This document shows, one piece after another, positions 1-64,000 of a DNA stretch of 64,000 nucleotides. The stretch spans positions 124,001-188,000 of the forward strand of contig NIVC01002017.1 in the NCBI GenBank assembly GCA_002269645.1, read 5' to 3'. The stretch comes from Macrostomum lignano. Its lineage: Eukaryota. The notes under the pieces are model-generated. The model ran no database searches and was not told the DNA's origin. It was given only the letters and a program-made list of their open reading frames with translations. The position numbers and the translations under genes were made by a program. Every line of letters begins with the position of its first letter. Position 1 is the stretch's first letter.

Positions 1-1
1 T

Positions 2-1240
2 ACGACCTGTGTTACAGACTACCTGCGTGTACAGTACAATCGACTTCGGAGTGCTGATCTGAAGCCACCTGAATCTCCTGTTGTGTTTATCTGTAGCTCG
101 CATTTGCTGCGCGCTGTTGCCAGGACTTTGAAGTCACCAGATAAAATCGATAAGGTTACTTATCGCGAGTTCATGCTCTCTTTTGCACTATTAGTGACGT
201 CGAAAACTTTGCGTTGCGCCCAAGCTGTTTGGAAGGCAATGGTCGAGGTGTTTACCTCCAGGCGAGTAGGTCCTGCCACTTTGAAGGCTTTACAAATTCT
301 ACATGGTAGGTTCGACTTCAGTTCGTTGGAGATTCCTGATGAAAACCAAGTGGCTGAAGATTCTGCTAATGTCTCAAATGCAGTGCAAGAAGACGTCGCA
401 TTGGCTGAATTGGAGACTGGACTACGAGCCTCATCACCTTTTGCGAAGTACTTCAACGATTTGACAAGCGAAGTGACAGCAAGCGATGGCAATGGCGTGC
501 TGAACAATCTTTTCTACCCTCAGGCTGTTCAGGTTGTATTGCGAAAGTGGATGTCACTGTTTCCTCTTTGGAGTGTGGCAGTGTTTGGAGGAAATCGTAG
601 CGCACACGTGACCAACGCCGCTGTTGAATCATGGTTCAGCTGGGGCAAAAGCGAAGCACTGCCTTCTCCAAGTTCTCGGCTCAGGTTACCAAGATTTGTC
701 CGTGCGCAACTAACAACCGTAAAACTGCAACTGAAGCGGTTGCAGCACGAGCAACATCCAATTCGCCCCCCGAAGCGTGCTAGAGGACGCAAATGTGGCT
801 TTGATGCTCCGTTAAACCCACCTGGAGATCCCTGGAAAAGGTCCAGAGCCTCAAAAAGACAAAGAACCAGCTTCATTCAATCGGCATTATCAATTCCGCC
901 AGCCGTTGCACCCACGACCTGTACTCTAGCTGCGCCTGCTGCAAGTGGGTCTCGCTCGGGCAGCCAGCCCGTCATTGTCCAGGTTCGGCCTGCTATTGCA
1001 CGCACGACCTGTACTCTAGCTGCGCCTGCTGCAAGTGGGTCTCGCTCGGGCATTTCACCTGCACCAACAGCACAGAATACCACCTGTCACAGCCTACCAG
1101 ATGAGCAAATTGTGAGTGATGAAATTGCATTTTTTCAGTTTAGAAATACCTTCAGTCAACCCTTGTATTGGTTTACGTATTGTGTATGCGCCGTACACTC
1201 ACTCCGCCACAATTTGCGTCTCCCACTAGATCTGTCGTAG
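2..1240 (+). mobile_element. Mutator-like (MULE) DDE transposase, C-terminal part; 5' end lies outside the window
   Basis: Frame is open from base 2. It carries the CxxH motif (FICSSHLLRAVARTLK, ~86-130) and a TNxxxESxF-type catalytic-Glu motif (VTNAAVESWF, ~608-637), both typical of MULE/hAT-like transposases. A basic NLS-like stretch (PPKRARGRK) and a low-complexity tail follow. Confidence 0.7.
906..1052 (+). repeat. In-frame duplication of ~57 bp (period 90 bp) in the transposase tail
   Basis: cacgacctgtactctagctgcgcctgctgcaagtgggtctcgctcgggca occurs twice, encoding TTCTLAAPAASGSRSG x2. Confidence 0.95.
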
Positions 1241-1666
1241 TAATGTATGTGCCATGTCTCAGCAACTTGTGGGTAAGGTGCAACCTTATCAATCAACTCT
1301 CTTTGTAGGCCTCCTCCGTCTCGACTGGCACAGGTATTTATATTGCACAATCCAACATGTTCCGTATGATGCACGTTTCTGTTACGTGATTGTTCTCTGA
1401 TTAGAGATCTAAAGTTTATGATTCTATCATTTTTTTGCTTTTCGTGTCACCGATTATGCCCTTTTAAGTTTTACTAATTTCCATGAATTAGCATTCAACA
1501 TGTTGCTTTCCATAAGTATTTGTACTTTTAAGTTTCGTTTCTTTTGCTTACGTCGAGGCGCCATTTTTTGTTGTTAAATGGATGTGACTGGGCTGTTCAC
1601 TGGGACATTTTGATGGTAAATTCGTTCCTAACCGCCAATTTTATTAGGACGCGCCGACACTGCAGT

Positions 1667-2734
1667 GTCATTTCCTGCACTATCGCCACGGTCGCCAGAG
1701 GGGCCACCGAATCCGACGGGCACGTATTGTGCTTTCAATGCCGCCAGTCAATGCTTGGTTGCAACATTAACGAGCGCACTATCGTGTGATGCAGATTCAC
1801 CACTTGCGCTGTTCCTTAACTGCCTAATGACAGGCAAAGACGTTCTGTTGCTGCATTCAGCCGCGTTTCAGTGGTGCAGTAAAGCATTTCATATGGATCC
1901 TATGGCACAAAACTGTGCCTTAGAGTTTCTGACCGGAATGCTGTTTCTTTCTGAGCTCAAACCGCGATTTAGCTGCGAGGTAAGGGTGAACGGTTTATTA
2001 AGTTTATGACTATTTAAATGCGTTTTAGTAAAGTGATTTAAGCCTGCATCCTGAATCTAAATTTATTTGTAAGTTACCTTCGAAGACAGTATATACTTTG
2101 CTGACTTATGGGAAGGCAAAGAATACCTTTCAATCGCGCTTCCACTGTGTGTTGGTCTTCACAGTTGCACCATGAGTACTGTTCCTATCCATATTTTTTA
2201 TTTCGTAGATTTCTACAACTTTGAGTTGTTCCGCCTGTTTCAAAGTGACACGACTGCTACCTAGAGACACGGCAACTATTCTACGTTTATCAATCCTGAT
2301 CACGACGACTCGCTTGATTTCCCGGCACTCATTAGACAGTCACTGTTTTCTACTCAAGACCACACCGACATCCGTTGTCCGACTTGCGACGTCGGGGGTG
2401 CAGCTATGCACAAACACTTGCAACAACGTCGGAGCACATATGCATGGGAATTAGCCGAGTCTCTGTCAAGCGCAGAAAGGGACAAACTGTACTATTCGAG
2501 AAGAACACTAAAGTTGTACCCATCGAGATGAAGCTTACTTTGAGTGGCAGAAGCTACAAGCTTCGTGCATTCATCGTTCACATTGGTAGTCGCGTGAATA
2601 GTGGTCACTATATTGCATACGTATTCTGTGGCCGCACTAGCTACTGTGTCAGTGATTTGACTGTACGAAAAGTATCTTTGTCAGCGGCATTCAATGACGT
2701 GAAGCGAAACTGCTGCGCTCATTTTTACGGCTAA
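1667..2734 (+). pseudogene. Ubiquitin-specific protease (peptidase C19/USP)-like domain; 2 exons with 2 apparent single-base frameshifts
   Basis: Cys box GPPNPTGTYCAFNAASQCL (Cys ~1728) and QxxAxEFL motif (AQNCALEFL). Intron GTAAGG ~1980 to TAG ~2208. Finger CxxC pairs CSAC (2227) and CPTC (2376). His box YKLRAFIVHIGSRVNSGHYIAYV (His ~2606), then VSDLTV, stop at 2734. Frames shift between CSAC, CPTC and the His box. Confidence 0.75.
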
Positions 2735-4751
2735 CGTGTTGGTGATCTCCGTGTTATTAACATAATGTGGACGGTTTACTTATTTTCTTGAGTTTATTCG
2801 TGTTTGTAATGGTCTCATGCCGTTGAAAGTATAAATTCATAACTGATGATCGTGCTGTGTAATGTATTGATAACAAAAACTTTTAACTGTGTTGAAAAGG
2901 TCTACATATATACATGTACGGATTTGCATTTTATAGTTTACCGCCATTTTATAATTCTCTATTTTTCTGTATGCGCTAAAAGCTGGGACTAAACGCCGTT
3001 AGTAAACCGTTTGGACAACGTGAGTTCTAAAACTTGTAGTGTCTACTATATACTCTTTTCTGGCAGCTAAATACTCTCCATTTCAGTATAATCGTAATTG
3101 TTTTTGGCCTGTGAAACCTGTACACCTGTCACTTATCACTTAGGCCAATAAATGTCACAAAAAAAATTGTTCCAATCAACGAAATACGTGCCATGAAACA
3201 TTCCTTTGCTTTATTTATCCGAAAGAATTTATTTTAACACAAGGACTGACAACTAATACGAGTAAAGGAAATAAAACTGTTCAAATATAAGTATAAACTA
3301 CAATTAATCGTTCAAGGAAGCATAGATTAAAAACCACATAAGGTACTTGTCTCATAGTTACTACTACGCTGAAGTCATTCAACTACATACTTTGTTGCAA
3401 TGAAAATTGTTGCATGGTACAATAGATAAGCCAATAAGCTATACGAACGGTATGACTTTGTTTAATGCTCGAATACCAGCGTTCTTATTTTCGTGCAAAA
3501 GAAGCTGGACAAACTGTTATTCAACACGCATCCGATATTCCGTCACGCATCATCCTAGTATGTTACTCATGTGTGATAAATAAAGGCAATTAGATAAATA
3601 GCATGCACGGTGAGCAATTATTTAGGCCCTAGACAAACCTACTTGGAGCGTTCGGAGATTTTAAAGCTATTGGCCCTAATTGCCTATCGCCGGTCGGCGA
3701 GTCCTACCAGTCTTTCTCCAATAGCCGCAGGTACAGTACAAGAAAAGAAAGAACACGAGGGAACACGAACCGAAAGATTTAGGGAGTGATAATCCTATAA
3801 GAATAGCTAATAAGCAATTGACTTGACGGTTTAATTTGACACATTCAATAGTTACAAGATTCAAATTCAAAGCGGCGCAGATAACTAGAGTTGACAAAAC
3901 GACGATAACGGTTAACAATAATAATTAGATTACGCAACTGGCAAGCAGATCTCAGCTGAGAAGAAGAGGAAGAGGAACCGAACACGACCACGGAGAAGAC
4001 TCCTAACCCCTGGCCTAAACCAGAACCTACTCTCAAACAAGAGCACTGCCGAATCGACTGTTCAACGGAGCACTGACTAAATTCTATAAGCGCTGCCCTT
4101 CAGTGTGACACTGAGGCCCTCGGGGTCGAGGCCGCGTACTTGATCAGATCCGACAGTCTCTATCTAAACCGCGCTTGATAGCGACGACGTCAGACAAGGA
4201 TGCCGAATCGTTACGCTACAAGACTAAAGCGGTTGGGCGGGGAACAAAGGTATGGACCGGGGGTGACGAATTCAAAACGCCTCAAAGCGCGAACCAAAGG
4301 GAAACAGGCCACCGGCCGGGAAGCTGGACAAAACCAAGAACCGGGAAAAGAAGGCGAGATCCGATTGCCAAATACACTTTCATATATAGTCAGAGTCAAA
4401 CCCTCACACCCCCCCCTCAAGCCGGGTGGTGGTCGTCTGGCCGGCCGCTTGCTTAAGCCGATTTGCACTGTGCCCGCGGCGCCGGGTAGAACTGGAACTT
4501 GCCGCGTGCCAGGGTCCAGGCCGGTTCTGATTGGCTGACCGCGCAAAGCTGGGGTTCGCAGAAAACTCAACCCTCCGCTGAGTCACAAATTTGGCGTCTA
4601 ACTCTAACCTGTTTACAATTTTAGATTCTAACTAACAAGAGAAAAGTACATCAAAAACGCATGACTAACTAAAGCAAAATAATAATTCAATAACAATATA
4701 GAAACTAATACAATCAATTAACTAACAAAATACACGCAAAAGATGCTCACA

Positions 4752-5537
4752 CTACACATGCCTCGTTCGCGAGCGCAATGACATCGCTGGTTGGACCGAC
4801 CTTGAAGATCTCTGGGGCTTCTGCGATCTCCGACGCATTGGTTTTAGTGGTCCAAGAGCGGGACACTCGTACTGTTGGGACTGCCGCTGTTCATCCAGCT
4901 CGAGCTGCCGCGGCTCCTCCTGCAGTGCGAGTTGCCGTTGGCCGTCCTGTATCTGCGGATGCCGCTGTTCATCCAGCTCGAGATGCCGCTGCTCGTCTTG
5001 CAGCGCGTGCTGCCGCTGCTCCTCATCAGTTGGGCGTGATCGCCGCTGCATGAAACGCCGACGGTGCACAGTCGATTGTAGCTGACTGAAGCCGCGCGAG
5101 ACAACGAGCAGAGAACGAAGAACAGACACATCACATGAAGAAATAAGGAGCCGAAAGCTCTGCAAAACTTGCTTCCGCAGTCGCTTTGAACTTTGAAAAT
5201 GGTGACCCGGAATCTCTCGACGTAGGACAACTGACTGCGTCAGATGTGGCTTAGTTACACGCTGCAGCCAAGCAATGCCATTACCACGGTGGCCTTTGTT
5301 TCCACAACCATACACACCGTGCAAAAATGCAACCTTGCTAGGATCGGCTATTAATTGGACAACAGACACTCGATCACGTCCGCACCTACGAAATCCGTCT
5401 CCGCACCTACACAAGGCAGAACAGCATCCGGTGGGCCTTGTAATAACTGGTCCTAGAATATGGAAGAGTGCGATTTTAGTCATCAAAAGAGTCAGGAAAG
5501 ATGGCAACATGGCAGAAGTATCCCAAGAGTTGTACAA
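4752..5537 (-). CDS. Orphan 261-codon ORF with Q/E/R-rich imperfect repeats; unknown whether coding
   Basis: Long open frame with repeats such as EQRQHALQD and EQRHLELD. No recognisable domain. Confidence 0.2.
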   Translation of the reverse strand: MYNSWDTSAMLPSFLTLLMTKIALFHILGPVITRPTGCCSALCRCGDGFRRCGRDRVSVVQLIADPSKVAFLHGVYGCGNKGHRGNGIAWLQRVTKPHLTQSVVLRREIPGHHFQSSKRLRKQVLQSFRLLISSCDVSVLRSLLVVSRGFSQLQSTVHRRRFMQRRSRPTDEEQRQHALQDEQRHLELDEQRHPQIQDGQRQLALQEEPRQLELDEQRQSQQYECPALGPLKPMRRRSQKPQRSSRSVQPAMSLRSRTRHV

Positions 5538-5582
5538 AAAGAGAACCTAAAAGTTCCTACGAGTCTCGCAATTTAACATTCT

Positions 5583-5850
5583 TGGTATGGAGTTGGTATG
5601 GTGTTGGTATACAGTTGGTATAGTTGGTATGTAGTTGGTATGCAGTTGGTATGCAGTTGGTATGCAGTTGGCATACAGTTGGTATGGAGTTGGTATGCAG
5701 TTGGCATGTTGGTATGGAGTTGGTATGCAGTTGGTATGGAGTTGGTATGCAGTTGGCATATTGGTATGGAGTTGATATGGTGTTTGTATACAGTTGGTAT
5801 ACAGTTGGCATGTCAGTATGGAGTTGGTATGCTATTGGTGTGCAGTTGGC
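5583..5850. repeat. Degenerate 11-bp minisatellite (AGTTGGTATGC)n
   Basis: Directly visible tandem units; explains the spurious ORFs at 5547-5893. Confidence 0.95.
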
Positions 5851-7888
5851 CATAATCTCACCTCTGGACACACATGTTAGAAGCTGTATTTAAATCTCAG
5901 TGTGAAACCTTTTTTATATATAAGGTTGATATATATAAAACCTATATAAACATATTTCTCTGACACTAGTTACTAGATTTCTTAAAAACTATAAACCTTC
6001 TATAGGTATCAGTTTCTAGAACAAAATTTTGATTAATGAATGAATGAAATGGCAAGTTTTTAAAAGCAATTGTAACAAATAATTTAGGGATTTACTTTGG
6101 AAAGTCAGATTGGAGTTAAGACTAATTTTATTTGAGCTTCAACTTACAACAATTTTTAAGCTTACTGGCAAATTTACAATTAGAATTTTAAGAGAAAATA
6201 AACCTTGCCCAAAAGTATAAATCTACACATATTTTTTGTCAAACAAAAGCAAAAATATTTCAAATTATAAGCCTCTTTTCTTGGAGCATGCCAAAAATTC
6301 ACTTTTTTCAAATTTTGCCTTAAGTGATTCTTTTGTTTTATATTTAATGCCCACAATGGTTTTATTATATTCTATCCATATCTTTATCCTTCATTTCTAT
6401 ATAAGACTTAATAGGTTTATGTTTCCTGGTTTCTACATTGAAATATTTGTAGTGAACATTATTTTTTTCAAGTAAAGTAAATACTTTTTGATTTATCTAA
6501 GCAAATATATTGGGAATATAATATAGCCTTAAATAAAAGAGTATACAATTATACACTATGTAGATTTTTTTTATTTTTTAAGGCTGGCATGCTAAATCTA
6601 ACTTCACGTGGGCACTTTGAAATAGTAAAATGGAGAAAACAGTTATACCATAGGGTAATCCTCAACCTTGATCATTTTTATACAAAATCTGAAAATGTTG
6701 GCAAATGTACATATGGCATCTTGATTATTATATTTCCATCTGCATATACATGTTTAGATGTATACATGCATCCAAATTTTGACGAAAAACCCTGATCCAT
6801 ACAACACAAATACTTCAGCATTGGAAAAGCAACAGTTTCTCTTTTTAAAAACCTTGCAACCCTAAGTGACAGTGTCACAAATGTCCGAGACAAAACAATA
6901 TGTTGCACGATTTAAAACGGATAGTTTTATTTTCCAATGATTCACTAAAAGCTTGAACTTTTAACTTCAACTAAAATGTACAAATACTTGAGGTTCGTCT
7001 CCTTGTACGCTTTTAATACCTCAGTGAACTATTTAGCACACTGCAGCTAATCGTTGTACACGATGCATGTGCACGCTACGCGATAAAAGCCATAATTTGA
7101 AAGTCTGGAACGAGTGCACAAAAACAAAATTTCAAAATTAAAACTATGCATGGACTGCTTTATTTCATTAAATATGAATTAGGAAGTGTCCTAGACAAAT
7201 TTAATGCTTGTTCCTAACCGTACGACAGAAACTAAAGTGTCTGTAGAAGTGTCTGAATAAGTGTCGGCGAATGTTTCATACGTGATCTAAACAATTATCA
7301 CAAACGCTTTGATGATATTTTTAAACAATGCTACACTTGTACTTTAAAAAAAAATTTTTTTTTCTACAGAAATTATCAACATAAAGCATTTGCTTCTGTC
7401 ACGAAGCACAAGTGATTTTTGTTTAACGTGTAAATAACCGGACCGACCTGTTGTAGGGCTAGAGAGTCAGCGTAGTAGCCAAGTTTAGTTCCGTTAAATT
7501 AGGCTAGTACTGAAATAGGTGATCGGTTGACTAGCGAAGCGCGATAATGCAACAGTTTACTATGTTTCTCGCACAGCCATATATAGTTTCGTTATTATGG
7601 CTTTATCAGATAAAATTTCAAGCAAGTGTCGGCCGGTTTTCCGTCGGCTTTGGCTTTTCTGAGTCTTGGAAGCTAAGGGTACCAGCTGATATAATATAGT
7701 TCATCTTTTTATCAATCCCATTCCACTAAAGTTTTTATCTAATGTGCCTAAGCCTAAGTTCTTTTAGTACTTGACTTACTTGACTTAGCTGCAGGGGGCG
7801 TCCGGCGGATGCAGCGAGGTCGAGGCGGAGGAGACCGCCCATTCCGCTAGCCCCTGGCGACCAACGACTTCCGTTGAAGTGGTGTCGC

Positions 7889-10800
7889 TCAGGGGGACCC
7901 GTCGGTCTCGCCTGCAGCGCGGTCCTCCTCACCGACGGTGGGGAAGAAATCAGCTCGTCCGGTGTCCCTGAGGTACCGGGCGAACAGCGGGATGCTCTCG
8001 GGCCTGCAAACGTCGGAGAGAACCGGGTTTGGCCCGAGGTGAGTAAGCCTGGCCCTGGTGAAAACCGGGCAGTGGCAGATAAAATGCTCGGCGTTTTCAC
8101 TGCCTGAGCGGCAGAAGGGGCACCGCTCCTCGGGTACTTGGCCCTGAAGGAAGCGGTGGCGAGAGAAGCAGCCATGCCTGGAGAGGGCCATGCTGACTGC
8201 TCTGAGGTCTCTGCGGTTGAGCCTGAGGAGGGCTCTACGCAGGAGAGGAGAGGGGCAGGGGACGGCAACACGGGATTGCCTACAATTCCGGGTGTCGTGC
8301 CACCTGCGGAGATGCTCGGAGTCAGCCCAGCGCTTAACGCGGGAATTGATCACCGAGGCGGGGATGGGGGCTCCCGGGCCCAGCCCCAGCAGCGCGCGGC
8401 GGAGCCAGCCTTAGCCAGCATGTCGGCGCGCTCGTTGCCGAGGAAACCGGCATGGCCCGGGATCCATCTGAGCTCCACTTGGTTGCCTAGCGCAAGCCCG
8501 TTGAGCTGGGTGTTGCAGTCCAGGACGGACCTGGAGCTGGCGGTGCTGCGGCAGAGGGCCCGAAGGGCTGCTTGGCTGTCAGAGTGAAAAATAAGCTTCC
8601 GACCGCTAAGCTGCCTTCGGCGCAGTTCTGCCGCGCAGGAGCTAATGCAAGCACCTCGCTCTGAAAAACACTGGAGTTGAGCCCAGTGTGTTGGGAGTAG
8701 CTCCACACCACTTCTCCCTTGAAGAAGACGCAAGCTCCGAAGCCTGAAAGACCATGCCTCATAGAGCCGTCAGTGTAACAGTGGATTTCAGAATCGCTCC
8801 AGCTGTCACTCGCCTCGTGTCGAGGCTGAATGGTGACCTTATACCTTTGGCTCAGGAGAAGGGTGGCTGGGATCGAGTCCGTGAGGATGTTGAGCCCGCC
8901 ACACTCCTCGAGAGCCTTGAGGCAGAGGTCAGAGTGCGGGATAAGCGACCGCTTCTTAAAGGCCCGCACTTTCTTGAAGGCCACCCCAGCATCCAGAAGA
9001 CGCCGGGTGCTCTTCGCCGCCTCTCCTTTGATATAAATATCCAAAGGAGGGGCACAGAGGAAGGCATTCATGCCTTCAAAAGGAGTAGAGGGTGGAGCGC
9101 CCATAGTCATGCGGCAGGCTCTGCCCTGGATTTTGTAGAGAGCGTTGAGGTTGCTCTTGACGCTCAGGCCGCTAGCCCACACGAGGCTGGCGTAACTGAT
9201 CGAGGGGCGGATGATGGCAGTGTAAATCCACCACAGCTTCCTGGGGTGAGCCCCCAGGTGGTGCCCACGGCGCGCCTGATCTGAGCCAGTACAGCCAGGG
9301 CTTTTTTGGCTTTAGTTTGAATGTGCGGAGTCCAGTTAAGCCTGTGGTCCAGAGTGAGGCCCAGGCAGCGGACCTGCTTCTCCATGGAAATATTCTTTCC
9401 ATAGAGGGTGAGGGGCTTAATGGTCCAGAGCAGTTTGTTGGTAAACATGACTGCTGTGGTTTTCGACTCTGAGAGTCTAAGGCCAGATTGGTTTGCCCAA
9501 CGCTCCGCTCGTCCCAGAAAGCCCTGCAGAAGGTCTCTGATGGTATCAACCGAGGGGCCCGCGCATATCGCGGTCACATCATCGGCATAGCCCACCTTGA
9601 GAATGGGGTCGTGGAGATCACTGCAAAGCAACTCATCCATGACCATGTTCCAGAGAACGGGGGTGAGAACGCCGCCCTGGGGGCCCCCTTTCAGGACAGG
9701 CACCGAAAGAGAGCTGCCGTTCAGGTGGGCCACAACAGTGCGGTTCCGGATCATGAACATGATCCACCGGACAAGGTGAGAGTGCGTGGCCCTGGATTCC
9801 AGGGCTCTGCAAAAGGCCTCGAAGATGACGTTGTCGAAGGCCCCCTCAATGTCCAGGAAAAGCGAGAGGGCAAAGCCGCTGCCAAGAACGGCCCTCTCCA
9901 GGAAGTCAACAATGACATGGAGAGCACTCTCGGTAGACCTGCCCGCGCGGAAGGCGTGCTGGTTCTGCGAGAGTGGGAAGCGCTTCAGCTCGACCGAAAG
10001 TAGGCGCCAAAGCACCAGTCTCTCGAGGAGCTTGAGGCAGAAAGAAGTGAGGCTGATAGGCCTGAAGGCCTTCACCGATTGGTAGTCGCTCTTTCCAGGC
10101 TTGGGGATAAAGATCACCCGGGCCTCTCTCCACGCAACTGGTACATAGCCCAGCTCCACACAAGCTCGAAGGAGACGACAGAGCAGGTCCAGGAAGCGGT
10201 GGTTTTTCACCGCCTCGTGCAAGAACGCTGGGTAGATGCCGTCGGGCCCAGGCGCCTTGAACGGGTTAAAGGACCTTGCCGCTCTAATAATGCGGTCTTT
10301 GGTGATCATAGACTTTGCTAGGCCTTGCCCTCCCACTGTGTGGTCAGGCGGGCCCTGCTGAGTCGGAGATTTAGGGAAAAAACTGCTGAGCATGAGCTCT
10401 AGAGTCTCTTCCGAACTCTCTGTGACCGAGCCATCAGGTCTCTTCACAACAGAGAGTTTAGAAAAACGGTCATTAGTGAGTGCCTTAACCACGCGGGCTG
10501 CGGGGCGAGAGCCCTCAAGCCCTTTGCAATATTGGCGCCACTTGGCCGTCTTGGCCCTTCTGACTTGGCCCTTAAACTCGTGGATCGCACGGGTATAGGC
10601 CTCTATATCAGATGGGTCTTTGGTTTTGAGCGCTCGCCTTTGGAGGGTCCTGGCTCGGCGCCGAAGGGCCCCGAGCTCTGGGTTCCACCAGGGAGCAGAT
10701 TTCTTGCCTTTATAGGCCTTTAGAGGGCAGGCTGCTTCAAATGCAGTGGTGATCGCCCCGCCCAGGGAGGAGGCGAGATCGTCCACCACCTGGCAGTCAG

Positions 10801-11587
10801 AGAGGTCACTGGGGGGGTCAAGATCCCGAAGGCCGCGGCTCAGCTTCGAGCCAAAGGCGGCCCAATCGGTGTTCCTGACGTTCCGACTCCAAGTGACCTT
10901 ACGCTTTTGCTTCGTCGGCCCAATGCAAAAGCGGATAAAGCGGTGGTCCGAGAGCGAGTCCTCGTCCCACACTCGCCAGCCCGTGACTGCGGAAAGCAGT
11001 CCGGGTGAGGCGATGGTGGTGTCGATGACTTCGGCCCACCGCCCATTATTGAACGTTAGTGCATTGCCCACGTTACAGAAATTGAGGTTTGTGCTGCTGA
11101 CGTAGGCCAGCAGCTCCTCGCCTCTGTTATTGGTGTTCTTGCTGCCCCAATGCAGGTGGTGTGCGTTCACATCCCCTGCAATGAGCAGCTCGAACCGTCG
11201 GGACGCGGCATAGTCAATGAGATTGACTAGTGCGTCGCAGACTACTGGGGCATCGCCTGGGAAATAGGCAGATGCTACCAGCGCAGGTTTATTTGGAATG
11301 AGGTTATTGATTTGAACAACACAGATGTCCCCAGACGAGAGATCAGGTCTCATCCATGCTTCAAAAGCTTTTGCAGCAAAGACCAGAGATCTTGGGCGAG
11401 GCTGAGAGTCCGCCATGCAAAAACAGTGGTAGCCAGATGGCACATTATTTGGCTTACCTTTAGTCATCCAGGGCTCCTGCACGAAGACCAGGCCCGGAAG
11501 CTGTTGCTCTGTCGTGCGCATCAGGTTGACTGACGCCGCCACGCAGTGCTGGGTGTTGATCTGCAGACACCAGGTAGCCGCTGGCAT
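7889..11587 (-). CDS. LINE ORF2: APE endonuclease, reverse transcriptase, RNase H and CCHC knuckle; three 1-nt frameshifts
   Basis: APE: QINTQH, VQEPW, GDVNAH, SDH. RT: KAPGPDGI, FRPISL, QHAFRAGRS, FLDIEGAFD, GGPQGGVLTP, GYADD. RNase H: YTDGS, SVFQSEVLA, SDSQAAL, WIPGHAGFLGNERADMLAK. Knuckle: CPFC...EHFICHC. Frameshifts at ~9245, ~8655 and ~8395. Confidence 0.93.
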
Positions 11588-11639
11588 CAGTGCAGATCGG
11601 GTGTTGCAGTCGCCAGGAGTTCCTCCTCCTCCTCGGCGC

Positions 11640-13301
11640 TCACCAGCTTCGGGTCGGGGTCGCCGGTGTCCATGGGCTCTTCTTCAGCAAAAGGCCCCCG
11701 GTTGGTCGGAAGGCAATAGGCAGCGTTCGCCGCCCTTCGCCCACCAGCCATGGGTCCTCCGCTTCAGACTGGCCCAATGCCCTGGAGCAGCCAGCCGCCT
11801 GGGCAGGCGGGTCCGTCTCCAGTCGGCCCTGCCCCGAGGGGTTGGGCCCAGCTGGGACGTCCCCACCCTCCCTGGACGAACTGGTGCGCCTAGGCGTCCC
11901 GGCGACCTCTCTCCTCAGCTGGGTGATTTTGGCGGTACGGACTGCCTCAGCTGCGCGCTGGTACAGGCCGCGTCGCTTGGAGCTGCGTGCCGGGCGTCGG
12001 TCTCCTCCGCCCTCAGCGGCGCGCTCGGCTTTACCCGCGCGGCCGTGCTGCCGGGCGGGGCGGTTTGCTTTGGCAGCCTGAGCAGAAGCTCGCGCCACGG
12101 CCCCGGCTGCTTCGGCATTCCGCCCGCCCTGCTCACCGCCACGGGGAGGGTCGGCCTCGTAGGAGCGGATGCGCAGCTTCCAAAGGCCGACGTTGATGAA
12201 GCTGCCGTGCGGATAGCGCCTCATCCAGGCGTCCGACAGCCCCAGGATGGCTGTGAAGCCAGTGCCGTCGGTGCGCTTAAGGGTGTCATGCACCACTAGG
12301 CCCGCGGCGGGAAGCTCCCGGTTGACTGCTAGCAGTCCTTTCCGGAGCTCGTCAGCAGAGGTAACGACGCTCCTGGCCGGAACCCAGATTCGATGCCTCT
12401 TGGTCCGGGGGCGCTCATCCTCTCTGCAGAAGGCTAGGTTGAGGTCCCAGCTCTGCTCGGGCAGCAGCTCAAGGAGCCGCCGACCCGAGTCAGCATCACT
12501 GGGCCAAATGAGAAGGCACGAGTCCCTCGTCGCATTCGAATGAATGTTCAGAGGCGTGCCCTTCAGAGTTTGCTTCCACAGGAGGCCATCAACGGCACCT
12601 CTCACCTGCTTCAGCTGATCGGGAGACAGGCGCGCGTCCTTCCCCAGAATGACAACCGCCGGTTGCCTCTTTGCCGCATCAGCGTAGGAGGCCCGGGGGT
12701 CGGTGGAGCATTCTTCAGGTGGGCTGTCCACCCTCCCGGCTGCATCGTCCTCCCCATCCTGGACAGGGGCTTCAGTGGGCTCGAGGCCCTCTTCCGCCAC
12801 CGCCCCAGATTGGGAAGCTTCCGCTGCCGCGGGCCGTTGGCCCCTGGCGCCGGTTAGGCTTCCGCCCTCCTTGGCCCGCCTCGCCTTGTTAAGTCGACGG
12901 CGGGCAGCTTCAGAGGTGGTGCTCAACTGCTTGGCAGCTGGAGTAGCAGGTGTCTTCTCGGAGGCACCGCTCAGAGTTGGCTCCACGGGTCTCGCCGAGG
13001 CGTCCCCGATGGTAGCAGGTGGTATGGCCGCGGAGTCCACGGCCCCAGCCGAGGCCGGAGGCACTGTGTCATCCACAGCCGGTTGGGTACTTCGGTTAGA
13101 AGCCATTGGCTGGAAGTAAAAGGTGGGACTTCCTGCAGAACACAGGCAAAGAGCCGCAAGGCCGCAACCCCAAACCAAGCGGCAGGCCTCCAAAAAGCAA
13201 AATACCACCCTGCTGGGGGACCTAAAAGCGCAAGGGGAACCGTTAGCGACCAGACTACTCCCTGGCCAAGCGTCCATCAGCACGGAGTTACACTGGGACA
13301 T
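11640..13301 (-). CDS. LINE ORF1 (gag-like; central region resembles the DUF4780-type ORF1 of LOA/R1 elements)
   Basis: 553-codon ORF directly upstream of ORF2. A/P/E-rich N-terminus and SYADAAK motif; the region RHRIWVP...LLAVNRELP...FTAILGLS...GLWKLRIR resembles this ORF1 family. Confidence 0.75.
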   Translation of the reverse strand: MSQCNSVLMDAWPGSSLVANGSPCAFRSPSRVVFCFLEACRLVWGCGLAALCLCSAGSPTFYFQPMASNRSTQPAVDDTVPPASAGAVDSAAIPPATIGDASARPVEPTLSGASEKTPATPAAKQLSTTSEAARRRLNKARRAKEGGSLTGARGQRPAAAEASQSGAVAEEGLEPTEAPVQDGEDDAAGRVDSPPEECSTDPRASYADAAKRQPAVVILGKDARLSPDQLKQVRGAVDGLLWKQTLKGTPLNIHSNATRDSCLLIWPSDADSGRRLLELLPEQSWDLNLAFCREDERPRTKRHRIWVPARSVVTSADELRKGLLAVNRELPAAGLVVHDTLKRTDGTGFTAILGLSDAWMRRYPHGSFINVGLWKLRIRSYEADPPRGGEQGGRNAEAAGAVARASAQAAKANRPARQHGRAGKAERAAEGGGDRRPARSSKRRGLYQRAAEAVRTAKITQLRREVAGTPRRTSSSREGGDVPAGPNPSGQGRLETDPPAQAAGCSRALGQSEAEDPWLVGEGRRTLPIAFRPTGGLLLKKSPWTPATPTRSW

Positions 13302-13580
13302 TAGAGGGTGCGTTTATATGGTCACACCAGGACCCGGCGCCAACGAATCAGCTCGGCAAGGCCCGAGAGCCTGCCTTAACACCCACGGGACGAGTACCCT
13401 TCGAAGTGCGCCTTGCAAGGTGAAAATCAGGAGACAGAGTCTCTTTAGCTATCAGCCCGCCAGGGGAGGCAGGTGTGAGCATCGCTGGCTGGGATAAGGG
13501 CCATACCAGTCTCATACTGCACAGATAGTTCACCACGCCATTGCGTGCAGGACCCGGGGTCCTGGGGCAACAGCCCCGGC

Positions 13581-13958
13581 CATCACTGATGAAGGAATAG
13601 AATGGATTGCTAATCTAGCCAACATCACTGAGGAAGGAATAGAATGGATTGCTAATCTAGCCAGCATCACTGATGAAGGAATAGAATGGATTGCTAATCT
13701 AGCCAACATCACTGATGAAGGAATAGAACGGATTACTAATCTAGCCAGCATCACTGATGAAGGAATAGAATGGATTGCTAATCTAGCCAACATCACTGAT
13801 GAAGGAATAGAATGGATTGCTAATCTAGCCGACATCACTGATGAAGGAATAGAATGGATTGCTAATCTAGCCAGCATCACTGATGAAGGAATAGAATGGA
13901 TTGCTAATCTAGCCAGCATCACTGATGAAGGAATAGAATGGATTGCTAATCTAGCCAA
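13581..13958. repeat. 42-bp minisatellite, array 1 (~9 units)
   Basis: Unit CATCACTGATGAAGGAATAGAATGGATTGCTAATCTAGCCAR. Confidence 0.97.
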
Positions 13959-14570
13959 CACCGCGTATGAAGGATTCGAATATACCTCTATGCCAGCCAT
14001 CATTGTGTAACTAAATAAAAGGAATAGCGCCTGTCAATTAAATATTGAAAAAAGAAAAACGGCACGGAACAAGAGGGCAATCAGAGATATTAAATTCCAT
14101 TTATTCTTTCAATTTGAATCCTTGATGAAGAAACAACCTTCATCCATTGAGCCCTCTCAATCGCCTTGAATAGGGGCTGCTTGTCCGGCCCGTGTCAGAT
14201 GAATTCCCGCAATTCCTCTAACGCAGAGAAGCCTCGCTTATCTGGTGGCTGAGCCATTCCGAATTCAGAAGTTCAACACTGCCGGACCGCGCAGCTCCCA
14301 AACCAGGATAAAACAGCCAGCTGCACACGCGATGCGTGCGATCCAGGATTGGCCGAGAGGCAGCTCAGGCCATGGGACAGGGGAACCCCCGGGGTTGGTC
14401 CGGAGGGGGAGCGTTGGCTGCGTTTTGAGCAGCATAATAAATGAAGCACGATTTTTGCTGATAGGTAGGTCTTCATCTGTGTTAGTTCGGTGTTTCGGCT
14501 TCTGCTCCCCGAAATTATTTGCTTTTTCTGCTCAATTTTTCTCGCTTCTACAAGGTAAGAAGGGTGTTTT

Positions 14571-15223
14571 GGCTAGATTAGCAATTCATTCTATTCCTTC
14601 ATCAGTGATGCTGGCTAGATTAGCAATCCATTGTATTCCTTCATCAGTGATGCTGGCTAGATTAGCAATCCATTCTATTCCTTATCAGTGATGCTGGCTA
14701 GATTAGCAATCCATTCTATTCCTTTATCAGCGATCATGCTGGCTAGATTAGCAATCCATTCTATTCCTTCATCAGTGATGTTGGCTAGATTAGCAATCCA
14801 TTCTATTCCTTCATCAGTGATGTTGGCTAGATTAGCAATCCATTCTATTCCTTCATCAGTGATGCTGGCTAGATTAGCAATCCGTTCTATTCCTTCATCA
14901 GTGATGTTGGCTAGATTAGCAATCCATTCTATTCCTTCATCAGCGATGCTGGCTAGATTAGCAATCCATTCTATTCCTTCATCAGCGATCATGCTGGCTA
15001 GATTAGCAATCCATTCTATTCCTTCATCAGTGATGTTGGCTAGATTAGCAATCCATTCTATTCCTTTATCAGTGATGTCGGCTAGATTAGCAATCCATTC
15101 TATTCCTTCATCAGTGATGTTGGCTAGATTAGCAATCCATTATATTCCTTCATCAGTGATGCTGGCTAGATTAGCAATCCATTCTATTCCTTCATCAGTG
15201 ATGCTGGCTAGATTAGCAATCCA
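14571..15223. repeat. 42-bp minisatellite, array 2 (~15 units), inverted relative to array 1
   Basis: Unit GGCTAGATTAGCAATCCATTCTATTCCTTCATCAGTGATGYT, the reverse complement of array 1. Confidence 0.97.
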
Positions 15224-15455
15224 AGAATATATAATGTAACTGAATTGCTATTGGAACAAAGGCACAGAAAAGCACTGCAGGGCCACATCAAAGTGGATCA
15301 GTTCAATCACACAGAATGTGAGCACTCGACTCGCTGGGGAGTCATCATATAAAAGATTGATTTGAGAAGCAGCTCCCACACAATGCCAATGTTTGCTAAT
15401 CGTGCCAAACCCAGCCAGAACCTGCTGCTGCTGCTGCAGAAGAAGAGCAGCAACA

Positions 15456-18400
15456 ATGGCGCAACTTTACTTGCTTCTGCCGTGTCTGCTTCTAGCGGCC
15501 TGGCCATTTCCTGTTGCTTCTGGGCAGCCGTGCCGCCGCGTCGAGCAGCTCCTTGGCCGCCTCTCCGATCTGATCGATTTCTACGCCTCTGACGCCGAAC
15601 GGGTGAACACTGACGGCTACTTCGGCCTGCGACTGTCGCGCGACCTCCTGGCGCCGACTGCCGTGGCCGCTGCGGTGCTGACTCAGTGCGGCAGCTCCCC
15701 AGCCAACCAACTTCAATCTGCGCTGCTCCGGCAGGACCTCCTGGCCAGCCGCTTCGAGAGTCGCATCGCCGACCGCGCCGCCGGCTACGACAGGGACACC
15801 TACTTCCGAATCTGCGAGCCCATGGCTGGCCGGTTCCAGCGGCTGACCGGAGCTCCGAGGTCGGCGATGGTCCTGGGCGATCCCGGCGGAGCGGCCGGCC
15901 GATGGCCGAACGGAGAGGCGGCCGTTGCGAGCACCGTGTACCGGCTGATTGAGTACGATGAGCCCGCTGGAGATGCCTGCCTGATGAAGGCTCTGCGGAC
16001 TGATGGCGGGTGAGTGAGTGAGTGAGTGAGTGAGTGAGTGAGTGAGTGAGTGAGTGAGTGAGTGAGTGAGTGAGTGAGTGAGTGAGTTCATGAGTTCATG
16101 AGTGAGTGAGTGAGTGAGTGAGTGAGTGAGTGAGTGAGTTCATGAGTGAGTGAGTGAGTGAGTGAGTGAGTGAGTGACTGAGTGAGTGAGTGAGTGAGTT
16201 CATGAGTGAGTGAGTTCATGAGTGAGTGAGTGAGTGAGTGAGTGAGTGACTGAGTGAGTGAGTGAGTGACTGAGTGAGTGAGTGAGTGAGTGAACACACA
16301 TTCGCCACTGCTCATCGCACCGCAGATGCTGGAACACGGCTACCTGTCCTTATTTCGACCGGAATTTGGAAAAATCATCTGGATATTACCTGACTCACCA
16401 GCTGCTGTATAAACTGATCAAGGACTTGGTGAGTTTAAGTTTAGTCTCAAAGATTTGTTGGCTAGATAAACAGTCCATTTCACTACTTCCTTGTTGTCTA
16501 GATGTTTTCTAGATTAACAATCCGTTCTATTCCTTCATCAGTGATGCTGGCTAGATTAGCAATCCATTCTATTCCTTCATCAGTGATGCTGGCTAGATTA
16601 GCAATCCATTCTATTCCTTCATCAGTGATGTCGGCTAGATTAGCAATCCATTCTATTCCTTCATCAGTGATGCTGGCTAGATTAGCAATCCATTCTATTC
16701 CTTCATCAGTGATGCTGGCTAGATTAGCAATCCATTCTATTTCTGCATCAGTGATGTTGGCTAGATTAGCAATCCATTCTATTCCTTCATCAGTGATGCT
16801 GGCTAGATTAGCAATCCATTCTATTCCTTCATCAGTGATGCTGGCTAGATTAGCAATCCATTCTATTTCTGCATCAGTGATGCTGGCTAGATTAGCAATC
16901 CATTCTATTCCTTCATCAGTGATGCTGGCTAGATTAGCAATCCATTCTATTCCTTCATCAGCGATGCTGGCTAGATTAGCAATCCATTCTATTCCTTCAT
17001 CAGCGATGCTGGCTAGATTAGCAATCCATTCTATTCCTGCATCAGTGATGTTGGCTAGATTAGCAATCCGTTATTTTCCTTCATCAGCGATCATGCTGGC
17101 TAGATTAGCAATCCAGAAGAGGGACGTTCTGGTTATTCTGTTCCCTTCCCTAGAAATTTCCCCTGTCACTTGAAAAGACACTGAAGTTCTGTTTGCAGAA
17201 ACTGTGCAAACAGTTTGGCTCGCCGGCTCATTCCATAAGTAAAAGATGACGGATTTTGAACCTACGCAACCCCCCCCCCACCCCTAATGCCTTATTTTGG
17301 ACAAGCAGACTATTTAAGTCCGCAGAAGCAGTTTTCATCTTTTACTCTGCTTGTTAAGCACTGCTGAACTGGGAGCTGGTTCCATCGATGTACGCTCGTA
17401 GCAGACAAGCCTTGGGCAGCAGCTGCAGCACTGCCCATAATTACAGCAAAAATTATCTGCCTATTTCACTCCACGGCCCGAATAAAATTGGCGCTCGCCT
17501 CGAATCCTGGCGCGGAAATGCGAACTTCGTAGAATATCTAAAATCCTGTCAAAACAAAAGTTGTTAATTTCCTCTCTGCAGGGTCCGTGCGAATCGGTCT
17601 CCCCTGACCGGGGCCTGGCCACCGAGTTCACTGCCGTCTGCCGTAAAGTGCTGTCCGAGTTTAAACTGATTCAAGCGGCCAATTGGACTCTCATCTCGCG
17701 ACAGATGGGAGACGGCATGGCTGGTGGCCTGAGGGACCTCCACATGGAGCAGGGTGGGCGCTGCGGCTGGCGCTGCGGAGGGGCGGGACTGAGGATAGGG
17801 GGTAGGGAGCGGAGCTGAGGATGGGGTAGAGGGCGGAGCTGAGGGTAGAGTAGAAGGCGGAGCTGAGGATGGGGTAGAGGGCGGAGCTGAGGATGGGGTA
17901 GAGGGCGAAGCTGAGTATAGGGTAAAGGGCGGAGCTGAGGATGGGGTAGAGGGCGGAGCTGAGGATGGGGTTGAGGGTGGAGCTGAGGATGGGGTAGAGG
18001 GCGGAGCTGAGGATGGGGTAGAGGGCGGAGCTGAGGATGGGGTAGAGGGCGGAGCTGAGGATGGGGTAGAGGGCGAAGCTGAGTATAGGGTAAAGGGCGG
18101 AGCTGAGGATGGGGTTGAGGGCGGAGCTGAGGATGGGGTAGAGGGCGGAGCTGAGGATGGGGTAGAGGGCGGAGCTGAGGATGGGGTAGAGGGCGGAGCT
18201 GAGGATGGGGTTGAGGGCGGAAGTGATTATGGGGTAGAGGGCGGAGCTGAGGATGGGGTAGAGGGCGGAGCTGAGGATGGGGTTGAGGGCGGAAGTGATT
18301 ATGGGGTAGAGGGCGGAGTGGAGTATGGGGTAGAGGGCGGAACCAATCTTTATCAATGCACGATCGCCAAATCTTATTTCCCGCACCAAAACACTTTCGC

Positions 18401-19578
18401 CAGCACTTCTCTGTGGACTGGCGGGTTTCAAGGACTTCTACAACGGCGGCTCGGTGTCCACGGTGGCCTCCTGGCAGGACCCGCAGCTCGGCTGCTTCAA
18501 GCTGTCCGTCAGCGGCTCCGCCGCCGCGGCCTCCGGACCCGCCGTGGGGCGGAAAATTCTGCGCGATGCTGAAATGCAGGGCAAGTGATGACGGGGAATA
18601 GCAGCCCAATTAGCGAAGAATAATTCCCCCTAAACCATGTTTAAAATTCCATTTTGGAATCGTTTGGTGAGTGAGAAATTCCCCCTTTATGGAATCGTTT
18701 CATGGGTGAGAAATTCCCCCTTTATGGAATCGTTTGATGAGTGAGAAATTCCCCCTTTATGGAATCGTTTGATAAGTGAGAAATTCCCACTTAAAGAATC
18801 GTTTGATGAGTGAGAAATTCCCCCTTTATGGAATCGTTTCATGGGTGAGAAATTCCCACTTAAAGAATCGTTTGATGAGTGAGAAATTCCCCCTTTGGAA
18901 TCATTTGGTGAGTGAGAAATTCCCACTTAAAGAATCGTTTAATGAGTGAGAAATTCCCCCTTTGGAATCATTTGGTGAGTGAGAAATTCCCACTTAAAGA
19001 ATCGTTTGATGAGTGAGAAATTCCCCCTTTGGAATCATTTGGTGAGTGAGAAATTCCCACTTAAAGAATCGTTTGATGAGTGAGAAATTCCCCCTTTGGA
19101 ATCATTTGGTGAGTGAGAAATTCCCACTTAAAGAATCGTTTAATGAGTGAGAAATTCCCCCTTTGGAATCATTTGGTGAGTGAGAAATTCCCACTTAAAG
19201 AATCGTTTGATGAGTGAGAAATTCCCCCTTTGGAATCATTTGGTGAGTGAGAAATTCCCACTTAAAGAATCGTTTGATGAGTGAGAAATTCCCCCTTTGG
19301 AATCATTTGGTGAGTGAGAAATTCCCACTTAAAGAATCGTTTGATGAGTGAGAAATTCCCCCTTTGGAATCATTTGGTGAGTGAGAAATTCCCACTTAAA
19401 GAATCGTTTGATGAGTGAGAAATTCCCCTTTGGAATCATTTGGTGAGTGAGAAATTCCTACTTAAAGAATCGTTTGATGAGTGAGAAATTCCCCCTTGCA
19501 GGTGGCTGCTCAGCCCACTCCACCGGCATGGCTATGGGTTACTATAGCAACGCCATTCGGTTTCTGCTGGATGTCTGA
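15456..19578 (+). CDS. Secreted DUF4735 / UPF0764 (C16orf89-like) protein, 5 exons
   Basis: Exons 15456-16009, 16326-16428, 17582-17753, 18404-18580 and 19502-19578 join in frame. Signal peptide MAQLYLLLPCLLLAAWP. Family motifs NTDGYFGLR, DACL, SGYYLTHQLLY, RDLHMEQ, LCGLAGF, SWQDPQLGCF and GGCSAHSTG. Intron 4 is GC-AG. Confidence 0.88.
16010..16292 (+). repeat. (GTGA)n/(GAGT)n microsatellite filling most of intron 1
   Basis: Starts at the GTGAGT donor; occasional TTCA and GACT variants. Confidence 0.97.
16510..17115. repeat. 42-bp minisatellite, array 3 (~14 units), in intron 2 of the DUF4735 gene
   Basis: Same unit and orientation as array 2. Confidence 0.97.
17780..18345. repeat. 24-bp G-rich minisatellite (GGGCGGAGCTGAGGATGGGGTAGA)n in intron 3
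   Basis: About 23 visible tandem units. Confidence 0.97.
18650..19497. repeat. 33/34-bp minisatellite with a 67-bp dimeric higher-order repeat, in intron 4
   Basis: GAGTGAGAAATTCCCCCTTTGGAATCATTTGGT alternates with GAGTGAGAAATTCCCACTTAAAGAATCGTTTGAT. Confidence 0.95.
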
Positions 19579-20411
19579 TCGCCACCCGAGCTGTCATATC
19601 CAAACCTCAATATTGTCAAAAATCTTTGTGAAATATATCGGTCAAAAATGGCTGTTCAATGCTGAGCTGGGCTGCTCAGGCAGAAGTACATGCAGATTTT
19701 CTGCTCAATCAGTGGACTCTGACGAATGAGCCAGGCTTATTCTCGGTTGCCAGTCAAAATGAAAATTACCAAATTTACCTTTGTTACAAGAGACATGAGC
19801 TGCTACAGGTGACGCACCTGTTCTTACACCTATCTCGTTTTTACATTTAATGAAAGTTTCACCGCCTTGACTGGATCGGCAATCTCTGACCTCGCGCCAA
19901 AAAAGAAAAATTAATAATGCATGCAAAAAATTCTATTAAAAGGTACGAGCATATTCGGAATCATGGTGGACTATCTTACTCATGAGTAGAAGGTATGGAT
20001 TTTTGTTGGTAACATTTGTTGGTAGCCTCCGACCGGCCCTCATCTCCTCTCCCTCTGTCCTCTCAACTTATCTAATCTCTTCTCTCCTTTAAACTTTACC
20101 CTCTGCCCTCTTCTCTCCTCTTATCTCCGGTGTTTGCTCGCTCATTAACTTTTTTGAACCTAGACTCGATAAACTCGATTTTCCAGGGAAACTTCGGCTG
20201 TTTTGACAAAATTAATTTTGAGAACTTCTTTGATAAGAGAGAATAGATTGCATACTCTCCGTCTGCTAGCTAGCATCAAATGGGCCAGATAGTAAGTGGC
20301 ACAGGTAGAATCACTGTAAGGTGTCTCAATTGAGTTTAAGGTCCACGGAGACCTTGGATCTCTGGTCAAGCAAAAAGTCAGTCATAAACAAAACTTTTGT
20401 GAATGGAGTTG

Positions 20412-20768
20412 AGCAGTCTGTAGCTGAGCAGTCTGTACATGAGCAGTCTGTACCTGAGCAGTCTGTACCTGAGCAGTTTATACCTGAGCAGTCTGTACCT
20501 GAGCAGTCTATACCTGAGCAGTCTGTACCTGAGCAGTCGGTACCTGAGCAGTCTGTACCTGAGCAGTCTATGTACCTGAGCAGTCTGTACCTGAGCAGTC
20601 TGTACATGTACCTGAGCAGTCTGTACATGTACCTGAGCAGTCTGTACATGTACCTGAGCAGTCTGTACCTGAGCAGTCTATACCTGAGCAGTCTGTACCC
20701 GAGCAGTCTGTACCTGAGCAGTCTGTACCTGAGCAGTCTGTACCTGAGCAGTCTGTACCTGAGCAGTT
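20412..20768. repeat. 15-bp minisatellite (GAGCAGTCTGTACCT)n
   Basis: Visible tandem units with 6-bp GTACAT insertion variants. Confidence 0.95.
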
Positions 20769-21553
20769 TGTATTGATGTTTGTGCTAGCACATTTGTGTA
20801 CAGTGCTTAACCCCAAATATTATCGATTAAATATTTGCTATGTACCTGGCCCTGCCAGGTGAAAAACTAATAAAAGCTGTCACTCTGAGTCATTTTGCTC
20901 TCCACTTTTTTGCTTACAAATATGTCTTGACTTGAGAGTTTCTCCAGACCAACAAATAGGTCTCTTATCAGTTTCTAACAGAAATGGTAAAAAAATTACT
21001 TCTGCAAATGTTCTTGCTGAAAAGGTAGATATGACTGGGTTGGTAAGTGGGTAAGAAATTTGACACACCTGCACAATTCCATTATGGAGTTTTGCTAGAA
21101 TGCATTCTACAAGAAGACAATTAAACTGAATGGGCGGAGAGAGAGAGAGCTCGGCCCTTGGCAGGGTCAGAGACAAGTTCACTGAGATTGGCCAGCTCGT
21201 GTCTCTCACCTGCTCTTTGCCAACCAGGGAAATGTAAAAGCAACTCAGAAAGAGAACGGGTGAGAGTAGAGAATCAAAATGTGCAAGGAATATCTCCCCC
21301 TTCTGTAGGACAGAACGGCTCACTCTTGCACAGTTGCTATGGAAACTGATGGACCCAATCAGTACGGCTTGTGTGCACCCAGGTGTGTGTGTGTGTGTGT
21401 GTGTGTGTGTTCGTACGTTTGTGTCAGAGAAAAAAGATAAATAAATTAATCAAATTAAGAACTTGTGCCGAAAAGCTGTTAAGTGTTACCAGACTGCTAC
21501 GCAAGCCGGACTGTCTAATATCTCTACAATCTAGCACTGCCCCGCAAGCCACC

Positions 21554-22793
21554 ATGAGCTCCAAGGGCAAGTACACCTACTATTACTTCAATGTTCGAGG
21601 CAGAGGCGAGTTCATCCGCTGGATTCTGGCTGCCAGCGGCCTGCCATGGGAGGACAAACGATTTGAGATGCAGGAGTGGCAGACTTTGAAGCCAAGTGAG
21701 TGCTTTTGTGTTGCTTGCATTTTTTAATTAAAATATCAATTGAATAGAAACAAAATGATGACGTAATAGATGTACGAGCATTGCAGTCGCAGTAGATAAG
21801 GTTAAGTTTAGTATATAGTGCGGTATTTAAATTTTTTTTAAATATTGAAACTAAAAGCTTATGAAAGCGCATTCAGTAGATGTTTACGTCAAGGCAAGCT
21901 TCGCTGCTGCATTCGATAGATGTTTTGAGATGCTTCAGGAGATACTTTCGGTTGAGTATGCTTAATTTCACAAAGTAGGGTAGATTCTGCAGAATAGATC
22001 GCAGATTCAGTAGAGCAGATCGCAGATTTGGCAAAGCAGATCGCAGATTTGGCAAAGCAGATCGCAGATTTGGCAAAGCAGATGCAGATTCGGTAAAGCA
22101 GATCGCAGATTCTGCAGAGCAGATCGCAGATTCGGTAGAGGAGATCGCAGATTCGGCAAAGCGTGACCCCTAACCGTCCCCGCACCCCAGCTATCCCCGG
22201 CAACGCGGTGCCCTACCTGGTCACTCCCGAGGGCTACCAGCTCCGCCAAAGCGAGGCCATCGCCCGCTACGTGGCCAAGAAGGGCGGCCTCGTTCCCACA
22301 GACGACCTGGCCGCTTACAAATGCGACGCCATCGTTGACACGGTCATGATTGACATGTTCGACGCCTTGGTGAAGTTCATGCCGCTCAAGTCGCCGGAGG
22401 AGCGAGCCAAGGGCTTCCAGAACTGGAACGAGCTGGCCGGGCCGAAGTTCTACGGCATTATCGATCAGTGGGTGAAGGAGAGCCGCTCGGGCTATTTGGT
22501 CGGCGATAGGGTGAGTAAAGCTCTGCTCCGCACTGCTCTACTTATAGTAGGCGAGCTAGGAATATGTACCGACTCTTTATCCAAGAAACGCGAATAGCCC
22601 TTTATCCAATGCGCAGATGACCTGGGCTGACCTCACCGTGGCCTGCATCGTGAACAGCCTGGAACTCATCGATGAGATCAAGGCCAGCCAGGACGCCTAC
22701 CCGGACGTGAAGGCCTTCGCAGAGGGGATCGCTCAGTCGGGCAAAGTGCAGGACTACCTGAAGACCAGGCCTGCCGGCATGTTCCAGTTCTGA
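21554..22793 (+). CDS. Sigma-class glutathione S-transferase, copy 1 (3 coding exons)
   Basis: Exons 21554-21695, 22191-22510 and 22617-22793. Motifs YYFNVRGRGEFIRWIL, WEDKR, PGNAVPYL, QSEAIARY, YLVGDRMTWADL and YLKTRP. Canonical GT-AG introns. Confidence 0.93.
21990..22160. repeat. 21-bp minisatellite (AGATCGCAGATTYGGCAAAGC)n at the 3' end of GST1 intron 1
   Basis: Visible tandem units; a homologous, more diverged array lies at ~26196-26395 in GST2. Confidence 0.9.
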
Positions 22794-23355
22794 TCGACTT
22801 TTGACAAAGAGTCAGTTCTATATCAGTAGTACGTGTAAAACTGCTGCATTGGCTGTCCTGCTATACCAATGATTCAAAGAATGAAAATTGGCACCTCAGA
22901 AGTACTTGATTGTTTAAAACAGGGTTAAAATAAGCATCCAATACAACACTGAAGCAACCCTCGATCTCAATCGGATTGCTGCACTGGGATACTAGACAAC
23001 TCCTTTTTGAGGAAGAATTAATCCACTGTATACTGAAAATGAGTTGTCTGCGTCTTCTATCTTTTGTATGCTCAAAATACGAGTATACTGAAATTTTGCC
23101 ATGGTAGTAAAGTTGTCGTTGTTAAGCATATGGTAGTTGAAGAGGTAGGGCAGAGGTAAAGCTCTTGGTCAACTTTAAAATTCTTTTAAAATATGGTACT
23201 CAAATACTAAATACCTAAGGTACTTTGAAGATAACCTCGAGTTCAGAATTCAATACATGCGGCGACCGAAGAAAGGAGCAGAGAGCAGCACTGAGCGGTA
23301 AACGCGTCTGACTCGCGCGCTGAAACCCCTGGCTCGATTCCGTGCGCGGCTCCTC

Positions 23356-23510
23356 ATTCATTTGGGGCTTTCTTGCGATTCGCACCCATGAGAGCCAGCC
23401 CCCAAGGCACAGAGAGTGTGCATGCTTGATGATTCATTTGGGGCTTTCTTGCGATTCGCACCCATGAGAGCCAGCCCCCAAGGCACAGAGAGTGTGCATG
23501 CTTGATGATT
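23356..23510. repeat. Perfect two-copy tandem duplication, period 76 bp
   Basis: attcatttggggctttcttgcgattcgc...catgcttgatg is repeated directly. Confidence 0.92.
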
Positions 23511-25815
23511 AGGCAGTCAGGGCTGCTGTACACCCTGTGTGAGCGTGTGCATGAGTGCACGCCTGTGTATAGCATTTGCGCGCTTGCATGTGCTCAACAA
23601 GCAACAACAACAAACTACAACAGCCCTGGACAAGCCAAGCAGGGTTGCTGTCAAGCGCAGAGTTGCGCAGAACAGCGAGTCCGCGAGTGTCAGAAATCTC
23701 TGCGTCTCTTAGAAGAGCAGATGTCGACAAAACGCAGACTTCTCGCCTGACCAAGCCCCCGCGGCCCTTGAAGGGAGAGCAGCAGCGCGTTCTAAAGCGG
23801 CTCAGGTCAGTGCTGCTCTGCTCGGATGACATGGCCGGCCAGCTGTAGCCCGACGGTATAGCTCGTCATTGCTGGTGTTGGTGGTGGCGGTAGTGGACAC
23901 CGAAGCGGCTCTCAGGAGTCAAGCGTGAGTGGCGGCAGTAGATCTCAGCTGGGAGGTCCGTCGGTACGGTCAGCACCGACGGACTCAGGTTATCACTATG
24001 TGCTCAGAAGTCAGCTGAATGGTCGGAACTGTCATACCGTTGGTTGTGCAGGAGGCTGTGAGAAGATGTCACCTTAGGCGTTGCACCAAAGTGGCCACAG
24101 CTTTCTTGCGATTATTATTTTTTATCGCTGCCAAAAAAGAAATTCCGCTCAATTTTTTCTGACCTGCTGTCCTCGTTCTGAGCTGCGCGAATGTGATTCT
24201 TCAATACTCAGCAATACCACAGTATCGTTATGGTGCTAAAATGTGCTTAAAGCCAATTCCTTCTCTGCTTCAAAGTAGATGCTGGTCGATTGTCAAAGCA
24301 AACTAGCAGCACCTGTGGCCTTCGTGGGACCCCTTGGACAAAGGTGCACAGTCCCAACGCTGATGAACTTTATAATATCAGCATTTTGTCAGAATGGCAT
24401 TCGTGAAGTGTTCTGAGTGTACAAGCACTGGGATGAAGATCTTAATGCTGAGTAAGAGTGTTCGATAGTGTGAGAGCGATTTGATATCTCAAAAAACCCT
24501 TACAACTAATTGCTCTCGGTTGGTTTCTGATCTAGTCGAGGGCCTTGCAATTTCTGATGTGGCGGTCTGCTGGTTGTTGATGAGAGCGTAGCGGACTTTC
24601 TGATCCGCCAGCTGCTTCGTCTGCTTGAACAGTAAGCATTTTATGTATAAAATGGTGTACTGCTCCGGAAAACTCCTACCACTGCTCAGACAGATGAGGC
24701 ACATGCAGTCTCGATTTTTCATTAATTTCAACTGTCCGTACCATGCAGCCAGCGCATTGCTCTCAGGGACTACTAAAAATACTATAAGGACGGGAAACTA
24801 AAAAGATGAAAGCCCGATCTATTATAGTAGCAATGAGTCTTCGCAAATTATCACCTGGATGGGTTTTACCTTGTACTGCAGCCAGTGAGTCTGTGTCTGT
24901 GGTAAAAGCTATATCCATAGTAGTGCTTTTCGAGGACTAAGATATTAATAGATCGGCCTCCCAACTTTTGTAGTTTCCCTTCCTTAGTATTGAGTAAGTC
25001 CCTGTACTGGTCTGTGCAGGCGACTCTTATATTGTACAATACGTTCGGATAGATTGGGCTCAATGTCTTGTTTAACTGCAAGCAAAATTACAATTTATCG
25101 TAATTAGCTATCAAATAATGGCCCATCCTACTCGCGAGTAGAGAGAATGCAGGTTTCTGCTATGATCACAGAAGAATTAGCTGAGTAGGACTTCGCTGAG
25201 AATTTAATCGCTTCTTTTATCAGCTTCTCATAGAAATGGTCCACTTTACCTCTGCAAATTTTCTTGCTGAGAGGGTATAGATATAAGTTGAGCATTAATA
25301 TGTATTTTTGATAAGACAAAGTCAACGGTGTCGGCTAGGACCTTGTCTATTTAACTCAAGACAGCAGAGCGAAAGCGTAAGCAACTGACGCCAGGAAAAT
25401 TCCAAGATGAAGGAGAGTTTTGCTTGAATGTACAAGAGGACAATTATACTGAGTAGGCAAAGAGAGACAGACAGGGTCAGAGACAAGTTCAGAGACTGAG
25501 GTGGGGCAACTCAACTGTCTCTCAACTGCTCTTCGTCAACCCAGGAAATGCAAAAGCAACTCAGAAAGAACAGGGTCTGGAGTAGAGAATTAAAGTTAGT
25601 AAAAAATCTTTCTCCCCTTCTGTAAAGACAGAACGGCTCACTCTGCACAGTTACTATGGAAACGGATTGACCCTATAAGCACGAATTGTATGTGCCCAGG
25701 TGTGTGTAAGAGAAAAAAGACAGATAAAGTAATAAAACTGTGAGCTCCTGCCGAAATTGCTACCAGACTGCTAAGCAATAATCTCAGAAAAATCTAGCAC
25801 TGACCAGCAGCCGTC

Positions 25816-27027
25816 ATGAGCTCCAAGGGCAAGTACACCTACTATTACTTCAACATTCGAGCCAGGGGCGAGTTTATCCGCTGGATTCTGGCTGCCAGTG
25901 GCCTGCCATGGGAGGACCGGCGAATTGAGATGCAGGAGTGGCAGAATTTGAAGCCAAGTGAGTGCTTTTGTGTATGCTTGCAATTTTTTGTAAAAATATT
26001 GAACGATAACACAATACATGTAGAGTCAGTAAATAAGCTTTAGTTCAGTAAAGTACAGTATACACGTATTGCAAAATTTGTAATACAAAAATTGTAACTA
26101 TAAGCTTACATGAAAACTGTTGTATTCAGTAGATGTTTTGAGATGTTTCAGAAGATACTTTCGGTTGAGTATAATAATTTCCCAAAGTAGGGTAGATTCG
26201 GCAGAGCAGATCGCAGATTCGGCAGAAAGGATCGCAGATTCGGTAAAGTGGATCGCACACTAAGCAGAGTCGATCGCAGATTCGGTAGAGTGGATCGCAG
26301 ATTCGGCAGAATGGATCGCAAGTTCGGTAGAGTAGATCTCAGATTCGGTAAAGCGGATTGCACACTCGACAGAGCAGATCCCAGATTCGGCAAAGCGTGA
26401 CCCCTAACCGTCCCCGCACCCCAGCTATCCCCGGCAACGCGGTGCCCTACCTGGTCACTCCCGAGGGCTACCAGCTCCGCCAAAGCGAGGCCATCGCCCG
26501 CTACGTGGCCAAGAAGGGCGGCCTCGTTCCCACAGACGACCTGGCCGCTTACAAATGCGACGCCATCGTTGACACGGTCATGATTGACATGTTCGACGCC
26601 GTGGTGAAGTTCATGCCGCTCAAGTCGCCGGAGGAGCGAGCCAAGGGCTTCCAGAACTGGAACGAGCTGGCCGGGCCGAAGTTCTACGGCATTATCGATC
26701 AGTGGGTGAAGGAGAGCCGCTCGGGCTATTTGGTCGGCGATAGGGTGAGTAAAGCTCTGCTCCGCACTGCTCTACTTATAGTAGGCGAGCTAGGAATATG
26801 TACCGACTCTTTATCCAAGAAACGCGAATAGCTCTTTATCCAATGCGCAGATGACCTGGGCTGACCTCACCGTGGCCTGCATCGTGAACAGCCTGGAACT
26901 CATCGATGAGATCAAGGCCAGCCAGGACGCCTACCCGGACGTGAAGGCCTTCGCAGAGCGGATCGCTCAGTCGGGCAAAGTGCAGGACTACCTGAAGACC
27001 AGGCCTGCCGGCTTGTTCCAGTTCTGA
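25816..27027 (+). CDS. Sigma-class glutathione S-transferase, copy 2 (3 coding exons)
   Basis: Exons 25816-25957, 26425-26744 and 26851-27027. Same exon sizes and phases as copy 1; the upstream region (~25470-25800) is homologous to ~21160-21540. Confidence 0.93.
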
Positions 27028-27655
27028 TGGACGAGCTGCTCGTTGACAGATCCTCTAGTGACTGTAGGTCCTATTTTTCATCTTAAAAACTGAATTACAC
27101 GTACACGTAGCTTACAGCATAAATTATAAGAAATTATGAGTACTACATTAACTTGTTATTTATTAACTTTGAGCCTGAGCTGTTGATAATCTTAAACACC
27201 TTAGCCTGAATGAAGTAGTTAGCCGCACGTAGACACAAGTAAATTCACTAACAATTGAATTGCTTATAGTTGGCGAAATATATTGAAATATATTTCGATA
27301 AATTGTATCAGATTCCTACGCTGGTGCATCCACGCTCTAGCTGTTGTCATTTTTACTTTATAATTTATCATCTGATAAATGTTAGATACAAAACAACATG
27401 GCACCAATTCCACCTCCTATAAATTGGAAGCATCTTAATTTCAAACAAGCTTCATTTCCTGTCGGATTTTCTAGTCATCATGATCACTGCGACGATGCAT
27501 CTCTGGATGAATTTATGCGTTGGTTGGATAGATACGTGTATATTCTTCTGCACTATATATTTGACTGTTAATGCTATTGTAGAAACATTACTATGCGTTT
27601 TCGTCTGTGACATTAGTTGGCGCCGGAAGGAGTCGAGGTCGGGGAGAGTGAGAAC

Positions 27656-27923
27656 CAGGGGCGGATTTAGGGGGGGGGGGGGCGGCCCCCCCCCCCCAAA
27701 ATAGCTTAACCGAACATATTGCGCCCCCCAAAAAACCTAAATTTGCACCCCTAAGCTTGATTTTTCGCCCCCAAACGCCTTTTTAGCGCACCTAAGCTTG
27801 ATTTTTCGCCCCTACGCGCATTTTTTGCGCCCCCTAGCTTAAAAATTGGCGCCCCTTACACTCGTGTTGGCGCCCCAAACTTGGACCGCCCCCCCCCCAA
27901 ATGAAACTTTGGATCCGCCACTG
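27656..27923. mobile_element. 268-bp non-autonomous DNA transposon (MITE), hAT-type
   Basis: TIRs CAGGGGCGGAT / ATCCGCCACTG (10/11 match). Perfect 8-bp TSD GTGAGAAC at 27648-27655 and 27924-27931. Confidence 0.92.
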
Positions 27924-29589
27924 GTGAGAACAGTGGTGTGGGGGCAAAGCCCCCACTTTCTACAATTAAATGTAAAAAAATTTTAGTGTAATGGTCCACA
28001 TCGACATTAATATGCACTGTAGTTTTTTTACCCTATAAAGAGAGAGACAGACAGAAGGTTTAAGAGAGCTGAGTAGAAAGACTTACATGTAGTAGATTTG
28101 ATTGCTGGCATCTTTCATTTACGCAAACAAAATCGCCATGGCTGACGCAGAGCCAACTACAGTGGGCTAAGTTCTGCCTCCTCTAGTTAACTACCGAGCT
28201 ATACCGAATGGTGAGAGATCAGGAGTGACATCCGACGAGTTCGACTTGAGTTGCACGTCATTCAGGCGAGACGGGAACCGCTATAGATTCTCCGAGAAAA
28301 CTGCTAGAGGATTTCGCTATCTTCAAGAGTTTATGAAGAACGTCAGTGAGAAATCAGGCCTTAGAAAAGGTGTACACCAACCGCTGCATACGGTAGGTAG
28401 TTTGACCTGTGCTTTTGCCCAGTCGCAATCCGATCGATATTCTTTCTGTCTGGTATTAACTGATTAACATAGGATTTCTCTGTTGAAAAGTTTCCCGGTG
28501 TTTTGCTAGCATCGAAAAATATAATTTACCCTTCGTTATTGTCACCGAAAGGGCATAGCAATGAATAACAATAATATTTTAATAGCAACGAGAAAATGCG
28601 CACAACTGAGTGCGATCGGACGCATTTGTTGTATATTTGAAATACACGAAAATTTATACACGCACTTGAGTACCTTTACAAGCAACAACATCGACATGGA
28701 CGTCTAACTCTAAGGGAAAACCCGGAATACTATAATTGATTTGTCTTTGCAAGCAACAAGCAAGGACCACTGTAGCATAACAGGACGTAAAACTCAATGA
28801 TTGTGTAATTTATTAGGAGGCCAATTTCCTGTAAAAAATACACTGCAGAGATAGGAAAAAATCATTTTTCATCAGACTCAATGATTGCATTTGATCTGGG
28901 GCAGTGAAGATTACTATTATTTCAATTTACCACGGACAGCATGTTACTCTGCTGCATTTTATATAGTTGTGTAGTGAAAGTTTCACTTTCATATTGTTTT
29001 CTTTTTTTTTCATAAGCTCATAATCTTTACTGCCCCAGATGAAAAAAAAAGATTTTTACTACCTCTGCAGTGTATTTTCAAGAAAAGTGTGCGTCCTCCA
29101 AAAATGATACGAACGGAGTTTTGAGTCCTGTCCTTTGCAACAATATTGACATGGATGTCTAACTCTAAGGGAAAGCCCGGCCCAATCTGATTCACCAATA
29201 TTGTTGAGCTAAGTATCAATTACCATGCGCTCCTGGTTGGCTCCAACCACCCTTAAAATACCGACTGGAAACGACAGACTTCAACGCTATTAAGAATACA
29301 CAAAGACAAATAATAGCTTCTAAATATTGATATCTACACTCATTTTTACGACGGATTAAAACATCATTGCAACAGAATGATAAAAAGCGCTTGATTGAAT
29401 ACTGAATCGAAAAAAATGAACAAAAAATATAACTGTTACCAGTCTGTTCCAACTGAGACAAAAAATCTAACCTAAACAATAAACTAAGAATAACATTGAG
29501 AGCTCGCTGTCGCTCTTCAAGTAAACAGTGATGCGATTTAAAAAGCATCAGTCCAAAAAATGGCGCGAACGTTCCTGTTGGCTCCCCCA

Positions 29590-29855
29590 CCTCACTCCTG
29601 CACCCAACTCACTACTCACCCCCCCTCACTCCTCACCCACGTCTCTCCTTACCCAACCTCACTCCTCACCCACCTCACTCCTTACCCACCTCACTCCTCA
29701 CCCACCTCACTCCTTACCCACCTCACTCCTCACCCACCTCACTCCCCACCCCCCTCATTCCTCACCCCCTCACTCCTCACCCACGTCACTCCTTACCCAA
29801 CCTCACTCCTCACCCACCTCACTCCTCACCCCCTCATTCCTTACCCACCTCAGTT
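29590..29855. repeat. Degenerate C-rich repeat (CCTCACTC/CTTACCCA units) just 3' of the PP2C stop codon
   Basis: Visible low-complexity array; G-rich on the PP2C sense strand. Confidence 0.9.
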
Positions 29856-29862
29856 CCATTAG

Positions 29863-32260
29863 TCACATAGGCAGGTAGACGCTGCGAGACTTGGGAGGCC
29901 TGGCGCAGGCCTGAAACAGATGCCTGCTGCCTTTCCGATGCAGGAAGCCGATAATCATGACGGTCATATTGTCGCAGCCGAGGCCGCTATTGTGACAGTC
30001 GGGAGCCAGGCACTGCATCATCAGGTCTTCGCACACCTGCGGCAAAAAATGCGCAGTTCAGAGGACGAGAGTAACTTCTTTGACAACGACAGGAACGACA
30101 TCCGGCCGGGATCGAACCCCCACTCTAGCCACATCCGGGATCGAATCCTCACTCTTACCACATCCGGGATCGAACCCCCACTCTTACCACATCCGGGATC
30201 GAATCCTCACTCTTACCAAATCCGGGATCGAACCCTCACCCTTACCACATCCGGGATCGAACCCCCACTCTTACCACGTCCGGGTCCATCTCCTGGGCCA
30301 ATCGGACACGAACAAAGTTCACCACCTCCTGATTGGTGAGCACGTCCCAGATGCCGTCACACGCCAGCACGATGAATTCAACATCGGGTGTCACGTCGTT
30401 CACGGTGACGTCAGGCTTCGCTGATGTAGAAGATCAGATGACATATAGATGTAGGGACACTTTCAAACAAAAGATAAATAAGCGACCTCAAAGCGTCAAA
30501 GCCTAACAAAAGGCCTGTAATTATTGTATCAATGAATCCGGGTAATGAGTGTTGCAAATAAACAGTTTCTCAGCACACCTGTTCCACTGATTTCTTGCAG
30601 GCTTTCGTTTCAGTCAGTGATGACAGAGCAGGATCTGTGTCAGATCTTGACTGAGTCCTTTGCACGAGCTAATTAACTGCTTCATTTTCAAATAGACAAA
30701 TCCCACTGACTCACTCTGAGTCCTAAAGTGTCGCAATGTCTAAAAATTTAAAGATTTAAGCCTTCCAGAGTCACAAAGGCACTTTCAAAGTAACAAAACG
30801 TCACTCTTGGTGTCGCTCTTATTTTGTCAAAATGCTCCCCTTTGTTAAAAGAGGAATATCACTCTCCCAGAGCACTCCCATGTCACTCACCTGTAACAAT
30901 CTGCTCCTCTGCGCTCTTCTTAGTGTTCCTTTTAAACACGAAATCGCCCAGCGCTCTGCTCAGCGCCAGATTGCCATTGACCCGGTTGAAGTCAACCCAG
31001 CCACCGGCAGCTTGAATCCGAGCTTTCTCCGTCTCATTGCTCGGCTTGTGATCTCTGCTGAGTTCCACGGCCAACCCGCAGACGCTCATCACGGCTCGGC
31101 TGTCGCCGGCGCTGGCGCACCAGACCCGGCCTTCGCGGAGAATGATGGCCAGCGCTGTGGAGCCCGCCAGCTCGTCTCTGGTCTCCTTGCAGTTCTGCAT
31201 CTCCTCGTCTAGCGCTAGGAAGCCCCGCTCCATTGCGGCACTGGGGTCAGCTGGGAATGACGGCTGCGCCAGGATCTTGCGATGCAGGTTGGCCGCCGCG
31301 TACTTGGCCACCTTGGGGTGTCCGGCGAAACCGGATTAATTTATCTAGAAACTTATCTAGTCTAGCTTTTTCACCAGAAAGCTTAGGCCAGAGATTCTCC
31401 CTCACCCCTAGAATCTCAGCCCAGAGATTCACTCTCTTCCCTTAGAAGCTCAGCCCCAGAGATTCACTCTCCCTCTAGAATCTTAGCCCCAGATATTCAT
31501 TCTCTCGCCTTAGAATCTCAGCCCAGAGATTCACTCTCTTGTCTGAGAATCTCAGCCCAGAGATTCACTCTCTCGCCTTAAAATCTCAGCCCAGAGATTC
31601 ACTCTCTTCCCTTAGAAGCTCAGCCCCAAAGATTCACTCTCGTCTTAGAATCTCAGCCCAAAGGTTCACTCTCTCGTTTTAGAATCTCGGCCCAAAGGTT
31701 CACTCTCCCGCTTTAGAATCTCAGCCCAGAGATTCACTCTCTCCCCTTAGAAGCTCAGCCCCAGAGATTCACTCTCTCGTCTTAGAAGCTAAGCCCAGAG
31801 ATTTACTCTCTCCCCTTAGAAGCTAAGCCCGAGATTTACTCTCTCCCCTTAGAATCTCAGCCCAGAGATTCACTCTCTCGCCTTAGAATCTCAGCCCAGA
31901 GATTCACTCTCTCCGCCAGAATCTCAGGGGCAGAGCAGTTATACCCAATGGAAGCTCCTACAGACGATTTATTGTAATTCATTCTTTTAACCAACTCCTT
32001 AAGCTTCGGAGCCCCATGGAATTGACAGATCAATAAGCAAACTGTCATTTAGACAGTGGGGTCACCTTGGAGCCGCCATGCCCATCAAAAACGGCAAAGT
32101 AAGCGGTGTCTAGGTGACCAGGCAGGCTGAGGAAGCTGGAATGCGCATCTTCCATGTGAACCCGCCAGCCCTGCATGTTGGATGTGCCAACAGTGAGGTC
32201 TGGACTGCGTTTCAATGATGTGTCCTTGTTTGTGACAGGCTCTGATAAGGTTTGGCCCAT
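29863..32260 (-). CDS. Protein phosphatase 2C (PPM family), 311 aa, 4 exons
   Basis: Exons 32260-32066, 31311-30891, 30420-30275 and 30036-29863 total 936 nt. MGQTLSEP N-terminus (myristoylation-like Gly2). Motifs MQGWRVHMEDAH, FDGHGG, GSTA, AGDSRAV, LALSRALGD, LACDGIWDV and GCDNMT. Confidence 0.95.
30105..30285 (-). repeat. 29-bp tandem repeat (6 units) spanning the PP2C exon 3 / intron 3 junction
   Basis: Sense unit GTAAGAGTGGGGGTTCGATCCCGGATGTG; copies at 29-bp spacing (30270, 30241, 30212, 30183, 30154, 30125). Confidence 0.93.
31385..31928. repeat. 32-34-bp minisatellite in PP2C intron 1 (~16 units)
   Basis: Unit CCCAGAGATTCACTCTCTCGCCTTAGAATCTCAG. Confidence 0.95.
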
Positions 32261-33964
32261 TGCAAACTGGCTGCCTAAGCATAAAATTGTTTTTGATCTG
32301 TCAAGTTAGAAATGATCAGAAAAAAACTAGAAAAGTTTTTCTGCATATAATCTTATAAAATTAAAAAATCAAAAACTATATCAATAGACTATTATAAGTC
32401 AATTGCAATACTCTCTCTATTTTCATATACTTTATATGAAAATAAAGTAAATGAAAATGGTAATGGTAAAGTAATGGTAAATGGTAAAGTAAATGAAAGT
32501 ATTATATTGTTAATTAAAAGAAAATGATTAAATTTGGTTTGCTTAGTATATAAATATAATCAAATGATTAGTTTTATTATATATGATATTTATTTTAATA
32601 TTTCTCTCAATGTAAAAATACTTAGATATTATTATTTCAAATTGAAAACATAGATTTTGTGCTTTACAAATAGCTAAGCTTAAATTAAAGTAAAAAAAGT
32701 AAGCTATAAATAAATATTGATTTTTTTACAAAAGAAAACATCTAAACTTAGTTAGAAACACTTTATTTTAAGCATAAGGAATGCCAAAGCTATTCTAATA
32801 GACTGAAAACAATGTCACTGGCATGCTCATAATATAAAAATGACATGAAGGAAGATAAATGATAAAGAAAATGCTTATCAACAATAAAGCAAATGTTGAT
32901 ATGATATCAATAATATCAGCACAAGGAAATAATATTGAGAAGGCCTAAAAACTGTAGTAGGTACTACAATGAATGGCCGAATCAATATTATTCATGCATA
33001 TAAATAAATGCACAAAAAACTTAAATACTCCTTTGAAGAGAGTGCTCTACAATTCGGATATTTTGAATAAAATCAGAAAATATATGACCGTTATACCTAG
33101 AATTGATGAAGCAACTATCAATATGGGGTAAATCATTCGCCAGTAACTAAAAGAACCCGTAAAAATACCCCTTTCTATTCTTAATTAATTATATATTTCA
33201 ATTTAGTCCTTCTCCCTAATTAGTTACAGTTAGTATAAGGGCAGTGAGGCCGGCTTACTATAAATCAGCTGCCAATTTTTATTTGCAAACAAATTATAAT
33301 TAAATTGCATCGGTGATGCATTATACATTACATACAACTTAAAACAAAAAAATAAGTTCCTAAAATTTAGCGCGTCTCTTTTTAATAATTGCTTGTTATT
33401 TTTTTATTGAATATCTTGAACAGAGTTATTGCCGTTATATGCGGATTACCAGAACTGTGGAGAACCATTCCAGTTTCGTCAATTAACCACGAATACTCTC
33501 GTACTAGTCTACTCTCGTGGATGCTAGTATTAGTTCTCACTACTCTCCTTGCAGATTATTAGCAGAACATACAGTGTAGTTTTGCAACTAACTTGCAGGG
33601 TCTTGCAGGGTCTTGATCCGCGGTACTTGATACGCGTCATGTGTTCATAAGAATAAATCTGCATGTTTGGCATTCATGCAAGACTATAGTCTCAGTTCGG
33701 CTGAATTGACTGGAACCATGCATATACTCATGTGGTCGATTGTACTCTGAGTGAGATAATTAAAGCAGCAAAAATGCACTAGATTCCAAAAATAGCAGGT
33801 ACAGCTTCGAGCAATATGTTCTTTACATACGCTCGTATCATTTTGCTGTGAAAATGAAAGTCTTCCTATAAAATTTTACCAACACAGTATCACTAGTAAA
33901 TAAACTACTACTATATTACTAAATAGTGACTACATATTTAGTTAGTGACTAGTATAACTGTATA

Positions 33965-36900
33965 ATGAGGACGCATTTTTTTCCAAATCCCGCGCTAGCA
34001 CATGGGCTCTAAACTTACTAGCCTAGTAACAGTGGGCAATGGGCATTTTTTCATAGAATCTATACTAGATATAATGTTTGGTCATACTAGTAGTCATAAT
34101 AACATAGGCATAGCTTTTTGGGTCATAAATCATCGCTTTCGAAGCTGGTCTGCAACCACATGCGCCTCACTCAGTGTTGAGGCGGGCGCCAGATGGTCTG
34201 AGGGGATGCGAATGATAGCTTTTTTCTCATCATTTTTGACAGGCCATCAGATTTATGAGGTCAGAGCCTATTGTTCGGGTTCACTCAAGCGTGTGACAGT
34301 TTTGACAGCTATGCGTTTTACCCCTAAAAGTATGATGGGTTTCGACCTTCGGGTCCCTTGTTAGGAAGCCTTCGGGCCTCAGGCTCAGAAACAAATCACT
34401 TAGAGACCTGGCCCCCCACTCCTGTCAGATGGTCAGCCCCATGGTAGCTTGATCGTGTGGCGAGCAGTCTAGGTCCTATAGCTAAGAGAGGGAAAGCGAG
34501 AGACAAGCAGGGAGAATTTTGAAGGTAGAAATTAGCTAATCCGCAGACTAAGCTAACTCGCTGCCACCAGCCCGTGCGTCGTGGCTCACCACACCGAGAC
34601 TTTCGAAATCGGGCTTCCGACTAGAAGGGGCTCTGCACTTACCTGCCAACTAGTGTCTTTTTGCTGTCAATCTCGAAGTCATAGCCGATGATAAGGGACA
34701 CTGCTGGGACTAGATCGCATTGGCCATGCAGGTACAGAGGGGACTTGTCCAGGGGATTCTTGCAGTGGCGAGTCTATGGGGTAGCTACATGTACTATTAC
34801 ATTGCTAAATACGAAGATATGTACTTTTGGCCTTCAACGCGCCAACTAGCCTCTCATAGCGCTGATGATAGACTAACTCGAACTTCAGAGACCTCGCATG
34901 ATTCATTACCCGAGCCGCTTGGCGAACCTAGAGTGCACAAAGTACATCTCTGGCGCCGATTCTGCACTTCTGGCAGTTTTGCTCACTGATTTGATTGATT
35001 GATCGACTGGGGACTGCCTGGCCATTGGTCCACTGTGACCGGCGCCTACTAGCTTAGCCACTCATCTGAGCCATCGGCGAACAAAGAAATAAAACCGATA
35101 AAAATAACTGCCAGATTTAACCTTCTCCTTTGATCACTTCACACCTCAGATTGAATTGGAGGTCAGACTACTAGTAGTATTATTAAGTGATTTCTGCCTC
35201 AGTAACAGCACTACTGAACAAAATGAGAAAAAGTGTGCGCCTAATTCAACTACTGAAACAGGGGACAGATAGGGGATCACCCAATCAAGCAAATCTAGGT
35301 AGCCTCTCACCCAACCAATCAGAAACTCAACAGCCGGAGACCAGGTAATCCACAGTGACCGAATCGGCTTGATGCCTCGCAGCTGTAGACTCGGGATGAT
35401 GCTGACACAATCTTCGCTGATAGCTAGCAGGTGATGATCTTCGCTTGATGTTCGCTGCTGACGACCGGGGGATTCGTCCTTGATGATGATGGGGGGAAGT
35501 CGCAATCCGGGGATCAAGAAACGACGGTCGCGCTCCGGGAACCAGAAGTTGCGTGCTGGACCCGAGCAAGAGTTGCGTCCGAGCGGGCCAAAAACTCCGG
35601 TTTAAGTAGCCGCCTACTGGACCGCAGTTTGTTATAATGGAACACGTCGGTTCTGATTGGCTGAGCCGTTTTGTTAAAATGAGCGCCGAATTTTCTGATT
35701 GGCTAAGCTTGTTGCTACCCAGAATCACGTGACCGAGAGATCCTATCAGTTCCCACAGGGTCGTAAAAAGATGACAGGTGCGGCCATAAATCACTCAAAA
35801 TCGCTGAGGATTTTGACTTTTCGCGTAGGATTGACAGAAATTAATGAAAAAATATACATTAGAAAGCTCTTATTAAATAGAAAGTGAAGATAATGAAGAG
35901 GAAACGCTAATCACTAATCCTAAAGTACTTTTAGGGGTAAAACGCATAGCTGTCAAAGCTGTCACACGCTTGAGTGAATCCGAACAATAGGCTCTGACCT
36001 CATAAATTTTGATGGCCTGTCAAAATGATGAGAAAAAAGCTACCGCCCGCATCCTCTCAGACCATCTGGCGCCCGTCTCAACACTGAGTGAGGCGCAGGT
36101 GGCTGTCAGACCAACTTCGGAAGCGATGATTTACGACCCAAAAAGCTGCGCCTATGTTATTATGACTACTAGTATGGCCAGACATTATATCTAGTATAGA
36201 TTCTATGACAATTTGCAGAAAAAGAATAAAAATGCCCATTGCCCACTGTAAGTAGGCTAGTAAGTTTAGAGCCCATGTGCTAGCGCGGGATTTGGGAAAA
36301 AGTGCGTCCTCATCAAGTACTTTGGGATTAGCGATTAGCGATTTATCTTTATTATCTTCACTTTCTATTTAGTAAGAGCTTTCTAATGTATATTTTTTCA
36401 TTCATTTTTCTTCAATTCTACGCGAAAAGTCATAAATCATTTTGTTGCGATTTTGAGTGATTTATGGCCGCACCTGTCATGTTTTAACGACCCCGAGGGA
36501 ATTGATAGGATCTCCCGGTCACGTGATTCTGGGTGGCAACAAGCTCAGCCAATCATAAAATTCGACGCTCATTTTAATAAATCAGCTCAGCCAATCAGAA
36601 TCGACGTGTTCCGTTATAACAAACTGCGGTCCAGTTGGCGGCTATTTAAACCGGTGTTTTTTGCCCGCTCGGACTTCGACCGGTTCTACCCCTGCAAACC
36701 CTTTCTGGAGACCGGCCAGGAACTTGCTCTCTCTCTGGCCTGACCGTCGTTTCTTGATCCCCGGATTGCAACTCCCCCCACCATCATCAAGGACGAATCC
36801 CCCGGTCATCAGCAGTGAACATCAAAGTCGAGAGCATCACCTGCTAGCTATCTGCGAAGATTGTGACATCAGCCTCATCCCGGGTCTACAGCTGCGAAGC

Positions 36901-37937
36901 ACTAAGCCGATTCGGTCGCTGTGGATTACCTGGTCTCCGGCTGTTGAGTTTCTGATTGGTTGGGTGAGAGGCTACCTAGACTTGCTTGATTGGGTGATTC
37001 CCTATCTGTCCCCTATTTCAGTAGCTGGATTAGGCGCACACTTTTGCTCATTTGGTTCAGTAGTACTGTTACTGAGGCAGAAATCATTCAATAATACTGC
37101 TAGTAGTCTGAAACTCCAATTCAATCTGAAGTGTGAAGTGATTTAAGGAGAAGGTTAAATCTGGCAGTTATTTTTATCGGTTTTATTTCTTTGTTCGCCG
37201 ATGGTTCAGATGAGTAGCTAAGCTAGTAGGCGCCGGTCACAGTGGACCAATGGCAAGGCAGTTCTCAGTCGATCAATCTATCAAATCAGTGAGCAAAATT
37301 GCCAATAGTGCAAAATCAGCGCCAGAAATGTACTTTGTGCACTATAGGTTCGCCAAGCGGCTCGGGTAATGAATCATGCGGTCTCTGAACGAGTTAGTCT
37401 ATCATCAGCGCTATGAGAGGCTAGTTGGAACGTTGAAGGCCAAAAGTACAATTCCTCGTATTTAGCAATGTAATAGTACATGTAGCTACCCCAAGTCTCC
37501 CCACTGCAAGAATCCCCTGCACAATTCCCCTCTGTACCTGCATGGCCAATGCGATCTAGTCCCAGCAGTGGCCCCTAACATCGGCTATGACTTCGAGATA
37601 GACAGCAAAAAGACACTAGTTAGCAGGTAAGTGCAAAGCCCCTTCTAGTCGGAAGCCCGATTTCGAGAGTCCCGGTGTGGTGAGCCAGGACGTACGGGTT
37701 GGTGGCAGCGAGTTAGCTAACCTCCGGGTTAACTAATTTCTACCTTCAAAATCTCCCTGCTTGTCTCTCGCTTTCCCTCTCTTAGCTATAGGACCTAGAC
37801 TGCTCGCCACACGATCAAGCTACCATGGGGCTGACCATCTGACAGGAGTGGGGGGCCAGGACTCTGATTGATTTATTTCTGAGACCTGAGGCCCGAAGGC
37901 TTCCCCACAAGGGGGCCGAAAGGTCGAAACCCATCAT
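33965..37937. repeat. Two ~2-kb inverted copies, circularly permuted (A-B-C / A'-C'-B'); probable non-autonomous element
   Basis: A (33965-34331) is inverted at 35927-36313. B+C (34332-35926) is inverted at 36315-37937. Roughly 90% identity by eye, with small indels. Confidence 0.9.
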
Positions 37938-39475
37938 GTAGTTATACTACAGTTTGTCCTTGATATTCACAAACATTGCAATAGATGTACGTACATATGT
38001 GTACATGACATACATGTATATGCTGCGCAGCACACAATTGCATTATATATGCTTTAGAAAGAAGAAGACATGCAGAGCATCAAATTAAAAAAAGCACACG
38101 ACGGACGTATTTGTTGGTGCATCAAGCGATGAAAATGTGATAATATATTTCTTCCAGCTGTCTTCTGCTTTACTTTGGTCGAATTTTTAGTGGTACATGA
38201 TTGTTAGTTGAACAGAAATAAAAAATGGAGATATAGCTAGAAATTGAAATTAAGCTTCACTGCCAAACATTTTGATCTACACATTCGAAAAATACATGTA
38301 AAACTGCAATCTATTATTAGCTATAGTTGGGGTTGGTTTATCATAGAATTTTTATTGTAGAGATTGGCTTCTGTGCTTTTTGTGCTAATAGAAATTCTAT
38401 AAAATTCTTTTTCAGTCCATAAAAATAAACTGTACGAGTATTAAAAACTATAAAAATGAAATGGGACGGCGCGAATTACTAAAACATATCCGGAAAGTTT
38501 ATGGGACAAAATTGGCGGCAAACAGCTATAGTTTGTTTGATAAGAACATCAAGACGTACATATATATATTGAAGTTGACAATGGCTTTGATTTTTTGAAA
38601 GATCGTAAAAGTGTCCGACTACAGGAATTTCACGTCGAGAAACTGTGAAGTTGTTAAGTGTAGTTCCTACTGCAGCATGGCCTTCTAATTTGTTTTGCTT
38701 TTTTCGGGTTTGATCAGGGGGTTCTTTGGCTTATTATGACGGAAAAAAGAGTGAACTGGCAAAGCAGCTATTCAAATAAATCTACTTAAAATATCTACCT
38801 TACTGTATCTGCCGTAGGAATAGCATAATAAAAAAGCTGAAAAACTAAAAAAGAAAAGCGGAGAAATTGGCGCATCCGACAATGACAGTTATAGTCGTGC
38901 GCAGGTGACAGAAAAGACGCACTTAACGAAGTTGCACTACTGCCTAGCTAAAGAAAAACACCTCCGTTCGGTTTTCAATGATGCAAGAGGAGCAAAAATA
39001 AAGACAAGAAAAAAGCTAATATAAAGGCCACAAAAAAGGAGAACTAAATTTTAGCAAAATATAAAAAAGACGAGAAAATTGAAACAAACTTTAAGTTGCT
39101 TTGATAAAAGGCACGAGTTCAGTAGCATTTGAATAATTTTACTAATTATTGTGTGATTCAATATCAGATAGTTCGCAGACTCAGTCGAGTGAGCTAATAG
39201 CAGTTGGAGTTGAGACATTTCTATTAATTTCTGAGTTTCTGAGTTTTTTCTATTGTTTTTGCTGATGAACTTATTACATGTATGTTTCCATACGAACCTA
39301 AGTACTCCTCCTATAAGATTTGCTAAAAGCTTTAATTAATAAATTCAGTCCCTGTTTAAAGCTGCCTCGCTACTTCTGATGAGAGACAGATAACCCATGG
39401 AACAAGCAGCAAACTGAATCTAAGATTATTTTTTCCGATGTCATGGACGGATCTTTAAACTGAGATGGTCAATTG

Positions 39476-42400
39476 TCACTGCCTGGCCTTCGCCGCGTCA
39501 GCCAGAAAGTCCAAAACAGAGCCTTGGCCGGATGCTTCGGCGTAGTCGTGACAGTTCTTGCCCTCTTCGGAGGCTTCCTCAAGTGCTCCGGGATCGGAGT
39601 CGGCGATCGCGCGCAGAACTTCCACGTGACCGTTCGCGGCAGCGTAGTGAACAGGCGCCCGGCCGCTGGCGTCGCGGGCCCGGGCGCTGAGGCTGCCAGC
39701 CAGCAGGAGCCGGACCGCCGTCGGATGGCCGCATGCAGCGGCGAAGTGCAGCGGCGACTTACCACTGGGCGTCAGTCGAGTCAGCAGCGGCTCGGAATTT
39801 TCAGTTTCGTCGTCATCTGCTTCCTCGTCGGCGCTGGTCAGGAGATAATCCAGTACGTCGAAGTGACCGTGCTTGGCGGCCGCGTGAGCCACGGTAGCGC
39901 CCTCTTCGTCCACTGAATTTATCGGTACGCCTAAAAACGTTAAAAAGTCGACAACGTCTGCTGAGCAGGCGTAGTGCAGAGCTGTCTGGCCTCGCTTATC
40001 AGTCGCTGCCAGGACCTCCTCAAGGCCTTCGCGTGCCAAGTATACAAGCATGTCCTGGCAGTTTTTCCAAGCTGCCACATGAGCAACGTTAGCGCCCTGA
40101 GAGTCGATAGCGTTGGGCGGCAGGCCTAGGTGCAGTAGAAAATCCAGAGCCACGTCGCTTCTTGCGTAGTGCAGCAGGCCTCGTCCGTTGGAGTCAACAG
40201 CTTCCAGGAGCCCTCCGGTGGCAGCAACGGCTCCAGCCGCTGATCCATTGTTCTCATCAAGCGTCAATAGGCAACGTAGTACTTCCAGGTTGTCGCCGAG
40301 TACAGCGGTGTGGGCCGGCGTGACACCTTGATCGTCGGGCTCGTCGACAGGCAAACCACTCAGCGCAAGAAGCTGAACCACCTCGGCACTCCTGGTAAAG
40401 TGCATAGCGGAGCGTCCAGCAACGTTCTTCGATTTCAGAAGCTGCTCGGCGCAGGGCAAACTGCGAATATGGCCCAGAACCTCGGCGTTATCGTTCATCG
40501 CGGCCACGTGCGCGACTGTAGCCCCATTAGAATCGCGAGACATTGGGTCCAGTCCTTTCTCTACCAGCAAGTCCAAGACCTCTGGAGAACCGGCATGGTG
40601 CATCAGGCTCTGGCCTTCTTTATCAATGGCGGAAAGCAGCACCTGACCAGACGGCAGGCCAAGAAGGTACTTCACAACCTCGGCGTGGCCATTAAGTGCA
40701 GCCGAGTGTGCCGGTGTGGCGCCTTCGTCATCGCGAGCGTCAGGATTGAGGCCTGCCTCGGTGACTAGTAGTTCAGCAGCTGCCGCCGTGCTAGCGTAGT
40801 GCAGGAGGCTCAAACCTTTGGCATCAACTGCCTTGGCTGCGTCTTTGCCACCTTCTTGTGATAGTAGATAGCGCAATGCCTCCAAGCGACCGTTGAGTGC
40901 TGCCAGGTGTCCAGGTGTACACCCTCGGCGGTTGCGCGTGTCCAGACGGACTCCGTTCTCATTCAGGTACTTCAGGGCGTCCAGCTTGTCTTCAACGACG
41001 GCAATATGCGCCGCCGAGTTCCAATTGCTGGTGCGGCCGCATAGCTTGTTACCGGCCTTGTGATACTCGGTGAGCTGTGTCAGATCCCCGTCCACCAGAA
41101 TTTCGATCAGTCGGCCGGGCAGGCGGCTTTCGTGGATGCTGGTCTCAACGCCATTAGCGGCGAGAAACTCGGCTACTTCCTGTGACTCTGTATAGTGCAT
41201 CGGTGTCTGATTTTCAACGTCCCTGCGTTTAAGCAGATCGGGATCCACGGTCAGCAGAAACTGGAGTATCGGCAGGCAGCCGGCCCTGGCAGCCAGGTGT
41301 GCTGGCGTCGCACCCTGACTGTTTGCCGCTTTGGCATCGATTCCGACGCTGTGCAAAAATTTGAATGCGTCGCCATGACCCTTGATGGCGGCGATGTGAC
41401 AGAGGTTGAAACCGCGCACTCCGTCTTCAGCGTAGAGGCCCAACAGTTTCTCACCAGACTCGTAGAGGCGCTTTATTTCAGCCTCGTCGCCAGATAAAAC
41501 GGCATCAATAGCGGCTTCTGACAGTCTGCTTTCCTCGACGCTAGTCTTGACGTCAGATTCAATTAGAAAGTTTGCCACTTCGGCGCTGCTGGCGTAATGC
41601 ATCAGCGAGTCGCCCTGAAAGTCTCGCGCCAGAAGCAGACTGCCGTCTTCATCAAGGCTGCGCAAAAACTTAAGCACTTCCAAGCTTCCAGTTAGAGCTG
41701 CCAAGTGTGCTGGAGTTCTGCCGCGATAATCTCTTAAACTGAGCAGCGTCTTGCTCGGGTCTCTGGCCAGCAAGTACTCTAGCAAGTTCACATGGCCATA
41801 GAGTGCTGCAAAGTGGGCCACTGTGTTGCCAGCGAGGTCAGTTGAAGCCAAGCTGAAGCCGACATCTTCAAAAAAATGGACCATCCGAATGCTGCCGCAT
41901 CCGGCGGCAACATGCAGTGCATTGCCTCCGTAGCAGCCTTCGTAGCAGCGACCGCGTACTTTCTTTCCGGCGCGCACGTACCTGTGCAGCCTGTCTATGC
42001 TGCCGGAGCAGATGATGTCGATGAGCTCACTCGGTAAACGACTTTCGTCGGCTCGGATTGGCAAACCATTCTGGTGCAGAAAGTCGACAACCTCAGTATC
42101 TTCAGCGTAGTGCATTAGCGTGTTTCCGGTTGAATCCAACTCTCTCAGAAGCTGTCCACTGGGGTCCTGTTCAATTAAAAAGGCTAGCAGATCGAGACGA
42201 CCATTCTTGGCCGCATAGTGTCCAGGAGTCGCTCCGTTAGCGTCCTTCGCGGAAAGGCTTAGTCCGCAGTCAAGCAAAAACTTAGCGATCTGTGTACTGC
42301 TCGCATAGTGCAATAAGCTCTGTTCCATTTTATCCGTCGCCGTGATGGCCTTTCCGTCCGTGTCAAGTTCCTTAATTAGCTGCAAGACTTCAAAGGCGCC

Positions 42401-45400
42401 GTTCAGTGCTGCTATGTGTCCCGGAGTCTCTCCTCTATTGTCAGTGGCCAGAAGGACAGTCTCTGGTTTGTTAAAATCACACAAAAGGCGCAGGACAGGC
42501 GCTAGGTTGTATTGAGCAGCCCAGTGTCCAGGCGTGGCCCCATTGTCGTCCACCGCAAGAGTTGACAAGCCCTTCTCGTTCAGGTAGCGCACCAGCTCAG
42601 TGGTGCTTGCGTAGTGCATCAGTGTCTGATTGCTGCCGTCGCGAACTTGTACTAAATTGCCAGACGGATCCTCGCTTTCAAGGTACTGTAGAATGTCCAA
42701 ACGACCGTAGCGTGCGGCAAAATGCGCAGGCGCTGTGCCTGATGCGTTTTTCTTGTCAACTGGCAGGCCAACTTCAGAGCGCAGGAATTTTACTGCTTCG
42801 AGGTTGCCACCCTGCACAGCACAGTGCATACAGCTGCTGCCGCCCTCCGTTTCGGCTTGCAGGGCCTCCAGCCCAGAGAGTTCTAGGATGAAGCGCAACA
42901 CGTCCAGTTGCCCCTTAAGAGCCGCCAGGTGAACTGGCCTGACATTGTCAGCTTTGTTTATAGCCGTCACATCCAACCCATGCGCATGCAGAAAACGAAT
43001 CATATCCGATCGACCTTCCATTGCAGCTATGTGGACGGCCGTGTCACCGAACGCATCGATTGTCCTTCCGATGATCTTTCCACCGGCTTCGTAATAGGCT
43101 TCAAGAGCGGACAGGTCGCCAGATCTGATAATGCTTACCAGTTGGGCGGGCAAACGACTCTCACTTTTTGGAGTCTTGGAGCCGCAGCGCTCAATAAATG
43201 TTGTGATCTCGGCACTCTCGGCAAGGTGCATCGGCGTTCGACCCTCTATGTCAGTCGCTTCAAGCAGTTCACCTTTCTTGTCATGCGCTATTAAAAACCG
43301 CAGTATCTCCAAATCATTAGCCCAAACTGCTAGATGCGCAGGAGTGTTGCCTTCATAGTCTCTGAAGGCAATGTCGATGCCGTTTTCCGCCAGAAAACGC
43401 AACACCGGCAAGTGGCCGGCCACAGTAGCCACGTGAGCGGCATTTCCTCCGTAGCGGTCAGCGGTTCGACCCAGCAGCTTATAGCCGCATGCATGAAACT
43501 CTTGCAGACTCTGCAGGTCGCCCGACATGCAGATATTAAATAGATCATAAGATAACCTGCTCTCTTCAGGTTTCGTGTCCAAACCGGCTTCCTGGAATAT
43601 TTCAACCACTTCCGCACTCTCAGCGTAGTGCATCGGCGTTCGACCAGTGGAGTCAACAGAGAAAAGCAGCCGCCGTAGCTCAGGATGGTCCCGCAGGCAT
43701 TGCAAAACGTCGCTACATCCGTTTAGGCTGGCTGCGTGTCCAACGGTTCCTCCATTGTCGTCCGCCGCAAAAGGATCCAAGCCACCGTCGACTAGTAGGA
43801 ACTGCAGCACCTCTGGACTGGATGCATAGTGCAGCAGTCCGGCTCCGTAGAAATCCAGTTCGTGCAGTAGATCAGCATCAGTTTCACGCACAAAACGCAG
43901 TACGCCTAGGCTGCCACTTCTGGCGGCAAGATGTCCGGGTGTGCAGCCATCAAAATTTCTCAGCTCCAAACAGCGCGGCTCGACTGAGTGAATCACGGCC
44001 AGCAAATCTGCGCGGTCTTCCACGGCGGCAACATGCGCAGCGGTGTTCCAGAAATGGTCGTTCGTTCGCCCGCGGAGCTTACCACCAGACTCCAGAAAGT
44101 CGCGTAGCCGCTGCACACTTCCAGACTGCAGGATTCGAATCAGCTGGCTTGAAAGACGGCTCTCGTCAATGCTAGTTTGGACTCCGCAGCTAGTCAGGAA
44201 TTCGACCACTGGTCCACTATCAGTGTAGTGTATCAGCGACCTCTCATCAGCGTCTAACAACTGCAAAACTGTCTTGGATTCATCAAGTTCGTGCAAGTGC
44301 TTCAATATATCCAGATGACCGTTCATAGCAGCTAGGTGCCCCATGGTGCGCCCATTAGAGTCTGTGTGGCGCAAGAAGTCTCCAGACTCCTCGGCTTGCC
44401 AAAGTGACTGAATCAGTTTCAAGGCTTCTAAATGTCCGTTGCGGGCAGCTAAATGCGCAGGTGTGGCTCCATCGGCATCCAGTAGGTCCAGTCGAACACC
44501 GTTGTCGTTCAAGAACTGAAGTATTTCAATCGAACCAACAGCAGCAGCAAAATGTCCTGAGGAAAATCCATCCACGTCTTCTCCTCTGTAGACTCCCTGT
44601 AGCTTTCCACCAGCTTCGGCAAAAGCTTTCAGAGCGTCGAGGTCCTGCGACATCACTGCATCGATAACATCTTGATGAAGACGACTGGCATTTACGTTGG
44701 CCGTAACTCCATGCTCTTTAAGGAATGCGACGATTTCAGCACTGTCGGTGCAATGCATGAGCGTCCTGCCAGAATCGTCAACTACTTGAAGACACGACTG
44801 ATTGCCTAGCTCAGTCAAGAGGTATTCAAGAACCTGCAGCTGACCTGTCAGCGCTGCGAGATGAGCCGGTGTTTGACCGGACGCGTCTTTAGCTTCGAAA
44901 ACTTGGGCATCGGGGCTTTGCTCTCTGATGTACCTCAGAATGTGCACGTGGCCGCTTCGAGCCGCCAGGTGAGCGGGCGTGATTCCTTCTCGATTTTTAG
45001 CCACTAGACTAACTCCAAGCCCGTGAAGAAATTTCAGCAACTCCAGGTGACCCAGCATCGACACAAAATGGCTAACTGTGATGCCTTTAAGTCGTTTTCC
45101 GGCTCGCTGGTACTGCTTCAGGAACTCCAGTTCGCCTGACATCAGAATGTTTATTAGATCCTTTGGAATTCGGCTTTCTTCGTGTTCGGAGGTCACGCCG
45201 TGACCTTCCAGAAAATCACAGACGTCCGCACTGTCTGTACACTGCAGCAGCGAACGTCCGGTGTCATCGAGCGACTTGAGCAGCTCGCCGGACGGATCCC
45301 GGCTAGCGATGAACTGCAGCGCGCCAAGGTGACCGTTGAGGGCCGCGAGGTGTCCCGGAGTTTGGCCGTGGATATTGCGGACTCGAAGCGGCCTGCACGG

Positions 45401-48400
45401 ATCGTTCTCATCCTGACAAGCGTTGCAAAGAAATTCCAAAAGCTCAGTGTGGCCTTTCATTGCCGCGAAGTGGGCGGCCGTATCACCATTGCTGTCCTCA
45501 GAGTCAAGCGAAAGTCCCTGCTGATGCAGGAACTCAACTAAGGCGACATTTCCCTTCAGAGCGGCCACGTGAACAGCCGTGCCGCGATGCTCGTCATTAG
45601 TGCGGCCTGGCGAAAGGTTAGCATGGAGCTTAATTAATATTGGGTTTTTTAGTACAGTGTATGTATTTGCGTCTGTTAATGTTTCCTGGCGTCTGTATTA
45701 GTCTACGCTTATATCTATCGATAATTTTCTGTCAAAGGGGACTTCACACAAAATGAGTGGCTACAAAGTGCTTCAATATGTACATATGACCTTTCATGGC
45801 GGCTAGGTGGCCCATAGTGCGCCATATTTTCATAAGATGCCAATGCTCAAAGGAGGTTTTAAAATTCAAAATCTCAAGGGGCTTGTGTGAAAATGCAACC
45901 TAGTATCTCTATAGCTCGTATCCTCAGAATTACCTGCAGTGCACTCGTACAGAACGCTTCATTAGCAATAGTATGGTTGACCCAAAGTTCAAAGTAATGG
46001 TTAGATGGCTATGTAAAAGTCTTAATGGTGTGAATTTAAGTCTTAAAGTCTTCTATTATTGTTTGGTTAACACTGACTTTGATCCCACCATACGAGTGTG
46101 TGAGTGAGTAAAGTGAGTCCCTATATGCTTTCATGCATTCATACCTGAAACTTGCTTTTAGTTTCTTACTGCGATAAGGACGACTAAATGAGATGATGGC
46201 GATCTGCAGAATTAGTCAAAGAGCACTTGACAACTATTGGGTTTCATTGGATCCCGGATTCATTTTCTGGGTCTGTTGGATTCCTTGAAAACAGGTGATC
46301 CGTAGTGTCCTACGACGGTTACGAGCTCTACTTTGCTCTTATTTTGATGGCACACCAGAGAAAATTCAGATGGCAATTTTAGCGTTTAAACAGATTTGAC
46401 AGATAAGCACTTATCGACACCACAGCTACAATTCCAGAAATATTAAAGCCATAAACTCACCCTGGAGTTTGCCGCCGTCCGTAGCGAACTTCTTTACTGC
46501 GTCCAAATCACCCGACATAATCGTGTAGAAAAGCTGCTGAGACAAGATGCTCTCTGCCGGGCTGGTCTTCACTCCCTTCTCAGCCAGGAAGCGAGCAATC
46601 TCGCCGGATTCAGCAAAGTGCATTAGCGTCTTTCCGTCGTTGTCGATGGCTAGAAACAGTTCCCCGCTCGGGTCCTGCTGATCTATAAACTTCATAACCT
46701 CGATGTGGCCATTTAGAGTGGCAAAATGGGCCGGTGTTCGACCTTTGGCATCCGGCTGGCCGAGGACTGTCGCACCATTCTTCTCGACGAGGTACTCAAG
46801 CACTGAAAGACGGCCGTTCCTCGCGGCCAGATGCACCGGCGCTGTACCGTCTTCGTTAGTTGCGGTCAAACCGACACTCTGGCTGTGAAGGAAGTCGACG
46901 ATCTCGCGGCTACCGACCCCTGCAGCGAAGTGCGCGGCCGTGAAGCCGTGTACGCTGTCGTCCGAGTAGATGCCGACGAGTTTTCCGCCTCCCGCAGCGA
47001 ACTGACGCAGTTGGTCCAGTTCGCAGGCCATTAGCATGTCAACTACCTGCAGGGTTATCAAAACTGTGAAAATCTAGCCTTTGATCAACAAAATTTCAAC
47101 GTCACTAATTATTACCTGATCAGCCAGACGACTTTCCTCCAGCGGAGTGGGGCAGCCAGCTTCAGTCAGCAAACGGCAGGCTTCAGTGCTGTCCGCATAC
47201 TGCAGCGGCGTCTTTCCAAAGTGATCCGCTTCGAGGGAAAGCTCCGGCCGGCGCTCCAGTAACATTCGTAGAGCATCGAGGCTTCCATGCAGAGAAGCCA
47301 GGTGAGCTGGCGACCTGCCCTGGTAGTCCTTCACAGATAATAGTTCCGGGTTGCGCTCGTGCAGGTAAGCCAGCACTTCGGCGCTGCCGTTTTGTGCGGC
47401 CAGGTGAGCTGCAGTCCGACCGCTGCTGTCGGTGGCATCGAGAGCCAGGCCGCATTCGTCAAGATATTTCAGAACGCTGCACGAACCCATGGCCGAAGCA
47501 AAGTGAACCGCCGTGAGCTGCTGCATGTCGTCATCACTATAGCAGCCGCGCACTTTGTTCCCAGCATCGTGGTAAGCCTTTATGGCATCCGCGTCGCCCG
47601 CTTTAATCAGGCTTATAAGCTCCGAGGACAGGCGGCTCTCGTCAACGCTTACCGGTAGACCGCGCTGAGTGAGCAGCTCGGCTACAGCCTGGCTCTCCGT
47701 GTAGTGCATAAGAGACTTCTCTTCATCGTCCAGGGCGGTCAGCGTCTCTCCAGTCGGGTCGGTATCTAGCAGAAGTTCCAAGGCTTCAACGGATCCGCCC
47801 TGCGCGGCGAAATGAGCCGGCGTTCGACCGAGGTAGTCCCGCGCTGTCAGTAGCGACGGGTCGACCTCTTGAAGATACTTCAGGACGTCAGTCTGGCCCG
47901 CCATTGCGGCCGCGTGAGCCGGCGTGTCGCCCTCGTTGTCCTCCGGCGCCACTGGCAAGCCAGCCGTCTCGTGCAGAAAGCGAAGAATTTTAACCTGACC
48001 TACATCGGCGGCAATGTGCATGACTGTCTCGCTACTGCGCGTCCGGCCGCGCACCTTCTTGCCAGCCTGATGAAACTGATGCACCGCCTCCAAGTCCCCA
48101 GATCGGACCTGGGCCAGAAGCTCGCGCGACAGCCGGCTCTCGTCGGCGTCAGCGTTAAGACCGAGGTCTCGAAGATAGTCGACGACTTCCTGAGTCTCGG
48201 CGCAGTGAACTAGCGAGTTGCCCTCGCGGTCAACGGCAAGCAGAACCTCGCCGGTCTTGTCCACCTCGCGGAGGTACTCGAGCACATCGAGCCGAGAATT
48301 GGCCGCGGCCAGGTGCGCCGGAGTCTTGCCATCCCGATTCTCCGCGTAGATGCTCAGCCCGTGCTCGTGCAGAAACCGGAGCATGTCCAGCTTGCCCGAC

Positions 48401-48627
48401 ACGGCCGCTAGGTGGACGGCCGTGTCTCTGAATGGGTTCGGCGCCCGGCCCTCCAGAGATTTCCCGCTCTCTTTGTAGAGCTTCAGCTGCTCTAGATCGC
48501 CCGATTCAAGAATATCGAACAGCTCGGTTGTCATCATCGCCTCCGAGGCTTCGTCGGCAGGCAGCTCGATAATCTCCTCCTCTTCATCGTCTACTTGCTG
48601 CTGCGGTGGCTTTATTTCGTCAGCCAT
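39476..48627 (-). CDS. Giant ankyrin-repeat protein, ~2742 aa, 3 coding exons
   Basis: Exons 48627-47116, 47046-46461 and 45606-39476 total 8229 nt, in frame with GT-AG introns. Continuous G.TP.H.AA..G...L..L ankyrin repeats; no other domain recognised. Confidence 0.93.
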
Positions 48628-51209
48628 TCCTGAAAATAATATTTATGTGAAATTAGTGACACCATTTATTGCGGTAAAGTTGCGCGTCAGGTAAATAGTA
48701 AATTTAAAATCTTAGAGATTTAAGTGTATTGTGAAGAATGTGAGCACTATCATAGCACACTAAGAATACTCTAACTTAGAATCTAAGGAGGGCACTAGCA
48801 CCATGATTGGCAAGTTTCTTACGTATTTAGGATTGGTTTTTGAGATTTTATATGCAGGGCCTCAAGCAGTTTTAGTCTGTACTCATTTGAGCACTTATGA
48901 ATGGTAGAAAAAAATAATCGATTTAGCTGTCACAGCATTCTTTCTTTGCATACCACATCAGATGGTCGTGCACGGCTGACATACTTTACCTGTATTCTCT
49001 ACTTCTCACATACAGGTGTCGGGTAGTTTCACCTATGCAGGTGATACTCTGGTCACCAGAGCATTGAAATCGGTAAATGACCTCTTTATCTTTATCTTAT
49101 CTTATTTTATCTTTCCATCTTTGTATGAACAATCTAAATAAGGTATTGTGGCTCTACTTGGTGCAAAAATATACGCTATTACTTCACTACAGTCTTCCAA
49201 TTTCCAATTTCAATGCAAAACAAGTCATTCAGAGTTTAGTGGCTGAAATATAATCAGGTAGCTTATTTACCACTGAATTCACTTCCCGAAATCGTAGCTC
49301 GCCTCGGCAAGTTGTCTGTCTAGCTGTCCCAATGTCTTGGGATGCCAAATAGTATTTTAGATTTTTCAGTCCTGATAGACAGAGAGGTGCAGTTAGGAAG
49401 AGGCCGGAGGGCCTGGCTGCTATGGTATTTGTCGTTAACCCTGGCTGGCATAAAAGAACCCTGTGGAGTGAGGTGGTTTTGGGCATGGGCTGGACTGGGG
49501 AGAGAAGGCCTCATTGAGTCCCTGACCCACCTCTACAGTCATGCACTGTTCTAAACTTCCCTATGCCTCTGCCTACTCAGAGCTTAGCAAACCAGGTGGG
49601 GTAAAGCATTGTTGGAGTGGCAGCTGGAGATGAAGATAGGAGGAACAGGGGGTGTCTGTCTGGGGTAGAGATGACTGTCGGGAGAGCAGGCCAGAGCAGG
49701 CTTTGCAGTACATTTGCTCTGGGGTGGTCCACCGGCCTCTCTGTGACGTGCAGAATTCTCTATACCACTGGGAAAGAGCAGGAGTTCTGCCTTGTAATTC
49801 CATTCCATACCTGGCGCACTGCAAATTAGAAGGTGGAAGGGGGGAATAATGAGGGGAGAAGCGGGCGGAGATGGAAAGGAATGACTCGCCGAAGTGTAGA
49901 CTCACACGCCTGGTCTGATGATTCAAAGAATTTTCTGCCCAGATCTTGAAGTGCAACTGAGCACTGGTCTGGCAGATTAGTTCTCTCCCTTGCTCTTACA
50001 GTCCAATGGCGCCTATTCCACTTCCTCCTTTCTCTCCTTTGTGAGTACTTCGGATCTAAGGTGGTGGTGGAGAACATAAGGCTGGGAAATCAATATTACA
50101 GGCCTACCTTTAGCGGAGTATGACTGAAGGCAGGCTAGCTCTTGCTTTCTTCATTTGGTTTCCTAGTTCCTACAAAGTGCCTCATTAAAGTATCTGTCGA
50201 ACTTTTACGCAAGTAACGCTGAACGCAGATCGGTGTATCAAAAAATCATAATCAATTTCAAGGACTTTTTAATACCTGATTAAGACTCCTTGCTCAAAGT
50301 CATTCTTGCTCACGAATTTCAATCCATACTCGTAACTTCATTTTTAAAGCCAATAATTTGTAAATCAGACAAAGCTATACTATTATCAATAAGTGAGTTG
50401 GAGTGTAATCTTCTGGGCGAGATGATCTCGACTATTTTAAGTAGAAGTGCCGCTTCGTTATCGCAACATTCATCCGTTCCTTTCTTTCACAGAAAGTTTA
50501 AAAAGATTTTTTCAACCAATACTTTCATAAAAGATCATAGAGTAGAGAGGTATTGAGTGAGCATATATTTTGTTGTGTAATATTGCTTCAAAAAAACATA
50601 TTTTCTGGGGCGGAGCAAATATGTTATGCTAAAGTAGCTGCTCTTCTGCTCTACTGGCACTTAATACTGTCTTGTTGACTTTGACTTATTTAAAGACATT
50701 TTTCTAAGAAGGAACAAATACCTCTGCAAACTTTCTCGAACGTACTGGCACCGTTCCCCTTCATTGTACACCCTAGCCGGCGTCCTAGACAGTACTCGGA
50801 CTGACTCAGCGTTACGACAACGGGGTGAAGGAAACCCCCAAACCGACTCACTTGTAAACCAATGGGCGCTGCAGGGGACGGAAAGTGCAGAGAGAGAGAG
50901 ACATTGAGACAGAGGGGGGGGACGAACAAGAGAGAACTGCTATTGACAGGAAAACTGGATTCTACTGGCTGGACTTACTGGCTTAAAATGGAAGCACAGC
51001 GAAAGAAAACAATGAAGGTAAGGAGCAATTCCAGCCGCTCCAATTGAGCTCCATTGAGTAGTCATGATGATAAGTCTCAACTGCAACACACGCCAATCTA
51101 TTTGGGCTTCATGCATCGGTAAGTTTCAATTTTCCACACTGTACATGTACAAGTGCAGCACTACAAATTCAATGCACTATAAAACACTGAGCCCATGCCG
51201 TCAATACAG

Positions 51210-54200
51210 TTTTGTGCATCACCAGCTTCACAATGTGCGAGTCTTCCCGGCAGCACAAGTACAAATGGAAGCTGGACGACATGGTGAGCGACTGCAGGCC
51301 GTGGGTGTCAGTTCACGTCAAAACAGGAGGCGACCTGCACAACATCACTCTGACGCAGTCAAATACGTAAGCAAAATTTACTTTGCTTTTTCAATATTAA
51401 GTTTTGGAAAACAAACCAATTTTGCGTCTGCGTTTCAGTGCCGTCTTCAACAATGAGGTGTTCATCCACACTGCCAGAAGCAATTTCACAGCAAGCCACC
51501 GAGCTCCGTGTCTTTATCAAGGCACTACCAACTCTTTAACTGGTGACTCCGTGTTCGCCAGCGAATTGCGGGGGCAGCTTAGGTGAGCTCGTGGATAAGT
51601 TAAATAACTCAGCTTTGTTTGTTAATTGAATTAACTTATTGCTGTTTACCTGTACAGGGTGACCTTCAGGTACAACGGCACGTGGTACAGAGCAGTGGCT
51701 CTCAGGAACAGCTCGGAACCGTCCATTGCTTTGAGTTTCGAGCCTCACGAGGACATTGTGAGTCGGTGTCACTCAAAAATCCCACCTCGAGAATTTAGCG
51801 AGCTCAAATTGGACTCGAGCAGTCCAAGTCCTGTCAAGAATCCCGTTGTTAGAAGGCGACGATCCCTGAATCTCGGGGGCTTCAGCAATGCAGCCGTCAC
51901 GAAGGTGCTGGAGCTCGTCATCGTAGTCGACAGGAGCTTTGTAAGTCGCTTCGATGCCGTTGCTTTATTAGAAATATCGTTCAGCACAGCAAAATAACCC
52001 GTTAACCCATGCGCCTCCTCTAAAGGTGAGCAAAGCAGGAAGCGAGGGAAATGCCGTCGCTCGTGTTATGCAAATCACAAACTACGCGAACGGGGTAAGT
52101 GGGAGCACGACGTTTGCTTGCGGGAAGTTTGCTTGCCGAACTTTGCTTGCAGAATTTTGCTTGCCGAACTTTGCTTGCCGAACTTTGCTTGTCGAATTTT
52201 GCCTGCCGAAGTCTGCTTGCCGAAGTTTGCTTGCGGAATTTTGCTTGCCGAAGTCTGCTTGCCGAACTTTGCTTGCAGGAAATTTGCTTGCAGGAATTTT
52301 GCTTGCCGAGGTTTGCTTGCCGAAGTTTGCTTGCGGAATTTTGCTTGCCGAAGTTTGCTTGCGGAATTTTGCTTGCCGAAGTTTGCTTGCGGAATTTTGA
52401 TGTCTGCTTCCTAAAAATTCGCAATCACAATTGCAAGGTTTTAACTTGCCGAATTATTTTCTTGTTTGCTTGCTTGCTTGTTTGATGGCTTGTGAAGTTG
52501 GTCAGTCAATTATTACATACTACAGTTGCTTTGCAAGTGGATTCTTATCAGCGTCGACATAAACTGACTTGATACTAAGCTTTCAAACTAGGTGTATAGA
52601 TTTTCATTCTAAGAATTAGTATATACGACTCGTATAATGATTAGAGATTCAATATAGGTAGTTAGGGATCAGTAATAGTGTAAATCTTTTTAGTTCCTGA
52701 TTTCAGCACTGAGCAGGATGATAATTTTAGTGATGCTAATGAATGCATATACTAATATTAATTGTATAAAAATGTAAACGAACTTGGACTAGCGGATTTG
52801 CACGAGTACTAGTAGTAGTGTACTTGTCACCGAGGAACGAAAGCTAAAATAGAACCCAAAGTTCCGTGGAGGTAACGAGTGTTACATTATTATACAAATT
52901 ATTATAAAATCGAAATCAAAGCAAAATTCGGCAAGCAAAGTTCGACAGGCAAAATTCCGCAAGCAAACTTCGGCAAGCTTATGTGCAGCAAGCAAATTTC
53001 CTGCAAGCAAAATTCGGCAAGCAAACTTCGGCAAGCAAAGTTCGACAAGCAAAGCTCGGCAAGCAAACTTCGGCAAGCAAAGTTCGACAAGCAAAGCTCG
53101 GCAAGCAAACTTCGGCAAGCAAAATTCCACAAGCAAAGTTCGGCAAGCAAACTTCGGCAAGCAAAATTCCACAAGCAAAGTTCGGCAAGCAAACCTCGGC
53201 AAGCAAAATTCCGCAAGCAAACTTCGGCAAGCAAACTTCGGCAAGCAAAATTCCACAAGCAAAGTTCGGCAAGCAAACTTCGGCAAGCAAAATTCCACAA
53301 GCAAAGTTCGGCAAGCAAACCTCGGCAAGCAAAATTCCGCAAGCAAACTTCGGCAAGCAAACTTCGGCAAGCAAAATTCCGCAAGCAAAAGTCCCGCAAG
53401 CAAACTTCGGCAAGCAAACTTCTCGCAAGCAAATTTCATAGACCCGGGGTAAGTAGTAAATAATCTAAACCATCAGGCATTTGTCGTTGTACTAATTAGC
53501 GTTGACAAACCGCGACACTTCCTTGACTGACTGTTCAGGCTTATCACAAGTTAAACCTGCGCTTAGTGCTGACCAACATTATCATCTGGTCAGCCGATGT
53601 CTTCCCCATCACTAACAGTCCTGACAGCACTCTGAACAGTTTCACGGCTTACAAAATGATGCAAGTTGATGTAAAATACGACACTATTATTCTACTAAGG
53701 TGAGCTGACAGAAACCATTTGTTCGAGGTTGTTCTAACAAAACTTTATCAGCCAATAATGTTTTTTTTATTTCAACGTGCAGCGCTATGCAATGGAACAG
53801 CGGCAAGACCCTCGGTCTGGCTTGGATGAATGGCTTGTGCGATAGGCTGTTCGCTGCAGCAATTGTGTCGGTAAGAGCCCACTGCTACTACTGGGATATG
53901 TTTTTTGTAAACTGGCCGTAATTAATAATGGAGACACCGAACCACTGATAGGACAAGTACGCCGAGTCCATCAGCACAGCCTGGACGCTGACTCACGAGA
54001 TCGGGCACAACCTGGGCTTCGACCACGTTGAAGACGTGTCCGGCTGTTCTTGCAGCAGGACCGGCGGCTGCATCATGAACGCATACCTGTCGTCAACCTA
54101 CCGGTTAGAAATGCGTCGGATTTAATTTATTAACACATAATATAGACTTTTAATTATCAGCTAAATTTCGCACTAATTTTACAGCCTGACCGTTCTCGAC

Positions 54201-57200
54201 TGGTCAACCTGCGCCATTAACACGTGGAATTCGCAGGTGAATTCGAACTGGCGCAGCTGCTTAGCTGACGCTCCCGAAGCGTCCTACTATACCAGCCGGA
54301 GTTCAATGTGCGGCAACGGCATCCTGGAGACTGGCGAGCAGTGCGACTGCGGCCCGGCCGAGGTGAGTCAGAAATAAACAAAACATCGCCAATGCACAAC
54401 GAAAAGCCAAGTGCTTGATGCGTCATGCGAAGGTTGAAAGAGCCGGGCACCGCCCCCACAGACTCTCAGCACTATTCTTGGCTTGCTTTGCGCACAGTAA
54501 ATGCATCGCACAATGGTAACTCGTCTGTGCTCAGAGCTGAGTCTCAGGGGTTCTAGTCAAGGAGAGGCTATTGTGTGAGATATGCATGAGCTACTCAGCT
54601 TTGGCTCAGTACTACATTTAGTAGTGCTAACAACTAACAATATGCACATTTTACGAGCTTCCATTATATTTGCCCATATGAACACCTCAAATTTCGCGAG
54701 TAGCCATGAGTAAGCTTTATAAAATAAAGAGCTCTCCAAAAAGTGAAGAATTTAATTATTCACAGGGCGTTGTCTCGTCGCAGTCCAAGTACGAAGGGTT
54801 TAGAAGAGTGTTTTGCTAATACGGAATTGACAACCTAAATACCAAGACATGTCTATGTTGATTAATTATCAATGCACAGAACAGATTAAAGGGCACTGTG
54901 TTCTAGATAGCATTAGGATCAGAGAAAATACTGTGACATTCAATCTTCCACTTGCTAACCATCGCAGACTTGCACATCGAGATGCTGCGACGCCGCTACG
55001 TGTCGGCTGAAGGCTGGTGCCGCCTGCGCCTCAGGGTCGTGCTGCGACTGGAACACCTGCAGCCTGCGATCCAGTGGGGACGTCTGTAGGCCAGCCAACG
55101 GTCCGTGCGACGTGCCGGAGACCTGCAGCGGCTCCAGCGAGTGGTGCCCAGCCGTTGACAAAGTGGCCAATGGCGTCGATTGCGCTTCCGGTCAGGTGAG
55201 ATTTTCGTCGCTGGATCGAAGCTTAAAAATTTCTTTTTTGAGCGTTTCGTTGAGCGTTTTTTATTTTAGTTGAGTGCCTCGATGAAGTTGCTCAGATGCT
55301 GGAAACTATAATCCAATTTCAGGCGTACTGCTACAATGGCCAGTGCAAAACAACGGACTCTCAGTGCCAGCTGCTATACTCCGCCACTGCCACCACAGGG
55401 AGCAGCACCTGCTACAACTTGAACCGGCGGGGTGACCTGTACGGACACTGCAGCCTGCAGCTGGACGGGGTCAGCTACATCTCCGGCGCGGGCTTCAATC
55501 GGTCGTATTCCTTCGGCGCCTGCTCCTTAGCGTGAGTCCGACCCCCGCAGAGCTCAATGACGCGAGAATAACGCCGGAATCAATTTCAGGACGAGCTATT
55601 TTAATCTAAAACATTCAATTGTCTCAGACAGGCTTTTTAGCTTTCTATCCCATTGTTCGATTGAAATTTCCAATTAATTTTAAAACTCAAGTAGACGAAA
55701 GAATCATAAATGGATAAGGGCTTTAGTTTCTCACCGTCTCAAGTGCCCGAAAAATTTCGTTTTTGTGCCAAAATTAAACTGTTTAGCAGAGCTTTTGTAT
55801 CTTTTAATAGAAAAAACTCAAAGTATTCTGGTCCATTCCCGTTAATCTACAGAAATTCTGAATGTGGCCTTCTGCAGTGCTACGACACGGCTGCCCCCAC
55901 CTTTGGGGGCAAGGTGACTACAGGTGGCACCGTCTGCTACACGCCTTCGCGGATGGATTTCTCGTCGTCCGACCTGAGAAGTCCCGGGTTCGTTCCCGAC
56001 GGAGCCAAGTGCGGATCCAATTCGGTAAGAGTCCGAGGGACTTCTTGAGTTCAGGGACTTCTTGAGTTCAGGGGCTTCTTAAACTTTAGATTCATAAAGC
56101 ATTCACAGCTAACCACTGTTCATAAAATACCTTTGTAATTTATTTGGTCATTTTTCGTATAGATACCTGGATAGAAAAATCGATTTCCGATTTCATATGC
56201 CTGGATACTCGTAATTAAACCAACAAGATCCAGCTTAGATATATAGATTGATATTCAATACTTCCCTCGTGAGAATTATCGCCATACCTTAAAGCCTCTC
56301 TATTCCCCATACCCTGGTTGCGGGTTTCGGGGTATTGCAATCTGCTTAAATTACAAGTAAAAGTATCTTTCCAAATTTGGATCGGTTTGCTGTTGCAACG
56401 CTAAGCAAATTTTCTTCTCTAGATGTGCATCAACTCGCAGTGCACCTCGCTGAGCACAGTTCGCGCGTGCCCAACCTGTCCGAACTGCAACAGCAACGGT
56501 GTGCTCACCCGGGCCAAGCTCTGCTTCTGCAACGCCGGCTTCGCGCCACCAAACTGCGCAACCACCGGCTGCGGAGGCTCGTCGACATCGCCACTGGCCT
56601 GCTTTGGTGAGAGTGCACCTGTGGCCTCGAAGAGTTTTATTCCTCTGAATCTGTTTCGGTAATAGCAAGGTTAGAATATATCGTTATTACTATAGGGCGC
56701 CCTGTCGACATCGTCACATAACCAGTGCTGAGGCAATTCTGCCCATTCCGCATGATCACATTGAACACATACAAGCGCGCCAATACTGTACGCAGGCACG
56801 CACTCACACACACGCTCACACAGGGTGCACAGCGGCCCTTTGACTTTCTAATCGTCACGCATGTACACTCTGTGTGCCTGTGGGGGTTGGGTTGGTCCTG
56901 ATGGGTGCGAATCGCATGACAACTGGCCCTGGCCAATTTTCTGTGCACCCAAACCCCAAATGACTGCAGCAGATGGAATCCAATCATTGGTTCGTGACGC
57001 GAGAGTCAGGTGCATTCATTGCTCAGCTCAAATTTTACATCTGTCCTGAAATATTGTCTAAGAGGTGAAATCGCCCACTGCTTTTACACGCGCAGACTCG
57101 AACAGAACCACAATCAGCCAGCCGACTACCTCGACGCTGCTGACGACCACGCCTTCAAATCAGAACGGCACAGACCCTGGCACAATCTTCGGCCTGCAGA

Positions 57201-58120
57201 TGTGGCAAATCATTGCCATCCTGGCTGGCGCGGGCGTTTTGATCCTCCTAGTGATCATTTCCGTCAGTGCGCACTGCGCCATCCGCAACCAGCGCCTCCG
57301 TCGGGCTAAAAGAGCCGCCAGGCCAGCGCCGCCATCGCAGCATCCGCCACCCTCCAGGCAGCAGTCGCAGCATCCGCCACCCTCGAGGCAGCAGTCGCAG
57401 CATCCGCCACCCTCGAGACAGCAGTCGCGACCGCAACAGCCGCTGCCACAGCCGCCTCCCAGGCCAGATTTTCTCCGACCGTCGCCGCATCAAGCGCACA
57501 ACCCTGCGTTTGTGCTTGACGATTTCACTGCAGTGAGCATGCGGATGCTGTCACATTTCGTTTGTTAGTTAGAGGGGCAGAGAGACAGAGGCGCGTACAG
57601 CGCCCCTGACTGTCTCATGGCCAGGCATGCACATTCTCTGTGCCTTGGGAAGGACCAAGCAAAATTTTCATCTTTACCAAATTCAGCGTGTAGCTCTGAA
57701 ATTAAATAGTTGAGTTAGTTACTGGAACGCTACCTACGGCAGTTGCTGCAGTATAGACGAAAATTGCATTTAAAGAAACTGGTAAAACTGAAGAGCCACA
57801 ATCCCAGTCAGGCAGTTTTTAAACAATCAAGCCATGGCTACTACAAACAAAAACGCTAGGCCAGCCGAGGAGCTGAAAGCAAGCTTCCTGCAGATCCGTA
57901 TAAGTAGAGAGGCGATGGCACACAGGTACACAGAAGCTATATCTGATTCATAATTCACGAAGCTTTATTCTCTAATTTCCAGCCTCCGCCACCTTACGAG
58001 CCAGCGCGGCCTCAGCCATCAGCTCCGCCTCCGCCCTCGTTCAGAACGGCCGCCCCGTCTGTGTACACCTTGTCCTCGCCTCAGGCCTGGTCGGAGCGGC
58101 CGCCGCCAAGGTATTTCTGA
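51210..58120 (+). CDS. ADAM metalloprotease-disintegrin (pro, reprolysin, disintegrin, Cys-rich, EGF, TM, Pro-rich tail); start exon not located
   Basis: Exons ~51210-51366, 51439-51582, 51658-51940, 52026-52094, 53539-53699, 53783-53870, 53952-54103, 54185-54362, 54968-55195, 55323-55531, 55853-56024, 56423-56606, 57096-57532 and ~57983-58120. Furin site RRRR; ELVIVVD; zinc motif HEIGHNLGFDH with CIM Met-turn; CGNGILETGEQCDCG; CDVPETC; TM segment IIAILAGAGVLILLVIISV. Confidence 0.92.
52113..53433. mobile_element. Foldback-like element: two inverted arrays of 14-15-bp subrepeats around a ~520-bp AT-rich spacer, inside an ADAM intron
   Basis: Left array 52113-52398 (GCTTGCCGAAGTTT-type), right array 52918-53433 (reverse complement). 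The outer 28 bp match 27/28. No TSD seen. Confidence 0.6.
57337..57430 (+). repeat. 30-bp coding repeat (SQHPPPSRQQ x3) in the ADAM cytoplasmic tail
   Basis: Visible tandem units within the TM/tail exon. Confidence 0.9.
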
Positions 58121-60240
58121 ACAGCTCAAGCCGGTGGAACTCGATGACACAATTGAATTTTTAATCTCATGCCTGCTTCTTTGTTGAACATTGAAATCGA
58201 TTCTTTAACTCGAGCCTGATTTCACCAACCTGCTAAGTACTCGTAGTTCTGCAAGTACGCTTCCTTAAAGCGATGCTCATTGGTATTTTATTTTTCTATT
58301 TGTGATTCCATTCAAATCATTTTTGCGCCTGTGAAATATGAAGGTATTTTTGGCTCTTTTTTAATATTATATCTTATTTATTCCTGAATTGAAGATTTGA
58401 GTATATTTTCTGCAAATACTACTAAATATAACTACTATTTTAAAGATATTCACATTTTTGCACATGATTTGCAAAAATTCGTTACTAGCATACCGTTTCG
58501 ACACATCGATAATGTACAACTTCGAGTGTAATGCAGGCAGGAATGACTTACAGTAAGTTTATCTTTTCTGCCTTCTCTTTAAGTAGTTCTTGTTTAGAGC
58601 AGGAATGCAGCCAGTGCCTTCAATGCATGCGTGAAGGCGCTCAACTTCTACTCCAGATTCGACATTCCAAATACAATATTGGCTGCGCTGCATCTTCTTT
58701 ATCGCCAAGAGAAAAACAGTTCGTTTCATTGTGTGTGATTACTCGTAATTTACATCGCTGAGACCACTTCAAGCCAAAGCCAAACCTGGATGCAGAATTC
58801 TCGGCTGAGAGTGCAAGCTGCGAAAACTCAAACTGCTTTCACGTTTGCTTTTATAGTAAACAAGTAGTAAGTATAGCAATCTGCTTATTAACTAGTCATA
58901 TTGGTAATCTCTTCAGGAGACGATGTTCAAAGCAAGAAGCATCCGCCCTGGAAGCCTCGCCTTAGATATTACTTAGTTCCCCTTAGGAGTTTCGGATAAA
59001 AGCATCTGAGCAACCCCCATGAGCATTTCAGCGATATCCTCAGTACCTTGACATTAACAATTCACTCTGAGCCACAGAATTTCAGCGACTCCCCATGAAT
59101 TTTTTTTGTTGACACGGCAATTCTTTTACAAGCAACTCTGGTCGGTTGGTAGAAGAGAAATGAAAAGAAGAAAGAAATGAAGAGAATGGAAGCCAAGTTA
59201 TTCGTGTTTAGAATAACTCGATGCATATTTTCGCGACTTGAGTGACTCTAATATGAAATTTCGTATAATATAATAGCGAACAGTTATATTATAGGAAGGT
59301 GAAGGAGGGTGGAACAGGCCCCTGTGACAAGCCGAAAGTATTTTGTGCCTAACAGGTTTGGTGACTAAAATGTGTCCATTACTCTGCCGTGGCTTGCCAT
59401 TGTATAGCAATTTGACGATCATTATCTGTAGTTTTTATGCGTTACAATTCATTGTTTGTTTGCCATTCGGCTAGAGAGAAGGGTATGAATACACTCTACC
59501 ATAGACATCAAAGTTTTCTTCAAGTTTTCTTCACACCCCCCTGCTACGAGCGTCTCACTTTTCTATGCCACAGACAGTTCATACGATTTGATCGTCCAAT
59601 AGCGATACAATGAAAAGAAACAGCGGCCCCAGTGCGTGACAACGATTGTTATTGTCATGTACGTGGCGCGGGGTAATGGACAATAGCACGCATCCCGCGT
59701 GCGTGCTATCCACGAGTTTCCCGTTGGCAGAACTGCTGCCGCAGCTCATATATACTTGCCCCCCGTAGCTGGGGAGTGAATTTTGTGTCTATGGCTTGCA
59801 CGATCGCATCTAAGCAGCCCCGTTCTCTCCCGTAACGGCAGTTGAGCTGCCACAGTAGTATTTCGAAATTATTTAAATTTAGACATAGCTAAAAGTGTCT
59901 ATCACTATGCAGATAGTCGCTTGTTTGTGTTATGCTTGCATGTATTAACATTTTAATGTAGTTAAATGTTCATTTGTTTACACGTCAGAGTTATAAATCA
60001 ATTGTATTGCGATTAAGACTCACAAATCCGACAAAATTACCAACAGTGATTGAACTGTCATCTGAGGAAGAGCAGTTTGCATGCAGAAATTTATTGGGTA
60101 CACGCAATGAAAAACAGCATTGGCTCATAGAAATTCAAACTAACAGTACATGTAGGTACACGCATTGAAAAACAGCATTGGCTCATAGAAATTAAAAAAC
60201 AATACGAGCGTAAGTGCACACGTTATGAGAGTCAAATAGA

Positions 60241-61967
60241 TTACTGGTGACCCTGGTGCCACACCCGAAAGCACGGCTCTATGCAGATTCCCGGTTGTCC
60301 GACGCAATTGCCGCAGATAAAAACTGTTCGCTTCTGTAGTCCAGCGTTGCTGCAGACACGGCATCGCTTTGTCGGATGTCTCTGTGTGGCAGTTGGCGGT
60401 AGTCGCATTGTCGAGTGCTGCACAGCTGCTGCATTTTGGTCTGGGTTCTGCAGTGGCATTTGCTGCGGTTGCCTTGCAGCTCACAAACGACCAACGCCGG
60501 TGTCGCAGATCGGAACACGCAGGCAGGCTTCCAAGTGTTGCAGAAACGATCGGGATCCGCCAATGTGTCTGTAGGCAATCCACGAATTTCGAACGAGTTG
60601 CATTAGAAGATACGACGCCAGCTTGACGAACCATTTGTGCGTTTTCTGCACGGATTGTACGGTTCACTACCAGCATCCATCCGGTCGACTCCACCCATGT
60701 TTCGGTTGTAATCGACAGCCTCTGTGGCTTCATTATCTGCTGCTCCAGGCCACCTCGCAAAATTCTGGTTACCTGCACGCAGTTGGCAGAGCCAGCACTG
60801 TCCAGCATAAACACAGTCTTTAGTCCGGAAGTTCGCCTCTCCACAATCTTTACGGCCAACAAATCACCACGTCTAGAAAAAGCGCTTGACGGTGGATTCA
60901 AAGCCTTCTGCCGCAGAGCTGCAGGCACGCCACGCTGCTGCCGTACCGTGCCAGTCAGCAGGGTTCCTCGTTGCAGCAGCCATTCAGCAAGTCGTGCGGA
61001 AGAAAACCAAGTGTCGCAAAAAATTCTGTAGCCGAGGTCCAGGATGTCACGTGACAGTTCAACAACGATACGTTCGGAGAGCGACAACTGCGGTGCATCT
61101 TGCCCGAATAAGTTGTTGTGGGCCACCGTTGAATGAACAAGAAAGTTCCATAAGTAGCCGCTGCTTGATTCCGCCAGACAGTATAACTTGATGCCAAGTT
61201 TTGCGTTCTTGTTCGGCATGTACTGGCGAAAATGAAGCCTGCCTTTGAAAAGTATCAATGACTCGTCGATCGAAATGTTCTGCTGTGGCATATATTTGTT
61301 CTGGCACCAACTTCACAAATGGTCGAATCTTGCACAAAGGGTCAGCCTCGTCAACCTCGGTACAGTTGTAGCAACGAAACCAAGTCAATAAAAGTTGGAA
61401 TCTGTTTCGCGAAAGGCAGGGCTGCGCATGATAACAATCCTGGCGATAAACAGGATCCATTGACCAGTATTGGCTGATATCAGGCTTTTGCACCAGACCC
61501 ATGTGTAGCAGGATGCCAATAAACTTTTTCATCTTGTTCATATTGCATGGTTTCCAGCTACGCAGTTTCCATGGCAACTCTCCGCCACCCTGCTGAACCT
61601 GCTGAATCTCCATAGCTGCTCTGCTATTTGTCCAGTCGCACAAGGACTGTACGAAGCTGTCAGGAAGGAACTGTCCAATGATAGCCGAGATTCCATTCTC
61701 GATGTCCCTTGGCACTATGAAGTTTGGATGTAAGCCAGATGTTCCGAAAAATTCGGGAACTGGGTTTGGCCGAATATCAGTTTCCGTGCTTGTATCATGC
61801 CAGTTTTCGTCAGCTTCTGCTTGCTGAGCTTCGGCAGGACCTTCTTCAGGACCGCTGGCCTCGCTATCGTTTGATTCATCATCATTTTCAAGTGCGGTCG
61901 CAAATGAGTCATCATCTGAATCACTGTCCAAGATGAAGTTCTGTAGATCTGAGCCGGCGGCTAGCAT
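60241..61967 (-). mobile_element. piggyBac-like (PGBD4/DDE_Tnp_1_7-type) transposase, several frameshifts
   Basis: Acidic N-terminus; FIGILLHMGLVQKPDISQYWS; LSRNRF; catalytic SIDES (~61266), CDTWFSS (~61014) and MGGVDRMD (~60685); C-terminal Cys-rich domain KRCRVC...CGNC...CIEPCFRVWH. TTAA/TIR ends not identified. Confidence 0.88.
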
Positions 61968-63103
61968 TGTCTCATGCGCAGTTGGCCAAGGCGATTTGTA
62001 TATATGATCTGCTGTCTCTGTTACTGGTCTAATTGATTCATAGACTGTATGCTCTAAACTAAATTCGATGCTATGTACAAATAGGCAAGGCAGTCGCAAA
62101 CCTGATATCTATGGTAATTACTGCTCTCTTTTCAATTGCATATATTGCATAGTGTAACAGAGAAAGGAAAATCAATATTAAAGAGTGTCTGGGTTATTGG
62201 CCATAGACTATCTGAGTTTGACTCAACAAAAATATTTTTCTTCAGCAACCTACCATCTACTCTGGTACAGATTCAACTCATACTACTTACTTTTTTGGCT
62301 CTAAAAACTGTGGGAGGGTAAGGGAGTGAGACGTGCCTCAAGCTTTTTTAGCTTCTGCTTGAACACTCTATGGCAGCAGAGCTGCTGTGGGAGGTAATGG
62401 GTGTGAGCAAAAATAGGCGCGGGAGGCTAGTGGTAGCGAAATGCTTGTCAATGGGGTTTAAACTGTGAGGGGGGAGGCTCTTTGCTCACCAAACGCTGCC
62501 CTCCTTGCCTGGCCATCCTCATGGTCTAAAGGAGACAAAGAGGCGGTAGGACAGCCCGGGTGCGCAAAAACCACTCAGAAGGTTGGGGTAGGGGTGGCTC
62601 AAGCACCCATGCACGCACGCACCATGTCGGTTGCTCATCTGGCCTCACAATAAGGCCAGGTTCAAACCTGCGCCTCTCGTGCCAATTGTTTCCGACTTCG
62701 TTTAATCGCTTTGTCAAAGGCTGAATTTGTCTTGATACGATATGAGAGCTGTAGCAGCAGCGGTAGCAGAACTTAGCAAAAAGAAATGTTTGGTCTTAAC
62801 GAGACGAAAAGCCTTCGGGCGTCTTAGGACTCATTCAAGTACTGTCAGTCCGTAGCCTCATCATGAGCAATGAATGCTACGTTAAAGACTATTCTGAAGC
62901 ACTCAAATCTCACATAAGCTAGAGGGCTATAAAAGGCTGTCCCCCACACGACCAGTTGAGAGATTTGAATACTGGAACAGTAGCACTAAATATTTCGATA
63001 CAGTTTGCATGGCTAATAGCAGTAAGTTTTTCTCGATACATTTCTTCAATGCTCTTTTTGCGTTTCAAGCTTTCTAAGTTTGATTGCACCACGATAACTC
63101 CAG

Positions 63104-64000
63104 GTATACTCACTCTTCTATGCCTCGCCTGCTTGGCTGTTTCGGCTTCCGCTTCTGGCACAGAGCGCAGGTACGTTTGGAAGTTTTCGGACATGACAAA
63201 GTACTGCGAGCCCTGGCTGTCAATGCGAGTCAAAATATGGGACAGCACAATGCTGCATAATGTCACTGTCACACTGTCAACCAGGTAACTCTGCGATGCT
63301 TTTTCTCATGCAGGAACTTTTAGTACATGTTTAGATGGGGACGAAAAGTACATCGTACCATCGTGTTGTCGTTTCACTATGATCTTGAAGAGATAACAGC
63401 GTCACAGGGCCAAAAGCCCTTCAATTCTGGGTAACGCAGCTGTAGGCAGTTCGACTCGGAGCGGATGACGTGGCCTGCTAGCTGGAGTTTCAGAGACTGG
63501 AATTTGATGTTAGCTAAAGTACAAATTGTGTATGATACGCCAATCCCCTGTGGCTCTGTTTCAGTGCGATGATCAACAGGCGCGTGCTGATTCGAACCAC
63601 CAGGGAAGAAAATTTCACAGCAGGCCATAAAGCGCCCTGTCTGTACCACGGAACAGACGCCAGAACTGGAGACTCTGCGTTTGCCAGCACGATTGACGGA
63701 CATCTGAAGTAAGCTCTGTTAAAGACATTGTGCTGAGTTTATTACATTTCAACTAGTCTGTCAATACTTGAACTCCCGCGACAGGATGACATTCAAGCTG
63801 AACGGCAGCTGGTACCAAGTCGAGAAGACATCCGGAAACGCCTCTGACGGCCCCGCAATCGCCAGGAAGTTCGAAGCCCGCGAAAGCGAGGCCGCCAACC
63901 GGTGCCGCTACAAAGTTCCGCCGAGGAATTCAAGCGAGATGAACGCGCGAGGCGCCAGCTCCAGTCAGCTGCTCAGCGGCTTCAGCTCGGAAAAAAGCGG
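63104..64000 (+). CDS. Second ADAM paralog: signal peptide and prodomain exons, truncated by the window end
   Basis: Exons 63104-63284, 63565-63708 and 63785 to the end align with ADAM1 pro-exons and share intron phases. Examples: YVWKFSDMTKYCEPWL vs YKWKLDDMVSDCRPWV; HKAPCLYHG vs HRAPCLYQG; TFKLNGSWY vs TFRYNGTWY. Hydrophobic ILTLLCLACLAVSASA. Confidence 0.85.

What the first reader, a model, noticed from the sequence alone, without database searches (positions are those of the whole stretch)
39476..48627. ~2740-aa all-ankyrin protein built from a 12-fold higher-order module
A spacer motif ESRL(S/P)xxLxxxxxSGDLxxLxxxxxxGxKLxGRT recurs 12 times, plus a partial N-terminal copy. Each is followed by 2-3 canonical ankyrin repeats and a shortened repeat (GxSLMHYxxSxEVxxFLxxxG). 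The C-terminal ~500 aa alternate full and short repeats without the spacer. The modules are highly diverged, so the architecture is old. There is no TM, signal, kinase, death or SOCS domain. It may form a segmented solenoid scaffold or spring. A 6.1-kb exon and only two coding introns contrast with neighbouring genes, raising retroposition or horizontal origin as possibilities.
Basis: partly seen in the sequence, partly recalled or inferred. Interest (0 to 1): 0.7.

Follow-up and report, generated by a model that had tools for sequence, protein, structure and literature searches.

The report
Giant modular all-ankyrin flatworm protein
This is a real, selectively maintained gene of the flatworm Macrostomum lignano encoding a 2742-residue protein made only of about 80 ankyrin repeats in 13 five-repeat clusters; the reported "spacer" is a degenerate cap-type ankyrin repeat, so it is an unusual but recognisable ankyrin scaffold.

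Summary
A minus-strand gene (48627..39476) has three coding exons and two GT-AG introns. It encodes 2742 aa with 12 ESRL...SGDL...G.KL.GRT elements plus an N-terminal partial copy.

My spliced model is identical to the public Macrostomum lignano record PAA61585.1 / A0A267EJ80, an uncharacterised "hypothetical protein".

A second genomic copy (homeolog) has the same CDS length and the same introns, and its reading frame is intact. dN/dS is 0.145, so the gene is functional.

The "spacer" is not a non-ankyrin linker. AlphaFold2 folds it as a helix-turn-helix. Pfam two-repeat ankyrin models start inside it. It aligns to the N-cap of designed ankyrin proteins. The "short repeat" is an ankyrin repeat lacking three residues at the inter-helix turn.

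Each module is therefore an ankyrin repeat cluster: a cap-like repeat, 2-3 canonical repeats, then a short repeat. This is formally like a tankyrase ARC. The modules are predicted to stack into one continuous, irregular solenoid.

The cap signature is nevertheless distinctive. An exhaustive HMM search of 1.84 billion proteins found it only in M. lignano.

Nothing supports horizontal transfer or retroposition. Function is inferred: an acidic, cytoplasmic, multivalent scaffold.

The parts
47116..48627 (-). Coding exon 1 (ATG at 48627; aa 1-504). It holds the acidic N-terminus, the partial cap repeat, modules 0-2 and the start of module 3.
   Evidence: ORF and splice sites read from the sequence. 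The product is identical to PAA61585.1.
47047..47115 (-). Intron 1: 69 bp, GT..AG, phase 0. It lies inside the cap repeat of module 3 (ESRLADQ|VV).
   Evidence: The same 69-bp intron is present in homeolog L001.
46461..47046 (-). Coding exon 2 (586 nt; aa 505 to the first base of codon 700).
45607..46460 (-). Intron 2: 854 bp, GT..AG, phase 1. It lies inside the cap repeat of module 4 (GGKLQG|RT).
   Evidence: The homeolog has an intron at the same position, 889 bp long.
39476..45606 (-). Coding exon 3 (6131 nt including the TGA stop at 39476-39478; aa 700-2742).
48430..48531 (-). Partial N-terminal cap-type repeat (aa 33-66, TTELFDILESGDLEQLKLYKESGKSLEGRAPN). It lacks ESRL.
   Evidence: It scores 22.1 bits on junction-HMM columns 29-64. 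The best Pfam Ank_2 stretch, aa 42-121, covers it.
48040..48141 (-). Cap-type (N) repeat of module 1 (aa 163-196).
47539..47640 (-). Cap-type repeat of module 2 (aa 330-363).
46966..47136 (-). Cap-type repeat of module 3 (aa 498-531; interrupted by intron 1).
   Evidence: As a held-out copy it scores 61.9 bits.
45599..46554 (-). Cap-type repeat of module 4 (aa 669-702; interrupted by intron 2).
   Evidence: As a held-out copy it scores 77.7 bits.
45077..45178 (-). Cap-type repeat of module 5 (aa 843-876).
44588..44689 (-). Cap-type repeat of module 6 (aa 1006-1039; ASRL variant).
44063..44164 (-). Cap-type repeat of module 7 (aa 1181-1214).
43463..43564 (-). Cap-type repeat of module 8 (aa 1381-1414).
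   Evidence: Pfam Ank_4 scores 30.0 bits starting at spacer residue 8.
43061..43162 (-). Cap-type repeat of module 9 (aa 1515-1548). Module 9 is the long one, 372 aa.
   Evidence: Pfam Ank_4 scores 43.2 bits starting at spacer residue 12.
41945..42046 (-). Cap-type repeat of module 10 (aa 1887-1920).
   Evidence: AlphaFold2 predicts helices at residues 6-14 and 17-25.
41432..41533 (-). Cap-type repeat of module 11 (aa 2058-2091).
   Evidence: AlphaFold2 predicts helices at model residues 177-185 and 188-196.
41030..41131 (-). Cap-type repeat of module 12 (aa 2192-2225), the last one.
39479..41026 (-). C-terminal spacer-free array (aa 2227-2742). It mostly alternates 36-aa full and 30-aa short ankyrin repeats and includes an acidic insert at about aa 2624-2640.
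   Evidence: Repeat map.
48628..48637 (-). Polypyrimidine tract plus AG (ttattttcag) ending 2 nt upstream of the ATG. It is a candidate acceptor for a 5'-UTR intron or a spliced-leader trans-splice.
   Evidence: Sequence. 38.8% of M. lignano genes are trans-spliced (PMC5730564). This is an inference only.
39331..39336 (-). ATTAAA, a candidate poly(A) signal about 140 nt after the stop codon.
   Evidence: pattern match only.

Best explanation
This is a genuine nuclear gene of Macrostomum lignano. It is already deposited, uncharacterised, as BOX15_Mlig019663g2. The product is an acidic, soluble, all-ankyrin protein of about 80 repeats. It was built by serial tandem duplication, inside one exon, of a roughly 5-repeat ankyrin cluster.

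Each cluster has three parts:
1. Its ESRL and G-R-T segments are predicted to pair as the repeat's hairpin.
2. Two or three canonical repeats, the later ones with a 3-residue longer 'DPSGxLL' loop.
3. A repeat shortened by 3 residues at the inter-helix turn.

The cap repeats stack in line, so the 13 clusters are predicted to form one long, irregular solenoid rather than beads on a string.

The most likely role is a cytoplasmic, multivalent protein-protein interaction scaffold with 13 reiterated, similar grooves.

Shown: gene structure, identity, purifying selection, the ankyrin nature of both odd repeats, and restriction of the signature to M. lignano in the databases searched.
Predicted: continuous stacking.
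Inferred: the scaffold function.
For: Identity and gene model:
- My spliced model equals PAA61585.1 exactly.

Selection:
- Homeolog locus L001 (NIVC01001489.1) is collinear at 95.5% DNA identity, with 64 gap openings over 10.9 kb.
- All three of its exons have lengths identical to the window's, its introns are at the same sites and its ORF is intact.
- dS is 0.057, dN is 0.0082 and dN/dS is 0.145.

The spacer is an ankyrin repeat:
- AlphaFold2 gives two 9-residue helices per spacer at pLDDT about 90.
- Pfam Ank_4/Ank_2 matches begin at spacer residues 8-13 in 6 of 10 spacer+next-repeat fragments. Two are above the gathering threshold.
- Junction-HMM columns 32-58 align to the N-cap of designed consensus ankyrin proteins.
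- DARPin and tankyrase alignments start at module residues 4-8.
- In other proteins, ordinary ankyrin repeats align to the spacer columns.

The short repeat is an ankyrin repeat minus 3 residues:
- It aligns to internal and C-cap repeats with a 3-residue gap.

Continuity of the solenoid:
- pTM is 0.68 for 2 modules and 0.78 for 3 modules.
- Foldseek TM (query-normalised) is 0.52-0.61 to continuous solenoids: ankyrin-1, NOMPC, TRPA1 and a 12-repeat DARPin.
- It is 0.29-0.39 to DARPin-DARPin fusions and tankyrase ARC1-3.

Other properties:
- Only ankyrin Pfam families are found.
- There is no hydrophobic segment and the net charge is about -164.
Against: - There is no direct evidence of function, partners, tissue or localisation. 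The gene ID was not found in the main text or held supplements of the M. lignano papers searched.
- Continuity of the solenoid rests on AlphaFold2 models built from shallow alignments of 6-8 internal paralogous rows.
- pLDDT dips to 70-76 at the short-repeat/cap junctions.
- TM scores of about 0.55 show that the geometry differs from canonical solenoids.
- By Foldseek E-value, the top hits include DARPin-DARPin fusions and tankyrase ARC1-3, so a more segmented arrangement is not excluded.
- Model coordinates could not be inspected.
Confidence: 0.75

Rival explanations
1. Beads-on-a-string reader. Each roughly 170-aa module would be an autonomous, capped ankyrin repeat cluster, functionally like a tankyrase ARC, that binds one short linear motif. 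The protein would then be a 13-valent clustering or recruitment platform with hinges at the junctions.
For: - The module anatomy (non-canonical first and last repeats around about three central repeats) matches the AR1-AR5 layout of a tankyrase ARC (PMC6439159).
- Foldseek E-value ranking puts DARPin-DARPin fusions and tankyrase ARC1-3 near the top.
- pLDDT dips at the junctions.
- Several groove-side positions of the third repeat ('AALNG', R/Q before TP) recur across modules.
Against: - There is no linker: the short repeat runs straight into the cap repeat.
- pTM is 0.78 over three modules.
- TM scores favour continuous solenoids, 0.52-0.61 against 0.29-0.39.
- Identity to tankyrase is only 22% and no tankyrase-specific domains are present.
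- Most conserved columns are framework positions.
Confidence: 0.2
2. Mechanical element. A continuous superhelix of about 80 repeats would act as a long elastic ankyrin spring or tether, for example in muscle, cilia or adhesive structures. This would be analogous to the 29-repeat NOMPC helix but free-standing.
For: - Continuous stacking is predicted, with TM 0.55 to the NOMPC ankyrin helix and 0.52 to TRPA1.
- The repeat number is very large.
- The ankyrin-spring concept rests on established knowledge of NOMPC and ankyrin-R.
Against: - There is no anchoring domain at either end: no channel, membrane, cytoskeleton-binding or coiled-coil domain.
- The irregular repeat lengths (28-47 aa) would break a uniform spring.
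- No expression data are available.
Confidence: 0.12
3. Foreign or retroposed origin. The gene would have entered the flatworm genome by horizontal transfer (bacterial, viral or symbiont ankyrin gene) or as a processed retrocopy, which would explain its intron poverty.
For: - There are only 2 coding introns in 8.2 kb, against an M. lignano average of 4.9 introns per 3-kb transcript (PMC5730564).
- Many ankyrin-rich proteins occur in bacteria such as Wolbachia.
Against: - Both introns are canonical and conserved between the homeologs.
- The gene sits next to the same ADAM gene in both copies.
- GC3 is within the host range.
- No bacterial or viral protein carries the junction signature among 1.84 billion representatives.
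- The best outside hits are generic, at 22-29% identity, and taxonomically scattered.
- No poly(A) remnant or intron-containing parent gene was seen.
- Intra-exon tandem duplication explains the long exon.
Confidence: 0.04
4. Non-functional repeat expansion or annotation artefact, such as a decaying pseudogene or chimeric model.
For: - One UniProt model (A0A1I8J392) leaves the frame after aa 2320.
- The window is repeat- and transposon-rich.
Against: - Both genomic copies have an uninterrupted 8229-nt frame and no CDS indels, despite 64 gap openings in the surrounding alignment. dN/dS is 0.145.
- The M. lignano transcriptome assembly and gene boundaries are built from RNA-seq evidence (PMC5730564).
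Confidence: 0.02

Closest known systems
Tankyrase ankyrin repeat clusters (ARC1-5 of TNKS/TNKS2)
   Same: - In both, an ankyrin array is subdivided into reiterated clusters of about 5 repeats and 160-170 aa.
- In both, the first and last repeats of a cluster are non-canonical and about three central repeats are canonical (PMC6439159).
- Both are multivalent by design.
- Tankyrase ARC1-3 and ARC2-3 structures are among the significant Foldseek and phmmer hits, and the alignment starts inside the spacer.
   Different: - The flatworm protein has no SAM or PARP domain.
- It has 13 clusters against 5.
- Identity is only about 22% and TM is 0.30-0.39.
- Its clusters are predicted to stack continuously rather than at broken angles.
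- Its cap signature (ESRL...SGDL...G.KL.GRT) and its 3-residue-deleted last repeat are its own.
- Binding of a tankyrase-type peptide was not tested.
Long continuous ankyrin solenoids: the ankyrin-R/B/G membrane-binding domain (24 repeats) and the NOMPC/TRPA1 N-terminal ankyrin helices
   Same: - These give the best global superpositions of the predicted 2- and 3-module models, with query-normalised TM 0.52-0.61.
- All are extended multi-site binding or elastic solenoids.
   Different: - The flatworm protein has about 3 times more repeats.
- It has no ZU5/UPA/death domain and no channel domain.
- Its repeat length is irregular (28-47 aa) with a 5-repeat super-period.
- There is no orthology: identity is 18-22%.
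Designed consensus ankyrin proteins / DARPins with N- and C-capping repeats
   Same: - The spacer aligns to the designed N-cap.
- The short repeat aligns to internal and C-cap repeats.
- DARPin alignments cover the module from residues 4-8.
   Different: - In the flatworm protein the 'caps' are internal. They occur 12 times inside one chain and are predicted to be stacked against the preceding module rather than solvent-exposed ends.
Other natural ankyrin proteins with alternating full/short repeats or internal cap-like repeats (Parasteatoda spider proteins, Wolbachia and metagenomic giants, P0079-P0082, P0080, P0125, P0177)
   Same: - They share the 30-aa short-repeat type and the full/short alternation.
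- Some have 'short repeat, linker, cap-like L..L..A...GD...V..LL..GA' junctions.
   Different: - None carries the ESRL/GRT signature.
- Their best spacer-spanning match is 19.5 bits or less, against 62-102 bits for the flatworm copies.
- These are likely convergent uses of the same ankyrin design space.

Membership tests
Ankyrin-repeat superfamily | Tandem helix-turn-helix repeats of about 33 aa that match the Pfam Ank models. | tested here: met
   Ank_2 scores E = 1e-246 with 37 stretches. Ank_4, Ank_5, Ank_3 and Ank are all far above gathering scores.
Ankyrin-repeat superfamily | The repeats stack into an L-shaped solenoid. | tested here: met
   This is met by prediction only. The AlphaFold2 models have pLDDT about 90, and all top Foldseek matches in the PDB are ankyrin solenoids.
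Ankyrin-repeat superfamily (applied to the 'spacer' itself) | The spacer is itself an ankyrin-type repeat. | tested here: met
   It folds as two 9-residue helices. Pfam Ank_4/Ank_2 start inside it in 6 of 10 fragments. It aligns to the designed N-cap. On its own, however, the 38-aa spacer gets no Pfam hit, and hhalign against the protein's own canonical repeats is in register but not significant (P = 0.078).
Tankyrase (TNKS) family | A C-terminal SAM domain and a PARP catalytic domain. | tested here: not met
   There is no SAM or PARP hit in the whole-protein Pfam scan.
Tankyrase ARC-type cluster | A 5-repeat cluster with non-canonical first and last repeats. | tested here: met
   The modules read N-F-(F/L)-L-s. 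The ARC layout is taken from PMC6439159. This is a resemblance in architecture, not evidence of homology.
Tankyrase ARC-type cluster | A conserved pocket that binds the tankyrase-binding motif (RxxxxG peptide). | not testable with these tools
   Only 22% identity and TM 0.30-0.39 to ARC structures. Pocket residues were not mapped.
Canonical ankyrins (ANK1/2/3) | ZU5-UPA spectrin-binding supermodule and a death domain after 24 repeats. | tested here: not met
   No such Pfam hits.
TRPA/TRPN (NOMPC) channels | A six-TM ion-channel domain C-terminal to the ankyrin helix. | tested here: not met
   No ion-transport Pfam hit. The maximum 19-aa hydropathy is 1.38.
ASB / other ankyrin+X adaptor families (SOCS box, kinase, death, SAM, BTB, FYVE) | A second, effector domain. 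| tested here: not met
   Only ankyrin families reach significance.
PP6 regulatory ankyrin subunits (ANKRD28/44/52) or any other characterised all-ankyrin protein | Ortholog-level sequence similarity. | tested here: inconclusive
   The best outside hits are 22-29% identical, generic and lack the spacer. The word-index database appears not to return proteins longer than about 1220 aa. No reciprocal-best-hit test was possible.

The most novel reading that the evidence does not exclude
The 5-repeat module is a previously undescribed, lineage-specific kind of ankyrin repeat cluster. Its conserved ESRL/GRT cap would lock 13 clusters into the longest continuous ankyrin superhelix known in an animal: about 80 repeats, or two to three superhelical turns. 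The protein would work either as a 13-valent reader of one short motif or as a free-standing nanospring. It would then be a natural counterpart of engineered rigid DARPin fusions.
Probability: 0.2. Interest if true: 0.55.

Novelty: new variant of a known kind. Interest (0 to 1): 0.3.

Why it matters
If the predicted architecture holds, this protein is a natural experiment in building very long repeat-protein solenoids from capped sub-units. That is of interest to repeat-protein engineers working on DARPin fusions and ankyrin springs, and to people studying how super-repeats evolve by intra-exon duplication.

For flatworm biology it is an apparently lineage-restricted gene under purifying selection, in a model organism with working RNAi and transgenesis, so its role is directly testable.

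It does not bear on a long-standing open question. The fold, the repeat types and the cluster principle are all known.

Tried and rejected
1. Exact look-up of the spliced protein and of the two long ORFs in the contig index. The organism was found instead through the cluster of the top HMM hit.

2. Word-index homolog search with aa 1-700. It returned only generic ankyrin proteins at 22-29% identity, and none has the spacer motif. With the junction alignment there were 101 candidates and none was significant. This index seems to miss proteins longer than about 1.2 kb, because it did not return the gene's own cluster. It is therefore a weak negative.

3. hhalign of the spacer against the protein's own canonical repeats. 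The alignment is in register but P = 0.078, which is not decisive alone.

4. Metagenome locus scan with the junction alignment.

5. Paralogs elsewhere in the window: none.

6. Expression or annotation in the literature. 'Mlig019663' is absent from all full texts searched and from the held supplements of four M. lignano papers. The search 'Macrostomum lignano + ankyrin' gave nothing relevant.

7. Horizontal transfer, retroposition and pseudogene readings were rejected.

8. P0112 looked at first like a 48%-identical paralog. It is a fragmentary M. lignano model, apparently derived from the same gene: its junction segment reproduces the window sequence apart from small deletions.
Full report
**Observation.**
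The region holds one minus-strand gene. ORF listing and translation, together with the splice junctions read from the DNA, give the following model:
- Exon 1: 48627..47116.
- Intron 1: 69 bp, GT-AG.
- Exon 2: 47046..46461.
- Intron 2: 854 bp, GT-AG.
- Exon 3: 45606..39476.

The CDS is 8229 nt, which gives 2742 aa.

The motif ESRL(S/P)..L.....SGDL..L......G.KL.GRT starts at aa 163, 330, 498, 669, 843, 1006, 1181, 1381, 1515, 1887, 2058 and 2192. A partial copy lacking ESRL lies at about aa 33.

This is far beyond chance:
- A strict pattern gives 11 hits, against none in 20,000 shuffles of the protein.
- A junction HMM built from ten copies scores the two copies left out of training at 61.9 and 77.7 bits.

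Modules are only 37-43% identical to one another.

**Identity of the gene.**
An exhaustive hmmsearch with the 66-column junction profile (short repeat plus spacer, alignment A2) was run against 1,835,955,588 representative proteins.
- One outstanding hit was found: P0076, 1191.7 bits, 17 stretches.
- The next hit scored 142 bits.

P0076 and its cluster mates are all from Macrostomum lignano. One member, P0227 (PAA61585.1 / UniProt A0A267EJ80, 'hypothetical protein BOX15_Mlig019663g2', 2742 aa), is identical to my spliced model. This independently confirms both introns.

The window is therefore M. lignano genomic DNA, and the protein is already in public databases but uncharacterised. The M. 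lignano transcriptome assembly and gene boundaries are built from RNA-seq evidence (PMC5730564), which argues that the gene is expressed. I found no paper or held supplement that mentions the gene.

**It is a functional gene.**
The second genomic copy (homeolog locus L001, NIVC01001489.1) is collinear with the window at about 95.5% identity, including the divergently oriented ADAM-type neighbour.
- The 10.9-kb alignment over the gene has 64 gap openings.
- Even so, all three exons have exactly the same length in both copies.
- The introns sit at the same positions (69 and 889 bp).
- The frame is open throughout.
- Nei-Gojobori estimates are dS = 0.057, dN = 0.0082 and dN/dS = 0.145.

Both copies have therefore been under purifying selection since the duplication. 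A pseudogene or an artefact is excluded.

**What the 'spacer' is.**
The spacer is an ankyrin repeat of the N-terminal-cap type: a helix-turn-helix without the TPLH tetrapeptide. Five lines of evidence support this.
- (a) AlphaFold2 predicts two 9-residue helices for every spacer modelled. The models cover aa 1887-2232 (pLDDT 89.9) and aa 30-504 (pLDDT 90.2).
- (b) Spacer-plus-next-repeat fragments were scanned against Pfam. In 6 of 10 fragments the two-repeat models Ank_4 and Ank_2 begin at spacer residues 8-13 and profile positions 1-6. Two of these matches are above the gathering score, at 30.0 and 43.2 bits against 22.7. For the N-terminal copy, the best Ank_2 stretch (aa 42-121) includes it.
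- (c) Against PDB sequences, HMM columns 32-58 align to the N-cap of designed consensus ankyrin proteins. Several DARPin alignments and the tankyrase-1 alignment of a whole module begin at module residues 4-8.
- (d) In unrelated proteins from the big search, ordinary ankyrin repeats align to the spacer columns in register.
- (e) hhalign of the spacers against the protein's own canonical repeats gives the same register, but it is not significant alone (P = 0.078).

On its own the 38-aa spacer gets no Pfam hit, so it is a strongly diverged repeat.

In both models DSSP marks the R of ESRL and residues of the G-R-T/C segment as beta-bridge partners. I infer that these two conserved motifs together form the repeat's hairpin equivalent, which would explain why both are conserved. 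This is an inference from predicted structure.

**What the 'short repeat' is.**
The short repeat aligns to internal repeats and to the C-cap of designed ankyrin proteins with a single 3-residue gap at the turn between the helices, where canonical repeats have 'xGH'.

The same 30-aa repeat type, and the full/short alternation, occur in unrelated ankyrin proteins of a spider, a sponge, Wolbachia and metagenomes. These features are therefore not unique.

**Architecture.**
Anchoring on the TPLH histidines and the cap motifs gives 13 cap-type (N), 46 full-length (23 of 33-35 aa = F; 23 of 36 aa or more = L) and 20 short (s) repeats. There is also one terminal short-like unit, for about 80 repeats in all. 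The arrangement is:

NFLs | NFFLs | NFFFs | NFFLs | NFLLs | NFLLs | NFLLs | NFFsLs | NFLs | NFFFLsLLsLs | NFLLs | NFFs | NFLsLsLsLsFsLFL

Module-specific conserved features beyond the ankyrin framework are:
- ESRL, SGDL and AG.KL.GRT in N.
- TPAH (A in place of L), AALNG and the DP.G.LL loop in the repeat before s.
- LMHYA.S.EV..FL in s.

The protein is acidic, with a net charge of about -164. It has no hydrophobic segment and no Pfam family other than ankyrin.

**Shape.**
The two-module model has pTM 0.68 and the three-module model has pTM 0.78, which indicates a defined inter-module geometry.

Foldseek TM scores, normalised to the query:

| Target class | TM |
|---|---|
| Continuous solenoids: ankyrin-1 (0.58-0.61), NOMPC (0.55), a 12-repeat DARPin (0.53-0.55), TRPA1 (0.52) | 0.52-0.61 |
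| DARPin-DARPin rigid fusions and tankyrase ARC1-3 | 0.29-0.39 |

I conclude that the caps are predicted to stack in line, giving one continuous but irregular solenoid. Confidence dips at the junctions (pLDDT 70-76).

This rests on predictions from shallow alignments of internal paralogs, and I could not inspect the coordinates.

**Taxonomic range.**
Among the 150 best representatives, no protein outside M. lignano has a spacer-spanning match above 19.5 bits, whereas the gene's own copies score 62-102 bits. The only other hit, P0112, is a fragmentary M. lignano model, apparently derived from the same gene.

The cap signature therefore has a distinct HMM and appears lineage-restricted.

Caveats:
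- Only the top 150 of 1766 hits are visible.
- Other macrostomid proteomes may be absent from the library.

**Origin.**
Horizontal transfer and retroposition are not supported:
- The introns are canonical and conserved.
- Flanks are syntenic with host genes in both copies.
- GC3 is 0.57-0.68, against 0.50-0.82 for neighbouring host exons.
- No donor-like relative exists.

Intron poverty is real: 2 introns in 8.2 kb, against an average of 4.9 introns per gene with an average transcript length of 3 kb. It is expected, however, if a 5-repeat unit was duplicated repeatedly within one exon. The two introns lie at non-equivalent positions of two adjacent cap repeats, so they were not copied along with the unit.

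**Mechanism and comparison.**
Formally each module is an ankyrin repeat cluster like a tankyrase ARC: five repeats, with the first and last non-canonical (PMC6439159). The protein is not a tankyrase, because it has no SAM or PARP domain. It is also not an ankyrin, a TRP channel or an ASB protein.

My best reading, at confidence 0.75 for the anatomy and lower for the role, is a cytoplasmic multivalent scaffold. Its 13 reiterated grooves are held in a fixed superhelical arrangement by the stacked caps.

Rivals:
- Hinged, independent ARC-like readers (0.2).
- A free-standing ankyrin spring (0.12).

These two differ from the best reading only in mechanics and remain open.

**Verdict.**
- The finding is an uncharacterised, apparently Macrostomum-restricted variant of a known protein kind.
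- It is moderately interesting for repeat-protein architecture but not surprising in principle.
- Interest is 0.3.

Noticed in passing
window 9167-11587 (-), with adjacent ORFs 8487-9182 and 11640-13301: A non-LTR (LINE-type) retrotransposon ORF with an apurinic-type endonuclease and a reverse transcriptase (Pfam Exo_endo_phos_2 and RVT_1). The region is GC-rich at about 0.59.
   Followed up: partly
window 60143-62099 (-): A piggyBac-type transposase (DDE_Tnp_1_7) split over two overlapping ORFs in different frames. It is a frameshifted, probably dead, copy.
   Followed up: partly
window 30886-31311 (-): An exon encoding the core of a PP2C protein phosphatase (Pfam PP2C, E = 8e-37).
   Followed up: partly
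window 22163-22597 and 26358-26831 (+): Two nearly identical ORFs about 4.2 kb apart, indicating a local tandem duplication. By eye they resemble the C-terminal half of a sigma-class glutathione S-transferase. A possible N-terminal exon lies at about 21.5-21.7 kb. Pfam gave no hit at E <= 0.001.
   Followed up: partly
window ~13.5-17.2 kb, 17.7-18.6 kb, 20.3-20.8 kb, 29.5-30.4 kb and 52.0-53.5 kb: Long mini- and microsatellite arrays, whose ORF translations are strictly periodic (for example MLARLAIHSIPSSV repeated dozens of times). This is typical repeat-rich M. lignano sequence.
   Followed up: no
window ~50.6-56 kb (+); homeolog L001 1-3401: An ADAM-type metalloprotease gene (Reprolysin, Disintegrin and ADAM_CR in the homeolog's annotation). 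It lies head-to-head with the ankyrin gene in both genomic copies, separated by about 2-2.6 kb of shared upstream region.
   Followed up: partly
window ~41.6 kb (codon 2320 of the gene): UniProt entry A0A1I8J392 (2343 aa) is the same gene, but it leaves the reading frame after residue 2320 and ends 23 residues later. The window and the homeolog are both in frame there, so that entry reflects an older assembly or model error rather than a real truncation.
   Followed up: yes
window 48628-48637 (-): A polypyrimidine-AG acceptor ends 2 nt before the start codon. It suggests a 5'-UTR intron or spliced-leader trans-splicing, which affects 38.8% of M. lignano genes.
   Followed up: no
proteins P0125 (3338 aa) and P0080 (2036 aa) from metagenome assemblies: These unrelated giant ankyrin proteins also show reiterated 'short repeat, linker, cap-like repeat' junctions. 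This suggests that capped-cluster super-repeats have arisen more than once.
   Followed up: no
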